A stretch of 64,000 bases of DNA from an uncultured Chloroflexia bacterium (GTDB lineage: Bacteria; Chloroflexota; Limnocylindria; Limnocylindrales; CSP1-4): positions 1,344,001 through 1,408,000 of the forward strand of contig CAWHDR010000001.1 in assembly GCA_963828165.1 (NCBI GenBank), given 5' to 3'. How positions within the stretch are numbered: position 1 is the stretch's first letter; each line of letters opens with the position of its first letter. Both the position numbers and the translations under genes were made by a program. Positions 1-64,000 of the stretch are shown here, one piece after another. The notes beneath the pieces were generated by a model, which saw nothing but the letters and a program-made list of their open reading frames with translations, searched no databases and was not told where the DNA came from.

Positions 1-496
1 AGGCGACACCTGTCATGGACCCGAGGATGTCGATGGAGTACGCCTTGAGCGGTGGCATCGACTTCAGGAGTCCGCCGAGCGGGATGGCAAGCCCGCCATG
101 ATCACGGTCGCGAGCATCACCATCGCCGGCAGGACCAGGAAATTGATGTCGGCGCCGGTGCTTTCCGACAGGCCGAAGAAGATCTCGTCGGGCGAGGTGA
201 GCTCGATCCTGACCTGGAATTGGGTCACGAGCACGACCAGCGCCAGCAACACCGGGCCGAACGGGGAGATCTGGATCGCGGTCAGGGTCGCGACCCCAGA
301 GGATGCCGACGCCGATCCCGAGGAAGGACGCCATCAGCAGGAAGTTCCGGAAGTAACCGACGTAGATGACTTGTGCCGGGATCCAGCGGATGAGCAGCAG
401 CTCGACGAAGAGGATCGTCGTCGCCGTCAGGAATAGGCGGATCTCGGGGCGGCGAAGGACCCCAGGGGCCCCGAAACGCGCGGACACGGACGTCAT
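1..496 (-). CDS. Membrane-associated spermidine-synthase-like/methyltransferase protein, N-terminal part; runs off the window
   Basis: ATG at 496 reads MTSVSARFGAPGVLRRPEIRLFLTATTILFVELLLIRWIPAQVIYVGYFRNFLLMASFLGIGVG. The middle lies in another frame (ORF 64..252) and the read returns to frame near position 100 (AYSIDILGS), implying two compensating indels. Confidence 0.6.
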   Translation of the reverse strand, partial: MTSVSARFGAPGVLRRPEIRLFLTATTILFVELLLIRWIPAQVIYVGYFRNFLLMASFLGIGVGILWGRDPDRDPDLPVRPGVAGAGRARDPIPGQDRAHLARRDLLRPVGKHRRRHQFPGPAGDGDARDRDHGGLAIPLGGLLKSMPPLKAYSIDILGSMTGVA

Positions 497-594
497 TCGG
501 CGGAGCATAGCGTCCGGACTTGGCCCCGGGATGGCCCGAAGGTCCCAGTTGCGGCCGCAACCATCAAAGGGGCCTCGATGCTATCCTCGCGAAG

Positions 595-1788
595 ATGACC
601 GCCCTCGTCCTCGACGCTGAGCCCGCATGTCCCGGGGCCGCCGAGGCCCTCCCCGACACCACCGATCGTGCGCTCCGCACGTTGCGCGCCGAGCGCCGTC
701 CCTTCGATGCGATCGCGCGCGAGGACTGGGATCGCATCGCGGCACGGACCCCGTGGGCGACCGTCTTCTCCTCGTGGGCATTCCACCGCGCCTGGTGGGA
801 TGCCTACGCCGCCAATGCGCACGACGAGACCCTCGCCATCGTTCCGGCCGATGCTCCGCCCGGTGCCGCTCCCGTCGCGATCGTGCCCCTCATGCATCGC
901 CACGAGGTCGAGCCCTCGGACGCGCTCACCCACACGCGGATGCGCCACGGGCGGGATCTCGCGCTGACACCCGTCGCGCCGACGGACACGGCCGTGTTCT
1001 TCGGAGCCTCCTACCACGCCGACTACGCGACGATCCTCGCGGACCCGTCCGACCTGCCTGCCGTCGCTGCAGCGACCGCCGCCTACCTGGCGGGTCCGGA
1101 CGCGGACGAGTGGGACGTGGTCGACCTGCGACGACTGCGCTGCGCCGACCCGGCCGGTGACCAGCTGGCGGCCGCCTGGGCGCGCCTCGAGATGGCGAAC
1201 GACTGGACGCTCACCGTGGAGCGGGAGGACGTCTGCCCGGTCGTGACTTTTCCGGACGGCGTCGACATCGAAGGATTCCTCGCGACGCTCGGCAAGAAGG
1301 AGCGGCACGAGATCCGGCGCAAGGTCCGTCGCGCACAAGCCGTTGGCGAGATCCGCCTCGAGGACTCCGCCGACCCACTCGCCGACCTGGAAACCTTCAT
1401 CGCCCTGCACCAGAAGCGTTGGGGGGACGACGGCCTGTTCCCGGCGACCCCGGGGGGCGAGCAGAGCCGCGTGTTCATCCGCCGCCTGTTCGAACTGTTC
1501 GGGTCCGACGGCCCCCTTCGTCTGACCTTCCTCACGGTCGGCGGCCGGTGCATCGCGAGCGGGATCCACTTCGAGACCAGGGACTGCCTGCTGTACTACA
1601 ACGCCGGGGTCGACCCCGACGCGCGCGACCTCTCGCCGGGCGTCCTGATGATCCATGCCTACGTTTCGCGGGCCCTCGCGAACGGGACGCGACGGATGGA
1701 CTTCCTGCGGGGCAATGAGTCGTACAAGTACGAGTGGGGCGCCGTCGACGAGCCGATCCAGCGCATCCTCGTGCGACGAAGGGTCTGA
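595..1788 (+). CDS. GNAT family N-acetyltransferase (CelD/BcsL-like)
   Basis: ORF 520..1788 with KKERHEIRRKVRR, YNAG-D, SPGVLM and DFLRGNESYKYEWGA motifs. Start placed at ATG 595, behind TG-n-TATCCT. Confidence 0.85.
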   Translation: MTALVLDAEPACPGAAEALPDTTDRALRTLRAERRPFDAIAREDWDRIAARTPWATVFSSWAFHRAWWDAYAANAHDETLAIVPADAPPGAAPVAIVPLMHRHEVEPSDALTHTRMRHGRDLALTPVAPTDTAVFFGASYHADYATILADPSDLPAVAAATAAYLAGPDADEWDVVDLRRLRCADPAGDQLAAAWARLEMANDWTLTVEREDVCPVVTFPDGVDIEGFLATLGKKERHEIRRKVRRAQAVGEIRLEDSADPLADLETFIALHQKRWGDDGLFPATPGGEQSRVFIRRLFELFGSDGPLRLTFLTVGGRCIASGIHFETRDCLLYYNAGVDPDARDLSPGVLMIHAYVSRALANGTRRMDFLRGNESYKYEWGAVDEPIQRILVRRRV

Positions 1789-1789
1789 C

Positions 1790-2993
1790 ATGAGCCCCGA
1801 CGCGACGAAACCCCTGCCTCGACACGCTGGCGCGACCGGTGCCCTCGGGAGACCGACGGATCCGCGTCGTCGAGGTGCTCGCGACCGGGACCAACGGTGG
1901 CGCCCAGGAGCACCTGTACGGGCTCGTGACCCGGATCGACCCGACTCGCTACGACGTGTCGATCGTGGCGTTGTCGCCGGGAAGTGCCGTCCGCAAGCTC
2001 CAGCGAGCCGGCTTCGACGTGCTGGTCATCGACGAACCGGACGACGCGATCGCGGTCGGCGCCCTGGCGGCCCACATGGTGGAGGTCCGCCCCGACGTCA
2101 TCCACAATCACATGTATCGCGCCGAGCTCGTCGGCACGCGGGCGGCGATCGCGCTCGGCGAGATCGGCCATCGGAAGCCGTATGTCGTGTCGACCGTCCA
2201 CTCGAGCCGGATCCGGTCCGATGAGGATCGCCAGATGCTGCGCGAGCTCACGCCTCGGATGGACCAGTTGATCGCGGTCTCGAAGATGATGGAGCGCAAG
2301 CTCATCGATGAGGGCCGGACGGCGACGCCGGTGCGGCTCATCTACAACGGCGTCGACCTCTCGCCCTACGACGAACAGGAGCCGTGCTGCACACTGCCCG
2401 AGGAATACGGGATGGAGCCCGGTTCGCAGATCGTCGGCGTGGTCGCGCGGCTGGAGCCGGAAAAGGGTCATCCGACGCTGCTGGAGGCCTGGCCACAGGT
2501 TCTGCGCTCCGTGCCAGACGCCTATCTCCTGATCGTCGGCGAGGGATCGAGGCGAGAGGCGCTCGAGGCGCAGGCACGCCACCTGCGGATCGCCCATCGG
2601 GTCGTATTCACTGGCCGCCGTGACGACGTCCCAGCCGTGACCGCAGCCCTCGACGTGGCCGTCCTGCCGTCGTACCGCGAGGCGCAGGGCCTTTCGATCC
2701 TGGAGGCGATGGCGCTGTCGCGCCCGGTCGTCGCATCCGACGTCGGCGGCATCCCCGAGATGATCACCGATGGCGTCACGGGCCTCCTGGTCCCGCCCCA
2801 TGACGCTGACGCGCTCGCCGGCGCGATCACCCGGCTCCTGCTCGACCACTCCCTTGCCGACACGATCGCTCGAGCCGCGCACGACATGGTCCACGATCGC
2901 TTCTGCATCCAGCTGATGGTCGATGCCATCGAGGCGATCTACGACGAGGGCGCCGCCGCCGTGCGCCCGTCTGAGGTTGCAGCCGCCGTCTGA
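1790..2993 (+). CDS. Glycosyltransferase family 4 (GT-B)
   Basis: GGAQ, VARLEPEKG and EAQGLSILEAMA...DVGGIPE motifs in ORF 1839..2993. ATG 1790 is out of frame, so a 5' indel is likely. Confidence 0.9.
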
Positions 2994-3335
2994 GTCGGCT
3001 GTCCGGCCGCTCGCCACCAGTGGCGCGATCGTACGTGAAGCCCCGCTCGCGGAATGTGGTGCGTCGATGCGGTCGGAGGACTCCATCGGGGCTGGTCAGA
3101 GGTAGTACTAACGGCTACTCTTCGGCCTCGGGTGGTCGGGCATTCTGTTGCGCGAGCATCTATCCACGAGCCGGTGGCGCCCGGCTGGGAGGCGAGAGAA
3201 GTGGATGGCGTACGGATCGGAAGGGGTCGTGCCGTCCCGCTCGACCGTCGACGCAGCGAAGCTGCGCTCTGGCCCGGCGTCGGGCGGATCGGTATCCGTC
3301 GGCTTACCTGGGAGCCCGACCTCAGTCGGGACGCG

Positions 3336-4145
3336 ATGCTGCTGATCGGGATCCTTGTTGGCCTTGCCCAGGCAGGGGGCTGGTTCGCCGTACCCGTTGA
3401 TGCGCTCGCCTATTGGCAAGCGGGAACATCGACCAGCCTCTATCCGGAGACGTGGTCGGAGGTCGGCAACGGCTATCTCTTCTACCCACCGCCGGTGGCC
3501 CAGATCTCGACATTGCTCCAGCCAATCGGATGGCCCGCGTTCATCCTCCTGCTGACGGCCGCGACCTTCGCCGCGTTCTGGTACTGCGCCAGGCGCTGGT
3601 CACTTCCGCTTGTCGTGCTCGGAATCCCATACTTCCTCGGCATCGGCCCGGACCTGCCCGGGATGTTCCTGGCATATGCATTGATCGGCAATCTCCAGTG
3701 GATCCTCGCCGCGCTCGCGATCATGGCGTTGCGCCATCCCGCACTCTGGGCCGTCGAGCTCGTCACGAAGATCACCGCCGCGATCGGCTGGTGGTGGCAC
3801 CCGATCCGTGGCGAGTGGCGCGCCGGGGCGATCGGGGCAGGGTCGAGTGCCGTCCTCATCGGCGTCTCGTTCGCGCTCGCCCCTCAACTCTGGTTCGATT
3901 TCATCGACTTTGCGATGCGCAATGGCACGATGGCCGACCCGCCGTTCCCGCAGTTCCCGATCCCATTCGGCATCCGTCTCGCGACCGCCGTACCCGTGCT
4001 CGTCTGGGGCGCTCGGACGAACAGAGCCTGGACCGTCCCCGCGGTCGTGGGCTGGTCCCTGCCTGCCGTGCACACCGCCGGCTTCCTGCCATTCTGGGTG
4101 GCCGCGTGGCAGGTGAGGAGCGCCTCCAAGGCGCTGGCCGCGTAG
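3336..4145 (+). CDS. GT87/DUF2029-like membrane glycosyltransferase (GT-C fold)
   Basis: D-ALAYW...LY...YLFYPPP motif, GN motif and many TM segments. Start uncertain (ORF open from 3054). Confidence 0.6.
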   Translation: MLLIGILVGLAQAGGWFAVPVDALAYWQAGTSTSLYPETWSEVGNGYLFYPPPVAQISTLLQPIGWPAFILLLTAATFAAFWYCARRWSLPLVVLGIPYFLGIGPDLPGMFLAYALIGNLQWILAALAIMALRHPALWAVELVTKITAAIGWWWHPIRGEWRAGAIGAGSSAVLIGVSFALAPQLWFDFIDFAMRNGTMADPPFPQFPIPFGIRLATAVPVLVWGARTNRAWTVPAVVGWSLPAVHTAGFLPFWVAAWQVRSASKALAA

Positions 4146-4192
4146 GCCGACGAGAACGTTTCGGCCGACTGTGTGCTAGTCGGCGGTGGCAA

Positions 4193-5092
4193 TCACCCGC
4201 TCGGGGTCGCTAATGCCGGTACCGCCGCCGCGCGTGCGAGACGCGCCCGCCGTGCCCGCCACCAGATCTCGATCGCGGCCACGATCGCGGCGACGGCCGG
4301 GCCACCCTGGACCGGTGCCGCCAGGATTGCCGCCGTGAGCGGTGTCAGGGCGGGCAACGCCATCAGGGAGTAGTACCACTGGGTCGAGGGCCACAACGCC
4401 GGGATGAACCACCACGATGCGCGCTGACGGCCCATCGCGATCAGGGCTATCACCGCGAACGGCACGAGCACCGGAAAGAACCACGCCGACATCCCGCCCT
4501 GCGACTGTTCCGAGAGCAGCGTCGATGTCTCCGACAGCCGACTGAGCCAGAGGCCCCACGGGAGCAACGGCGCTGTCACGAGCACGATCGCGCCCGACAC
4601 GATGACCGCCCTGAGCCGCAGCTGGATGATCAGCGGAACGATCGCATAGACCTTGACGATCGGCGCGAACCAGGCTGCGCCACCGATCAGCAAGGGGACC
4701 AGGAAGAGCTGCGGGTTGCCGTTCCACAGGTTGTCCACGAGCGGGGGCCACGTGATCCACCACCACGGCAGGCCGAGCCGCCGCAGCGTCCAGACCGACG
4801 CGGTGAGCGATAGCATGAACAGGACCGCCAATCCGACGGGCTCCGGCAGGAGCGCGAACGGGGCCATCGGCAGGAGCGACGGCGGCGCGGCTGCGAAGTA
4901 GAGCGTCGTCATGTGGACCGACCAGGGGTCCTCTCCCCGCAGCCAAGCCGCCGTCCCGCGCAGGTACAGCGTCGAGTCGGAGAAGGGATCCGCGGTCGCG
5001 AGATGAGCGAGGCGCATCACGGACAACGTGATGAACCAGGCGGCGAGGGCCGCGTCGCCGACGCGGCCCCAGCGGATGGCCGTGGCGTGCAC
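4193..5092 (-). CDS. GT87-like membrane glycosyltransferase
   Basis: DSTLY...AWLRGEDPW...YFAAAPP, PPLVDNLWNGNPQ and KVY motifs; hydrophobic. Confidence 0.65.
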   Translation of the reverse strand: MHATAIRWGRVGDAALAAWFITLSVMRLAHLATADPFSDSTLYLRGTAAWLRGEDPWSVHMTTLYFAAAPPSLLPMAPFALLPEPVGLAVLFMLSLTASVWTLRRLGLPWWWITWPPLVDNLWNGNPQLFLVPLLIGGAAWFAPIVKVYAIVPLIIQLRLRAVIVSGAIVLVTAPLLPWGLWLSRLSETSTLLSEQSQGGMSAWFFPVLVPFAVIALIAMGRQRASWWFIPALWPSTQWYYSLMALPALTPLTAAILAAPVQGGPAVAAIVAAIEIWWRARRARLARAAAVPALATPSG

Positions 5093-5179
5093 GTCCGCAA
5101 ACTACATGGAACCGACGACGCCGGATGCGGGACTTTCGAACTGGTGCGTACCGGCACCGCGGCGCGCTAGCATCCCGGC

Positions 5180-6631
5180 GTGTCACTGAACCGACTATGG
5201 ACGTTCCTGGCCGTTGCCCTGCCCGTCCTGGCAGCGCTCCTTGCCAGCCTCTCGTCGGTCGATCTCGCCTACCATCTGCGTGCCGGCGATGAGATCGCCC
5301 GGACGGGCGCGATCCCGCGCGTTGACACGTGGACATTCACCGCGGACCGCCTTCCTTGGCTCGACCAGCAATGGGGGTCGCAGGTCATCCTCTCGGCGGT
5401 CTACCGTATCGCTGACTGGACGGGCCTCGCGCTGGTTCGAGCGGGGCTCGTGGGCGTGGTCTTCACGGCAATACTCTCGATCGGGCTCCGACGCGGCCTG
5501 TCGCCGAGGAACGCGGGGCTCCTGACTCTCGGCGCGTTCGCCGTCGCGGCGCCGGCACTCGCGCTTCGGCCGCAGTTGCTGGGCATGGCCTGCTTCGCGA
5601 TCCTGCTCGTTCTTGTGTCGGAGCGGCGCCGCCATCCGGCCGCTTTCTGGGCGATCCCCTTCCTGGTGCTCGTGTGGGCGAACCTCCACGGTAGCTTCTT
5701 CCTCGCGCCCGTCGTGCTCGGCCTCGCCTGGCTCGACGACGTGGCCGAACGCCGGCCTGGAGCGCACCGGACGCTCCTCATCGCGCTCGTGAGCGTCGCG
5801 GCGTCGTCCTTGACGCCCTTTGGTCCCGCCGTGTGGGGCTACGCGGTCGGGCTGTCGACGAACCCTGAAGTGGCAAGCCGTATCACGGAATGGCAGCCGC
5901 CCACGATCCGGGATGGGACCGGCATCCTGTTCTTCCTGTCGGTCGCCGCGGTCGTCATGTTGATGGCACGGAGCGGGCGCGCCGTTCCGTGGCCCACCCT
6001 GGCATGGATCGGCGTGTTCGCGGCGCTCGGGCTCTACGCGCAGCGCGGCCTCGCCTGGTGGTCGCTCGCGGGTGCCGTGGCGGTCATCGGCCTGCTCCCA
6101 CCGGCCGCTGATACACCCGAGCTCGTAACGCCTCCGACCCTGCGGCGTCTCAACGTCGCCGTGGCGGCGATACTGGTGCTGGCCGGTATCGCGCTGCTCC
6201 CGATGTGGCGCCCGATCGAGGCGGGGACCGGAGTGCCGGTCGGCGTCCTGACGGACGCGCCGCCGGGCGTCACGGCCGCCCTCCGAGGTGCGGCGCAACC
6301 CGGTGACCACGTCTTCAACCCACAGCCGTGGGGCTCATGGTTCGAGTTCGCGCTGCCGGACCTGAAGGCGGGACTCGATTCCCGGATCGAGTTCTTTCCG
6401 ACCGTGGTCTGGGAGGACTATGAACTGGTCGTGGCGGGAGGCGCCGGCTGGGAGGAACGCCTGGCCGCGTGGAAGGTGTCGATCGTCGTCGTCCAGGCGG
6501 CGGATAGCGGCTTCCGGGATCGGCTGATCGCCGCCGGCTGGACGAGAGGTCTACGACGACAACGAGGGCACGATCCTCATGGATCGGCGACTCCGGTGCG
6601 CTCGTCGCTGCGTTGCACGCTTGGCCCATGA
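5180..6631 (+). CDS. Polytopic membrane protein, probable GT-C glycosyltransferase
   Basis: DLAYHLRAG, W-DQQW, LRPQ, LWANLHGSF, ITEW and DSR motifs. C-terminus probably frameshifted near 6545. Confidence 0.65.
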   Translation: MSLNRLWTFLAVALPVLAALLASLSSVDLAYHLRAGDEIARTGAIPRVDTWTFTADRLPWLDQQWGSQVILSAVYRIADWTGLALVRAGLVGVVFTAILSIGLRRGLSPRNAGLLTLGAFAVAAPALALRPQLLGMACFAILLVLVSERRRHPAAFWAIPFLVLVWANLHGSFFLAPVVLGLAWLDDVAERRPGAHRTLLIALVSVAASSLTPFGPAVWGYAVGLSTNPEVASRITEWQPPTIRDGTGILFFLSVAAVVMLMARSGRAVPWPTLAWIGVFAALGLYAQRGLAWWSLAGAVAVIGLLPPAADTPELVTPPTLRRLNVAVAAILVLAGIALLPMWRPIEAGTGVPVGVLTDAPPGVTAALRGAAQPGDHVFNPQPWGSWFEFALPDLKAGLDSRIEFFPTVVWEDYELVVAGGAGWEERLAAWKVSIVVVQAADSGFRDRLIAAGWTRGLRRQRGHDPHGSATPVRSSLRCTLGP

Positions 6632-6771
6632 CACAGGCTCGACGCGACATGCGACACGGCCTATGGCATCGTGACTTCGGCACAGGCAACTTAGCGCACC
6701 GACCGCTGCCTCTGACTACGCTTGAGCGTGCCTTCGGTTGATAAGCGACCGCGTACCGGGACGCTTGGCAC

Positions 6772-7790
6772 ATGACCGCAACGCAGGTAGGGGCCGTGGA
6801 CTTGATCGAGACGTCAGTTGACGTGACACGAGGCGGCGGGACACGTTCGATGCATTCCCGGTCGAGATCTTGTGATCGTCCCGGTGTATCGCTCGGCGGC
6901 GATCCTTCCGAACTGCACGCCGCCTCATCGAGGCTCTCGAGACCATCGCCAACCGATACGAGATGGTCTTCGTGGAGGACGCCGGCGGAGAGGAGTCCTG
7001 ATCTGTGATCGAGAATCGTGCGTGGCGACACGCGCCTTAGCGGTATCGGATGAGCCGCATCTACGGACAGCACAACGCGCTGCTGTGCGGGATCCGGGAC
7101 GCGCGCTACGAGATCGTCGTCACCCTTGATGACGATCTGCAGAACCCACCGGAAGAGATCGGCAAGCTCGTTGGACTGCTTATTGCCGATGACATGGACG
7201 TCGTCTACGGCACGCCCAGCCACGGACAGCACGGTTTCCTGCGCGACCAGGGCTCACACGATCACGAAACTGGCGCTTAAAGCGCGATGGGTGCCGAGAC
7301 GGCTCGGCATGTCAGTGCGTTCAGGGCCTTCCGCACCCGCCTCCGGGACGCATTCGAAGCGTATGGGGGGCCTGTACGTTTCGATCGACGTGCTGCTGAC
7401 CTGGGGGACGACGCGCTTCTCCCACGTGTCCGTTCGGCACGATGCACGCAGAAGTCGGCAGCTCCAACTACACAATGCGCACAGCTCGCCACGCACGCCT
7501 TGAACATCATGACCGGCTTCAGCACGCTGCCGTTGCAGAGCGCCAGCGCTGCTCGGGTTTGTATTGACGCTGTTCGGCGTGGCGGATCCTAGCGGTCGTG
7601 CTGAGCGTCGTACATCGTTTGCGGCAGGCAGAACGGTGCCTGGGTTCGCGTTCCTGCCTCCATCATCGCGATATTCAGCGGCGCGCAGATGTTCGCGCTT
7701 GGCATCATCGGCGAACATCTAGCATGGAACGCACACGAGCGTGGCTCGGCCGGTAGACGGCTTCTATCAGATCGGCATCAACTGACGCCG
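6772..7790 (+). CDS. GT2 polyprenol-phosphate glycosyltransferase (GtrB/ArnC-like), heavily frameshifted as read
   Basis: Fragments IVPVYRS, YGQHNALLCG...VTLDDDLQNPPEEI, SAFRAFRT, SIDVLLTWGT, MTGFSTLPL and FALGIIGE occur in changing frames. Ends approximate. Confidence 0.75.
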
Positions 7791-7821
7791 GTAGAGCCTG
7801 CTCGACGAGGGTCCATACAAG

Positions 7822-8614
7822 ATGCTGTCACGCAGCACCCGCGCGGTATCGAGAAAGCCGGTGCCGCGATTGAGTGCACCCTGGTTCCGTGGGACTCGGA
7901 AATCTTCGGATTCCCGGTGGCACAGATCACCCGAATGGAGCTGCGACGAGGGGGCAAAGACCGAGGACCTATTGAGCGCATTCGACGCCTGGTGTGCGGA
8001 TCGAAATGTTCGACTTAGTGTCCTGTCGGCTCGACCATGCGCAACTCCGGGAATTTATGGTTCTCGAAGGTATCGGCTTTCGTTTCGTGGAGGTGGTGCA
8101 CTCAGTGCGGCTCGATACCTTCGATGCTGCCATCACCCCGCGCCACCAGATCCAAGTCTTGAGTGCAGCGGCCGACGACCTGGCCTCCATCGAAGAGATC
8201 GCATACGCGGCGTTCGAGACGGGCCGCTTCCTGCTCGACTGGCGCCTCCAACCTGAGCTCAGCAAACAGCGCTACGCGACCTGGGTGCGCAACAGCTTTC
8301 AAACGCCCGGCCAATCCGTGCTCAAAGCCGAGGTTGGATGGAGATCTCATCGGGTTTTTGATTGTCGAAATCCGTGACGATGGGAGCGTGTACTGGCACC
8401 TTACCGCCATCGCCCCGGGGTGGCAGGGGAAAGGCTTGGGCATGAGCTTGTGGCAGACCATGCTCATAAGGCATCGGGCAGAAGGAGCGAGCTCCGTTGA
8501 AACCACGATCTCGGCTCACAATCTGCCGGGGTCTAAATCTGTACGCCCGGTTTGGGCTTTGCCTCAGCTTCTGCACAGATGACATTCCATTGGCTACGGG
8601 ATCCCGGCCAATGA
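7822..8614 (+). CDS. GNAT acetyltransferase, WecD-like (dTDP-fucosamine acetyltransferase-like), frameshifted
   Basis: Fragments PWDSEIFGFPVAQI, AFETGRF..D....SKQRYATWV, WQGKGLG and ISAHN..LYARFG. Confidence 0.65.
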
Positions 8615-8678
8615 TCGAGGGGGGCGGACTTCGCGCAAGTCGACGGATGTCGCCCGACAGCGGACCGGTCCTAGTCGG

Positions 8679-9586
8679 ATGAGGGTCTGCAGCGCCTGCG
8701 GCTCGGATGCGGTGCACGGATGCCTGGGTCTGCGCGACTGTGGCAACAAGCCCGAGGTTGTGGGCGGATTCACTTGATTCACTACGGCGTTGTCATCGGA
8801 GCGAGCAGGCTTTCGGGAAGAGTTCTTCGCCGATCTGGACGACCGTAGAGGCGGGCAGTTTCTGGTTTCAGGCTCGCAGCGCATCTCATCATGTGGGCCA
8901 TGGAGAGAGTATTTCCCCGAGCCCCGGTAGCTTCTTCGAAATCGGATGCGGCACCGGCTTCGTTCTCAGCGGAATCCGGTCCGCATTTCCAGCGACGAAG
9001 CTCTACAGGAAGTGAAATCTTCGCGGCAGGTTTGGAGTTTGCGGCGAAACGCGTGCCTATCCGCGTCAGCTCTACCAGATGGATGCGAGCGAACATCACG
9101 TTCCGGGAAGAGTTCGATGTGGTCGGGGCATACGACGTCCTCGAACATATCGATGAGGACGAGGTGGTCATAAGAGGAAGTCGCTAAAGCTCTTCGCCCT
9201 GGCGGTGGGTCTCCTCATCTCCGTCCCGCAGCATCCCGGCTTGTGGAGCGCGCAAGACGAGCACGCATTCCACGTCCGCCGATATGTCGGGAGGGAGCTT
9301 CATAGCAAGGTCGAGGGGCGGGTTCGCCGCCCGTTCGAATGACTTCATTCGTGTCATTCTCCTCCCGGTGATGCTCACCTGTCAGTCTACTGATGCGGGC
9401 CCCGAAGGACGAGATCGGGGAGTTCGACGCGATCGATACCCTACGGCTGCCACGCTTGGTCAACAAGGCGCTCGAAGCCGTGATGACGCTCGAGCGTGTT
9501 CTCATCCGCCACGGGATGTCATTCCCAGCTGGGGGATCGCTCTGCTGGTCGGCCGTAAGCGCGAGATCGCTCAAGGGCGGCCGTGA
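8679..9586 (+). CDS. Class I SAM-dependent methyltransferase with N-terminal Cys pairs, frameshifted
   Basis: MRVCSACG start; SFWFQAR, EIGCGTG, FDVVGAYDVLEHI and VPQHP.LWS..DE..HVRRY fragments. Confidence 0.75.
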
Positions 9587-10730
9587 TCCCCTTCAATAGG
9601 CCGTTCATGACGGGGCGAGAGCTCTCGTACATCGCACAGGCGCACGCCAACGGGCACCTTGCGGGAAACGGAGAGTTCTCCAAGCGGTGTTCTGCGTGGC
9701 TCGAGGACCGCGTCGGGAGCTCAGCAGGGCGCTGCTGACGCACTCGTGCACCGCCGCGCTGGAGATGGCCGCGCATCCTGACGGTCTCGGGGCCGGGCGA
9801 CGAGGTGATCATGCCGTCGTTCACGTTCGTCTCGACGGCCAACGCCGTTCGCGCTGCGCGGCGCGACGCCCGTCTTCGTCGACGTCCGCGCCGGACACCC
9901 TGAACCTCGACGAGTCGCTGCATCGAGGCGGCCATCACGCCGCGCACGCAAGGCGATCGTGCCCGTCCACTACGCCGGCGTCGGCTGCGACATGGACGCG
10001 ATCATGGCCGATCGCCGATCGCGCACGAGCTGCGTGGTCATCGAGGACGCCGCGCAAGGCTCTGCTGGCCAGCTATCGACGGCCGGCCGCTCGGTGGCAT
10101 CGGCGACACTGCGGCGCTCTCAGCTTCCACGAGACCAAGAACGTCATCTGCGGCGAGGGCGGGGCGCTGCTCGTCAACGACCCCGCGCTGATCGAGCGGG
10201 CCGAGATCCTCCGGGAGAAGGGCACCGAACCGGAGCCAGCTTCTTCCGCGGCGAGGTGGACAAGTACACCTGGGTCGACATCGGCTCCTCTTATCTGCCC
10301 GGCGAGATCGTCGCCGCGTTCCTGTGGGCGCGATGGAGAGGCCGACGCGATCACCGCCCGCCGCATGGACATCTGGCAGGCCTACCACGACGCTTCGTCG
10401 AAGCTCGAGGCCGAAGCTCGTTCGCGTCCGGTCGTTCCGGAGCGACTGTCGAGCACAACGCCCACCTGTACTAGTGCTGTTGCCGGAGCGAGCCGTCGCG
10501 GCGCCGTCATCGAACGCGTCTCGTCGCCAACGCGGCATTCAGGCCGGTGTTCCACTACGTGCCCCTGCACACCTCGCCATTCGGCCGATGCGGCCGGACG
10601 CTACGTGGGCGCCATGAGGAACACGGTCGAGGTCAACGAGCGGTTGCTGCGCCTACCGCTCTGGCTCGGTCTCGAAGACCAGCAAGATTTGGTTATCGCA
10701 GAGGTGATCGAGGCCGTCCAGGCGAATTGA
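9583..10730 (+). CDS. wecE: dTDP-4-amino-4,6-dideoxygalactose transaminase (WecE/RffA), frameshifted
   Basis: GTG-IPFNRP start; LLTHSCTAALEMAA, SFHETKNVICGEGGAL, FFRGEVDKYTWVDIGSSYLP, FHYVPLH and LLRLPLW. Confidence 0.85.
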
Positions 10731-10888
10731 CCCCGGGCGGCTCCTTCTTTCGTAAGTCCGGATGTGGCGGTGTCCTTCCGAGTGATGGCCAGCGGGTCGA
10801 GCACCCTCACCCGGGTGTCGAAGGTGGGTCTAGCTCCGGATATTGGGACGCGCAATGGCAATGGTGGCCGCATCGCGCGTTGCCTCGC

Positions 10889-12901
10889 TCAGTGATGTTC
10901 CCGGACGTCAAGGAGTCTGAACTCGCCAGCTTCAGCCAACAATCTTGCATCGGGGATGAGTCTGTTCGGATGGGATCCATCCGTGTAGATGTAATCGATT
11001 TGATGTGCCTCGAGAAAGGTCTTGATACTGCCTACGGACGGCGTGGTCCAGAGCTCCGGATACAGACTGCGCTGGGGAGCGAACCGAAATAGCGGACTTG
11101 GCGCACCTGGGGCTGGTTCCATCCCCGTCATTCGTCCGAGGATCTCAGATTGAAAACACATGGGGACGACGTGCCGGTCCGTGTGTGCTGTGATCCCGAG
11201 CAGCTTAGCGTCCCAAATGGCCACCTCTTCGGTCGGGTCGCACGAGTACGCCAACTTGGCGTCCGGGGGCAGTTCCCGAATGGAATCAAGGAAGGCCGTC
11301 GGAACGGGCGGATTGTAGTGAGGCCCATGCGATTGCAGCCTCAGGATGGCAAGGCCTGCACCTAACTCAATCTGCGCGACGCACGCCAAGACGACTGCGA
11401 AAGCCAAACTCCGATGGCCTGCGGCCTTCAGCCGGACGTGCAGGGACCACACAGCGACAGCCGCGGCCGGCGTCGCAAATGCCGCCAACGCGCCAAAAAA
11501 CACGTGGAACGTGTTGTAGTCCGCCATGCGTGCTCCCCAGAAGACCGCGCCGACGCCCACGGCGACGGCCGTCGCCATGTAGAGGCCAGCCTGAGCGGCA
11601 TCGTCCCGCCTGACGAAGAACCAAGCGACCGGAATCGCCAAGAAGGCGCCAGCACCGATCGCCACCGACACCAGCGACTGGCTCCACGTCGGATTGAACG
11701 GAGCAACATTCGTGGAGGCGGCGCTCCCGCCGACTCCATGCCCCGTAAACAGTCCCCAGACGACCGTGCTGGTGATGGCGATACTCGCGCAGAGGATGGT
11801 CCGTCGCCATGAGGGCGACGCGGCTCGCAGGCGCCCGGCGTCGCGAACGTCCCGTAGCGCGCCATGCAACCAGACGGTGCCGAGGCCCAGGAGCGCGAGT
11901 GCGGCTATAACGAGGTGTGAGGCTATGAGCGCGGAGAAAACGCTCCCGAGGAAGACCGCGCGCGCCCAGGTTGGCGGCCGCAAACTCGTAACAACGATGC
12001 TATGCATACCAAGGAGGACCGCGACCGCCGCCAACCCGTACAGGGTGATTCCGAAACTGAGCCCGACTGCCCATGTGCTGAAGAAGGGACCGGTGATAAT
12101 CGGAATGGGAGCGACGAACAGGGAGACCCCGCACCCGAACAGATAGGCCCCTCGAGACGGGGTCCGCACCATCCGACGCACGAGGGTCCCCGTTAGGGTC
12201 GCCGTGGCCACCAGCAGGAGTGGGAGGACGACCAGGTGCCGGGCGACGAGCGCCTCGGTACCGAACGTTTGCATCACGGCGGATGCCAGCCAGAGCTCGC
12301 CCCAGTGGTACCAGGTCTGCGGAGGAAGGCCTGCAAGGTTTGGGAATCCGGATGGTGAGTAGATCGTTTCCGTGCCGGTCCGAGCAAGGTCGGCTCCAAG
12401 GACCGAGTAGTAGGCGGTGTCCATGAACTCGATCGGTTGAACGCCGTCTCGCGGACTCAAGACCATGGTTGATCCGAAGAGAACCCCGGCGGCCGCCACG
12501 GAGGCGCGCGAGCGCGGCGACGATCAGCACTCCTTTCGGGCACATCGGTTGCCCGTGTTTCGATGAGCGGGACAGCGAATCACGCTGTTGCCGGCGTGGA
12601 CGAGTGATCGCGATGACGACCGCCAAGGCGAACCGACGGCGCTGGGCGTAAACGAACTGCGGCCGCCGGATGCCAAGGCCGCCCACAACGCTGCTCCAAC
12701 AATCAGGCCGGTCGCCAAACCGACAGCCAGGGTTTCCCCGGCTGGGGCATCACGCTCGAGCAACCCCACCGATCTCGAAACCCAGATGCCCAGGATCAGG
12801 AATAGCGTTCCGAGAACGATCGCTTGGACGATCGCGAGGTGGACGTTGGCCATCGAGATCGTGATGACCACCTCATCGATGAGGGTTTCTACCCAGCCCA
12901 A
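10889..12901 (-). CDS. Large polytopic membrane protein, probable GT-C transferase; one frameshift near 12500-12600
   Basis: ORFs 12524..12901 and 10889..12499. D-TAYY and WYHWGELW loop motifs; many TM helices. Confidence 0.6.
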
Positions 12902-13187
12902 TCAGCTCCTCACGATATATGACTTGGAACGAAATCTGGGAACCGGGTCGATCGGCTGGTTCGTAGCCGGTGGGCGGCCGGGAATCTAGGAACATCGGTG
13001 GGGCTCGAAGGTCGACAAGCCTACGACGCGCGTGCCATCCGCGCGCTGGCCTGAGCTCGGGGGTTCCTCGGCTGGGTCGCCAGTCCCCGACGTCGTGCGT
13101 GAAGCTGCCAGGGCCGCTCGCCTGGTCGCCCTCGAGAGGACTTTCGGCAGGGCGATTGGCCGCGCGCCGTACGTTAAGGTCGGCCGT

Positions 13188-14100
13188 ATGACGGCTAGAC
13201 ACGTCGGCCCAGACGCCCTCGGCCCGGCGCCGGACTTCAGCTCGGATCCAGTCGCCAATCCAACATCGTCGAGCACGACACCAGTCGCCCGGTTGGAGAG
13301 TCTCGATGCGGTCCGTGCCATCGCGGGCGCCATGGTCATCGCCTGCCATGTCTCGTTGTACCGCGGCGACGGCAGTCTCCACGGACTTCGAAACGGCGTG
13401 ATGCTCTTCTTCGCGCTGTCGGGATACCTGCTGTTTCGCCCCTTTCTCCGCGGGTCGGTCGACCTCAGTGCCTACGCGATCCATCGCGCTGCAAGGATCC
13501 TCCCTGCGTACTTCGTCGCCCTAGTGGGAATCACGATACTGACGGGAGATCGTGCCTTCTTAGAGAACCCATTCACGTTCGCGCTCTTCCTCCAGAATTA
13601 CGATCGCGACCTGTGGCGGGGCTTTGTCGGGGTTTCATGGACGCTGGTGCTGGAGGTCCAGTTCTACGTGACGTTGCCGCTCCTGGCCGTCCTCGTCGCG
13701 AGGTCCGTCAACGGGCTCCTATCGCTCGCCACGGCTTCGATCGCGATCAACCTGATCGCCCTGCTCATGGACGCAGATCGCTTCATGCTGAGTGGATATC
13801 CATTCATGATCTGGGCCTTCATCCCCGGCATGCTGGCAGCCTTGGTCGAGCATCGGGGCATGCGCTGGCCGGGCCACCCGATGATCCTGGTGGCCGGAGT
13901 CGGATTGTTGGCCATCGGCACTGCCGCCCCATGGTTCTCGGTGACCTCGCCTCCGGAATTGGCGCCGGCCTGCTCGTATCGTGGTGCGTGACCCGACGAC
14001 CCTCCCTTGGTGCGGCGGGCCGGCTGGCCACCGTCGGGGCCGCGCTCACGTTACTCGCCGTACCTCGGGCACGCGGCCCTCATCAGGGTGACGTCTAGCG
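13188..14100 (+). CDS. Acyltransferase family 3 (OafA-like)
   Basis: RLESLDAVRAIA..VIACH, GVMLFFALSGYLL, RAARILPAY and WTLVLEVQFY. 3' part frameshifted; end approximate. Confidence 0.85.
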
Positions 14101-15214
14101 AACCGGGCGCTCTCGCGACCGTTCGCCATCGGGGATCCCTCCCGTCCGGTCTCGCGGCCCAGAAGTGGTGTGTCTTTGCGTGGGCGCATCGGGGTGGGCA
14201 AGGCCAGCGATGGCTCCGAACAGCGGCTAACCGCTGCGTACGGCGCACCGGCGTGGTCGAACGAGATAGGGACGGCTGAGCGATGGGCCACACGACGGGC
14301 GCCAGTGCGGCCAGCAGCACCGTGAACCAGTTGATGTTCACGACCGGCGACCCAAGCAGCATCGTGAGGACGGCCATGGAATAGGCAGGCCCCGGCCGAT
14401 CGCGCAGGAGCCAGATCGCGACCAATCCGGCCACGAGGGCGACCGCAGGCAGCAGGTGCGCAAAGCCTGGGTCCACGCCGACGAATCGAGCGATCCCGGC
14501 GAGGCTCAGGTCGCTCGTCCCGGTGGCGGAGGTCTGTCGGACGATCCCGAGGTATTCGACATGGGTCGAGAGGCCCGCGCCGAGCACGCTCACTGCGGCG
14601 ATCGCGAGCCCGCCCACGACGAAAGCTCGAACTGCTGTCCAGCGTCGCTGCGTGATGAGCCACCACACCAAGACGACCGGCGTGAGCTTGAGCGCGGTCA
14701 TCCCGGCGATGACGACCCCCGCGCCGATGTCATTACGCCGGGTCAGCAGGTACCACGTCCCCACGATCCCGCCGATGAGCAGGGAGTTCAGGTTCCCGAC
14801 GCCGATGTCGTACACGATCGGGATCGACAGCAGCAGGACCGCGAGCCCGATCAGGATCGGCCGTCGCCGCATCATCACCAGGATGGTCACGACGAGCGAG
14901 GCGATGCAGATCGCCCACCAGACGTAGGGTCCCAGGTCGTTCGGGATCAGCGCGAGCGGCCGAAAGAGGACCGCGATGGGCGGCGGAGACAGCAACGGCA
15001 CAGTCCAGAAGGGCGGTTTCAGGTCGACCGGCCGATCGCCCGGAGAAAGGGCGTAGAGCAGATGCCCGTCGTTCAGTCGCTCGCCCGCGGCCAGGTACGT
15101 GAAGGCATCACCGGGGATGAAGCCGCGGTTGAAGTACACGACCTGGATCGTCACCACGACGCCGATCGCGAGTGCCGGGATCAGGAGCCGGAGGATCCGC
15201 ATGGTCGCTGACAC
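14051..15214 (-). CDS. Glycosyltransferase family 87-like membrane protein
   Basis: GDAFTYLAAGERL..G..LY, LSPPP, VGN and KLTP motifs. True stop may be nearer 14200. Confidence 0.75.
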   Translation of the reverse strand: MSATMRILRLLIPALAIGVVVTIQVVYFNRGFIPGDAFTYLAAGERLNDGHLLYALSPGDRPVDLKPPFWTVPLLSPPPIAVLFRPLALIPNDLGPYVWWAICIASLVVTILVMMRRRPILIGLAVLLLSIPIVYDIGVGNLNSLLIGGIVGTWYLLTRRNDIGAGVVIAGMTALKLTPVVLVWWLITQRRWTAVRAFVVGGLAIAAVSVLGAGLSTHVEYLGIVRQTSATGTSDLSLAGIARFVGVDPGFAHLLPAVALVAGLVAIWLLRDRPGPAYSMAVLTMLLGSPVVNINWFTVLLAALAPVVWPIAQPSLSRSTTPVRRTQRLAAVRSHRWPCPPRCAHAKTHHFWAARPDGRDPRWRTVARAPGSLDVTLMRAACPRYGE

Positions 15215-15337
15215 GCACCCATGCTATCCAAGCGGCGGACCGCCATGCCCGGGCCGGACGTACTGAGCGGCCATGCCATGCACCTCGGTACCTTCGGCGG
15301 GTTGCCTGTAGGCACCGGGGTGCCACACTGGACACCC

Positions 15338-16069
15338 ATGCCGGAAGAATCCACCCGGGAACCGCTCGTCGCCGTGATCATGCCCGCGCTCAATGAGGCC
15401 GGCAAGATCGGTCGCGTGCTGGACAAGATGCCCATGGACGGACGCTTCGAGGCCATCGTCGTGGACGACGGATCGAGCGATGGCACGGCCGATGAAGCCC
15501 GCGCTCACGGCGCCGCGGTCGTGGTCAGGCACGACCAGCGACAGGGCGTCGGAGCGGCGATCCGCGATGGCTGGAAGGAAGGCGTGGCTCGCGGCCGGCC
15601 GTACCTCGCTCTCCTCTCGGGCGATGACCAGCACGTCCCGTCGGAGCTCGGCCCGGCGCTGGACGCGCTCCTTGCCCAGGACGCGGACTACCTGCAAGGC
15701 TCGCGCTGGATGGCCGGCGGCCGGCTCATCGGTGGCAACGTCGGGCGGGCGCGTGGCACCAAGATTTACTCGCTGGCCTTCAGCCTGCTCGTGGGCCGCC
15801 GGGTCACGGACGCCACGAACGGATTCCGGATCTTCCGCCGCGAGCTGCTCGATGACGCGAAGGTCAACCTGGACCAACGCTGGCTTGACAGCTACGACCT
15901 GGAGCCATATGTCTTGTATCGGGCGATCACGAGGGGCTACCGGGTGATCGAACACCCATGCACCGTCGTGTACCACGCCGCTGAGTCCTACTCGAAGATG
16001 CGCGGCCTCAAGGACTGGTGGCGGCTGTTCCGCCCGGCACTCTTGCTCAGAACGGGGATGAAACGATGA
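15338..16069 (+). CDS. GT2 DPM1-like polyprenol-phosphate glycosyltransferase
   Basis: IMPALNE, VVDDGSSD, GDDQH and DATNGFR motifs. Confidence 0.9.
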   Translation: MPEESTREPLVAVIMPALNEAGKIGRVLDKMPMDGRFEAIVVDDGSSDGTADEARAHGAAVVVRHDQRQGVGAAIRDGWKEGVARGRPYLALLSGDDQHVPSELGPALDALLAQDADYLQGSRWMAGGRLIGGNVGRARGTKIYSLAFSLLVGRRVTDATNGFRIFRRELLDDAKVNLDQRWLDSYDLEPYVLYRAITRGYRVIEHPCTVVYHAAESYSKMRGLKDWWRLFRPALLLRTGMKR

Positions 16070-17058
16070 CGAACGGTCCGATCGAGCGCTCCTTTGGTGC
16101 TCGCCGAATCCTCGTGACCGGCGGCGCCGGGTTCGTCGGGGCCGCCGTGACCCGGCGCCTCGTGGATGCCGGAGCGCGCGTGACGGTCCTTGACGACCTC
16201 TTCACCGGCAAGGCCGACGCCATCCCCACGGGCGCCAGCTTCGTCCAGGGCTCCGTCACCGACGTGCCACTCATCAACGAGCTGGTCGGCGACCACAGCC
16301 TGATCCTGCATCTCGCTGCGCGGAACATCATCGCCTCGACCGCGAACCCGCTCGACGATTACGCGACGAACATCGGCGGCACGCTGAACGTGCTCATGGC
16401 TGCCCGCGCCTCCAAGGTGGACCGGGTCGTGTATTCGTCATCGGCATCGGTCTACGGCAACCCGCGCAGCATCCCGATCAACGAGGACGATCCGCTCTGG
16501 ACGCTGTCTCCGTATGCCGTCAGCAAGCTCGGCGGCGAGAACTACTGCACGGCGTTCGCTGAGAGCTACGGGCTGCGCGTGACCACGGTTCGCTACTCGA
16601 ACGTCTATGGCCCGGGCCAGCGGCCGGACAACCCCTACTGCGGTGTCGTCTCCAAGTTCCTCGTCGAGGCGTATGCCGGACGGCCGATCACCATCCACGG
16701 AGACGGCGAGCAGACCCGCGACTACACCTACATCGACGACGCCGTCGAGGCGACCCTGCTCGCCGCGGTCCACCCGCGCGCGGAGGGCGAGGTGTTCAAC
16801 GTGGGCACCGGCATCGAGACGTCGGTGAACCGCCTGGCGGCATCGATCGGTGAGGCGCTCGAGGTCGAGATCGACCTGCGCCACGTAGACCGCCGCGACA
16901 TCGACAACATCCGCCGCCGCGTGGTCAACATCGAGAAGATCCGCCGCATGCTGCGGTGGACGCCCCAGTGGACGCTCGACCGCGGCCTCGTCGAGACCGC
17001 CAACTGGTACAAGGCGTCGTCGTTCGCTGAGGTCGGGAGCGCCTCGCAGGAGCGCTAG
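16066..17058 (+). CDS. NAD-dependent nucleotide-sugar epimerase/dehydratase
   Basis: TGGAGFVG, SSASVYG, YAVSK and GDGEQTRD motifs; ATGA overlap with the upstream GT2. Confidence 0.92.
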   Translation: MTNGPIERSFGARRILVTGGAGFVGAAVTRRLVDAGARVTVLDDLFTGKADAIPTGASFVQGSVTDVPLINELVGDHSLILHLAARNIIASTANPLDDYATNIGGTLNVLMAARASKVDRVVYSSSASVYGNPRSIPINEDDPLWTLSPYAVSKLGGENYCTAFAESYGLRVTTVRYSNVYGPGQRPDNPYCGVVSKFLVEAYAGRPITIHGDGEQTRDYTYIDDAVEATLLAAVHPRAEGEVFNVGTGIETSVNRLAASIGEALEVEIDLRHVDRRDIDNIRRRVVNIEKIRRMLRWTPQWTLDRGLVETANWYKASSFAEVGSASQER

Positions 17059-17063
17059 AGGCG

Positions 17064-18129
17064 CTAGACGCGGCTGGTCGCCCAGTAGCGTTCGGCCGGC
17101 CCATCGATGCCGCCCATGACCCCCATCGCCTTGCCGTAGGCCCGCACCGCGTCGCCCATCTCGCGCGTGCCGTCGAAAAGGCGATCGATCTGGCTCTCGT
17201 ACAGGCTGATGCCCGTGATCTTGCGTTCCATCTGGTCGCCGATGTCGGCGTAGGTCGGGAAGATGCTCACCTCGGTGGGCAGCGTGGCCACCACTTCCGC
17301 GCCGAGGTCCTCGAGGCGGTTGAAGTCGTTCCACCACGAGTACGGGAAGTCCTCGTAGAAGACGATCTTGCCCGCGTAGTCCGGTCCGGGCATCACCCAG
17401 CGCCTCGCATCGTGGAGCAGCGCGACGCCCACGTCGCGGCAGAGCTGATGGTCCACGTGCCCGCCCACGCCGAGCGGCAGGTAGACCTTCTGTGGTTCAA
17501 GCCGAACGATCTCCTGGCGCAAGAGGTCGAACGGTGCCGTGTCATCGCGGCGCGGTGAGCCCAGCAGCTGGTCGTCGCCCTCGTATCCGCGGAAGACCGC
17601 GTCAGGCAGGTCGAGGAAGACCACGGACGCCTCGGAGAAGTAGGTGAATCGCTCGTCCTCGAGCCGGCGACGGGCCATGAGATCGCCCGGCGACCGCGGC
17701 ATCGACGACTTCCTCGGTGAGGACCGCCCCCTGGGTCGGCAGGTCGTCGATGACCGGCTGGCCGGCCAACGACTCGGCGCGGATGCTGGCCCGGCGATAC
17801 CACGACGAGCGCTGCCAGAAACGCTTGGCCGCCTGGTCGGCTTCGACCTGGGTCGCCTCGAGCGACTCGTCGTCGGCCAGCCACGCCGGCCAGATCGGGT
17901 AGTCGGGCAGGATCCCGGCGCGGTTGAACGCCTCGGTGGACGGCCAATGCGCCTTCGAGCCGAAGCCCAGGGCTTCGCGCTGGTACGGCGTCAGACCCTC
18001 GCCCGCGCCGTTGCCCGAGAAGACCGTCACGATCGTCACGTTCTGTCCGAGCTCCCGCAGGCTCGCGATCAGGCCGCCGCACGAGAGGGCGACGTCGTCG
18101 GGATGCGGCGCGACGAACACGTGGGTCAT
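17064..18129 (-). CDS. PIG-L family deacetylase; one frameshift near 17690
   Basis: APHPDD motif, RRLED, GGHVDH, FYEDFPY and YESQ. Confidence 0.85.
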
Positions 18130-18190
18130 GGCCGGCCGAGTATACCGAGCGCCACTGGCCCGCCGCCGGTCACCCTCGGGCACCGACCAG

Positions 18191-18880
18191 TCAGAGGAAC
18201 GGGTCGAAGCGCTCGTCCGGGAAGCCACCCGGGCCGATGAGCGGCACGAAGACGCACGCGCCATGCGCGGTCTCCACCCAGTCGTTGCCGTGGCGAACGG
18301 CGAGGGTCAGGATCTGCCGGTTGCGCGGCCCGACCGGGATCACGAGCCGGCCGCCGTCGGCGAGCTGGTCGCGCAGCTCGACCGGGATGGCCGGCGCGGC
18401 CGCGGTCACGATGATCCCGTCGTATGGGGCACCGGCCGGGTCACCCAGGCTGCCGTCCGCGACACGGATCTCGACCGAGCCCGGGAGGTCCAGCGCCGCG
18501 ATGCGTTCCCGCGCCTGCTGCGCGAGCTCCGCATGCCGCTCCAGGCTCAGCACGTCGGCACCGAGCGCGGCCAGGATCGCTGCCTGGTAGCCGGAGCCGG
18601 TCCCGAGCTCGAGCATGCGATCGCCCGGCCGTGGCGCCAGCAACTCCGTCATGCGCGCAACGATCCAGGGCTGGCTGATGGTCTGACCCGCATCGATCGG
18701 GACCGCCTCGTCGGCATACGCGCGACGCCGGTAGCGCTCGCCGATGAACCATTCCCGCGGGATCGCGGTCATCGCCTCGAGCACGCGTTCGTCGCGGATA
18801 CCGCGGGCCCGGAGCTGCTCTTCGACCATCAGCGCTCGTTGGCCGGCCGTGATTTCGGTGGCGCCTTCCTCGGTCCCCAT
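18191..18880 (-). CDS. pcm: Protein-L-isoaspartate O-methyltransferase
   Basis: QTISQP, LELGTGSGYQAA, APYDGIIVTAA, GGRLVIPVG and FVPLIG. Confidence 0.95.
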   Translation of the reverse strand: MGTEEGATEITAGQRALMVEEQLRARGIRDERVLEAMTAIPREWFIGERYRRRAYADEAVPIDAGQTISQPWIVARMTELLAPRPGDRMLELGTGSGYQAAILAALGADVLSLERHAELAQQARERIAALDLPGSVEIRVADGSLGDPAGAPYDGIIVTAAAPAIPVELRDQLADGGRLVIPVGPRNRQILTLAVRHGNDWVETAHGACVFVPLIGPGGFPDERFDPFL

Positions 18881-18906
18881 GCGGGCAGGATAGGCCGGGC
18901 TGCGAC

Positions 18907-19620
18907 CTACGGGCTGGGTGAGGCCGAGGGCGCCACCGATGGCGCTGCCGAAGCCGATGTCGACGGCGCCGCGGACGCGGGGGCCGACGATGAGACCGAC
19001 GGGCCGGCCGATGCCGGCGCCGAAGCCGACGCTCCGGCCGAGGCGCTCGCGGACGGCGCGGCGGACGGACTCGGACTCGGGGTCGCGATGGGCGTGAGCA
19101 ACCCACCATTGCCCAGCAGCAAGCCGTTCAGCAGGATCGCAACGAAGACCGCGACCGCTGCGATCACGAAGAGCTTCGAGACGTCCTCGCGGACATGGAC
19201 GGCCTTCTCGGACGGGCTTGGGACGTGGGCCGGGGCCACTTGGGGGCCGCGCCGCTTGGTGGGAATGGTCGCCGCACCGGCGCCGGCTGCCGCCGCGGCG
19301 GGGGTCACCGACTCACCGGCGACTTCGCGAACGGCCGCGTCATAGTCGTCGGGCTCGTCGGGCTCTACGTCGTCCTCGTCCTCGTCGCCGGGCCCTACCC
19401 CGTCCTCGTCGTCGGCGTCGAGTCCATCGTCGTCGGCGTCGAGTCCATCGTCGTCGGCCGCGAGTCCTTCGTGGTCGGACTCGATGCTTTCATCGCCGGG
19501 CTCGACATCCGCGTCACCGGGCGAGGCCGCTTCGGTGGCATCCGCCTCGGCAGCTTCCAGCGCATCGACATCGGGGTCAGTCGCGTCGGGATCGGGCGTG
19601 CCCGCGGGTCGGTCGGTCAT
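18907..19620 (-). CDS. Hypothetical membrane protein with acidic N-terminus, one TM helix and S/A/P-rich tail
   Basis: 237-aa ORF with low-complexity composition and a clear TM helix. Confidence 0.7.
   Translation of the reverse strand: MTDRPAGTPDPDATDPDVDALEAAEADATEAASPGDADVEPGDESIESDHEGLAADDDGLDADDDGLDADDEDGVGPGDEDEDDVEPDEPDDYDAAVREVAGESVTPAAAAAGAGAATIPTKRRGPQVAPAHVPSPSEKAVHVREDVSKLFVIAAVAVFVAILLNGLLLGNGGLLTPIATPSPSPSAAPSASASAGASASAPASAGPSVSSSAPASAAPSTSASAAPSVAPSASPSP
19406..19467. repeat. 21-bp tandem repeat, 3 copies (third imperfect), encoding GL(D/A)ADD(D/E)
   Basis: TCGTCGTCGGCGTCGAGTCCA at 19406 and 19427; variant copy at 19448. Confidence 0.9.
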
Positions 19621-19734
19621 CCGTTCGTCGTCACTCCTTGCGCACGGCCAGCCACGAGCGCCTGTGGTTGGCGGCGGGCGCCAGTGTACCCGGCAGACCG
19701 TTGGCGCTCCGGCTGATTGCCAGATCTGCCTGGG

Positions 19735-21921
19735 TCAGGCCTCGCGCACCGCCGGCACGAACAGGCCCACGAGCCCGGTGAACATCGTCAGCAGCCCGAA
19801 GGCCACCAGGACGATGGTGACCCCGACCACCTCCGTGAGGACTCCGCCGACCGCCATGGCGAACGTCATCGATCCGAACACCAGCGCACTCCGGAAGCCA
19901 GCCACGCGGCCCAGGAGCTCCTGCGGCGTCCGTTCCTGGAACAGCGTCTGGCTCGGGATCAGGAAGACCATGTTGGCGATGCCGGCCCCGAACGCGAAGC
20001 CGAGCACAAGCACGAGGTTGCCACTCAACGCGAGCAGGGTGATGAGGAGGCCGAAGAACGCGTAGCCCGCGATGATCATGTGGCCTTTGGCGAACCGCAT
20101 GCCGATGAGGCCGATGACGAAGCCGCCCAGCAGGTTGCCGGCACCCTGGCCGGTCTCGATGAAGGCGTAGACGGCCTCCCATCCGAGCGGGCCTTCGCCG
20201 AACATCTCCCTGGCGAAGACCGGTGTCAACGCGAGCAAGACGCCGACCGTCAACTGGGCGACAGCCGCCTGGATGGTGTTGGCCAACAGCACGGGTTCCC
20301 CGCGGAGGAATCGCCAGCCGGCCTTCATCTCGCCGAAGAACCCGGGGGCGTCGTCGACGGCGGCGGCCGCGACCGGCATGGCGACCGGCTCGGGGCCTGG
20401 CGCGTCGAGGACCGACTGGACGTCACGGACCATCGAGTCGATGGGCTTGTCGTCAGCGGCGACCTCGGTCGCTTCGTCCGTGGCCCCCGCGTGGCTTCGG
20501 GCGTGGACCACGATCGTGCCCAGGAGGATCGCGGAAGCCGCGTAGGTTGCCGCGTCCAGCCAGAACGCGATCGGCAATGCCGGGCCCAGGGCGGCGACGA
20601 AGAGGCCCGCCAGGGGATAGCCGATGACGTCGGCCAGGGTCTCGCCGACCCACAGGGCCGAGTTCGCCGTCAGGAGCTCGTCCGGGCGGACGATCTGCGG
20701 CAGGATCGCGATGCGCGCCGGGCGGAAGAAGATCGAGATCGTGGTCAGCACGAAGACCAGCGGGTAGACGAGGATGATATTCGTCACGATGGCTATCGGG
20801 ATCAACAGCACGGTCGCCGCGCGCAGAAGGTCGCTCACGACGAGGACGTCCTTATGGTCCCAGCGATCGACGAGGGTACCGGCGATCGGGCTGAACAGGA
20901 GGTTCGGAAGGGTCGCCGTGACGAACACCAGGGCCGTCGCGAGCGCCGATCCCGTCGTGACCAGCACGGCCGCCGCCAGCGCGAGCTGATGGATCCGATC
21001 GCCGAACAGCGAGATCAGCTGTCCGGCCCACAACGAGGTGAATGAACCGTTGAGCCCGAGGCGGACATACGGGTGCGCGCGGACGCGCTCCAGCACCTCG
21101 GGAGAGGGGAACGGAAGGGTGATGGTCGGGGTGGCGCTCGACTCTGCGCGCTCGATGTAGGCGCCCGGCAGCGGCGCCAGGGCCGGCGCCGCAAGTCCCG
21201 GTGCCGAGCCGCCGAGCATCCTGGGTCGTTGCAGCCCGGCCGTTCCCCGCAGCGACGGCGTCAAGCCGGTCTCGGCGGGGACGCCACGACCCGTGCCCTG
21301 CCTCGGGAGGCGAGCCGTCCCGGCCAGGCCGGCGAGCCGCTCGTAGACCGCGGCCTCCTCGCGCTCCTCGACCTTCGTCGGGACACGGACGACAGCGGCG
21401 AACAGGAAGAACGCCAGGCCGGCGGTGAGGAACAGGTCGCCGAGCGAGGCGACGTTCTGGATGATCGGGATCGGGATCGGGATGATGTCGCCGAGGACCA
21501 GCGCCCGCAGGAAGAAATCGGAGGCCTCGCCCGGCACGATGATGTGCAGCGCGCTCGTCACGTCCTGGGGAGTGAGCCCGGCGGCGTCCAGGCTGGTAGC
21601 CCAGATCGGCATGTAGCCGCCATTGAGCACGATGACCATCCCGTTGAGCAGCACGCCGACGAACGTGACGCTGAGCCCCGGGTAGAACCGGTTGACCCAC
21701 AGGCCGATCAGGAGGAGAACGAACCCGGTCGCGAGTAGGGGGGCGCGCAGCATGTCGACGACGTCGACGCCCGCGTTCAGCAGGGCCTCCGTCCCGAATC
21801 GGACGATGACGGCCGCGACGAGCAGCAGCGGCCAGCGCAGCTGGATGTTGCCGAGATTGTCCAGGCGCCCACCCGCCCGGAGGCCGAGTAGCAGACCGAG
21901 AAGGATCCCCGCGATCAGCAC
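19735..21921 (-). CDS. DUF5317-MFS transporter fusion protein
   Basis: N-terminal ~180 aa has the DUF5317 pattern (GG.L.NL...LRW, N...PG, NGG.MP, LGDII, SLGD). A ~100-aa linker follows, then a DHA3/MFS_3-like permease (LWAGQLISLFGD, GTLVDRWD). Single uninterrupted 728-aa ORF. Confidence 0.85.
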   Translation of the reverse strand: MLIAGILLGLLLGLRAGGRLDNLGNIQLRWPLLLVAAVIVRFGTEALLNAGVDVVDMLRAPLLATGFVLLLIGLWVNRFYPGLSVTFVGVLLNGMVIVLNGGYMPIWATSLDAAGLTPQDVTSALHIIVPGEASDFFLRALVLGDIIPIPIPIIQNVASLGDLFLTAGLAFFLFAAVVRVPTKVEEREEAAVYERLAGLAGTARLPRQGTGRGVPAETGLTPSLRGTAGLQRPRMLGGSAPGLAAPALAPLPGAYIERAESSATPTITLPFPSPEVLERVRAHPYVRLGLNGSFTSLWAGQLISLFGDRIHQLALAAAVLVTTGSALATALVFVTATLPNLLFSPIAGTLVDRWDHKDVLVVSDLLRAATVLLIPIAIVTNIILVYPLVFVLTTISIFFRPARIAILPQIVRPDELLTANSALWVGETLADVIGYPLAGLFVAALGPALPIAFWLDAATYAASAILLGTIVVHARSHAGATDEATEVAADDKPIDSMVRDVQSVLDAPGPEPVAMPVAAAAVDDAPGFFGEMKAGWRFLRGEPVLLANTIQAAVAQLTVGVLLALTPVFAREMFGEGPLGWEAVYAFIETGQGAGNLLGGFVIGLIGMRFAKGHMIIAGYAFFGLLITLLALSGNLVLVLGFAFGAGIANMVFLIPSQTLFQERTPQELLGRVAGFRSALVFGSMTFAMAVGGVLTEVVGVTIVLVAFGLLTMFTGLVGLFVPAVREA

Positions 21922-22000
21922 GGGATCATGATGCTGGAGCGGGGGGTGCCGGCGTCAGGAGGAAACCGCGCGATGCAGCGCGATCGCACCGGACCCCGGA

Positions 22001-23414
22001 TCAGACGCGCTCGGTCGCAGACTTGGCGGTCTGGGTCGCCTCGACCGGGGTGGAGCTGGCCATCCGGGCCGCCGCCTGGCCGATGAGGGGGATCGGCTTC
22101 GGCTGGAACGTGCCGCCCGGGTCGACGACTCCTTCGACCCAGTGCGTCTTGACGAAGGCGTCGACGACAACGGGGTCGAACTGGATGCCCGCGAACTTGC
22201 GCAGCTCGCCGAGGGCCTGTTCCAGTGTCAAGGGGGTCATGCGATACGGGCGCGCGGCGGTCATGGCCTCGAAGGCGTCCGCCACATGGAGGATCCGAGC
22301 GAGTTTCGGGATTTCGTCACCGATCAGTCGGTCCGGATAACCCGAGCCGTTGTACCACTCGTGGTGGTGCCGGATGATCGGCAGCTCGGGGGCCAGCTTG
22401 GTGACCGGCGCGATGATCTGCGCGCCAAGCACTGGGTGCGAATTCATGACCATGCGCTCGTCCCTGGTCAGCCGTTCTGCCTTCTTGAGGACGCTGTCCG
22501 GCACGCCGATCTTTCCGACATCGTGGAGCAGGCCGCCCCATTCGAGGGCCTCGAGCTCAGCGTCGCCGACCCGCATGACGCGCCCGATATCTACGGAAAT
22601 CTCTTTCACCCGGACGGAGTGCTTCGAGGTGTACGGATCGCGCTTGTCGACGGCCTCCGCCAACGCTCCGATCGTCTGCGTGAACATGTCGCGCATCTCG
22701 ACGAAGCGCTCGTACCTAGGCGCGTGGTGTACAGCGGGAGCTGCAAACAACGCCGTAGCCCACCAATGGACAGTTCGTAAACAAGGGCCATCAGCCACGC
22801 CAATGGGGCGAGAGCGAGATCACGGCGCTCGAGATGCCTCGCGAGTCACCTATCAAGACGCCTAGTACTGTTCTGCCCAGTGCGCAACCAAGCGAGCAGA
22901 TTGAGGTCAACAGCGAAGTTGGAAGACATGAAAAGGCGGCCGCGACCATTGCAGTGACGAACTCAGCAACGGGGCCGCCCCAGATCAACATGAGTCCCTC
23001 GCGGAGCGTTCCCGCTAGGACCGCCGGGATGACCAACCCAGCGTGATTGGAAAGAGTGCCGTACCAGGGAATGCGCCCGCGAATCTCGCGAATCTCGGTT
23101 GTGCCCACCGCGGCGACCCACACGCCAACGGCCGGCCCCCCAAGGACATCGACGGCCATGATCGGTGCGACCGCGACCGCTTACGTGCGTCCCTCGTGGC
23201 AGCCGGACAGGAAATGCAGACGCCAATGAGCGTGAGAATCGTCCAGAACGCCACACCCAGCAAATACTCAAGTTCCGTTGGGTCTGATGGGGGCGTTGAC
23301 GTCGAGCCGAGCCGCGATCCCATGATCGGGCGGGAAAACGAGTGTCGTGGCAATCAGTGCAAGCGCACCACGGCCACGACACCGTGCGATATAGAGCTTG
23401 AGAGACTTCGGCAT
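22001..23414 (-). CDS. HD-GYP cyclic-dinucleotide phosphodiesterase with N-terminal multi-TM sensor; 5' half frameshifted
   Basis: LLHDVGK, HHHEWYNGSGYP, ADAFEAMT..RPYR and QFDP are intact. Start MPKSLKLYI at 23414; TM fragments in ORFs 23015..23353, 22791..23159 and 22606..22803. Confidence 0.9.
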
Positions 23415-23486
23415 TCTTAGGCCTGTGCGGTCAGCATCCTGATGACTGTAGCGCCTAGTTGGCGGAACAGTCATGGGCTGTCGGTA

Positions 23487-23577
23487 CTAAAAGCCCTTGA
23501 GCGATGCTCCTCCAGCAAGCGCGATCAGTCCCGACGCTTGTGAGCGTCATCGCGATGCGCATGAATCGGGCTTTCAT
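23487..23577 (-). CDS. Putative ~29-aa peptide precursor MKARFMRIAMTLTSVGLIALAGGASLKGF (after removing one base near 23530)
   Basis: ATG 23577 to TAG 23487 spans 91 nt. The first 16 codons and the last 13 codons plus stop lie in frames one base apart. The corrected product has a basic N-region, hydrophobic core and short tail. Not in the ORF track. Confidence 0.65.
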
Positions 23578-23660
23578 GTGAGTGGTACCTACCAGCCCTT
23601 ATGCGGAGCTATTGGGAGCCACGCTCGTTCCTCCTTTGCGGCCCTCGCATCCCTGGGGGA

Positions 23661-23695
23661 ACACGAAAACCGACCTGACTCTTGGTCGGTCGGTT
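23661..23695 (-). terminator. Intrinsic terminator / riboswitch expression platform
   Basis: Minus strand ACCGACC-aagagtca-GGTCGGT followed by TTTCGTGTT. The 3' arm can alternatively pair with AACCGACC at the aptamer 3' end. Confidence 0.65.
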
Positions 23696-23760
23696 GCACT
23701 AATCGCTCTGCCTCACCCCAAGTGCCCATTTCAGGTGTGGCTTCTGCGCGTCCGAGCGTA
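23685..23760 (-). ncRNA. c-di-GMP-II-like riboswitch aptamer
   Basis: Minus strand cggacgcgcaGAAGccacacctgaaaTGGGCACTTggggtgaggcaGAGcgattAGTGCAACCga carries the class II hallmarks: GAAG, UGGGCACUU, GAG, AGUGCAACC and the GCACU/AGUGC pseudoknot. It lies upstream of an HD-GYP gene. Confidence 0.8.
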
Positions 23761-23803
23761 TTTGCCTTGCTTCCTAGTACTGGGGTACTAGCAAGTAACC
23801 GGG

Positions 23804-23833
23804 ACCTTAAGGATGTCGTACCTGTACGGTCAA
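23804..23833 (-). promoter_or_regulatory. Putative sigma70-type promoter for the riboswitch-peptide-HD-GYP unit
   Basis: TTGACC (23833-23828), 18-nt spacer, TAAGGT (23809-23804). Confidence 0.5.
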
Positions 23834-23853
23834 TACGGCACCTTACCTATCCG

Positions 23854-26800
23854 CTACAGCGAATCAAGCGAAGGGGTTCGACGCCGAGCTCCTCGCGCAT
23901 GAACGTGGCGTAATGGGCATATTGCTCAGCTGCCGCCGCATGGGCTCCGCTCACGCGATACAGGCGGAGCAATGAAACCTCGATCTGTTCGGCCGTTTCA
24001 TCCACATCTAGTGCGCGCCTCGCGATGCGGATGCCACGGTCGTAGTGACCCGAGGTGAAGTCGTCGAGGACTGACCGCTCGACGATTTCCAGATAGGTCG
24101 CGTGGAGCGAGTCGCGATATGCACTGGCCCATTCCTCGTACTCGAAGTCGAGTGCGAAATCGCCCGCGGTAAAGAGGCGTGAGCCGCTCCACGTCGTCGG
24201 GGCTGGGATGCGGCGGCAAGTCGCGGACCACTCGCCGGCAATCGACGCTCCTGGCGGTAACGAGCTCTGGATCCAGCCAGATCACGTCGGAGTCGTGGTG
24301 GACGTACCCGGGCGACAGGTCTTCCGAGTACTGCTCTTCGAACACGCGTCGCAGGAAGTACAGCGTTTGATTGAGCGAGTTGATCGCGATCTCCGGGTCC
24401 AATTCTGGCCACAGAGCATCAAGAACCTGGTCCCGCGTCGCGGACATCTCGGGCTTGTGATAGTAGGAAGCACAGAAGCGCGAGGACCTTTCTCCGCACG
24501 GAAGTCCCGGCGATGTCGCGCTCGCCTACACTGAGGCTTACTCTGCCTTGGTCCTCGATCTTGGACCCGAGGCGCGAGTCTCGCGCGAGCGATCGGCCGA
24601 GGTTCGCTGCCTCTCTTGTCCGCCCGCTAGATTTTGCGAACCGTCGAAGCCGAGGGATGTCGGAATTATCGCCGATCTCCTCGAGCAGACTAGCTGCTGC
24701 GACGTTCATCGATCCCTCGTTCGGGAGATAGCGATTCGCGTAAAGCTCGTCTGCCATCTCTCAGGGTGCATAGCGGCGGCATGCGCTACAGAGGTCTTGC
24801 GACTCGGAACTTAAAGACGCGAGTCGAGATCGCCAGGAGGTCCGCCAGAAACGTCAGGTGCCATGGATGAGAAGTGCCAATGGTGCGGATGGCATCATCC
24901 AGCGCTTCGCGGCCAGAGGCTATACCCACCGAGCAGTTCTCCGACGCGACGCATCGAATCGGCGCCTTGCGCGGCCGCCTGTGCGGTGGCCCGTCCAGCC
25001 GAACTCCCAGCGTCCTGATCGCCTCGGGCAACTTTGAGGTAAGCGTGAGTGACGGCAAGAAATGCGTCCTGAGCAACCACCGTTGGCAGTCCGGCTGGAT
25101 AGTCGGCCAAGGCTTCTGCGGCTTCATCGAACCGCCTCTGCCTCAAGTACAGCTTTGCCCTTGTTAGGGCCAGCAGCCGCCGATCGGCCCTTGTGATCGT
25201 CGACTGATGCCCAACTCGGTCAAGGATCGCCAATGCGGACGCGCGCGACGCGAATGTGTCCAGAATTTCGGCTGCCTCCGCATATGTCTCGTTGTGTAAG
25301 TGGCCCGCCTCAGCATCCAGAAGGGAATCGATCAACTCCCTTGCTTGTTGGATGCTGCCGAGCCTCGCGAGAATCTGGGCCTTCGCCATCGTCGCCGAAG
25401 CGAGCTCCATCAGGCCCGAAGCAGCTCTCGAATGCGTCCAGCGCTTCCTCAACTTCCCGTCGCCGCATCCTGAAGTCGATCCTGGATGATGGAGTTGTAG
25501 GCCAAGTTGGCCATCGTGACTGCGAAATGGTGCGGGCGGTCCGTCCTCTGGTCGCGCGCCATGGCGCGGAGCCGCCGATTGATCGCATCGATGTCAGATG
25601 CCGTCCTCGCGTGAAGGATCGCAACCGTGACCTCCGCGATCGAACCGAAGATTTGGTCTGTGGTGTCCGTGAGTCTTTCTGCCAGGATCAACGCTCGGTC
25701 GCCATCGCCGGAGTTGAAGTACAGCGTCACCAAGTTCAACAGCGCGTGGTCGCGCTGGACCGGGTCGGTCGTTGGCGAGTCGAGGACGGCCTGTGATGCG
25801 GCGATCGCGGCTTGGTAGTCGCCGTGCTGCATATCGACGCGGCTGAGGATGAGGTCGAAGCCGGGTGGACGCAGTTCGGCAGGGATCGGTCCGATGAACG
25901 TTTCGGCGAGGGCGTATTGGCCCTTCCCCATGATCGTCGGGATCGCTTCGCCGACCACCTTCAGGACCGCGTCCGTGTCGCCCGCCTCGCGGTAGTGGTA
26001 CGCGGCGATCCGCCAGTCCGTGACCGCGGCGGCCGCCGCCGTCCGCCGATGCAGGTCGGCGACCGCGGCCGCTCCGTCCGTGGTGCGAAGCCGGGCCTCG
26101 AGGAACTCGCGCACGAGCGGGTGATACCGCTGGTGCGTCCTTGGCCCACCCGACAGACGGCTCAGGAGTGTCAGTCGCTCCGCGGCTGCCGTGAGTCGCG
26201 CGACCTCAGCCGGTTCGCGATTCGATACGACCTCTGCGAGATCAGGTGTGACGACCTGGAGGATCGACGTTTCCATGAGGAAGCGCTGCAGGTCGTCGTC
26301 GAGATCGCCGACGACTTCCTCGGCCAGGTAGTCGTACATCTCGTGGTCTGCGCCGTTGAGGCTCCGAACGAATCGACGGATCTCCGAAGGGGTGCGGTCA
26401 CGTAGTGCTGCCTGGACGAGCTGCAACGACGCGATCCACCCCTCGGTCCGAACCGCCAGATCCGCCAGGACGTCGGCGTCCAGGCGCCGTCCGTACGTCT
26501 CCGTGAACAGCTGTGCGGTCTCGGATGGGTCGAATCGAAGCTCGCCCGTCCCGAGCTCCGCCACTTCACCGACCGCTCGCAGCCTGGCCAACGGCACCGA
26601 CGGTTGCCGGCGGCTCGCGAACACGATGGTCAGGCGCTCAGGCGCCCGCGCGAGGAGCTCGCGGGTGATATGCCGCACATCGGCTGCGTCATCAACCAGG
26701 TGGAAGTCGTCCAGGATCAAGACCGCGCCATTCGCCGTGATCGTCGGCAGCTCGCGGATGAAGCTGTCGAGCACGACCTCCCGCCCGGGACCGCTCGCGG

Positions 26801-27323
26801 CGATCTCAGACAGCAAGCCGACGGTCGCCGGCGCAAATGTCGGATCGTGCTCCCGGCCCGCGGCGACGAGATGGTGCAGGAACGAGACCCAATCGCGATC
26901 GTCATCGTCCAGCCGGTACCACAGGGTCCGCATCCGGGACCGACGCGAGAAATCGGCCAGGAGGGTCGTCTTGCCGTATCCGGCATCGGCGAGCACGAGG
27001 ACGACGCGCCCGTGCACCTTCGCGTGCAGCCAATCCAGCAGCCGCGGCCGTTCGAGGGTTTGATCGCGCAGTGCGGGACGCTGGACCTTTGCCAGCTGGA
27101 TGGGGAAGCCGTTGACTTCGTCGCGCAGCGGGCCGCTCCTGGGTTGGGCGGGATCCGGCCCCCGCCCGGGACCTACGGGGATCGGCGACCGCTCCGGTAC
27201 GGGGCGCAGGGATGGGCGAGTCTCGGGCCGGCCGAACGATAGAGACCGTTCATGTGGGGTGTCAACGACCGGATCCGGGGGATGGAGGTGCCGCATGCGC
27301 GCATGGTGGCGCGCGACGCTCAA
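23854..27323 (-). CDS. Large MalT-like STAND ATPase / TPR regulator with C-terminal winged-helix + BTAD (SARP-type); 3' part frameshifted
   Basis: AKVQRP..R.RL, ADAGYGKTTLL, LILDDFH, TEGW, YDYLAEEV and RYHPLVREFL. C-terminal fragments RRKVLALLCFLL, TRDQVLDALWP, LNQTLYFLRR and ELGVEP. Start uncertain. Confidence 0.85.
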
Positions 27324-27341
27324 CCCGCGATTAGCTGCGAG

Positions 27342-27545
27342 TCAGCCCTCGTACTCGAAGCCGATCTTGACCTCGACGCGGTATTCGACGATCTCGCCGT
27401 CCGCGACGACGGCGCTCGATTTCACGACCTCGACCGTCTGGATATTGCGCACGGTCTTCGAGGCGGTCGCGACGGCCTGACGGGCGGCGTCGCTCCACGA
27501 TTTGGGGCTGGTCCCGACCATCTCGCGGATGATGATGACGCCCAC
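27342..27545 (-). CDS. Dodecin family flavin-binding protein
   Basis: EMVGTS..SW.DA...AV..ASKTVRNI...EV......DG.I.EYRV..KIGF; GGAG upstream. Confidence 0.9.
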   Translation of the reverse strand: MGVIIIREMVGTSPKSWSDAARQAVATASKTVRNIQTVEVVKSSAVVADGEIVEYRVEVKIGFEYEG

Positions 27546-27612
27546 GGGTGCTCCTCCTGGTCGGTCGGCTTCGGGGCGCTCATCATGCCACGAGCCGGCC
27601 CGTCGGCCAGCG

Positions 27613-30249
27613 TCACGACGAGGGTTCGGGGGCCACCGCGGGTGTGGGCGGGAGGACGTGGGTTAGCCATTCGCTGAGGCCGTTGACCCGCTCTCGCCTT
27701 TCGAGGCGATCCCAAGGACCCGGCCGTTCAGTCGTGCCTTGTCGATGGGGCTCAGGTCCTGGGCCGTCAGGACCAGGATCGGGATCGCGGACGTGGCCTT
27801 GGCGCCGCGCAGCTGCGTGACGACCTCGAACCCGTCCACCTCCGGCATCATCAGGTCGCAGATCACGAGGTCGGCACCGCCGCTCTGCGCGAGCTCGATT
27901 CCTTCCTGGCCGGATGAGGCTCGCCGGACGTGAAGCCGAGCGGACTGAGGGTGCCTTCGACGATATCAAGCGCGGCGGGATCGTCGTCGATCGCAGGACC
28001 GTCATCGACCGGGTCTTCACCTTGGTCGTGAACGTGTACCGCCCGAATCGATCGAGCAACGCATCCGGGTCGACCGGCTTCACGAGGTAGTCGACGGCGC
28101 CGAGCGCCAGGCCGACGCCGCGTTCGTCACGACGTCGCGATGATCACTGGCACGTCGCGCAGCGCCTGATCCGACTTCAGCTGGCGCAGCACCTCCCAGC
28201 CATCGATCCCGGGCAGCAGGATGTCCAAGACGATCGCCGCCGGCCGCTGGGCGCGCACGAGCGCGAGGCCGGTCTCGCCATCCGGTGCGACACGAACGCG
28301 GTGGCCGGCATTGGTGAGGTAGGTCTGGAGCAGGCGCGCGGAGCTCGCTTCATCCTCGATGACGAGGATGTCGCGAGACTTCGAGGCCGTAGGTCGCGTC
28401 GCGCAGGACGACGCCCGGGTCGGCCGGGGCCTCGATGGGGTGCCAGTCCGGGAGGATCACGGTGAAGCGTACTCCCCGATCCGACGCTCCGATTCGAGCT
28501 CGATCCGGCCGCCGTGCGCCTCGACCAGGCGCCTCGTCAGGGCGAGCCCGAGACCGGTCCCGGTGATCTGCTGCGACTGCTCGCCGACCTGGCGGAACTC
28601 CTCGAAGACGCGCAGCTGGTCCTCGGGGGCGATGCCGACGCCGTCGTCCTGGACGGTGATCCGCACCTCGCCACCTCCACGCGGAGCCGGTGACGCGGAT
28701 GCTGCCGCCCTCCGGCGTGTACTTGATCGCGTTCGACAGGAGGTTGTACAGGATCTGGCGCAGGCGCCCGGGGTCGGCATCGAGCGTGATCGCCCCGTCG
28801 ATGGATACCTCGACCGGCTGGTCGCTTGCGATCGGCCAGGGGACGCATGCCCGGCGACGGATGCCGCGAGCGCGTGACCCAGGTCGACCGGCTCGATGGC
28901 GAGCTCCAGCCGTCCGGCCTCGACCTTGGCGAGATCGAGGATGTCGTTGATCAGCGTCAGCAGGTGCTCGCCGCCGCTGCGGATGTGCTCGACCCACTCG
29001 CGTGGGACCGGGAGTGTTCCATCGACCTCTTCGAGCCCGGCCATCAGCGAGCTGAACCCGTTGATGGCGTTGAGGGGCGTCCGCAGCTCGTGGCTCATGC
29101 TCGCGAGGAAGTCGCTCTTGGCGGCACTGGCGGCCTCGAGCGCCGATACCGTGTGGGCGAGCCGCACGCTGAGCGCCTCTTGCTCGGCGAGGGCCTCGCG
29201 GCGCTGGACCAGGTGGGCCGACCGGATGCCGAGCGCCTCGACGAGGACCGCATCGTCCGCATCGAACAGGCTCGGGCGTGGGCGCAGCAGGACGACCGCG
29301 CCCATGAGCGTCTTGCTCTGGAGCGAGCGGCACGACCTTGGCGAACCGGCACTCGCTCCGTGCCGAGCAGATCCGCGATGACGGGATCCGAAAGACCGCC
29401 GCGCGTCACGCTGGCCAGGCCTCCCGCGTAGGTGTTCCCGGGCGCGACGCCGTCATTTGAGCTCGCGACGACCCGCACGTCGTCGTCGTCCTGGACGAGC
29501 ACGACCGTGGCGGCGCCGGTGAGCTGGGCGGCGGTCCTTGCCAGCTCGCCCCATAACTCGGAGGCGGGTGTCGCGGGCGACGCCGCCAGGAGACGTTCGC
29601 TGTGGCCGAAAGCGGCAGTCCCCTGCCAAAAGCGGCGCAGGTATCGGGGAGGCAGGAACGCGATCCAGTAAGCCACGGCCGCCGACAGGGCCACGACGCG
29701 GAGCACGACCCCCGCGGCCGCGGTCGCGTCCGGGCCGGCAGCCGACGACGCGATCGCGAGGAGCGATGCCGCGACGGCGGCCGTGGCCAGGGCTGCCACG
29801 GCCAGGCGGACCCGTGCCGCGCCGCTCCGGCGCCGAGCCTCGCCAACGAGGTACCCGGCCGCGACGAGCTCGGTGATCACGAAGATACCGATCCCCGCCA
29901 GGATGACCGGGATCGCGCCGCCACTGAGCACGATGGCGACGGAACTGATGGCGACGGCGCCGATCGCAAGCGGCAGCAGCCACGCGGGCAGCCCGCGGAC
30001 GTCGCTCACGAGCTTGAGGCTGAATACCGGCTGCGCGAGCAGGAAGATCGTCGAGGCGAAGCCGACCCATGTCGGGCAGGGGTCCGAGCAGGTCCGCCAG
30101 GACGCCCGTGGCCAGGAGTGCCGTGATCGGCGCGAAGACCAGCGCGACGTCGCGAGCCAGCACATCTCGATCGCGGATCGCGACCCAGACCGCCCACAGG
30201 AAGAGCAGGCCGAAGAGGACCTGGACGCGAGGGTCGGCAGATCGGACAT
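27613..30249 (-). CDS. Membrane hybrid sensor histidine kinase with two C-terminal receiver domains; frameshifted
   Basis: AKSDFLASMSHELRTPLN, NLLSNAIKYT, DDGVGI and GTGLGL; receiver motifs DILLPGIDGW and DLMMPEVDGF; multi-TM N-terminus. Ends approximate. Confidence 0.85.
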
Positions 30250-31563
30250 CAGCGCGGTGTCGTCAGCGCGGTCGGCAGGCCCTGCTGCCGGAGTCGGGGA
30301 CGGGCCGACGGCGAGGTGGCATCGGGGATGCCGCTCGACGGCACCGGGCCGACCGAGCAGAAAGCCCTGCCCTAGGTCGACGCCGAGGGACCGCAGTTGA
30401 TCGCGTTCGCCCGCCGTTTCGATGCCCTCGGCGATCAGCCGACAGCCGCTCTTCTTCGCGAAGTACACGATCCCGGCAACGAGCGCCTGACGGACGTCGT
30501 CGTGATCGATCTCGTGCACCAGCCCGATGTCGAGCTTCACGTAGTCCGGACGAAGCTCCAGGATGTGGCGAAAGCTGGCAAAGCCGGCACCGGCGTCATC
30601 GACCGCGATCCGGACGTCCGGCGCCGATGCTCGATACCGCGTCACGAATGGCGCCGTAGTTCTCGATGGCGACATGCTCGGTCACCTCGAGCACGACGGG
30701 GCGTGCATGCCCTGCGAGGCACGTCGCGGAGCAGACCCCGCTCGAACAGCAGGTCCGGCGAGACGTTGAGGCTCAGCCAGCCGCCACCCTCGAGATGCCG
30801 CGAGGCGGCGATGGCCGCCGTGAGGCACGCCGACTCGAGTTCGAGGCCCAGGCCCACCGCCTCGGCGTCTGCGAAGCGTCGGTCCGGGCGGGTGCCATCG
30901 TGAAAGCGCGTGAGCGCTTCGTAGCCCGACGGTCTCGCCCGTCGCGAGATCGAGGACTGGCTGGAACACGGGAACGAACGCGGCGTCGGCGAGGACCGCT
31001 TCGAGGTCACCGCGGACCTGTCCGTGATGCTGGCGGGACGTCATCGCGGGAGCAAGGAGCGCAGAAGCCACGGCCCCGAACGACTCGAGCGTCGGCAGTC
31101 GGGACGGCAAGGAACGGGATGCCGTCGGCGACCTCCGTGCAGACGACGATCGCACCGAGCATGGCCGTGCTCGTCCGCATCGGGACGATGGCCATCGCCG
31201 TCAGCGGGATGGCCGCGACCGCGCCGCAGAGGACGAGCCGAACCCGCCCTCGTACGGCCCGACCCAGGGCCCTGCCCCGACCCGCTCCGCCCACCCGACG
31301 GTGAGCTCGGGGGGCAACGGGCTGTTCACGCGCACGCGGACGTCCACGGACTCGTCGCGGGCCAGCGGTACCGCCTGCCCGGCCGCGTCGATGGCGACGA
31401 CCAGCACGCCGGTGAGCCCGGTCATCGCGCTCAGCTCGTCGCACACCGCCTGGGCCGTGGCCTCGGCGGATTCGCGGACTTCTAGATGGCTCAGGGCGGC
31501 GGCCTGCTGGGCCCATTGCTGTTCTCGGTCGGCCAGCGTTTGCGTGGTCGCATCGACCTGCAC
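30250..31563 (-). CDS. EAL-domain c-di-GMP phosphodiesterase with N-terminal GAF-like region; frameshifted
   Basis: PVFQP, GYEALTRF, SLNVSP, VDDAGAGFAS, VKLD, AEGIET and GQGFLLGRP. Ends approximate. Confidence 0.8.
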
Positions 31564-31696
31564 GCTCAGGTCCTGATTTCCGGCGGCGAAGCTCCTCGTG
31601 GAGCCTTCGCGTTTCGAGGAGGTTCCATACGCCGAAATGACCCGTAAGTACGCTGGAACTTGTTCCGCTATGCGAGCGTGGTCAACATGCCAGCGA

Positions 31697-32002
31697 TCAG
31701 GCGTGCGCAGGCGCCTCGAGCGTCCCGGCACGGACCTTGTCGAAGCACGAGCTGCAGTACACCGGCCGGTCGTTGCGCGGCGCGAATGGGACGACGGCCT
31801 GGCCGCCACACGCGCCGCAGATCGCCGCATGGAACTCGCGGGGACCCTCGTTGGTTCGGGCGCGCTTGGCGGCCGCTCGGCAGGACGGGCAGCGCTGCGG
31901 GTCGTTGACCAGGCTCTTGCTGGCATAGAAGGCCTGCTCGCCGGCGGAAAAGACGAATTCCTCCGCGCAATCGCGACAGGTCAACGTACGGTCTTCGTAC
32001 AC
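31697..32002 (-). CDS. Zinc-ribbon / CxxC-x17-CxxC domain protein
   Basis: DRTLTCRDC..F.FS.GEQ.FY...P.RC..CR, then C..CG...VPF.P...RPVYC..C; GGAGAGG before the GTG. Confidence 0.9.
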   Translation of the reverse strand: MYEDRTLTCRDCAEEFVFSAGEQAFYASKSLVNDPQRCPSCRAAAKRARTNEGPREFHAAICGACGGQAVVPFAPRNDRPVYCSSCFDKVRAGTLEAPAHA

Positions 32003-32321
32003 CCTCTCCAGACCCTCCTCGGCTCGCTCGCCAGGACCCGTCAAGACCACGCCCCCGTGGACCGGATCGACGGTGCGGGCGCGCCTGGCTTTGGGCGGCG
32101 GGCCCGAGGTCGGTCCGGGCGCGGCCCGGGACTCATAGCGGAGAAGATACGCGCGCCGTCAAGGCCTTTGGTCAACGTTCTTCATAGCGCGCACCGACGA
32201 TGCGTGCGAACGTCGTAGCGATCGATGCGATTCGGCCTCCAAGAGACGGACGAGCCGGGCACATTCACGCCGCCGAAGGTGACTGACCCGCAACTCGTTC
32301 CTTCGAGGGCGTGATGCGTGC

Positions 32322-32594
32322 ATGGGCCACGCTGCAACGTTCTCGATACTCGAGCGAGCGGACAATCCGAAGATGAACACGCAGCGCGCCCAGGAAGCTG
32401 CCGGACGGCACATCGAGGTGCACTTCGCCGACGAGAGCGAGCTCATCGTGGTCGATCTTGACGATGACGCCGATGCGGACGATGTCGCTGCCGCGCTCGT
32501 CAGCGGCCTCGAGGCTCCCACCGCCGATGAGGCGGAGGGTCGTCTGCAGGCAGGGCTCGAGGACGTCGGCGGTACCGTCACGCGCGCCCCGTAG
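32322..32594 (+). CDS. Small acidic hypothetical protein
   Basis: ORF in an otherwise free gap with plausible codon usage. Start may be 32373. Confidence 0.45.
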   Translation: MGHAATFSILERADNPKMNTQRAQEAAGRHIEVHFADESELIVVDLDDDADADDVAAALVSGLEAPTADEAEGRLQAGLEDVGGTVTRAP

Positions 32595-32647
32595 GCGGGT
32601 AGGCAGGCAACTCGGAACCGCGCGGGGCACAATGACGTCCCGCGCCC

Positions 32648-33568
32648 ATGTCACACCAACCACGCCGTACGGCGTCCCTCCTGATCACGCCGGCCCTCGC
32701 GATCCTGATCGCGGCCTGTAGCGTCGCCGGCGGCGCGTCCCCGGCACCCGCCAGCTCCGGATCCAGCGCAGCCCCATCCGTGACTCCCGCCCCTTCGGGC
32801 AACCCCGATTCCATCGAGCACAAGACCGGCGCCAAGGACATCCTCCTGCGCTACGAAGAGGGCGGCGGGTTCATGATGCCGGCCTTCACGGCGGCCGCGG
32901 TCCCGCACTTCACGCTCTACGGCGACGGGACCGTCATCTTCCGAAATCCGATGGCCGAAGTGCCCCCGGCCGAAGGCTCGGTCTTCAAGATGAACCCGTT
33001 GCGCACCGCCAAGCTCGATGAGGCGCAGATCCAGGAGCTGTTGCTGCTGGCCCTCAGCGAAGGAGGGCTCGCGGTCGCCCGACCCAATTACACGAACGAC
33101 ATGATCGCGGACGCTTCGACGGCGGTCTTCACGATCGAAGCCGGCGGGATCAAAAAGACCGTCTCGATCTACGCCCTCGGCCTGGAGATGGAAGGCGTCG
33201 CCGACGGCGCAGCACGCGCCGCGTTCAAGAAGCTCGCCGATCGCCTGTCCGATTTCGACCAGGGCGGCACGATCCCGACCGACGTTTACGAGCCGCAGGC
33301 CTACCGCGGCGTGCTGTTCGAAGCCCCCGGCATCGAAGCTGCCGACGTGCGCGCCTGGCCGTGGCCCGACCTTACACCGGCCGACTTCAAGATCGACGCC
33401 GACCCGAACGGCAACCAATTCCCCCACCGCACGATGACCCCCGCGGAAGTCGACCTCCTCAAGATCGCCGACTACCAGGGCGGCCTGCAGAACGTCGTCG
33501 TGACCGACCCCGACGGCAAGCCCTACACGTTCAGCCTTCGCCCGCTGCTCCCGGGCGAGACCGAGTAG
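32648..33568 (+). CDS. Hypothetical lipoprotein
   Basis: Signal peptide with LIAAC lipobox, S/P linker and globular domain (LYGDGTVI). Confidence 0.8.
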   Translation: MSHQPRRTASLLITPALAILIAACSVAGGASPAPASSGSSAAPSVTPAPSGNPDSIEHKTGAKDILLRYEEGGGFMMPAFTAAAVPHFTLYGDGTVIFRNPMAEVPPAEGSVFKMNPLRTAKLDEAQIQELLLLALSEGGLAVARPNYTNDMIADASTAVFTIEAGGIKKTVSIYALGLEMEGVADGAARAAFKKLADRLSDFDQGGTIPTDVYEPQAYRGVLFEAPGIEAADVRAWPWPDLTPADFKIDADPNGNQFPHRTMTPAEVDLLKIADYQGGLQNVVVTDPDGKPYTFSLRPLLPGETE

Positions 33569-33709
33569 GTCGTCGCAGAGCGGCTCCCGTCACCGGGTGC
33601 CTCGTGGCCTCCGCTCGCTGCGGCGCATGCGCCGACGCTCGCTCCGCCACGAGCTCACCGGGCGCCACCCGCCGGCTACCCCGATACGATGCCCACGGAG
33701 GAACGTCAG

Positions 33710-34132
33710 ATGCGCAGTGCTCTTGGGCTCGCGGCATCGGCCCTCGCCGGGCTGGCTGCGGTCATCGCCAGCCTGGACGGCGACGGAGACATCGTGCCGT
33801 TCTTCGTGGGCCTCACCTTCGCGGGTGGCGTAGCCGCGTGGGCGGCGCACCCACCGTTCGCGGGTCCCCGCGTGCGAGTCGCGAAGGCCGTCGCGCTCGT
33901 CTGGCTCGTCGCCGCGATCTGGGTTGGCGTGCTACTCCTGATGTCTCTGACGGTCTGGCAGGCCTCGGGCCCTCATCCGACACCCGACCGGTCGTACCTT
34001 GGCCTCCCGGCGACCGCGTATCACCTGGTCGGCCTGTACGGCGGCGCCGTGCTCGTTCTGCTGCTGGCTTTCGGACGCTCCGGTTGGTTCGGTGGCGCTG
34101 ATACCACCGCCCAAGCCGAATCATCGCGTTAA
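33710..34132 (+). CDS. Hypothetical 4-TM membrane protein
   Basis: Hydrophobic ORF; GGAGG precedes ATG 33710. Confidence 0.6.
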   Translation: MRSALGLAASALAGLAAVIASLDGDGDIVPFFVGLTFAGGVAAWAAHPPFAGPRVRVAKAVALVWLVAAIWVGVLLLMSLTVWQASGPHPTPDRSYLGLPATAYHLVGLYGGAVLVLLLAFGRSGWFGGADTTAQAESSR

Positions 34133-34180
34133 GAGAACAAGGGTGCGCCCGGGGACAGGACCCGCCGCAGACGACCGCCG

Positions 34181-35533
34181 TTAACTGACCTCTGCGAACC
34201 GCTCCCCCGCGTAGCTCACGAACCGCGTCTGGCGCTTCTTGAACCACAGCTGGATCTCGCCGGTGGGGCCGTTGCGGTGCTTGGCGAGCTTGAGATTGAT
34301 GACCTCGCCGTCGGTCTCCTGGTCCTCGGGGCCGCTGCGTTCCTTGTCGCGCCACAGGAACATCACGAGATCGGCGTCCTGCTCGATGGCGCCCGACTCG
34401 CGCAGGTCCGACAGCCGCGGTTCCTTGGACTCGCGCATCTCGGGCTGCCGGGACAGCTGTGACAGGGCGATGACCGGCACGCTCAGCTCGCGCGCAAGCG
34501 CCTTGAGCCCGCGCGAGATCTCCGACACCTCCTGGACCCGGTTGGCGTCGCGGTTCGTCGTGGTCGCCTGCATCAGCTGCAGGTAGTCCACGATGATCAG
34601 GTCCAGGCCCGACTCCGCCTGGAGCCGGCGCGATTTGGTCCGCAGCTCCATGGCCGAGATGTTGGGCGAGTCGTCGATGTACATCGGCGCTTCCGACAAC
34701 GAGTTCATCGCCGGTGCGATGCGCGCGAAGTCGAGCTCCTCCAGGAACCCCGAGCGGAGCCGCTGTGAGTCGATGTTGGCGACGCTCGACAGCATCCGGA
34801 GCACCAGTTGCTCCTTGCTCATCTCGAGGCTGAAGACGCCGACCGTCTTGCGCTCCTTGACCGCGGCATGCTCGGCGATGTTGAGCGCGAAGCTCGTCTT
34901 GCCGACCGACGGGCGGGCGGCGAGGACGATGAGGTCGCTCGGCTGGAGGCCGGTCGTCAGCGCATCGAGATCGGCGAAGCCCGTTCGGACGCCGGAGATC
35001 TCGCCGCGGTGCGCGTGCAGGTAGTCGAGCCGGTCGTAGGCGTCGTGCAGCAACGACTTGAGTGGCGAGAACCCCGCGTCGACGCGTTTCTGGCTGACCG
35101 CGAAGAGCTCGGACTCGGCGCGGTCGATCGCCTCCTGGATCTCGGCCGGGTCCTCGTACCCGATGCCGGCGATCCGGCCCGCGGCCCCGATGAGATTGCG
35201 CAGGACCGCCTTGCGCTCGACGATCCGCGCGTACTGGGCCGCGTGGACCGCGGTCGGGGTCTCGTTGCTGAGACTGGAGAGGTAGGCCCGCCCGCCGACC
35301 GCCTCGAGCTCCTCGCGCCGCTCGAGCGACTCCGCGACGGTGACGATGTCGATGGGCTCGCGGCGTTCGAACAGGTCGATGATCGCGGCGTAGATGCGGG
35401 CGTTGGCCTGGCGATAGAAGTCCTCCGGCCGCAGGAACTCGGCGACCTCGACCACGGCATCGCGGTCGATGAGGATCGCGCCGAGCACGGATTGCTCGGC
35501 TTCGAGACTTTGCGGCGGCAGGCGATCGATCAC
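34181..35533 (-). CDS. dnaB: Replicative DNA helicase
   Basis: PPQSLEAEQSVLG, AARPSVGKT, IIVDYLQLM, LRESGAIEQDAD and KHRNGPTG. Confidence 0.98.
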   Translation of the reverse strand: MIDRLPPQSLEAEQSVLGAILIDRDAVVEVAEFLRPEDFYRQANARIYAAIIDLFERREPIDIVTVAESLERREELEAVGGRAYLSSLSNETPTAVHAAQYARIVERKAVLRNLIGAAGRIAGIGYEDPAEIQEAIDRAESELFAVSQKRVDAGFSPLKSLLHDAYDRLDYLHAHRGEISGVRTGFADLDALTTGLQPSDLIVLAARPSVGKTSFALNIAEHAAVKERKTVGVFSLEMSKEQLVLRMLSSVANIDSQRLRSGFLEELDFARIAPAMNSLSEAPMYIDDSPNISAMELRTKSRRLQAESGLDLIIVDYLQLMQATTTNRDANRVQEVSEISRGLKALARELSVPVIALSQLSRQPEMRESKEPRLSDLRESGAIEQDADLVMFLWRDKERSGPEDQETDGEVINLKLAKHRNGPTGEIQLWFKKRQTRFVSYAGERFAEVS

Positions 35534-35927
35534 GGTACGGCAGGTCTCCGACGGGACGGGTTGGGGGCGTCATCATCGGCGGGCGAACCCGGGATCAGGT
35601 CAACGAAGCAATCAAACTCCGCTCCTCGCGTCCACGTGAATCCCCCGACTGTGGGCGACCTGTGGACCATTTCGTGGATATCCCCAGTTGTCCGAGCGGT
35701 CGAAAAGAGGGTGGTCGTTCACCAAAGGCAAAAGCGAGCGGGCAGGCGTCGAGCGAACCGAGAATCCGGCCGCCGGACGGTCGAGGCAAAGGCGGCGTGA
35801 GCACGAGAGCGAGCGACGGCCCCGAGGTCCGAGGCGACGCTCCGCTAGCCATCGGCCCGAGGGTTCCTGCGTGAGCGAACGCGCGGAGCCGCCCAACGCG
35901 GGCATCACGCGTCCAGCGCCGCCGCCC

Positions 35928-36578
35928 TCAGTCGAGCTTGCGGATGACGCCGATCAGTTTCCCCTGAATGCGGACGTCGTCATAGAACTGCGGGGGATAG
36001 GCCTGGTTAGCTGGCTGGAGACGGATCTTGTCCTTCTCCTTGAAGAAGCGCTTGAGGGTGACCGCGTTCTCCTCCACCTGGGCGACCACGATGTCGCCGT
36101 TGCGGGCGGTGGACTGCGGGCGGATGAGGACGAAGTCGCCGTCCGTGATGTGCGCCTCGATCATCGAGTCGCCGCGGACGCGCAGCACGTAGGCGTCGCC
36201 GCTGGGGGCGAGCATGTCCGGGACCGACATGGACTCCGAGGCGTCCTGATAGGCCTCGATCGGACCGCCGGCAGCGATCTCACCGATGATCGGGACGATG
36301 AACGAGTCCGGCGTGGTGGCCTGCGGCACGAGTTCGCTGGACAGACCCAGCCGGATCGCCGCCGTGGGCGTCAGGCGGATGGCCCGGCTTTGCGCGGCGC
36401 CGCGCTCCAGGTAGCCGTCGCGTTCCAGGATCTGCAGGTGGTGGTGGACCGCGGACGTGGAGGCGAGTCCGACGGCTTGGGCGATCTCTCGCACGGACGG
36501 CGGGTAGCCGCGGGCGCGCAGGGTCGCGGCGATGAAATCGAGGATCCTGACCTTGCGCTCGGCGTCGTGCTTCGTCAC
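35928..36578 (-). CDS. lexA: SOS repressor LexA
   Basis: GYPPSVREI, IAAG cleavage site, GDSM and TLKRF; AAGGAGG before GTG 36578. Confidence 0.97.
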   Translation of the reverse strand: MTKHDAERKVRILDFIAATLRARGYPPSVREIAQAVGLASTSAVHHHLQILERDGYLERGAAQSRAIRLTPTAAIRLGLSSELVPQATTPDSFIVPIIGEIAAGGPIEAYQDASESMSVPDMLAPSGDAYVLRVRGDSMIEAHITDGDFVLIRPQSTARNGDIVVAQVEENAVTLKRFFKEKDKIRLQPANQAYPPQFYDDVRIQGKLIGVIRKLD

Positions 36579-36596
36579 TCGCGCCTCCTTGCCCTG

Positions 36597-36625
36597 CATG
36601 ATACCGAACGGACGTTCGATGTCAA
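36597..36625 (-). promoter_or_regulatory. lexA promoter with LexA (SOS) box between -35 and -10
   Basis: Minus strand TTGACA-tcGAACgtccGTTCgg-TATCAT; box at 36605-36618. Confidence 0.9.
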
Positions 36626-36725
36626 GGCCGGCCCCTCAGGCCGAGATGCCATCGCTGGTAGACTCCCCGTCCCGCGTCGCCCACGAATGCGGTCCGCCAC
36701 GTACCCAGGGAGTCGAAGAGCGAGC

Positions 36726-37223
36726 ATGGCCAAGGGAAAGAGTCCCGGATGGGTCGGCTTCAGCCGGATGGTGTCGCTGCTGGCGTTCCTGCCGGTCGCT
36801 ACCCGCATCCCGGACTATGCCCGGCTGATCACGGCCCTCGTGTTCGATGAGCGGATGCCGAAGGACCGCAAGGTCCTGCTCGGTGCCGCTGCCGGCTACA
36901 TGGTCCTCGGGCGCGACATCGTGCCCGACAGCCTGCCCATCCTCGGTGGCCTCGACGACGTCGTCGTCGTCGTCCTGGCGGTCGACCTCTTCCTCGACGG
37001 CGTTCCGCCGGAGCTCCTCCACGAGAAGCTCGACGACCTCGGTATCGACCGCGTGGCCTTCGACCGCGACATCGCGCAGATCCGGCGCTTGACGCCAGGC
37101 CCCGTCCGTCGGACCATCCGGCGGGTCCCCGCCCTCATGGCCGGCGCGGGGCGTGCCATCGAACGATCCGGACTCGTGCCGCGCGTGCGGGCCTGGGTCA
37201 CCAAGGAGGGTCCCAGCACTTGA
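36726..37223 (+). CDS. DUF1232/YkvA family protein
   Basis: D.R.P...K......Y.....DIVPD.LPILG.LDD motif. Confidence 0.85.
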   Translation: MAKGKSPGWVGFSRMVSLLAFLPVATRIPDYARLITALVFDERMPKDRKVLLGAAAGYMVLGRDIVPDSLPILGGLDDVVVVVLAVDLFLDGVPPELLHEKLDDLGIDRVAFDRDIAQIRRLTPGPVRRTIRRVPALMAGAGRAIERSGLVPRVRAWVTKEGPST

Positions 37224-37666
37224 AGGTCATCCTGACCAGCGACGTAGACAAGCTCGGCAAGAGCGGCGAGATGAAGCAGGTCTCGGACGGCTACGCGACC
37301 AACTTCCTGATCCCGCAAGGGGTCGCCGTGCCCGCCGCCGGGGGGGCTTACCGCGCGTGGCAGCACGACATCGCCAACCGCGAGGACAAGCGGAAGAAGG
37401 AACGCGAGGAAGCCGAGATCGCCGCGACCCGCATCGCCAGCACGACCCTGACGATGGGCGTGAAGGTCGGCGAGGGCGGCAAGCTCTACGGCTCGATCAC
37501 GTCGAAGGACATCGCCGACGCGCTCGCGCGGCGCGGCATCGAGGTCGACCGCCACAAGATCGACCTGGAGGAGCCCCTGAAGTCGCTCGGCACGTACAAG
37601 GTCGCGATCAAGGTGTTCACGGGGATGACCCCCGAGGTCACGATCGTGGTGGAGCCCAAGGGCTGA
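37220..37666 (+). CDS. rplI: 50S ribosomal protein L9
   Basis: MKVIL..DV..LGK.G....V.DGYA.NFLIP, GKLYGSIT and PLKSLG. Confidence 0.98.
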   Translation: MKVILTSDVDKLGKSGEMKQVSDGYATNFLIPQGVAVPAAGGAYRAWQHDIANREDKRKKEREEAEIAATRIASTTLTMGVKVGEGGKLYGSITSKDIADALARRGIEVDRHKIDLEEPLKSLGTYKVAIKVFTGMTPEVTIVVEPKG

Positions 37667-37699
37667 CCGAACGGTCCCAGCCGTTGCGCTTCGGGCGGC

Positions 37700-39730
37700 C
37701 TACCGCAGGCGCCAGACGCTGACCCCCTCGGCGTCGTAGACGGTCTCGAACAACGGGCTCGCCGCGAAGTCGGTCGGCTCGCCGTCGACGCACTCGAGCA
37801 CGCCGCCCGACGAGAGCACGTACGTCGCGCCGTACTTCGCCATCCGCTCGACGGCCACCTCCGGGCCATCGCAGTAGGCGGCATGCACGTCCACCTCGCG
37901 CGGCGCCGGGTCGTAGCCCAGGTTCGACACGTACGGCCCGAACGTCGTGATCCGTAGCCGCCCGGCGAGGTCCACGGGCGAGTTGATGAAGGCGTCGGTC
38001 ACGAAGACGGCGTCGTCCGGTGTGGACGTCTCGATCCAGCGGCCCGCCGCGGCCTGGGCGAGGCTCATGACAACCGCCGGATGCAAAGCATGGTGGAGCG
38101 CGATGAGCGCCGGCGAGATCGCACAGACGACAAGGGCCGCCGCGATCGCCGGGCGCGGCCAGCGGGCCACGAGCCAGGCGGCCAGGATCGCCGCCGAGAT
38201 CCACATCATCTGGAAGTACTTGTTCATGTCGAAGTCGACGTCGCTCACGCGCACGACATTGGGGACGAGGAAGAGGGCCACGAGCCAGGCGGCCAGGAAC
38301 CCACGATGGGGCACCCGATCTGTACCGCGCGGAAGCAGCAACGCGGCGATCGCGAGCAGCACCGGGAGGCCAAGGTTGGTCGCATAGAAGAAGAGGACGG
38401 CCGCGGGCCCGTCGGCAAGGCGCGCCTCGCTCCAGCCGCCGACGAACCGGAATGCGCCCTCGGCCTGCTGGCGCGAGGCGGCGGGCAACACGAACGGCAA
38501 CGCCATCACGACCGGAGCCAGGAACAGCACGGCATCGCGGAGGACCGTCCGGGCACGCCACGCACCCGACGTGAGCACGAAGAGCCCGACGATCAGGTAG
38601 ACGGCCGGGAACGCATGGAAATGGAATGGCGCGAGCAGGGCCGCCAGGAGGCCCGCCAGCAGCACGCCCGCGGGCCGGCGGCCGAGGCACGCGACGACGA
38701 GCAGGACGACCGCGACGAGGCCCGGGAGGCCGAACGTCGTCGCACGGTGCGGGAGGAAGCCGGTCCCGAGGACCGATGCGATGCGGAAGAACGGCCAGCC
38801 TTCCGACCAGGAGTTGTCGTAGGGGTTCTGGGTGATCAGACCCAGGACGTCCGTGTTGCCGGCAAGCAGGTCCGCCCCGAGGCGCAGCCAGCCCATCCCG
38901 CCACCGAAGCACACGAGGATCGCCGCGATCGTCGCGACCAGCCGGCGCCCCGTGAGCACGAGGGCGAGGGACCAGGCGACGAGGGCGAGCGCCGCCGCCA
39001 TCAGCGCGCTCGAGAGGAAGAAGACCGGGATGATCGGCACGTTCGCGGCGCTCGCCGCGATCGCGCCGTGGAAGTCGGCGAACCAGTGATACGTCAAAGG
39101 CTCGCCCGCGAAGTACGGCACCTCGGGTGGGAAGTTGCCGTGGACAATGCTGTTGCCGATCGCGACGTGGACCAAGAGGTCGCTCCAGTTCCAGCCGCCC
39201 GACACCATCCCGTCGGGGGTCTCGCGCCAGCCGTTCGAGGCCAGGATCGCCAGGACGACGAGGCCGACCACGCCCGCGACGATCCAGGCCGGGGCGTCCT
39301 CGCGCAGCCCGCGCCGCACTTCGGACGGGACGTCGGCGACCGCCGGGAACGACCACGGGGCGAGCCACGGGTGGCGGATCCGGGTCAACACCGCAGTCGC
39401 GAGCACGAGTACGAGGATCGCGACGAGGACCGCGATCCGCCCGAACCCATCGAGCCGGCTGACGAGCTCGACGAGGTGGGCCGACAGGTAGGTGCTCGCG
39501 ACGATGCCGACGCCGACGACGCCCGGTCGTGGCAGGTCCGGCGCGACCCGGCGCACGAGGACCCAGCCCGGAACGGCGAACAGCCACGGCCAGACGAGGA
39601 CGACCGCGAGGATCGGGACCGACCAGGCCAGGACGAGTCCGGCCGTCAGGCCCAGGATCAGCGCCAGGGCCGGCGTCGACCGGATCGGATCGAGGCCGAT
39701 GCGATCGTCGTCAGGCGTGGCGACGCTCAC
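37700..39730 (-). CDS. Large polytopic membrane protein, probable GT-C glycosyltransferase
   Basis: WSDL.VH, GNFPP..PYFAGE.L.YHW and DMNKY; GTG 39730 overlaps the upstream stop. Confidence 0.75.
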   Translation of the reverse strand: MSVATPDDDRIGLDPIRSTPALALILGLTAGLVLAWSVPILAVVLVWPWLFAVPGWVLVRRVAPDLPRPGVVGVGIVASTYLSAHLVELVSRLDGFGRIAVLVAILVLVLATAVLTRIRHPWLAPWSFPAVADVPSEVRRGLREDAPAWIVAGVVGLVVLAILASNGWRETPDGMVSGGWNWSDLLVHVAIGNSIVHGNFPPEVPYFAGEPLTYHWFADFHGAIAASAANVPIIPVFFLSSALMAAALALVAWSLALVLTGRRLVATIAAILVCFGGGMGWLRLGADLLAGNTDVLGLITQNPYDNSWSEGWPFFRIASVLGTGFLPHRATTFGLPGLVAVVLLVVACLGRRPAGVLLAGLLAALLAPFHFHAFPAVYLIVGLFVLTSGAWRARTVLRDAVLFLAPVVMALPFVLPAASRQQAEGAFRFVGGWSEARLADGPAAVLFFYATNLGLPVLLAIAALLLPRGTDRVPHRGFLAAWLVALFLVPNVVRVSDVDFDMNKYFQMMWISAAILAAWLVARWPRPAIAAALVVCAISPALIALHHALHPAVVMSLAQAAAGRWIETSTPDDAVFVTDAFINSPVDLAGRLRITTFGPYVSNLGYDPAPREVDVHAAYCDGPEVAVERMAKYGATYVLSSGGVLECVDGEPTDFAASPLFETVYDAEGVSVWRLR

Positions 39731-42700
39731 CCGGATGAGCCCCGAAACCGTCCTGGTCGGCGGGCCCGCGGGCCGAACGCCCAGGCCAGCGACACGATGG
39801 CCGCGACCACCCCGAATGCCAGGCCGACCAATGCGTCCCACGGGATGAAGGTCTGGTGCACGACGCTCGCGCCGGCGGGCACCGGCACGAGCTGGCCCGC
39901 CATGGCCCGGGCCGCGTCGACCGGCGTTCCGTCGACCGTCGTCCGCCACGCCGGCCACCACGCCCGATCGATCCACAGCCACCCTGCCGCCGGGGCATCG
40001 ACCTCGACCTGGAGCGTGCTCGGATCGCGGGCCGACGGCGGCTGCTCGATGGCGGTGGCGATCGTCCGCTCGGCATCCATCTCAGCATCATGCGGGCGGA
40101 TCAACGAGGCGTCCGCCGCCGGCTCGAGCCGAACCGCATCCTCGGGGACCCAGTACGGCGGCCGGAGCGCGGCGTCGTCCCGGCAGATCGTCGCCTCCTC
40201 GGCTGCCACGATCGCCAACGGGCGACCGGGGCAGGGACGATCGAAGGTGACCACCACGTCAACACCGATCGCCCGCCGGAGGGAACCACCCGGGTCGTCG
40301 TCGGTGAGGCGATCGATGAGCCGGTCGCTTGCAAGCAGATCGAGCGAGCTGAACATCCGCAGGTCGGGGAGGCGCGCTGCCGCGAGCTGGTCGGGGGACC
40401 CTGCATAGAACCCCTGGGGATCCACCGCGAAGAGGCGGCGGGGCTCGGTCGCGGCGACGGCTCGGATGTAGTCGCCTTCGGCATACGAGAAGTCACTGAG
40501 CGGGCGCGCCGGGTTGGGCTGCGGCCCCAGGAGGATCAAGGGGATGGCCGCGACGCCGACGGCCAGCGGTCCGAGCGCGAGCCGAGTCGCCGGCCAGCGG
40601 GCGGTGCGCGCGACCAGGTACACCGCGGTCAGGCCGGCGACGACCTCGAGGAGGAGCGGCCAGGGCACGGTCAGCGCCGCCACGGCCAGCTCGCGCTGGG
40701 CCGCGACCCCCGCCTCCCCGAGGAACGACGAAGCTGCCAGGAGGAGGCGGTCGAAGACGGCCGGGATGGAGAGGGCAAGCGCGGTCGTCAGCGCGTACGC
40801 CGCGATGGGGATCGCGACCGCGGTGGTGGCTCGACGGACGGCGTCGCGCGACCGCCCGAGGCGACCCACGCCGATCCCGGCCAGCACCGCCAGGGCGAGC
40901 GCCACCACGAGGTAGGAGCGAGTCGGCGAGCGTAGGCCATTCAGGATCGGGATCTGGGTCCAGATCTCCGGACGGAACGCCGCGATGATCGGAATCGCCA
41001 GGCAGATGATGGCCAGCACGACGAACGGCCGGGCCCGGCGGGTTCGGATCGCGACCGCGGCCAGCGCCAGCACCGCCAGCCCCACGTATGCCGACGCTTC
41101 GAACAGCGCAAACGGCCCATCGGGATACCAGGTCGTCGACGTTCGCCAGGAACCCTCGATGGATCGGACGAACGCGTTCTGGAACCCGAACGAGAGGATG
41201 TCGAACGGGGTCGACGCGCTCGCGAACAGGTCCGTCGCGGACAGCGCCTCGCTCCGCACCGAGAGCGTTGTCAGGATCGCGGTCGGCAGGAGCTGGACGG
41301 CCCCGACCGCCCCGGCCAGGACGCCGAGCCCCGCGATGCGCCCGACTGTGGCCACCCGCGGGGCGGTCGCCAGCATCACGACGCCCGCGGCAAGGGTGGT
41401 CAGGAGCCACGTGTTCGGGTGCCCCGTCCACGCCTGGACGCCCAGGAGCAGGCCCGCTGCCACGAGCCCCCAGCGCGTCGGGTACGGGCGTCGCACGAGC
41501 GGCACAAGGACCCACGGCAAGTAGGCGTAGGCCGCCACGAGGTTGTGCCACTCGAGCTTGGCCGCGATGGCACCGCCGAACACCGCGACGAGCGCCGCGA
41601 GGACCGCTCCTGACCGCGAGCCGGCAAGCACCAGGACCAGCGTTCCGGCCCCCGTCCCCGCGATGGTCAGGTGGAGCACCCGCGAGAGGTCGAGCGCGAC
41701 GAGCGGTGGGAACTGGAAGAGCAGCCAGTTGGGCGGGTAGAACGCGCCGATCTGGCCCTCGGCATACAGCGGATACCCAAGGCCAAGGTCATCGTTCCAG
41801 AGCGGCAGCCGTCCCTCGCGGAGCGCGTCGTGGAAGAAGCTGGCGAGGGGGAAATCGATCTTGGGGAGGTCCAGGTTCCACAGCCATGGACCCGCCGGAC
41901 CGTGGATCCGGGCGACCAGGATCGCCGCCACGAAGGACACTAGCGCCAGGGCCGCGATCGTTCCGCGTGCCGCTGGCGGCCGCCACCCGCGGATAGCGAC
42001 GGCCAGGCGTTCCGTGCCCTCGGCGAGCGGCCGGAACGGCCGTGGCGACAAGGGGCTGTGGGTCGCCGCCTCTTCGAACGACGACGGCCCACCGGGGCGC
42101 GTGGCTCCGCCGGCCGCCACGGTCGCCCTTGGCAGGCTGCCGGGCCGCAACGCTCGGAACGCCAGCACCGCCATCACCGCGACCGTCACCGCCGCTAGCA
42201 CGTAGATTCCGGCAGGGCTGTAGACCGTCGCACCGAGGATCCCCCGCCCCGGCCCCTCATTGGCGCCCGGCAGCGAGTACACCCAGTAGACGTCGAAGAA
42301 CACGATCGCGGACAGGGCGACATACAGGCGACGCCACTCCGGACCGGCGGCGAGGAGCGGGAGTCCGAGGGCGAGCGCCGGGTAGAGGTAGCGCTCGTGG
42401 ACGCGGGTCGGAAGCGCGAAGAACGCGACGGCGATGACGAGCGCCACGAACACGATCGCTGCCCCATCCGAACGTCGGATCAGCACCGACAGAGCGACCA
42501 GCACCGCCGCGATGAACAGCAGATTCCCGATCCACTGCCAGGTGAGTGCCAACCCGCCGATCGCGAGCGCCACGGTGGTGTCGTCGACGACGTGGCCTTC
42601 GGTCGCCCCGCTCGCGCCGACGATCACGACGTCGAACAACGGGTTCATCCACAGGTTGAAGGCATTCTGGGTCACCCCGGGAAACGCCTTCGACGCGGCG

Positions 42701-43495
42701 ATGAAGCGGTCCACGAGGCTATGCGCCGGGTCGTTGGGGTCGAACAGCCGCAGGCCAAATGGCAAGCAGACGAGGATCAGCGTCGTCGCGCCGGCGAGGA
42801 TCGCCAGTCCCGATCCGGCGCGGGTCGCGCGGCCAGGTCGCGCCGTCTCCATCGGGCAAGCCCAGCAGATGACGCCGCAGGGCCACGATGGCGATGATCG
42901 GGATCACGAAGCCGTACTGGAACTTGATGAGCATCGCGATGACGCCGACCGCCGCTGCAGCCTCGGTTCGGCCGGTGACCAGCAGGTAGATGGCGCCCAC
43001 GACGGCGAGAGTCGCGATCGAGTCGTTCTGGCCCCACACCGACGACACGAGGATGACCGCGGGGTTGAACAGGAAGACCGCCGCGGCGACCAGGCCGGCC
43101 CGCGGACCGAACAGCCGGCGCGCCAGGAGGAACAGGACGGCCGCGAGGACAAGGTCCGCCACGATGAACGGCAGCTTGATCATGAGCGGCGTGACGTCCG
43201 CGCCGCCGAATGTCGCGCTCCACGCCCGACCGGCGACGCCGGTCAGCCACAGGACGTACAGGTAGACCGGCGGGTAGTCGGCGAAGTAGCCGGAATCGGG
43301 CCGATAGAAGGCGCCCGGCCCGTTCGCCGCCAATTCGCGCGCCCACTGGACCAGGAGGGCGAGGTCGGACTGGTGCCCACCGTCCGGCAGGATGACGACG
43401 GCGACGAGCAACCGGATCAGGAGACCGCCAGTGAGGAGGAACACCAGCGGCCGGAACTGCGGCCACCGCTCGTCCGAGCGTCCGGGAGCGATCAC
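39727..43495 (-). CDS. Very large membrane protein: N-terminal mannosyltransferase-like GT-C domain fused to a YfhO-like domain; one frameshift near 42855
   Basis: DYPP.Y, IKLP, FNP...S.VWGQ.D and HERY in the N-terminal part. G.LPLWN....G.P..A..Q...FYP and W...VDG in the C-terminal part. Confidence 0.75.
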
Positions 43496-44778
43496 ACCCA
43501 CCAGTCGAAGTAGGTCGAGCCCATCCCCCACACGTTGATGAGGACACCGATCGCGATCGCGATGCAGGCCTCGAACGAGATGCGACCCCTGAGGCCCCGA
43601 GCGGTCAGCAGGAACAGGAACGGGTACAGGTCCTGGGCGTATCGGAATCCGAACTGTTCGCCACCGGCGTCGGCGTGCAGCAGGATCGGGATGAGGATGA
43701 GCGCGACGGACACCCACGCGCCGAGGTTGAACCAGTCGGGTCGTCGGGCCCGGATCGACCACAGGAACAGCGGGGTCGTCAGCACGATCGACAGCCCGCC
43801 CAGGTGGCGCGACTGGATCCACGGGAAACCGTTGACCTGGGCGGGAGCGCTCAGGAACAGGGCGTACAGCTTGCGTGGGATGTTGACGATGCTGAAGAAG
43901 CCATCGCGGTACTGCGTTTCCTGGAGGAGACCCGGGATGAGCGCGTATCCGGTCTGAAGCGGCGATCCGAACCGCATGTAGTTGTAGATGAGGTAGCCAA
44001 CGACCGGAAGCGCCGCCCCGGCCGCGAGTGGCGTTCCGAGGTCGATGAACCGGCGCAGGCTCGGGCGGGCTTCGCGCGCTGGCGGGCGGGCCACGAGCAG
44101 CGAACCGAACACCGTCCGATCGTTCGTCGCCTCCCGGTGCGCGGCATCCGCGATGTAGGCCATGAAGAACGGTGCGGCCAGCATCAGTGGCAGCCGCGAG
44201 ATCACGGCCGCGCCGAACAGCAGCCCGATGAGACCCGCGCGGGCATCCAGCTGGCAGGCCCGGATCGCGAGCAGCATGAAGAAGGTGGCGACCACGTGCG
44301 CGAAGTGCCACGAGGACCCAGCCTGGGCCGAGTACCAGACGATCGTCCCGAACGCGAACACCAGCGCGAGCACGAGGGCCGGGCGCCGCGCCGCGCCCAT
44401 CCCACGCAGCACGGCGTGCATGACGACGACGTTCGCGGCGCCGAGCAAGATCGACGCCCACGCCTGGTCGAAGCCAGGTCCGAACAGCAGCACGGCCGGC
44501 AGCAGGACGATCGCGGGCATCGGCGGGTAGACGACGAACGCCAGGCCGTTGAACGGGACCAACTCGTTCAGATTCCCCGGCATCTCCGTCAGGCCGAGCC
44601 GACCGTGCAGGAACGCATCGGCCAGGGGCACGAAGTAGTCGAGCTGCGCCTCGCGGCCGTTGTTCAGCCAGGCGTACACCGCTACGGCCAGGACGAACAG
44701 GCCCGCCGGGATGAAGACACCGTCGACCAGCTCGGCCCGGTCGGCGGGTTCGGATCGGCGGTCTGCGTCGAGCGTCAT
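43492..44778 (-). CDS. Polytopic membrane protein, probable GT-C glycosyltransferase
   Basis: YF..LADAFLHGRL, YPP.PA, YNY.RFGSP..TGY and QFGFRY..D. Confidence 0.75.
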   Translation of the reverse strand: MTLDADRRSEPADRAELVDGVFIPAGLFVLAVAVYAWLNNGREAQLDYFVPLADAFLHGRLGLTEMPGNLNELVPFNGLAFVVYPPMPAIVLLPAVLLFGPGFDQAWASILLGAANVVVMHAVLRGMGAARRPALVLALVFAFGTIVWYSAQAGSSWHFAHVVATFFMLLAIRACQLDARAGLIGLLFGAAVISRLPLMLAAPFFMAYIADAAHREATNDRTVFGSLLVARPPAREARPSLRRFIDLGTPLAAGAALPVVGYLIYNYMRFGSPLQTGYALIPGLLQETQYRDGFFSIVNIPRKLYALFLSAPAQVNGFPWIQSRHLGGLSIVLTTPLFLWSIRARRPDWFNLGAWVSVALILIPILLHADAGGEQFGFRYAQDLYPFLFLLTARGLRGRISFEACIAIAIGVLINVWGMGSTYFDWWV

Positions 44779-44836
44779 CGCCTCCTGCCCTGGTCACGCC
44801 GACATCGGTGGTGGCCGGCGCGATGATACCCGGGCC

Positions 44837-46147
44837 ATGACGGAGCGAACGATCCTCCACGTCGACCTGGACGCGTTCTTCGCGGCCGTGGAGCAACGCG
44901 ATCGCCCGGAATTGCGCGGCTTGCCCGTCATCGTCGGTGGGGATCCACGCGGCCGCGGGGTCGTGTCGGCGGCGAGCTACGAGGCTCGCCGCTTCGGGGT
45001 GCACTCGGCGATGTCGCTCCGCGAGGCCGTCCGGCGCTGTCCGGATGGCGTGTTCCTGCCGGTCGACGGCCGGCGTTACCAGCAGGCTTCGCGTGATGTG
45101 ATGGCGGTCCTGCGTCGGTTCACGCCGCAGGTCGAGCCGATCTCGATCGACGAGGCGTTCCTGGACGTCACCGGGTCACGCCAGCTCTTCGGCGACGGCG
45201 CGACCATCGCCCGGCTCATCAAGGCCGGCGTCCGCGAGGAGGTCGGGCTGACCGTGTCGGTCGGGGTCGCGCGGACCAAGCTCGTGGCCAAGATCGCGTC
45301 GGACCTGCGCAAGCCGGATGGGCTGGTCGTCGTGGCGAGCGGGGAGGAGGCCGCGTTCCTCGCGCCGCTCCCGATCTCGCGGCTGTGGGGCGTAGGCGAG
45401 AAGACGGCCGTGGTCCTGGCCGAGTACGGGGTTCGCACGATCGGTGACCTCGCGGCGCTCGCGCCGGACGTCGTGGTCCGGCGGTTCGGCAAGCACGGCG
45501 GCTCGCTCGTGGAGCGCGCGCGTGGCATCGATGCCGACCCGGTCCACGCAGGCGACCCGGCGAAGTCCGTCGGACACGAGCACACCTTCGATGTGGATAC
45601 CAGCGACCCGGAGATCATCGAGCGCACGATCCTTGGCATGGCCGACGGGGTCGCCGGGCGGTTGCGCTCGGCCGGTGTGCGCGCATCGACCATCGCCGTG
45701 AAGATCCGCGACTCGTCCTTCCGCACGATCACGCGGCAGCGAACCCTGCCGGAGCCGACGGACATGACCGAGCCGATCTTCCACACCGCGCTCGAGCTCG
45801 CCCGGCCGGAGGTCCGCGGCATCCGCGTGCGCCTGCTGGGCGTCACCGCGTCCAACCTGGGCGAGCGCGAGCAGCTGGGGCTGTTCCCCAGCGACGATCC
45901 CCGCCACCGGGCCGCCATCGAAGCTGCGGACGAGCTTCGACGACGGTATGGCGAGGGCGCCGTCACCCGCGGTCGGCTGGTCGGTGCGCGGTTGCCAGCG
46001 CCGTTCGAACGCGATCCACGGAACCCGCTCGACCTGCGTGCGCGGGGCGTGCCCATCGAAGGCCCGGAGCCCGATCCCGATGCCGCGATCGATCGTGACA
46101 GCCTAGGTGACACGGACCTCGACGACAGTCCATCCGACGACGCTTGA
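44837..46147 (+). CDS. dinB: DNA polymerase IV
   Basis: ILHVDLDAFFAAVE, ASYEAR.FGV.SAM, SIDEAFLD and AKIASD..KPDG. Confidence 0.97.
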   Translation: MTERTILHVDLDAFFAAVEQRDRPELRGLPVIVGGDPRGRGVVSAASYEARRFGVHSAMSLREAVRRCPDGVFLPVDGRRYQQASRDVMAVLRRFTPQVEPISIDEAFLDVTGSRQLFGDGATIARLIKAGVREEVGLTVSVGVARTKLVAKIASDLRKPDGLVVVASGEEAAFLAPLPISRLWGVGEKTAVVLAEYGVRTIGDLAALAPDVVVRRFGKHGGSLVERARGIDADPVHAGDPAKSVGHEHTFDVDTSDPEIIERTILGMADGVAGRLRSAGVRASTIAVKIRDSSFRTITRQRTLPEPTDMTEPIFHTALELARPEVRGIRVRLLGVTASNLGEREQLGLFPSDDPRHRAAIEAADELRRRYGEGAVTRGRLVGARLPAPFERDPRNPLDLRARGVPIEGPEPDPDAAIDRDSLGDTDLDDSPSDDA

Positions 46148-46196
46148 CATCGAACACTTGTTCGGTCTAGTGTCGAAGTCATCGAACAGATGTTCT
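46144..46196 (+). promoter_or_regulatory. Promoter with two LexA boxes
   Basis: TTGACA 46144-46149, GAACacttGTTC 46152-46163, TAGTGT 46168-46173, GAACagatGTTC 46184-46195. Confidence 0.9.
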
Positions 46197-46260
46197 GTCG
46201 GCCGAGTGCCCCGGGCGACGAGATCCATATCGTCTTTGCCCCCGGAAAGGAACGAATGAC

Positions 46261-46533
46261 ATGGCATTCATCCGTGTCGCGCCGGTCCAGGTCCACGTTC
46301 GGACGGACTGGTTCAGCGGTCGCCCGCGTGAGGTCACCTGGGGCGACGAGCGTCTACCGATCACGCACCTGTCTGCCCTCCGCGAAGAAGCGGCCGCCTA
46401 TCCCGTGATCACCGGCCCGCGCACCCTGTTCGAGGTGGAGACCCCCAAGGCGCGCCTGTCGCTGACCTACCAGCATCGATCGCGCCGCTGGACGGTCACT
46501 GCCGTTGACAGGGAGCGTCGCGCAGCCGCCTAG
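46261..46533 (+). CDS. Small SOS-regulated protein, DUF6504-like
   Basis: V.V......G.P....W......I...........F.V.T......L.......RW pattern; GAAAGGA upstream. Confidence 0.7.
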   Translation: MAFIRVAPVQVHVRTDWFSGRPREVTWGDERLPITHLSALREEAAAYPVITGPRTLFEVETPKARLSLTYQHRSRRWTVTAVDRERRAAA

Positions 46534-46548
46534 CCCTTCATGTCGTAG

Positions 46549-46581
46549 CGGGGCGGGTGCGCCGGTACCGCGCCCGCCCCG
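46549..46581 (+). terminator. GC-rich hairpin after the DUF6504-like gene
   Basis: CGGGGCGGGTGCG / CGCGCCCGCCCCG inverted repeat; no U-tract. Confidence 0.55.
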
Positions 46582-46643
46582 ACGCGACGTATCGCGGCGC
46601 GCGGGGCCGTTCGGTGCGTCGCGTGTCCACCTACAATCGGTGC

Positions 46644-47327
46644 GTGACTCCACCCACGGACGACTCCCATCGCTTCGGCGACATGACCCTCAGCGACTTC
46701 GTCGTTCGCCTCGGTTCATCGGATCCGGTGCCTGGAGGTGGCAGCGCGTCGGCGGTTGCGGCCGCGCTCGGCGCGAGCCTCGTGCGGATGGTCGCGTCAC
46801 TGTCCATCGGGAGACCCAAGTTCGCGGAGCACGAGGATCTCCTCAGGTGGGCGTTCGAGCGGGGTGACGAGCTCGCGGGTCGGTTCCTGGCGATGGCGGA
46901 CGAGGACGCGGCCGCGTTCGCCGACTTCGCTGCGGCCCTGAAGCTGCCAAAGACGAGCGATGCCGAGGCAGAAACGCGACGCATCGCCCTACGATCCGCG
47001 GCCCGTCACGCTTCCGAGGTGCCGCTCGCCTGTGTCGAGGCGTGCCTGGAGCTTGCCGGCGTCGCCGAGGCCCTCGCCGGCCGGAGCAACCAGAACGCCT
47101 CCAGCGACCTTAACGTGGCTGCCCTGCTCGCCGAGGCCGCCGCCCGGGGAGCCGCCGCCAACGTGATGGTCAACCTCCCGTCCATCGCAGATTCGGAGGT
47201 CGAAGGCGAGATGACGGCCCGGGTGTCGGAGCTCCTTTCGGCCATCGAGGATCTCGCCACGCAGACGCGCGAGGTCGTCGGGAGCGGCGAACCCGGCGAA
47301 CCGCGGCCGGCCCCGGAGCGCGGCTGA
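46644..47327 (+). CDS. Formiminotetrahydrofolate cyclodeaminase / methenyl-THF cyclohydrolase family (FTCD_C, FchA-like)
   Basis: S.DPVPGGGSASA, DEDA.AF and N.NA.SD...A......A...A..NV..NL. Confidence 0.9.
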   Translation: MTPPTDDSHRFGDMTLSDFVVRLGSSDPVPGGGSASAVAAALGASLVRMVASLSIGRPKFAEHEDLLRWAFERGDELAGRFLAMADEDAAAFADFAAALKLPKTSDAEAETRRIALRSAARHASEVPLACVEACLELAGVAEALAGRSNQNASSDLNVAALLAEAAARGAAANVMVNLPSIADSEVEGEMTARVSELLSAIEDLATQTREVVGSGEPGEPRPAPERG

Positions 47328-47329
47328 CC

Positions 47330-48223
47330 GTGTCGGACGGCCCGAGCGCACGTCGTCTCGAAGGGAAGCCGATCGCCGACGAGATCCGCGCAGCGGTCGC
47401 CGAAGACGTCGTCGCATTCACCCAGGAGCAGGGCCGACCGCCCGGCCTCGCCGTCGTCATCGTCGGGCGCGACGCGCCCTCCACGGTCTATCTCGAGCAG
47501 ATCATCCGCGGCTGCGCCAAGGTCGGGATCGACGCACGCTTCGTGGAGCTGGAAGGCGAAGCGACCGAAGTGTCCGTCGTCGACACGATCCGAGAGCTCA
47601 ACGCCGATCCCCGCGTCGACGGGGTCATCGTCCAGATGCCGCTACCGCCGACGATCCGCCTGCGCTCCGTCATCGACGCCATCGATCCGGACAAGGACAT
47701 CGACGGCATCCACCCGCTCAATGCGGGGCTGCTGCGTCTCGGGTACGACGGGTTCCTGCCGGCGACGGCCCACGCCTCGGTCGAGATCCTGCGACGCTCC
47801 GGCATCGAGATCGCGGGTCGCGATGCCGTGGTCATCGGTCGCTCGGCGGTCGTCGGCATGCCGGCGGCGTTCCTGCTCGTGAAGGAGGACGCCACGGTCA
47901 CGGTCTGCCACCGGCGGACGCGCGACCTTGCCGCGAGGACCCGGGAGGCCGACATCGTCATCGTGGCCGCGGGGCACCCAGGCCTCGTCACCGGTGAGAT
48001 GCTGAAGCCGCGTGCCGTCGTCGTCGATGTCGGCATCAATATCGTGGACGGGCGGATCGTCGGCGACGTAGAGTTCGAGTCCGCCGCGCGCGTCGCGAGT
48101 GCCATCACGCCGGTGCCCGGTGGCGTCGGCCCGTTGACCAACGCCCTGCTCCTGACCCATCTCATCCGCGCCGCCGAACGGCACGCGGGCGCGACCGAAC
48201 CGGCTCCGGCCGCCGGGCGCTGA
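47330..48223 (+). CDS. folD: Methylene-THF dehydrogenase/cyclohydrolase
   Basis: GVIVQMPLP, KDIDGIHP.N.G, GRS..VG.P and TPVPGGVGPLT. Confidence 0.95.
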   Translation: MSDGPSARRLEGKPIADEIRAAVAEDVVAFTQEQGRPPGLAVVIVGRDAPSTVYLEQIIRGCAKVGIDARFVELEGEATEVSVVDTIRELNADPRVDGVIVQMPLPPTIRLRSVIDAIDPDKDIDGIHPLNAGLLRLGYDGFLPATAHASVEILRRSGIEIAGRDAVVIGRSAVVGMPAAFLLVKEDATVTVCHRRTRDLAARTREADIVIVAAGHPGLVTGEMLKPRAVVVDVGINIVDGRIVGDVEFESAARVASAITPVPGGVGPLTNALLLTHLIRAAERHAGATEPAPAAGR

Positions 48224-48247
48224 TCCCGCCCACGATCGAGGAGATCG

Positions 48248-49954
48248 ATGAGCTTCCCGTCCGACCTCGACATCGCGCGCTCCGTGACCCCGCGGCCGAT
48301 CGTGGACATCGCCGCCGAGCTGGGCATCCTGCCCGACGAGCTCGAGCTGTACGGACCGACCAAGGCCAAGGTGACGCTCGCTGCGATCACGCGCCTCGAA
48401 GCCGCGCGCCCGCGCGGGAAGTACGTCGTGGTCACGGCGATCACGCCGACGCCGCTCGGCGAGGGCAAGTCGACGACGACGGTGGGCCTTGCCCAGGGCC
48501 TCAACCAGATCGGCCACCGGGCGTCGGTCAATATCCGCCAGCCGTCGCTCGGGCCCGTGTTCGGGATCAAGGGCGGCGCGGCCGGCGGTGGCTACAGCCA
48601 GGTCATCCCGATGGAGGACTTCAACCTCCACCTGACCGGCGACGTCCACGCGATCGGCGCGGCCCACAATCTTGCCGGCGCATTCATCGACAACAGCCTC
48701 CACCACAAGAATCCGCTCGGCATCGACCCGCACGCGGTCCTCTGGCCGCGCGTGCTCGACATCAGCGATCGGGCGCTGCGCCACATCGTCCTTGGGCTCG
48801 GTGGACGCCAGGACGGTGTCCCGCGCGAGACCGAGTTCGTCATCACGGTCGCGTCCGAGGTGATGGCCGTCCTCGCGCTCGCGACCGACATCCACGACCT
48901 GCGGGCGCGGCTGGGACGGACGGTGCTGGCCACGCGCGTTGATGGCACGCCGGTGACCGCGGACGACCTCGGGGTCGCCGGCGCCATGACCGTCCTGCTC
49001 CGCGACGCGATCAAGCCGAACCTGCTCCAGACGCTCGAGGGTGGCCCAGCGTTCGTCCACGCCGGCCCGTTCGCGAACATCGCCCATGGCAACAACTCGA
49101 TCATCGCGGACCGGCTCGCCCTCGCCACGAACGACATCGTCTGCACGGAGGCGGGCTTCGGGGCCGACATGGGTGCCGAGAAGTTCTTCGACATCAAGTG
49201 CCGGGCGTCCGGGCTAGCCCCGGATGCGGCCGTGGTGGTCGCCACCGTCCGGGCACTCAAGATGCACGGCGGGGTCGGCCGCATCGTGGCCGGCAAGCCG
49301 CTCGACCCGGCCCTGCTCGAAGAGAACGTCGAAGCCGTTCGGACCGGGGCGTCGAACCTCGCGGCCCACATCGAGATCGTCCGCAAGTTCGGCATCCCCG
49401 CGGTCGTCGCCATCAATGCCTTCCCGACCGACACGCCCGCCGAGGTCGAAGCGATCCGCGAGGCGGCGCTGGCGGCCGGGGCGCGTGACGCCGTGCTCGC
49501 CACGCACTTCTCGGACGGTGGGAAGGGCGCAACCGCGTTGGCCGAGGCGGTCTGGGACGCCGCGGAGGATCCGTCGCGCTCGTTCCGGCTCCTCTATCCC
49601 GACGAGGCGCCGCTCGGCGAGAAGATCCACACGATCGCGACCCAGATCTACGGGGCGGACGGCATCGACCTGACGCCGGCTGCCCAGAAGTCGCTGAAGC
49701 TGTATGAGTCACTCGGCTTCGGGCACCTGCCGGTCTGCATGGCCAAGACCCAGTACTCGCTCAGCCACGACGCGAACCTCCTCGGCCGGCCGGCGGGCTT
49801 CACGGTGCCGATCCGCGAGATCCGCCTGTCCGCGGGGGCGGGCTTCATCACGCCGTTGTGCGGCGAGATGCGGACGATGCCGGGGCTCCCGTCCGTGCCG
49901 GGCGGTCGCAACATCGACATCGACGCGGATGGGAACGTCGTCGGGCTGTTCTGA
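48248..49954 (+). CDS. fhs: Formate--tetrahydrofolate ligase
   Basis: [46 protein letters not shown] and MAKTQYS. Confidence 0.98.
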
Positions 49955-49978
49955 GCGCTCCGGAGCGCCGTCGAGCCG

Positions 49979-50566
49979 TCAGGACTCCCGTCGCCGACCC
50001 GCCACCAGGAAGATGCCGGCCGCCAGGCCCGTGAGGGCGACGAGACCCACGAGGATCGCGATGACTCCGGTGACCACTGGCTCGGCGGTTCCGCTCGGAT
50101 CGGGTTGCGCCACCGGGACTGCCGGCGGACCCAGCACCTCCGTCGCCGACTGGAGCATCCGTTGCCCCTCGGGCGTGGCGAGCGCGGCGTGGGGCGAGCA
50201 CAGGTTGACCCCGAACTTGCCGGCTTCAGCCCGATAGGCGGCGAAGATCCATTCGCTGTTGGCCGGTGGCCGCGCCGTCCCGCACGTCCCGCCCAACGGA
50301 TCCTCGAAGCTCGCGTTGTCGAGCCAAACCACGGCCTGCGGCGCCGCGCCACGGAACCAGCCGGTGAGGACGACGGGCGTACCCTGCGCAGCGGGCTCCT
50401 GGACCACGCCCGTGAAGATCGCCTGCTCGGGGTCGCGCGCGGCGGTGGCGATGGGATCGGCGTCCATGATGCAACTGCAGGCCACGGCGGAGCCCACCGC
50501 GACCGGGCGGACGAGCAGCCCCAGGCTGAGCGCCATCATCGCGATGAGGATTCGACGGCGTCTCAT
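49979..50566 (-). CDS. Secreted/membrane-anchored protein with N-terminal ACSC (TIMP/NTR-like) motif
   Basis: Signal peptide, AVACSC, further Cys residues, and a C-terminal TM plus RRR. Confidence 0.7.
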   Translation of the reverse strand: MRRRRILIAMMALSLGLLVRPVAVGSAVACSCIMDADPIATAARDPEQAIFTGVVQEPAAQGTPVVLTGWFRGAAPQAVVWLDNASFEDPLGGTCGTARPPANSEWIFAAYRAEAGKFGVNLCSPHAALATPEGQRMLQSATEVLGPPAVPVAQPDPSGTAEPVVTGVIAILVGLVALTGLAAGIFLVAGRRRES

Positions 50567-50710
50567 GGGAAACCCTCCGGAGTCGGCGGGAGACGGAGCG
50601 ATGGACGTGGGACGTTCATCCGCAGGGACGGGCCGACACTCGGCGATGTTCCGTAGACGGGCGGCCGAGCTCTCCCCGGCCAGTGACCCGGCGAGTGGCA
50701 GCGGTTGTGG

Positions 50711-50932
50711 TCAGGCAGGCAACGTCGCGAGCACGAAGGCGGCGGCAACGGCCAGCCCGAGCAGGACCCCGAGGATCGCCGCACCCCAGGCCGGCCCATC
50801 CACTGGGCCGAGCGCCTGCTCGGCATGAGCGTGATCGTCGTGCCCGTGCTCGTCGCCGTGATCTTCGGTCGCGTGGTGGGCCACTGCGCCATCGTGGCCC
50901 GGTGCGTCCGTCTCGTGCTCGTCAGTCGCCAT
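50711..50932 (-). CDS. Small His-rich protein with C-terminal TM
   Basis: DHGDEHGHDDHAH..LGPVD..AW plus TM; GGAGG upstream. Confidence 0.7.
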   Translation of the reverse strand: MATDEHETDAPGHDGAVAHHATEDHGDEHGHDDHAHAEQALGPVDGPAWGAAILGVLLGLAVAAAFVLATLPA

Positions 50933-50997
50933 GCATGACCTCCGGACCGGATTGTCGCAGACCGGCCCCGCGCGGACGAGCCCGTAGACTCGGTCGC

Positions 50998-52311
50998 ATG
51001 TCTCCTGACAGGCCCGCCGCCGACGTCGATGCCGGACTCGTGGCCAGCCTTCGCGGCCTGGACCGGAACGGCCGTGCCCTGTTCGCGATGCGGACCCTGC
51101 GGATGTTCGGCTACGGCTTCCTCGCGGTCGCCCTGGTCCTGTATCTCGACGCCCTCGGTCTCGACGCCTGGACGATCGGAGTCGTGCTCACGCTCACGCT
51201 CGTCGGCGACACGATCGTCTCGCTCTGGCTGACGACCCACGCCGATCGGCTGGGCCGGCGCCGCGTGCTCGTCGCGGGGTCGATCCTGATGGTTGTCGCC
51301 GGCGTGGTGTTTGCGCTCACCGACTGGGTGCCGCTGCTCATCGTCGCGGCGACGATCGGGGTCATCTCGCCGACCGGCAACGAAGTCGGCCCATTCCTCG
51401 CCATCGAGCAGGCCGCGCTGTCCCAGACCGTGCCCGAGCGTCGGCGTACGGCCACCTTCGCCTGGTACAACCTCGCCGGCTACCTGGCGACGGCGAGTGG
51501 TGCGCTCGGGGCCGGGCTGATCAGCCAGGTCCTGCTGGATCAAGGTGTGCCGGCGGTGGATGCTTATCGGGCGGTCGTCATCGGCTACGCCGTGGTCGGC
51601 CTCGGCCTGGCCGCTGGCTTCTCGCGGCTGGGCAGCGCCATCGAGGCGCCGCGGGCGGAGCGCAGGGGCGATGTGCGCGAGCGCTTCGGCCTGCATCGCT
51701 CGCGACGTGTCGTCCTGCGGCTGTCGGCCCTCTTCTCGCTCGACGCGTTTGCCGGCGGGTTCATCCCGCAAAGCCTGATGGCCTACTGGTTCCACGTCCG
51801 ATTCGGCGTGGAGCCGGCGATCCTCGGGGCCATCTTCTTCGGGGCCAACCTGCTGGCCGCCGTCTCGTCGCTGTCCGCTGCCCGGATCGCGGCGCGGATC
51901 GGGCTCGTCAACACGATGGTCTTCACCCATCTCCCCTCGAACGTCCTGCTCATCCTCGTCCCGCTGATGCCGAACCTGGAGCTGGCCGTCGCGGTGCTGC
52001 TGTTGCGGTTCAGCCTGAGCCAGATGGACGTGCCGACCCGGCAGTCGTACGTGATCTCCGTGGTGGATCCTGATGAACGTTCCGCGGCGGCTGGGGTGAC
52101 CGGCGTCGCCCGGAACGCCGGGGCGGCGATCTCGCCTTCACTGTCGGCGGTGATGATGGCGAATGCGGGCCTGATCGCCCTGCCATTCTTCCTCGCCGGC
52201 GGTCTGAAGATCGCCTACGACCTGCTGCTCTACCGCGACTTCCGATCGCAGTCGGAGCCCAGTGCGCCGGAGGGTGGGCCTAGACGGGACGAGCCGCGCG
52301 CCGCGGCTTGA
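50998..52311 (+). CDS. MFS transporter
   Basis: ADRLGRRR, GNEVGPF..IEQA and SQMDVPTRQSY; about 12 TM. Confidence 0.92.
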   Translation: MSPDRPAADVDAGLVASLRGLDRNGRALFAMRTLRMFGYGFLAVALVLYLDALGLDAWTIGVVLTLTLVGDTIVSLWLTTHADRLGRRRVLVAGSILMVVAGVVFALTDWVPLLIVAATIGVISPTGNEVGPFLAIEQAALSQTVPERRRTATFAWYNLAGYLATASGALGAGLISQVLLDQGVPAVDAYRAVVIGYAVVGLGLAAGFSRLGSAIEAPRAERRGDVRERFGLHRSRRVVLRLSALFSLDAFAGGFIPQSLMAYWFHVRFGVEPAILGAIFFGANLLAAVSSLSAARIAARIGLVNTMVFTHLPSNVLLILVPLMPNLELAVAVLLLRFSLSQMDVPTRQSYVISVVDPDERSAAAGVTGVARNAGAAISPSLSAVMMANAGLIALPFFLAGGLKIAYDLLLYRDFRSQSEPSAPEGGPRRDEPRAAA

Positions 52312-52951
52312 TGATCCGGAACCAGATCCACGCGAGCACGACGACGCCGATCACGGCCAGGATCGCGTACTCGAACTGCTTGAGAAAGCCGCCGATCGTC
52401 TCCCAGTTGGCTCCGAGCTGGACGCCGGCAAAGACGAGCAGCGCCGTGAACGGCAGCGACCCCAGGAACGAGAAGACCGTGAAGCGCATGAGGGGCATGT
52501 GTGCGATGCCCGCTGCGAACGACACGAGCGAGCGGATGACCGGGATCATCCGACCGAAGAAGCTCGCGGCGTTCCCGTAGCGCAGGAAGAACGCGTCCGC
52601 CTTGTCGAGATCAGCGAGGGTGATGCCGAAGATCCGGCCCCAGCGCTCGAGGATGGGACGACCCCCCCAGGCGCCGATGCCGTACGCGACGAGCGACCCG
52701 ACCGTAGCCCCGAGGGTTCCGGCGAGGACCACGAGCCAGTACGACCATGGCTGCCCGGTCAGCGGCTCGATGGCGTCGCCTTCGCCCACGAGGAACCCGG
52801 CGAACGGCAGTACGAGCTCCGAGGGGATCGGCACGATGACGCTCTCGATGGCGACCCACAGGGCCACGCCGAGATACCCGACGGCCTCGTAGACCTGGGT
52901 CACCAGGTCGCGGACCGGGCCGTTCAGGAAGTCGAACACGGCCGGGAGCAT
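52280..52951 (-). CDS. DedA family membrane protein
   Basis: ES...PIPSE...PFAG and FFGRMIP.IRS..S..AG. Confidence 0.92.
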   Translation of the reverse strand: MLPAVFDFLNGPVRDLVTQVYEAVGYLGVALWVAIESVIVPIPSELVLPFAGFLVGEGDAIEPLTGQPWSYWLVVLAGTLGATVGSLVAYGIGAWGGRPILERWGRIFGITLADLDKADAFFLRYGNAASFFGRMIPVIRSLVSFAAGIAHMPLMRFTVFSFLGSLPFTALLVFAGVQLGANWETIGGFLKQFEYAILAVIGVVVLAWIWFRIIKPRRAARPV

Positions 52952-52971
52952 AGCCGACTATCCTCGGCGAC

Positions 52972-54570
52972 GTGACCGAACCGAAGGTCGTCCTGACCGG
53001 CGCGGACCTCGCGATCGCCGACGTTGAAGCCGTGGCTCGTGGCAACGCGACGGTCGAACTGGACGCGAACGCGCGGGAGCGGATGCAGGAGGCACGTGAC
53101 GTCATCGAGGCGCTCGTCGCCGAGGGCGCCGTCGTCTACGGCGTCACGACCGGTTTCGGCGACCTCGCGTCCACGTTCATCGAGCCGGCCCAGGCCGGCC
53201 AGCTCCAGGAGAACCTCCTGATGAGCCACGCCGCCGGGGTCGGGGCGGCGTTCCCGCGCGAGATCGTCCGGGCGATGCTGCTGCTTCGGGCGAATACGCT
53301 GGCCCTGGGGCACAGCGGTTGCCGGCCATTGATCGTCGATCGGTTGTTGGCCATGCTCGTCGCCGGGGTCCACCCGGTCGTGCCCGAGCAGGGCAGCCTG
53401 GGCGCGTCCGGTGACCTGGCGCCACTTGCCCATTTGGCGCTGCCGTTGATCGGGCGCGGGCAGGTCGAGTTCCGTGGCCAGGTCCTGCCGGCGCTCCTCG
53501 CCCTCCGCGAGGTCGGCCTGGAGCCATTGAACCTCGAGGCCAAGGAGGGCCTGGCCCTGCTGAACGGGACCCAGATGATGGGCGCCATCGGGGCGCTGTT
53601 GCTCGCGGATTCGGACCGGCTGGTTCGGACCGCGAGCGTCGCGGCGGCGATGTCGGTCGAGGCGCTGCTCGGGACGGATGTGGCGTTCGCGGCGGCCTAC
53701 CAGCTCGCCCGGCCGCACCCCGGCCAGATCCAGGTGGCCACAGAGCTGCGGCACCTGCTGCGCGACAGCGGGCTGCAGCGGGCGCATCACGGCTCGGCCC
53801 ACAAGGTTCAGGATCCCTACTCGCTGCGCTGCGTGCCGCAGGTCCACGGCGCGGTGCGCGACGCACTCGATCACCTCCGGCGTGTCCTGGACATCGAGCT
53901 CAACTCCGCCACCGACAACCCGCTGGTGTTCCCGGGAGGTGGTGTCGCCGATGCCGACACGATCGCGACCGGTGGCGGGCGCGTCATCAGCGGCGGCAAC
54001 TTCCACGGCGAACCGATCGCCCTGGCGCTCGATTTCGCGAAGCTTGCCCTGGCCGAGCTCGGGTCGATCAGCGAACGGCGCACCGCCCTGCTCGTGGACC
54101 ATCGATTGAACGGCGGGCTGCCGCCGTTCCTGGCGCGGTCGTCGGGCGTCGAGTCCGGGATGATGATCTACCAATACACGGCCGCGGCCCTGGTGAGTGA
54201 GCACAAGGTGCTGGCCCATCCGGCGTCCGTCGACTCGATCCCGACCTCGGCCAACCAGGAGGATCACGTCTCGATGGGGTCGATCGCTGCGCGCCACGCG
54301 CGGGCGGTGCTGACCGGCGTCGAGCGCATCCTCGCCATCGAGCTCCTCGTCGCCGCTCAGGCGCTCGATCTGCGCCAGGCACTACGGGCATCGGCCGGAG
54401 AGGAGGCCGCGGCGCCGGGCGCCGGCGTGGACGAAGCCCACCAGCGGATCCGGGCTCGCATCTCGCATCTGGATCGCGATCGCGAGCCGGGGCCTGACCT
54501 CGCGGCGGCGACCGCGATGGTCCACGACGGGGTGCTGGAGGATCTGGCCGGGCCGGGAGGCCTCGCATGA
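52972..54570 (+). CDS. hutH: Histidine ammonia-lyase
   Basis: VYGVTTGFG, GSLGASGDLAPLAH (MIO ASG), QDPYSLRC.PQVHG and SANQEDHVSMG. Confidence 0.96.
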   Translation: MTEPKVVLTGADLAIADVEAVARGNATVELDANARERMQEARDVIEALVAEGAVVYGVTTGFGDLASTFIEPAQAGQLQENLLMSHAAGVGAAFPREIVRAMLLLRANTLALGHSGCRPLIVDRLLAMLVAGVHPVVPEQGSLGASGDLAPLAHLALPLIGRGQVEFRGQVLPALLALREVGLEPLNLEAKEGLALLNGTQMMGAIGALLLADSDRLVRTASVAAAMSVEALLGTDVAFAAAYQLARPHPGQIQVATELRHLLRDSGLQRAHHGSAHKVQDPYSLRCVPQVHGAVRDALDHLRRVLDIELNSATDNPLVFPGGGVADADTIATGGGRVISGGNFHGEPIALALDFAKLALAELGSISERRTALLVDHRLNGGLPPFLARSSGVESGMMIYQYTAAALVSEHKVLAHPASVDSIPTSANQEDHVSMGSIAARHARAVLTGVERILAIELLVAAQALDLRQALRASAGEEAAAPGAGVDEAHQRIRARISHLDRDREPGPDLAAATAMVHDGVLEDLAGPGGLA

Positions 54571-55361
54571 CGCCAGCGCCGGGTCGCATCGAGATCGTGG
54601 ACGTCACGGACGAATCGACGTTCGCCCTCCTGCCTCCGTGCGCGGATCCGGGGTTCGATCACCGGTCGTGCGACTACTGGGAGGATGCGGACCGCGGATC
54701 GAAGGTGATCCGTCTCGACTGGATCGAGCCGGGCGGAGCCGTCACGCCCGAGCCGCCGCCCCGAGCGGCGCCGGCTAACCCGTTCCTGGCAGACCTCGAG
54801 GAACGTCGGGCGAATCCCTTCGCGGTCGGGCTGGGCAGTGGCGGCACCGGCGCGGCCAACCCGCTCCTCCCCGAGGACGATGCCCTCGCCGACAACCCGT
54901 TCGCCCCGCGACGTGCCCCTCGGCCGACGGTCGCCGACACGGCGCCTCGCAAGCTCCGGCTGCTGGCGCGCGGACTCGGCGTGGCGGGCAGTTACGCGAA
55001 GGTCCTGCTCGCGAACGAGGTGCCCGCCGCCTACTGCCAGTTCGGGCCGTTGACGGCCTACCCACGCGCCCAGCGGACCCGTGACCTGTATCCGGCCCTG
55101 CCCGATGCGCCGCTGCCGGCAGTCATCACCTGCATCGCGTCGACCGGGGCGGCACGTGGCGCCGGACTGGCGAAGGCGCTGGTGGCCGCGGTCTGCGAGG
55201 ACCTCGAAGGCCGCGGCTTCGCGGCGGTCGAGACGTATCCCGAGATCGGGGCGCGACCGGACGCGACGAGCGCCGCCACACCCGCGTTCTGGGAATCGGT
55301 CGGGTTCGTCACGGCGGCGCCGGACGAGCGGTTCCCCGTCATGCGCCGCGAGCTCGGGTGA
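54567..55361 (+). CDS. GNAT-like hypothetical protein with an NPF-repeat insertion
   Basis: C.YWE, YCQFGP, ITCI, ARG.GLA..LV and AVETYP. Confidence 0.7.
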   Translation: MTPAPGRIEIVDVTDESTFALLPPCADPGFDHRSCDYWEDADRGSKVIRLDWIEPGGAVTPEPPPRAAPANPFLADLEERRANPFAVGLGSGGTGAANPLLPEDDALADNPFAPRRAPRPTVADTAPRKLRLLARGLGVAGSYAKVLLANEVPAAYCQFGPLTAYPRAQRTRDLYPALPDAPLPAVITCIASTGAARGAGLAKALVAAVCEDLEGRGFAAVETYPEIGARPDATSAATPAFWESVGFVTAAPDERFPVMRRELG

Positions 55362-55997
55362 GGCGTTCGAAGGTCGCCGCCGCTACTGCCGTGATCCTGG
55401 CCTGCATCTACACCGTCGCCGGATGCGGGCCGCCGATCCCCACCGCCGCCGCACCGTCGCCGCCCCCGTCGGCTGCCGTCCCCTCGCCGGCAGCGCCATC
55501 GTCAGCCGCCTCGCCGCCCTCGTCGGCGTCCGGGAGCCATCGCGCTCGACCCGGCTCTCCTCGACCTCCTCCCCGACGAGGTCGGGGGTCAGGCCCTCCG
55601 ACCTGACGACGAAACCGCCGTCGAGCTCGCCGGCAACGGCGGTCTTGCCGCCGACATCGAGGCGATCGCCGTCGGGCTCTATATCCACCCCGGATCGTCC
55701 ACGGCCGACGACCTGGCCATCGTGAACGTCGTCCGCCTTCGACCGGGCGTCTTCGGCGACGCGTGGTTCCGGTCGTGGCGCGACACCTACGACACCGGCG
55801 CTTGTGAGATCGCCGGCGGGGTCGCGCCAGGGGCGGCGGTGTCCGATATCAGCGGCCGCGAAACGCACATCGGTTCGTGCCAGGGTGGCGTGCATACCTA
55901 CCACGTCCACCTGGCGAGCCCGGACCGGATCGTCTCCATCACCGCCGCCGGCGAGGGGCGCTTCGGCGAGCGCGTCGTGGCCGGCCTGACGGAGTAG
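55358..55997 (+). CDS. Hypothetical lipoprotein, frameshifted
   Basis: VAGC lipobox in ORF 55358..55606; C-terminus in ORF 55722..55997. Confidence 0.6.
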
Positions 55998-56007
55998 CCT
56001 GTCGGCC

Positions 56008-57672
56008 ATGCCAGGAGCCGGTCCCCGTCCCGTCCGTGCGCCGCGCGGCCCAGAGTTGACCTGTCGAGGGTGGGCCCAGGAGGCGGCCCTCCGGATGCTG
56101 ATGAACAACCTCGACCCAGACGTCGCCGAGGACCCGGATCACCTCGTCGTGTACGGCGGCACGGGACGTGCGGTTCGCAGCTGGGACGCCTTCGATGCGA
56201 TCGTCCGCGAGCTGCGTGTCCTCGCCGACGACGAGACCCTTCTGGTCCAGAGCGGCAAGCCCGTCGGGGTGCTGCGGACCCACGAATGGGCGCCACGGGT
56301 CCTCATCGCCAACTCCAACCTCGTCGGGAAGTGGGCGACCTGGGAGTACTTCCGCGAGCTCGAGCGACAGGGGCTCACGATGTACGGCCAGATGACCGCC
56401 GGATCGTGGATCTACATCGGGACGCAGGGGATCCTGCAGGGCACGTACGAGACCTTCGCGGAGGCGGCCCGCCAGCACTTCGACGGCACGCTCCGGGGGA
56501 CCGTGACCCTCACCGCAGGTCTCGGCGGGATGGGCGGCGCCCAGCCGCTCGCCGTGACGATGAACGAGGGCGTGTGCCTGGCGATCGAGGTCGACGAGGC
56601 CCGAGCGCGCCGCCGGCTCGAGATCGGCTACGTCGACCTGCTCACCCATGATGCCGCGGAGGCGCTCGCGTGGGCGCGCGCCGCGGCCCGCGATGGTGAC
56701 GCGACCTCGATCGCGCTCGTCGGCAACGCCGCTGAGATCGAGCCCGCCTGGGCCGCGGCCGGCGAGCGGTTCGATCTCGTCACCGACCAGACGTCCGCCC
56801 ACGATGCGCTCGCCGGGTACGTCCCCGACGAGATGACCCTCGCCGACGCGCTGACCCTGCGCTCCACCCAGCCCGCCGAATACGAGCGCCGCTCGCGGGC
56901 CGCCATGGCTGCCCACGTCAGGGCGATGCTCGCGTTCCATCGAGCGGGCGCGATCGTCTTCGACTACGGCAACAACCTTCGGGCCCAGGCAGCCGACGCC
57001 GGGGTTGCCGACGCGTTCGACTATCCGGGGTTCGTGCCCGCGTTCATCCGGCCCCAGTTCTGCGAGGGCCGCGGGCCCTTCCGCTGGGCTGCCCTGTCGG
57101 GCGACGCCGCCGACATCGCGCGGACCGACCAGGCGGTCCTCGAGCTCTTCCCCGACGATGCCGGGCTGCGGCGCTGGATCGAGATGGCGCAGGCACGCGT
57201 GCCATTCCAGGGACTGCCGGCCCGGATCTGCTGGCTCGGGTACGGCGAACGCGCAAGGGCCGGTCTCGCCTTCAACGAGCTGGTGCGGACCGGCGAGGTC
57301 GCCGCCCCGATCGTCATCGGCCGCGACCACCTGGACGCGGGCTCCGTTGCCTCGCCCAACCGTGAGACCGAGGCGATGGCCGACGGTTCCGACGCCGTGG
57401 CCGACTGGCCGCTCCTGAACGCCCTCGTCAATACGGCCGCCGGCGCCTCGTGGGTGTCGATCCACCACGGCGGCGGCGTCGGGATCGGGTACTCGCAGCA
57501 TGCCGGCATGGTGGTCGTGGCTGACGGCACCGACCTCGCGGCACAGAAGCTGGAACGGGTCCTCACGACGGACCCGGCGATGGGCGTCTTGCGGCACGTG
57601 GACGCGGGGTACGACCGGGCGATCGAGGTCGCCGGGGAGCGCGGCATCCGGGTGCCGATGCTGGACCAGTAG
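56008..57672 (+). CDS. hutU: Urocanate hydratase
   Basis: [37 protein letters not shown] and HHGGGVG.G. Confidence 0.98.
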
Positions 57673-57816
57673 CGGCCGGCGTGGCCGACCGCCCGGTGCC
57701 AGGGCGCACCGTTGATGGTGGAGTCCAGGGCAGTCGTGTGGGCTTTGGTATGGCATCGCCGGTACAGTGACGCGATACCGAAGCGGCACTTGCTTCGAGG
57801 AGGAGGACGACCCGTC

Positions 57817-60800
57817 GTGTCCGTCAGTCACCGCGCCCCCGCACGCCCCCTGATCCTTGCCCTGATCGCCGCGATGGCGATCGCCGCCCTCCCGGCCGGG
57901 AGGGCGCTCGCCTTCACGCTGGACCCGGCTACCGTTTGGATCAACGAGATCCACTACGACAACACCGGGGCGGACGCCGGCGAGACCGTCGAGATCGCCG
58001 GGCCGGCCGGAACCGACCTCACGGGCTGGACCCTCGTCGGATACAACGGGAGTGGCGGCGCCCCGTACGAAACCAAGGCATTGACCGAGACCATTCCTGA
58101 TCAACAGAACGGCTTCGGCACAGTGAAAGTCGACTTCGTCGGGCTCCAGAACGGGTCACCGGACGCCATCGCTCTTGTCCATGGATCCGACTTGGTCCAG
58201 TTCCTCAGCTACGAAGGGACCTTCACCGGAGTCGGTGGTGCCGCGAACGGTGAATTGAGCACGGACATCGGCGTATCGGAGAACGGCGCTGGAGCCGCCG
58301 GGAACTCCCTACGGCTCACGGGCACCGGCTCGACCTACCAGGACTTCACCTGGAACGCCGAGGCGGCATCGAGCTGGGCATCCCCGAATCCCGGACAGAC
58401 CTTCCAGGCCGATCCGGGCGATGCGACCCCGTCCGTCGCCCTCACGACGCCGCTCGATGGCGCGACGAACGTCCCGGCGAACGCACCCATCAGGATCACG
58501 TTCAGCGAGCCCGTGACCCTCGACGCCGAGGCGGCGATCCTCTCCTGCAAGGAAGCGACGCTCGCCCCGACCGACGATCCGAAGGTCTTCGAGTTCGTCT
58601 ACCTCCCGCCATTGCCCGCAGGGGGCACGTGCGGCTACACCATCGACAGGACCAAGGTCCACGACGTCGATACCGACGATCCGCCTGATGGGATGGCATC
58701 CGACGTCACGGTCAGCTTCACCGTCGCGACACCGGTCGTCGTCAGCCCGGACATCAAGATCAGCCAGGTCTACGGTGGCGGCGGCAACGCCGGCGCCGAC
58801 TATCGAAACGACTTCATCGAGTTGTTCAACCGCAGCGCGGCGGACGTATCGGTCGCCGGGTGGTCCGTCCAGTACGCATCGTCGACAGGCGCGACCTGGC
58901 AGGTGACGCCCCTGAGCGGATCCGTTCCGGCCGGCAAGCACTACCTGATCCAGGAGGCCGCCGGCGCCGGCGGCACCCTCTTCCTGCCGGATCCGGACGC
59001 GACCGGGACGATCCCGATGTCCGCGACCGCCGGCAAGGTCGCGTTGGTCGCCTCGACCACCCCGCTTACGGGCACCTGCCCGACCGGCGGCGCCATCGTG
59101 GACTTCGTTGGCTACGGCACGGCTGCCAACTGCTTCGAAGGGGCCGGCCCGACGGGGGCCACCAGCAACACGACCGCCGCCCTGCGCAAGGGTGAAGGCG
59201 CCACCGACACCGACAACAACAACGCGGACTTCGTCATCGGCGCCCCGAACCCGCGCGCGGCCCACGACTCCGCCCCGCGCGTCGCGTCAACCTTCCCGGC
59301 GGCCACCGCGACCGGCGTCCCGTCCTGGGCCAACCTGACGATCACGTTCAGCGAGCCCGTCGACGTCACCGACGGCTGGTACTCCATCAATTGCGCGACG
59401 AGCGGAAGCCACGCCGCGACGGCATCGGGCGGGCCCGGCACCTTCACGCTGGATCCGACCGCGAACTTCGTCGGCGGCGAGGCCTGCACCGTCACGGTCG
59501 TCGCGGCCAACGTGACCGATGAGGACACCGACGATCCGCCGAACGCCATGGCCGCGGACCACGTCTTGAGCTTCACCGTCGCCGCGGACGTCACGTGCGG
59601 CGACCCGGCCACCTTCATCCACCAGATCCAGGGCAGTGGCCTCGCTTCGCCCCTCGTCAACCAGACCGTCGAGGTCCAGGGCGTCGTCGTCGGCGCCTAT
59701 CCGGGCGCCAACGGCTTCCAGGGCCTCCATGTCCAGGAAGAGGACGGCGATCACGATACGGATCCTGCGACGTCCGAGGGCATCTTCATCTTCGAACCCA
59801 ACGGCGGCGCCACGTACGCCGTGGGGGACGTCGTCCGGATCAAGGGACGGGTCACGGAGTTCACGACCACCGGCGTGACGCTGACCGAGCTCACGAATCT
59901 CAACAACCTCGTCGTGTGCGCCAGTGGCCAGACGGTCACCCCTGCCACCGTGAGCCTGCCGTTCTCGTCATTGACCTTTGCCGAGCGTTTCGAAGGCATG
60001 CTCGTGGACATCGACCAGGAGCTGAGCGTCACCGAGACCTTCACCCTCGGACGGTTCGGCGAGGTCGTCCTGTCCTCGGGCGGCCGCCTGATCACCCCGA
60101 CCAACGTCGTCGCCCCGGGCGCACCGGCGATCGCCATGCAGGCAGAGAACGACCGGAATCGGATCGTGCTCGACGACGGCGACAATCGCCAGAACCTCGA
60201 CCCGACGCTCTACCCGACCGGCGGGCTGAGTGCATCCAACACGCTGCGCATCGGTGACTCGACCGACGGCGGCACCTTCGTCCTGGAGCAGCGGTTCGGG
60301 ACCTACCGGCTCCAGCCGACAGCGACCCTGCCGACCTTCGAGCCGACCAACCCACGGCCCGAGGACCCGGACGGGGTCGGCGGCACCATCAAGGTGGCGT
60401 CGATGAACGTCCTCAACTACTTCACGACGCTCGACACCAATCCGGGCAGCGGCAACGGCCCGGACATCTGCGGCCCCTCCCTCCTGGAGTGCCGGGGCGC
60501 CAACACCGAGTTCGAGCTCGATCGCCAGCGAGCCAAGATCCTGAGCGCGCTCATCGGTCTCGACGCCGATGTCGTCGGGCTGATGGAGATCGAGAACAAC
60601 GACCATGAAGCCGTGGCTGACCTCGTCGAGGGGCTCAACGAGATCCTCGGCGCTGGCACGTACGACTACATCGACACTGGCACCATCGGGACGGACGCGA
60701 TCAAAGTCGCGTTCATCTATCAGCCCGCGTCCGCAACCCCGGTCGGCGAGTACGCGATCCTCGACTCCACCGTCGACCCGCGCTTCCTCGACCAGCGCAA

Positions 60801-61692
60801 CCGTCCCGCCCTCGCCCAGACCTTCGAGTCGACCGCGACCGGCGGGCAGGCGACGGTCATCGTCAATCACCTCAAGTCCAAGGGATCGGCTTGCGACGGC
60901 GACCCGGACACGGGCGACGGCCAGGGCAACTGCAACCTGACCCGAGTCGACGCCGCGGAGGCACTGGTCGACTGGATCGCCAGCGATCCGACCGATAGCG
61001 GCGACCTGGATGCGATCGTCATCGGCGATCTCAACAGCTACGCCGAGGAGGATCCGATCGGGGTCTTCGAGGACGCCGGCTACGAGAACATGATCCGGAC
61101 GTTCCTCGGCGACGAGGCCTACTCGTTCGTCTTCCAGGGCCAGTCCGGCTACCTGGACCATGCCCTGGCCGACGCGACGCTGCCGGCCCAGATCACCGGG
61201 ACCACCGAGTGGCACATCAACGCGGACGAGCCGATCGTTCTCGACTACAACACCGACTTCAAGTCGGAGAATCACGTCGAGACCCTGTTCGCGCCACACG
61301 CCTATCGCTCGTCCGACCATGACCCGGTCCTGGTCGGCGCCGATCTCCTGGCCTACGACTTCGGCGGCTTCCTGAATCCCGCCTCTGGCTCCGGCGTGAC
61401 CACCATCAACGCCGGACGAACCTTGCCGGTCCGCTTCTCGCTGGACGGCGATCGGGGGCTCGCGGTGTTGTACGGCGACCCCGCGTTCCAGCGGACGGAT
61501 TGCTCGTCCGGGGCGGCGATCGGCTCGCCGATCACGGCCGTCGCAAATGAGCCGTTCTCGTACTCCGCCGCGACCGACACCTACAAGTTCGCGTGGAAGA
61601 CCCAGAAATCCTGGGCGACGTGGTGCGGAACGCTGACCATGGTCTTCGCCGACGGCACGTCCGAGGAGTTGGACGTGCGCTTCAAGAACTGA
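57817..61692 (+). CDS. ExeM/NucH family extracellular endonuclease with two lamin-tail-like domains, two Ig-like domains and a C-terminal PxKF-like domain
   Basis: Signal peptide; INEIHYDN and ISQVYGGGGN; ITFSEPV twice; ERFEGMLV, NVLNYF, NHLKSKG, GDLNSY and SSDHDP. Confidence 0.92.
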   Translation: MSVSHRAPARPLILALIAAMAIAALPAGRALAFTLDPATVWINEIHYDNTGADAGETVEIAGPAGTDLTGWTLVGYNGSGGAPYETKALTETIPDQQNGFGTVKVDFVGLQNGSPDAIALVHGSDLVQFLSYEGTFTGVGGAANGELSTDIGVSENGAGAAGNSLRLTGTGSTYQDFTWNAEAASSWASPNPGQTFQADPGDATPSVALTTPLDGATNVPANAPIRITFSEPVTLDAEAAILSCKEATLAPTDDPKVFEFVYLPPLPAGGTCGYTIDRTKVHDVDTDDPPDGMASDVTVSFTVATPVVVSPDIKISQVYGGGGNAGADYRNDFIELFNRSAADVSVAGWSVQYASSTGATWQVTPLSGSVPAGKHYLIQEAAGAGGTLFLPDPDATGTIPMSATAGKVALVASTTPLTGTCPTGGAIVDFVGYGTAANCFEGAGPTGATSNTTAALRKGEGATDTDNNNADFVIGAPNPRAAHDSAPRVASTFPAATATGVPSWANLTITFSEPVDVTDGWYSINCATSGSHAATASGGPGTFTLDPTANFVGGEACTVTVVAANVTDEDTDDPPNAMAADHVLSFTVAADVTCGDPATFIHQIQGSGLASPLVNQTVEVQGVVVGAYPGANGFQGLHVQEEDGDHDTDPATSEGIFIFEPNGGATYAVGDVVRIKGRVTEFTTTGVTLTELTNLNNLVVCASGQTVTPATVSLPFSSLTFAERFEGMLVDIDQELSVTETFTLGRFGEVVLSSGGRLITPTNVVAPGAPAIAMQAENDRNRIVLDDGDNRQNLDPTLYPTGGLSASNTLRIGDSTDGGTFVLEQRFGTYRLQPTATLPTFEPTNPRPEDPDGVGGTIKVASMNVLNYFTTLDTNPGSGNGPDICGPSLLECRGANTEFELDRQRAKILSALIGLDADVVGLMEIENNDHEAVADLVEGLNEILGAGTYDYIDTGTIGTDAIKVAFIYQPASATPVGEYAILDSTVDPRFLDQRNRPALAQTFESTATGGQATVIVNHLKSKGSACDGDPDTGDGQGNCNLTRVDAAEALVDWIASDPTDSGDLDAIVIGDLNSYAEEDPIGVFEDAGYENMIRTFLGDEAYSFVFQGQSGYLDHALADATLPAQITGTTEWHINADEPIVLDYNTDFKSENHVETLFAPHAYRSSDHDPVLVGADLLAYDFGGFLNPASGSGVTTINAGRTLPVRFSLDGDRGLAVLYGDPAFQRTDCSSGAAIGSPITAVANEPFSYSAATDTYKFAWKTQKSWATWCGTLTMVFADGTSEELDVRFKN

Positions 61693-61710
61693 TCGTGTAG
61701 CCGCCACCTC

Positions 61711-61750
61711 GACGCCGGCCGGCGGGTCATCACGACCCTCGGCCGGCGTC
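61711..61750 (+). terminator. GC-rich hairpin after the nuclease gene
   Basis: GACGCCGGCCG...GGGTC-atcac-GACCC...CGGCCGGCGTC. Confidence 0.6.
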
Positions 61751-61815
61751 GTCATGTCGTGACGGTCCTGCATGCCAGCCCATCGGAGGGCGGGCCGGGT
61801 CGCTAGCATCTGGAC

Positions 61816-62808
61816 GTGCTCGTCGAATCGGTCCCGAACGTGTCCGAAGGTCGCCGGCCCGACGTCGTCGACCGGATGGCGGAGGCGATCTCGTCGGTCC
61901 CCGGTGTCTCCTTGCTCGACCGCACGAGCGACGCGAGCCACAACCGCTCGGTGTTCACGATCGCCGGCGAGCACGAGGGGGTCACGACGGCCCTGGAGAA
62001 CCTCGTCGAGAGCGCGATCCACGAGATCGACATGGACACCCACGAAGGGGAGCATCCGCGCATCGGCGCGGTCGATGTCATCCCGTTCATCCCGCTCGCC
62101 GATGCGACGATCGACGCGTGCGTCGACCTGGCGCGCTCGTTCGCCGAGCGCATCGCGACCCGGTTCGACATCCCCGTCTACCTGTACGCGCGCGCCGCAA
62201 CGAGGCCCGACCGCGAGAAGCTCGCCGACGTCCGCCGCGGGCAGTACGAGGGCCTGCGGGCCGAGATCGGTCAGCGCGGCCGTGAGCCCGATTTCGGTCC
62301 GGCCCACCTTCACCCATCGGCCGGGGCGATCGCCGTCGGAGCGCGGCCGTTCCTCATCGCCTACAACATCAACCTCGACACGACGGACGTCGATCTTGCG
62401 AAGCGGATCGCCCGGCGCGTGCGCGAGTCGGGCGGGGGACTGCCCCGGGTGCAGGCCAATGGCTTCGAGGTTCGCGAGCCGGAACGTGGCCACCCACTCC
62501 GCGCCCAGGTCTCGATGAATCTCCTCGACTTCACCGTGACGCCACTCTGGGTCGTCTGGGACGCCGTCCGCGACCTCGCGGCGGAAGACGGCGTGGAGCC
62601 CGCGGAGTCCGAGCTCATCGGGCTCGCACCGCTGGCCGCCTTCCTGGATGTCGCCGACCGGGCCGGCGCGGACGCAGACAAGCCGCTCGACGAACGGCTA
62701 CGAGCCGCGGCGACGTACCTTCGCCTGCGGGACTTCTCGCCGACGCAGGCGCTCGAGCTACGCCTCGAGGAAGCGCGCGGATCGCCCGGCGGGCGCCACG
62801 CCCCATGA
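61816..62808 (+). CDS. ftcD: Glutamate formimidoyltransferase
   Basis: VESVPN.SEGR, D.SHNRSV.T, H.GEHPRIGAVDV.PF and GARPFLIAYN.NL. Confidence 0.95.
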   Translation: MLVESVPNVSEGRRPDVVDRMAEAISSVPGVSLLDRTSDASHNRSVFTIAGEHEGVTTALENLVESAIHEIDMDTHEGEHPRIGAVDVIPFIPLADATIDACVDLARSFAERIATRFDIPVYLYARAATRPDREKLADVRRGQYEGLRAEIGQRGREPDFGPAHLHPSAGAIAVGARPFLIAYNINLDTTDVDLAKRIARRVRESGGGLPRVQANGFEVREPERGHPLRAQVSMNLLDFTVTPLWVVWDAVRDLAAEDGVEPAESELIGLAPLAAFLDVADRAGADADKPLDERLRAAATYLRLRDFSPTQALELRLEEARGSPGGRHAP

Positions 62809-64000
62809 CCAGCTCGTTCCGCGTCATCGAGGGCGGCCGCACGGGTGAGCTCACCCCGGGCTTCCTCGTCGTCGGCGCCTCGGAGGTCGTCACGCTGGAC
62901 GGCGGCGTACGGCGCGGCCCTGGACAAGGCGAGGTAGGGCGCCTCGTGGCGGACGATCCAGCGGGGCCCGAAGCGCCGTCCGTCGCGGGCTGGGAGGGTC
63001 GGATCGTTGCGGTTGGGCCACGCGCGGCGGTCGAGGCTGCGCTGGAAGCGGAGGGCTTGCCGCTCGGTCGGTTCGCCCGGATCGACGCGGCGGGAGGGGC
63101 GGTCACTCCCGGGCTCATCGACCCGCACACGCACCTGCTGTTCGCCGGGTCGCGCGAACACGAGCTCGTGCTGCGTCAGGAAGGCGCGTCGTATCTCGAC
63201 ATCCTGGCGGCGGGCGGCGGGATCCTGTCCACGGTCGCCGCGACCCGCGCTGCCTCGGAGGGCGAGCTGCTGGCCCACGGACGCCGATGGCTCGATGAGA
63301 TGCTCGGCCATGGCGTGACCACGATCGAGGCGAAGTCCGGTTACGGGCTCGATCTCGAGACCGAGCTGCGCCTGGTCGACATCGCGCACCGGCTGGGTCG
63401 CGAAGGGCCGATCGATGTCGTGCCGACTTGGCTGGGTGCCCACGCCGTGCCGCCCGAGTTCCGGTCGCGCCCGGACGGGACCGAAGCGTACGTGCGCTCG
63501 GTGATCGACGAGCAGCTCCCTGGGATCGCCGCCCACGGTCGGGCACGCTTCGCCGACGTGTTCTGCGAGACCGGGGTGTTCACGCCGGATCAGTCGCGCC
63601 GGGTCCTCGAGGCAGCCCGGGGGTTCGGCCTGGAGCCCCGGCTCCACGCCGACGAACTGGCACCTTCCGGCGGAGCGGAGCTGGCCGCCGAGCTCAACGC
63701 CGCCTCGGCCGACCACATGGCCACGCCGTCGAAGGCGGGCATCCGCGCGATGGCCGCGGCGGCCGAGGCCGGAAATCCGGTGGTGGCGACCTTGCTTCCG
63801 ATCACGACCTGGTTCCTCATGAAGGATCACCACGCCCCGGCCCGCGCATTCGTCGACGCCGGCGTGCCCGTGGCGATCGGCACGGACTTCAACCCCGGGA
63901 CCTCACCGGCACCGAACCTCGCGTTGGCCATGTCGTTCGCGTGCGTGAACCTGGGCCTGTCGCCGGACGAGGCCCTCTCGGCCGTCACGATCAACGCGGC
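62805..64000 (+). CDS. hutI: Imidazolonepropionase; runs off the window
   Basis: ATG 62805 overlaps the ftcD stop; PGLIDPHTHL.FAG.R..E, GGGILSTV, E.KSGYGL, HADE and TDFNPGT. Confidence 0.95.
   Translation, partial: MTSSFRVIEGGRTGELTPGFLVVGASEVVTLDGGVRRGPGQGEVGRLVADDPAGPEAPSVAGWEGRIVAVGPRAAVEAALEAEGLPLGRFARIDAAGGAVTPGLIDPHTHLLFAGSREHELVLRQEGASYLDILAAGGGILSTVAATRAASEGELLAHGRRWLDEMLGHGVTTIEAKSGYGLDLETELRLVDIAHRLGREGPIDVVPTWLGAHAVPPEFRSRPDGTEAYVRSVIDEQLPGIAAHGRARFADVFCETGVFTPDQSRRVLEAARGFGLEPRLHADELAPSGGAELAAELNAASADHMATPSKAGIRAMAAAAEAGNPVVATLLPITTWFLMKDHHAPARAFVDAGVPVAIGTDFNPGTSPAPNLALAMSFACVNLGLSPDEALSAVTINA

Follow-up and report, generated by a model that had tools for sequence, protein, structure and literature searches.

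An invariant aspartate pair in DUF5317, a candidate peptide-processing membrane domain of a c-di-GMP riboswitch operon

The window analysed here, a stretch of 64,000 nucleotides from an uncultured Chloroflexia bacterium, encodes a transporter whose N-terminal extension belongs to DUF5317 (PF17248), a widespread family for which we found no mention in the literature under its name or accession. The locus raises the question of whether this domain is a membrane aspartic peptidase acting on a small peptide encoded nearby, and whether it is related to signal peptidase II (LspA), as the first-pass annotation of the sequence had proposed from the layout of two aspartates. Here we compare the domain with LspA in sequence and in predicted structure, and describe the operon in which it lies and its neighbourhood in other genomes. 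DUF5317 emerges as a candidate, as yet unproven, for a new kind of peptide-processing protein.

DUF5317 is fused to a major facilitator domain

Translation of the window from 19735 to 21921 (minus strand) yields an open reading frame (ORF) of 728 residues, of which the N-terminal ~181 constitute the DUF5317 domain. The Pfam model matches residues 25–173 (E 1.8e-23; 83.6 bits against a curated cut-off of 25), and every invariant column of the family is kept. The domain is here part of a larger gene, in which a linker of ~110 residues joins it to a transporter domain (residues 292–728) that matches both MFS_3 (PF05977; E 8.6e-22; 77.7 bits, cut-off 27) and MFS_1 (PF07690; E 1.7e-21; 77 bits, cut-off 33.4). 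TIGR00900 also matches the transporter (E 1.3e-52), its 179 bits lying under the subfamily cut-off of 319.6. The downstream gene encodes a membrane protein that is syntenic in 11 of 18 relatives and to which a Pfam scan assigned no family. The features of this part of the window are as follows.

21379..21921, minus strand: DUF5317 domain, residues 1–181 of 728 (Pfam match, AF2 model, loop charges)
21607..21624, minus strand: NGGYMP motif, residues 100–105, at the predicted outer end of helix 4 (conservation in 69 sequences)
21487..21489, minus strand: codon of D145 (LGDII), first residue of the hairpin strand 145–149 (invariance; DSSP of the model)
21436..21438, minus strand: codon of D162 (S-L-G-D), third residue of the last helix 160–178 (invariance; DSSP)
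21049..21378, minus strand: Ala/Gly/Pro/Arg-rich linker, residues 182–291, between DUF5317 and the transporter (translation; no Pfam match)
19735..21048, minus strand: MFS_3 / DHA3-type major facilitator domain, residues 292–728, with the stop codon (PF05977, PF07690, TIGR00900)
18907..19620, minus strand: single-pass acidic membrane protein, its tail rich in Pro, Ser and Ala, downstream of DUF5317–MFS (synteny)

A representative library contained 2047 DUF5317 proteins at E ≤ 0.001, and 92 of the 301 genomes sampled from this phylum encode the family (a tally that includes one unpublished genome, G251). The majority of its members are stand-alone proteins with no MFS gene nearby. At least 22 of 48 scanned DUF5317 proteins carry an MFS domain, and all 29 of the longer relatives found are DUF5317 and MFS fusions; fusions to HD-GYP or MASE9 were sought among these 29 matches and none was present. 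Both fusion orders exist, DUF5317–MFS in the window and MFS–DUF5317 at a related locus (L072). The fusion resembles those of peptidases with transporters. One 417-residue database protein (P0248) contains an HD_5 piece and a DUF5317 piece, and may be a merged gene call.

An invariant aspartate pair is predicted to face outwards

The four strings on which the first-pass annotation drew (VGVLLN, NGGYMP, LGDII and NVASLGDLFLTAG) are all present in the translated domain. The two aspartates it had singled out, D145 in LGDII and D162 in SLGD, are indeed conserved: both are invariant in 50 of 50 aligned sequences and then in 69 of 69 in a wider alignment spanning several phyla (Chloroflexota, Bacillota, Thermotogae, Bipolaricaulota and others). 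G102, S159 and G161 are likewise invariant in the 69 sequences, and N77, G89, N93, N100, M104 and P105 are kept in at least 97% of them, the NGGYMP motif scoring 97% at N100, 100% at G102, 99% at M104 and 97% at P105. Besides the aspartate pair, the invariant or near-invariant positions are only small or polar residues around D145 and D162. Conservation of N156 (the Asn of 'NVA') is confined to close relatives.

The AF2 model of the domain (pLDDT 93.1, pTM 0.84) has predicted helices at residues 2–15, 31–49, 59–76, 83–99 and 160–178, and a β-rich, outward insert at residues 100–159. Near the aspartates it consists of a strand (145–149), a second strand (156–159) and the last helix. Loops 1 and 3 have mean net charges of +2.39 and +1.09, as against −0.87 and −2.52 for loop 2 and the insert, respectively. 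These charges and the existence of both fusion orders place loop 1 and the C terminus in the cytoplasm and the aspartate pair outside; D145 and D162 are therefore predicted to face outwards. Given the MFS–DUF5317 order in L072, the short first helix possibly does not cross the membrane. A count of five helices versus four, considered as an argument against LspA, was dropped in view of that same order.

Searches beyond the family were made at several levels. The DUF5317 profile had 0 matches in the PDB at E ≤ 10 (hmmsearch), and a single-sequence search against solved structures returned only a ribosomal protein (E 1.3). In the ESM Atlas the matches were DUF5317 clusters only, with nothing usable once DUF5317 was excluded, and among the matches listed by Foldseek against the PDB, by the VIA-wide search and by its second look there were generic helical bundles only.

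The likeness to LspA is local

The first-pass annotation had taken D145 and D162 as the equivalent of the catalytic dyad of LspA (MEROPS A8, PF01252; structures 5DIR, 6RYO and 6RYP). Peptidase_A8 is absent at E ≤ 0.1 from a Pfam scan of the 728-residue protein, in which DUF5317, MFS_3 and MFS_1 are the only matches; the genome's own LspA, as a control, matches PF01252 with E 5.4e-35. Alignment of profiles built from 50 DUF5317 and 25 LspA sequences (hhalign) gave a probability of 7.9% over just 18 N-terminal columns. With the C-terminal halves, the aspartate pairs of the two families came into register with one gap (12.1, P 0.13), the reversed control giving 9.1 (P 0.44). By these profile comparisons, the sequence likeness between DUF5317 and LspA is no better than chance.

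Structure comparison likewise listed no LspA. Foldseek of the DUF5317 model returned nothing at E ≤ 0.001 (best E 3.4), and LspA was not among the best 50 rows of the VIA-wide search (top Z 8.4; Z 6.6 at rank 50) or the 87 chains re-aligned in the second look. The model of the genome's own LspA, by contrast, matches 5DIR, 6RYP and 6RYO with E 2.6e-11 to 1.7e-9 and TM 0.85–0.90. Neither homology with LspA nor an overall structural similarity is thus borne out.

A local likeness survives in the models. The LspA of this genome is predicted to have a strand at 104–112, a strand at 115–120 and a helix at 122–138, with invariant D106 and D124, so that in both proteins the first aspartate (D145 or D106) lies in a hairpin strand and the second (D162 or D124) at the start of the last helix, in an arrangement predicted to sit on the outer face of the membrane. 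The spacing of the pair is 17–18 in DUF5317 and 18 in LspA (overall range 17–19). The proposed dyad therefore holds as regards invariance, placement and predicted membrane side, and fails as regards homology. Within the hairpin–helix segment, the two aspartates are the only LspA invariants matched in DUF5317; the other invariants of LspA (the Asn and Ala of FNxAD, GNxxDR and an N-terminal D...K) have no conserved counterparts. Unlike LspA, DUF5317 has a 45-residue insert between helix 4 and the hairpin and an extra N-terminal helix, and its large outward element lies in another loop. Its gene context is one of c-di-GMP signalling and not of lipoprotein maturation. Like the substrates of LspA, the candidate substrate described below is signal-peptide-like, with an L-A-G-type motif; it lacks a Cys that could be lipidated.

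On the evidence of profiles and models, DUF5317 falls outside the LspA family. That it is nevertheless a true, very distant homologue of family A8, acting as a second signal peptidase II, would explain why the hairpin–helix motif, its spacing and its membrane side are shared, and the two fusion orders allow a core of four membrane-spanning helices with both ends inside. We regard this as very improbable and already mostly refuted, given the absent A8 match, the non-significant profile alignment, the lack of an LspA row in fold searches whose control works, the missing invariants, the displaced outward element and the Cys-free peptide. A canonical LspA is, moreover, already present in the source genome, and in 26 of the 26 genomes searched.

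The GxGD aspartic proteases (presenilin/SPP, A22; prepilin peptidase, A24) gave no Pfam match at E ≤ 0.1, and no presenilin or prepilin-peptidase chain is among the listed rows of Foldseek or of either VIA run. The motif in DUF5317 is S-x-G-D, with an invariant Ser, instead of GxGD.

A partly decayed operon behind a c-di-GMP-II riboswitch

The DUF5317–MFS gene is part of an operon headed by a riboswitch, the remaining features of which, with the regulator upstream, are listed here.

23931..27302, minus strand: fragments of a large BTAD-domain regulator in three frames (tblastn with the L070 orthologue)
23679..23762, minus strand: c-di-GMP-II riboswitch aptamer at the operon head (RF01786, 60.6 bits, E 5.1e-11; gathering score 53.5)
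23599..23622, minus strand: micro-ORF 1, 7 codons, with a premature TAA (translation compared with relatives)
23455..23577, minus strand: micro-ORF 2, the 'lipobox-like peptide', frameshifted (three-frame translation; intact orthologues in relatives)
22783..23414, minus strand: remnant of a MASE9 membrane sensor in two further frames, with an in-frame stop (tblastn; jackhmmer)
22001..22798, minus strand: ORF of 265 residues with an HD-GYP c-di-GMP phosphodiesterase domain (HD_5 E 1.7e-39; tblastn with an orthologue)

Behind the riboswitch, which is also found in 11 of 18 relatives, micro-peptide(s), MASE9–HD-GYP and DUF5317–MFS follow one another in this order, all of them present. The HD-GYP ORF contains the HD and HHE..NGSGYP motifs and corresponds to residues 211–451 of an intact orthologue with 68% identity (tblastn); it is the intact 3′ part of what was formerly a MASE9–HD-GYP gene. 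Its sensor part is recovered by tblastn in frames −3, −2 and −1 and by matches of a jackhmmer MASE9 profile in separate ORFs, in a region where GC drops to 0.57–0.63. Phosphodiesterases of this MASE9–HD-GYP type (TM1467 of T. maritima, HdgA of S. venezuelae) are encoded directly upstream of DUF5317 here and in relatives, the window differing in the decay of the MASE9 part. Galperin and Chou (bioRxiv 10.1101/2021.11.05.467447) describe MASE9 as a sensor whose ligand is not known, and the available portion of that preprint makes no mention of DUF5317 or of a micro-peptide neighbour.

The micro-ORFs (micro-ORF 2 frameshifted, micro-ORF 1 truncated), the MASE9 sensor (three frames) and the upstream regulator (~1166 residues when intact in a relative) are broken in the window, whereas HD-GYP and DUF5317–MFS are intact. 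With the peptide genes, the sensor and the regulator decayed, only HD-GYP and DUF5317–MFS can still work here. The module of peptide, MASE9 and DUF5317 is intact in relatives and at two paralogue loci.

A Cys-free micro-peptide accompanies DUF5317

The neighbour that the first-pass annotation called lipobox-like is a conserved, signal-peptide-like micro-ORF that does accompany DUF5317, although a true lipobox it is not. The micro-ORF 2 peptide is of ~30 residues, Cys-free, and ends in L-A-(A/S/G)-G-A...W/F; the conserved form is L-A-G-G-A or L-A-A-G-A, with no Cys at the lipobox position, and a search of 15000–28000 for an ORF with a canonical Cys lipobox found nothing credible. In the window micro-ORF 2 reads MKARFMRIAMTLTSV... 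in one frame and ...SGLIALAGGASLKGF, followed by a stop, in the next (23487–23534). Intact peptides of 29–32 residues (MKHRLLRL...LAGGASLKGF) follow the riboswitch in 9 of 11 relatives examined, with one further variant and an eleventh relative (L060) in which the peptide region is masked by N. Micro-ORF 1 has 6–10 codons in relatives and a KGW or KGF end.

Both stand-alone DUF5317 paralogues of the source genome adjoin an intact peptide gene. At one of these loci (L004) the peptide gene occupies 4751–4843 and DUF5317 5108–5671, both on the minus strand; at the other (L005) they occupy 5800–5901 and 5160–5693, both on the plus strand. Further afield, 68 cross-phylum loci offered sufficient DNA upstream; a strict rule recovered the peptide at 27 of them, one recovery apparently being false, and at 0 of 68 in the reverse-strand control of the same stretches. 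A looser rule added ~12 loci. The two ends of the peptide, an N-terminal MKW and a C-terminal K-W, are conserved across many phyla, and the C-terminal motif G-A-x-x-K/R-W is precise across several, always with DUF5317 or MASE9 adjoining. Such conservation at both ends is equally consistent with a precursor and with a stable single-pass subunit.

Small single-pass membrane peptides that regulate sensors or pumps are well known (MgrB and SafA with PhoQ, AcrZ with AcrB, KdpF), and these are lineage-restricted. The DUF5317-linked peptide is like them in being a single-helix peptide of ~30 residues encoded beside putative membrane partners, but unlike them it keeps G-A-x-x-K/R-W across several phyla.

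Gene linkage and the possible partners of DUF5317

An HD-GYP gene lies directly upstream of DUF5317 in 18 of 18 class relatives, and is adjacent at 14 of 29 same-phylum and 38 of 80 cross-phylum loci (related loci were searched with a 14-sequence DUF5317 alignment). An MFS gene is adjacent at 0 of the 80 cross-phylum loci, and MFS_3 is a separate upstream gene at 4 of the 29. A MASE9-like domain is found in these HD-GYP proteins, and also in GGDEF-EAL and histidine-kinase genes that adjoin DUF5317. In this phylum the Pfam model of MASE9 has low sensitivity, matching in 14 of 201 genomes; of 14 control genomes, only T. thermophilus and T. maritima have DUF5317, and the same two are the only ones with MASE9. 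Judged from stop-to-stop frames, the genes for HD-GYP and DUF5317 abut or overlap. MASE9–HD-GYP–MFS fusions are encoded in genomes with no DUF5317 match, one of them with a candidate peptide. At loci with a BTAD neighbour, the peptide and DUF5317 occur without a MASE9 gene next to them.

These counts bear on whether DUF5317 simply serves the transporter as an accessory or gating domain, perhaps by binding an ion or substrate and independently of the micro-peptide, with the c-di-GMP genes only regulating transport. MFS is the one fusion partner found (29 of 29), and DUF5317–MFS remains intact, with all invariant residues, both in the window, where the peptide genes are broken too, and in the same-genus L060, MASE9 being broken or missing in these two. 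Most family members nevertheless stand alone with no MFS nearby, and linkage to peptide and MASE9 is far commoner across phyla than linkage to MFS, which makes this explanation improbable.

Close behind the cleavage reading that we prefer comes a non-catalytic role, in which DUF5317 would form a stable membrane complex with the uncleaved micro-peptide and MASE9, in this lineage also with the tethered MFS. The complex, a co-sensor or adaptor, would adjust c-di-GMP turnover or signal the state of the transporter, and the aspartate pair would bind the tail of the peptide, a cation or some other ligand. We judge this a real possibility. The linkage follows MASE9 whatever its output (HD-GYP, GGDEF-EAL or histidine kinase), and the fusion partner of MFS is in some cases DUF5317 and in others MASE9–HD-GYP. 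The abutting HD-GYP and DUF5317 genes, like the MASE9–HD-GYP–MFS fusions, are easier to reconcile with a stable complex in the membrane than with a processing enzyme. Interface-anchor residues flank the peptide (MKW...KW), which also contains a packing motif of small residues. Galperin and Chou (bioRxiv 10.1101/2021.11.05.467447, from the portion available) propose that MASE9 takes up its ligand inside the membrane. Co-folding of DUF5317 with MASE9 (residues 1–250 of the L062 protein) gave an ipSAE of 0.39 (runs 0.43, 0.36 and 0.39) against 0.00 for the best control, with at least 89% contact agreement between runs and a partner pLDDT of at least 75. This pass is graded as weak support by the tool's own calibration, in which 58 of 80 solved complexes and 2 of 110 mismatched pairs attain the mark, only 7 of those 80 complexes, but both mismatches, doing so at scores of 0.60 or less. 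Against such a complex, two invariant aspartates amid invariant Gly and Ser would sooner be expected at a catalytic or ion site than in a scaffold, and the BTAD-class loci dispense with an adjacent MASE9.

Discussion

We tentatively favour, at somewhat under an even chance, a reading in which DUF5317 is an aspartic peptide-processing protein that arrived at its site by convergence and not by descent from LspA. DUF5317 would be the peptide-handling part of a riboswitch-controlled operon of micro-peptide, MASE9–HD-GYP and DUF5317–MFS. D145, in the β-hairpin, and D162, at the start of the last helix, would form an outward-facing site at the membrane boundary, level with the L-A-(A/S/G)-G-A motif at the outer end of the peptide's single helix. 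LspA-like cleavage there would free a short conserved tail, x-x-K/R-W (S-L-K-G-F here), which the fused or neighbouring MFS may export and for which the MASE9 enzyme or the BTAD/TPR regulator may be the receiver. Besides the points raised above, two observations count against cleavage: the peptide genes are broken in the window while DUF5317–MFS is intact, and HMM, PDB and fold searches found no homology or fold match to known peptidases.

Peptide-pheromone cassettes with a dedicated processing enzyme or a peptidase–transporter fusion offer a parallel, such as AgrB/AgrD/AgrC, Eep with SHP and sex-pheromone precursors, and the C39-peptidase ABC exporters. The DUF5317 module is laid out in the same way: next to a small precursor-like gene it has two polytopic membrane proteins, one of them with invariant acidic residues and the other a sensor, as well as a regulator of the TPR/BTAD type. 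In this lineage the protein with the acidic residues is an N-terminal extension of a putative exporter. The module differs in that no membership of those families was found, and in its output, which is c-di-GMP turnover under a c-di-GMP riboswitch.

For the window itself the value of these findings is lower, its sensor and peptide genes having decayed. For the family, the link of DUF5317 to a micro-peptide and to MASE9 enzymes provides a concrete, testable input for a sensor domain of unknown ligand. Should the aspartate pair prove catalytic, a new class of membrane peptidases would emerge with DUF5317, joining peptide signalling to second-messenger control. In the fullest version of this idea, which we consider rather unlikely as a whole, DUF5317 would found a new family of membrane aspartic peptidases with an independently acquired LspA-like dyad, cutting the Cys-less micro-peptide at the outer face of the membrane; the tail or the helix would be the MASE9 ligand, and the module, present in numerous bacterial phyla, would operate as an Agr-like circuit that feeds into c-di-GMP turnover under the control of c-di-GMP riboswitches.

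Domain architecture and conservation of DUF5317

The DUF5317 domain is here not free-standing. It occupies the start of a fusion protein, where the motif strings quoted in the first-pass annotation are indeed found, and is separated from a C-terminal transporter by a low-complexity linker of ~110 residues:

19735-21921, minus strand: DUF5317-MFS ORF, 728 residues (translation)
21379-21921, minus strand: DUF5317 domain, first ~181 residues (Pfam DUF5317 at residues 25-173, E 1.8e-23)
Residues 292-728 of the same protein, minus strand: MFS_3/MFS_1 transporter (Pfam)

The closest transporter subfamily is DHA3 (TIGR00900, E 1.3e-52, under its cut-off), and the 728-residue protein contains no Cys. 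MFS is the fusion partner in all 29 longer DUF5317 matches and in at least 22 of the 48 proteins scanned. This genome has three DUF5317 genes. Two genes 3' of the fusion are syntenic in relatives: an acidic membrane protein that crosses the membrane once and has a tail rich in Pro, Ser and Ala (18907-19620, minus strand; 11 of 18) and a protein-L-isoaspartate O-methyltransferase (18191-18880, minus strand; 12 of 18).

Six columns are invariant among 50 DUF5317 relatives (G102, D145, P150, S159, G161 and D162). After enlargement of this set to 69 sequences with members from other phyla, G102, D145, S159, G161 and D162 are still invariant, and N77, G89, N93, N100, M104, P105 and P150 are 97-99% conserved. 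Conservation of the Asn in the 'NVA' string singled out earlier (N156) is confined to close relatives.

Comparison with LspA

DUF5317 does not belong to peptidase family A8, because sequence and profile searches gave no significant LspA match and LspA was not among the fold matches listed, while an LspA control worked. The DUF5317-MFS protein has no Peptidase_A8 Pfam match at E<=0.1, and neither phmmer nor the family profile found a relevant solved chain. Against an LspA alignment (the sequence of this genome and 24 relatives), hhalign gave a probability of 7.9% over 18 N-terminal columns. The AF2 model of DUF5317 is confident (pLDDT 93.1, pTM 0.84); Foldseek found no match to it at E<=0.001 (best 3.4), and LspA was absent from the 87 Foldseek chains re-examined by VIA. 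A VIA-wide fold search gave generic helical bundles only among the best 50 matches listed (top Z 8.4, rmsd 3.9, 73 aligned; rank 50 at Z 6.6). By contrast, the model of this genome's own LspA (pLDDT 88.0) retrieved the LspA structures 5DIR, 6RYP and 6RYO (E 2.6e-11 to 1.7e-9, TM 0.85-0.90). The profile and fold comparisons that the first-pass annotation had proposed as a check on its LspA-like peptidase lend no support to homology or overall structural similarity. Canonical LspA is encoded in all 26 genomes searched, including this one.

A local element is nevertheless common to both models: a strand with an Asp, a second strand and a helix with an Asp. In LspA, helix 78-101 is followed by strands 104-112 (D106) and 115-120 and helix 122-138 (D124), the two Asp being invariant and numbered by this genome's own LspA. 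In DUF5317, helix 83-99 is followed by a 45-residue insert, strands 145-149 (D145) and 156-159, and helix 160-178 (D162). The two Asp are spaced by 17 in the protein of this window and by 18 in both a DUF5317 paralogue and LspA. When the C-terminal halves were compared, the best local hhalign alignment placed D145/D162 opposite D106/D124 with one gap (score 12.1, P 0.13; reversed LspA profile as control, 9.1, P 0.44), and the two Asp were the only LspA invariants matched. The proposed correspondence with the LspA dyad therefore stands for invariance, local element and near-equal spacing, but the alignment itself reaches only P 0.13. Weighing this element against the searches, we consider a true LspA homologue highly improbable.

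Predicted topology

Loop charges across the 69 sequences are +2.39 (loop 1), -0.87 (loop 2), +1.09 (loop 3) and -2.52 (insert 100-159). Both fusion orders occur, DUF5317-MFS in the window and the reverse at a locus of another genome:

L072 5884-7929, minus strand: MFS-DUF5317 fusion, DUF5317 C-terminal (Pfam residues 516-651)

Together, charges and fusion orders predict loop 1 and the C terminus inside and the Asp pair outside; on the same evidence, the short first helix (2-15) is possibly not a transmembrane one. Immediately 3' of the L072 gene is a c-di-GMP-I-GGC riboswitch.

A c-di-GMP-linked neighbourhood

In 18 of 18 same-class relatives, the next gene 5' of the fusion encodes HD-GYP. Of 29 further loci of the phylum, 14 have HD-GYP as a neighbour, 6 a BTAD regulator, 4 an MFS_3 gene of its own and 1 GGDEF-EAL. 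Among 80 loci of named genomes, including Chloroflexota, Bacillota, Thermotogae, Bipolaricaulota, Spirochaetaceae, Thermoleophilia and Fraserbacteria, neighbours are HD-GYP at 38, GGDEF/EAL at 5, another MASE9 protein at 2 and a BTAD regulator alone at 18; 12 have no such neighbour and 5 end at a contig edge. Pfam matches an N-terminal MASE9 in 6 of 13 HD-GYP partners at E<=0.01 (3 of the 6 over cut-off). A jackhmmer MASE9 profile finds the domain in nearly all HD-GYP proteins adjacent to DUF5317, and also in adjacent GGDEF-EAL proteins (this genome's paralogue locus included) and histidine kinases. Galperin and Chou, who defined MASE9, call its ligand unknown (bioRxiv 10.1101/2021.11.05.467447); DUF5317 is unmentioned in their passages on MASE9, and in the passages on Streptomyces HdgA of Al-Bassam et al. 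(Front Microbiol 2018, PMC6205966). Our literature search on DUF5317, PF17248 and MASE9 found no paper connecting these parts.

23679-23762, minus strand: c-di-GMP-II riboswitch (RF01786) at the operon head, 60.6 bits vs gathering score 53.5
23599-23622, minus strand: micro-ORF 1, premature stop (translation)
23455-23577, minus strand: micro-ORF 2, frameshifted, conserved tail in the next frame (23487-23534)
22001-22798, minus strand: intact HD-GYP ORF (frame -1), the sole intact part of the upstream gene
23931-27302, minus strand: BTAD regulator (~1166 aa), pieces in three frames

The riboswitch, found in 11 of 18 relatives, is followed 3' in the window by a stem and T-run and then the two micro-ORFs, an arrangement suggesting that c-di-GMP feeds back on its own phosphodiesterase. 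In the upstream gene, the MASE9 portion is divided between frames -3 and -2 and contains an in-frame stop; GC over 22600-25800 drops from ~0.67-0.74 to 0.57-0.63. Because the defects (micro-ORFs, MASE9 part, BTAD regulator) cluster at 22783-27302 (minus strand) between intact genes, the assembled sequence suggests that the sensory half of the module is decaying in this genus; MASE9 is entirely absent from a same-genus relative (L060).

The micro-peptide

In relatives, too, the riboswitch precedes two micro-ORFs, of which micro-ORF 2 encodes 29-32 residues on the pattern MKHRLLRL(hydrophobic)LAGGASLKGF (9 of 11 examined; 1 variant, 1 N-masked). Across phyla the pattern is MKW...(~18 hydrophobic residues)...L-A-(A/S)-G-A-x-x-(K/R/E)-W-x, and a strict rule matches 27 of the 68 loci whose upstream sequence is long enough (1 of the 27 looks false); the opposite strand of these regions gives 0 of 68. 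An intact copy adjoins both stand-alone DUF5317 paralogues of this genome:

L004 4751-4955 (C1 ~748250-748454), minus strand: intact 30-aa micro-peptide gene MKSTLARLSWALTVLASLALTVGAGMRWSW and riboswitch
L005 5800-5901 (C1 ~801299-801400), plus strand: intact 33-aa micro-peptide gene, end ...LMAGRRWGP, directly 3' of the second paralogue

At L004, the DUF5317 and peptide genes are separated by a c-di-GMP-I-GGC riboswitch (RF03167, 61.9 bits), which the peptide gene follows, and the upstream protein is a 1469-aa MASE9-GAF-GGDEF-EAL; at L005, none of the genes seen within 1.5 kb encodes a c-di-GMP enzyme. A peptide-independent role of DUF5317 as a transporter accessory seems unlikely. Peptides also occur 5' of MASE9 genes that have no DUF5317 neighbour; one such gene is a MASE9-HD-GYP-MFS fusion whose genome gave no DUF5317 match.

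On sequence grounds, the 'lipobox-like peptide' of the first-pass annotation is thus real and conserved, in relatives and across phyla. It looks like a lipobox-bearing signal peptide, but has Gly or Ala in place of the Cys and therefore cannot be a lipoprotein precursor. Micro-ORF 1 (6-10 codons in relatives, KGW or KGF end) lacks a hydrophobic stretch yet carries the K-G-W/F tail of the membrane peptide; possible roles are those of a leader, of a stalling peptide or of a cytoplasmic tail mimic.

Proposed cleavage or possible complex formation

A stable, non-catalytic complex of peptide, MASE9 and DUF5317 is a close rival to cleavage and a serious, if somewhat doubtful, possibility. The HD-GYP and DUF5317 genes abut or overlap by their stop-to-stop frames, both peptide ends are conserved, and MFS is alternatively fused to MASE9-HD-GYP:

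L165 1-2229 and L168 1-2211, minus strand: single MASE9 + HD-GYP + MFS_3 ORFs, in genomes without a match in the DUF5317 search

A 24-aa candidate peptide lies upstream of the L165 ORF. Co-folding of MASE9 with DUF5317 gave a weak pass that may point the same way (ipSAE 0.39 vs best control 0.00). Of 80 solved complexes 58 attain the pass mark, as do 2 of 110 mismatches, but only 7 of those 80, and both mismatches, do so at scores <=0.60. Contact agreement was >=89% and partner pLDDT >=75.

Three points suggest that the peptide is the substrate or the partner of DUF5317: the two stay paired even in the absence of MASE9, the invariant Asp pair, predicted to face outward, lies at the expected level of the peptide's small-residue motif, and MFS is the sole fusion partner found. 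From these we tentatively adopt a putative convergent, LspA-like cleavage, in which the Asp pair of DUF5317 would cut the micro-peptide; by analogy, the DUF5317-MFS fusion would recall peptidase-exporter fusions.
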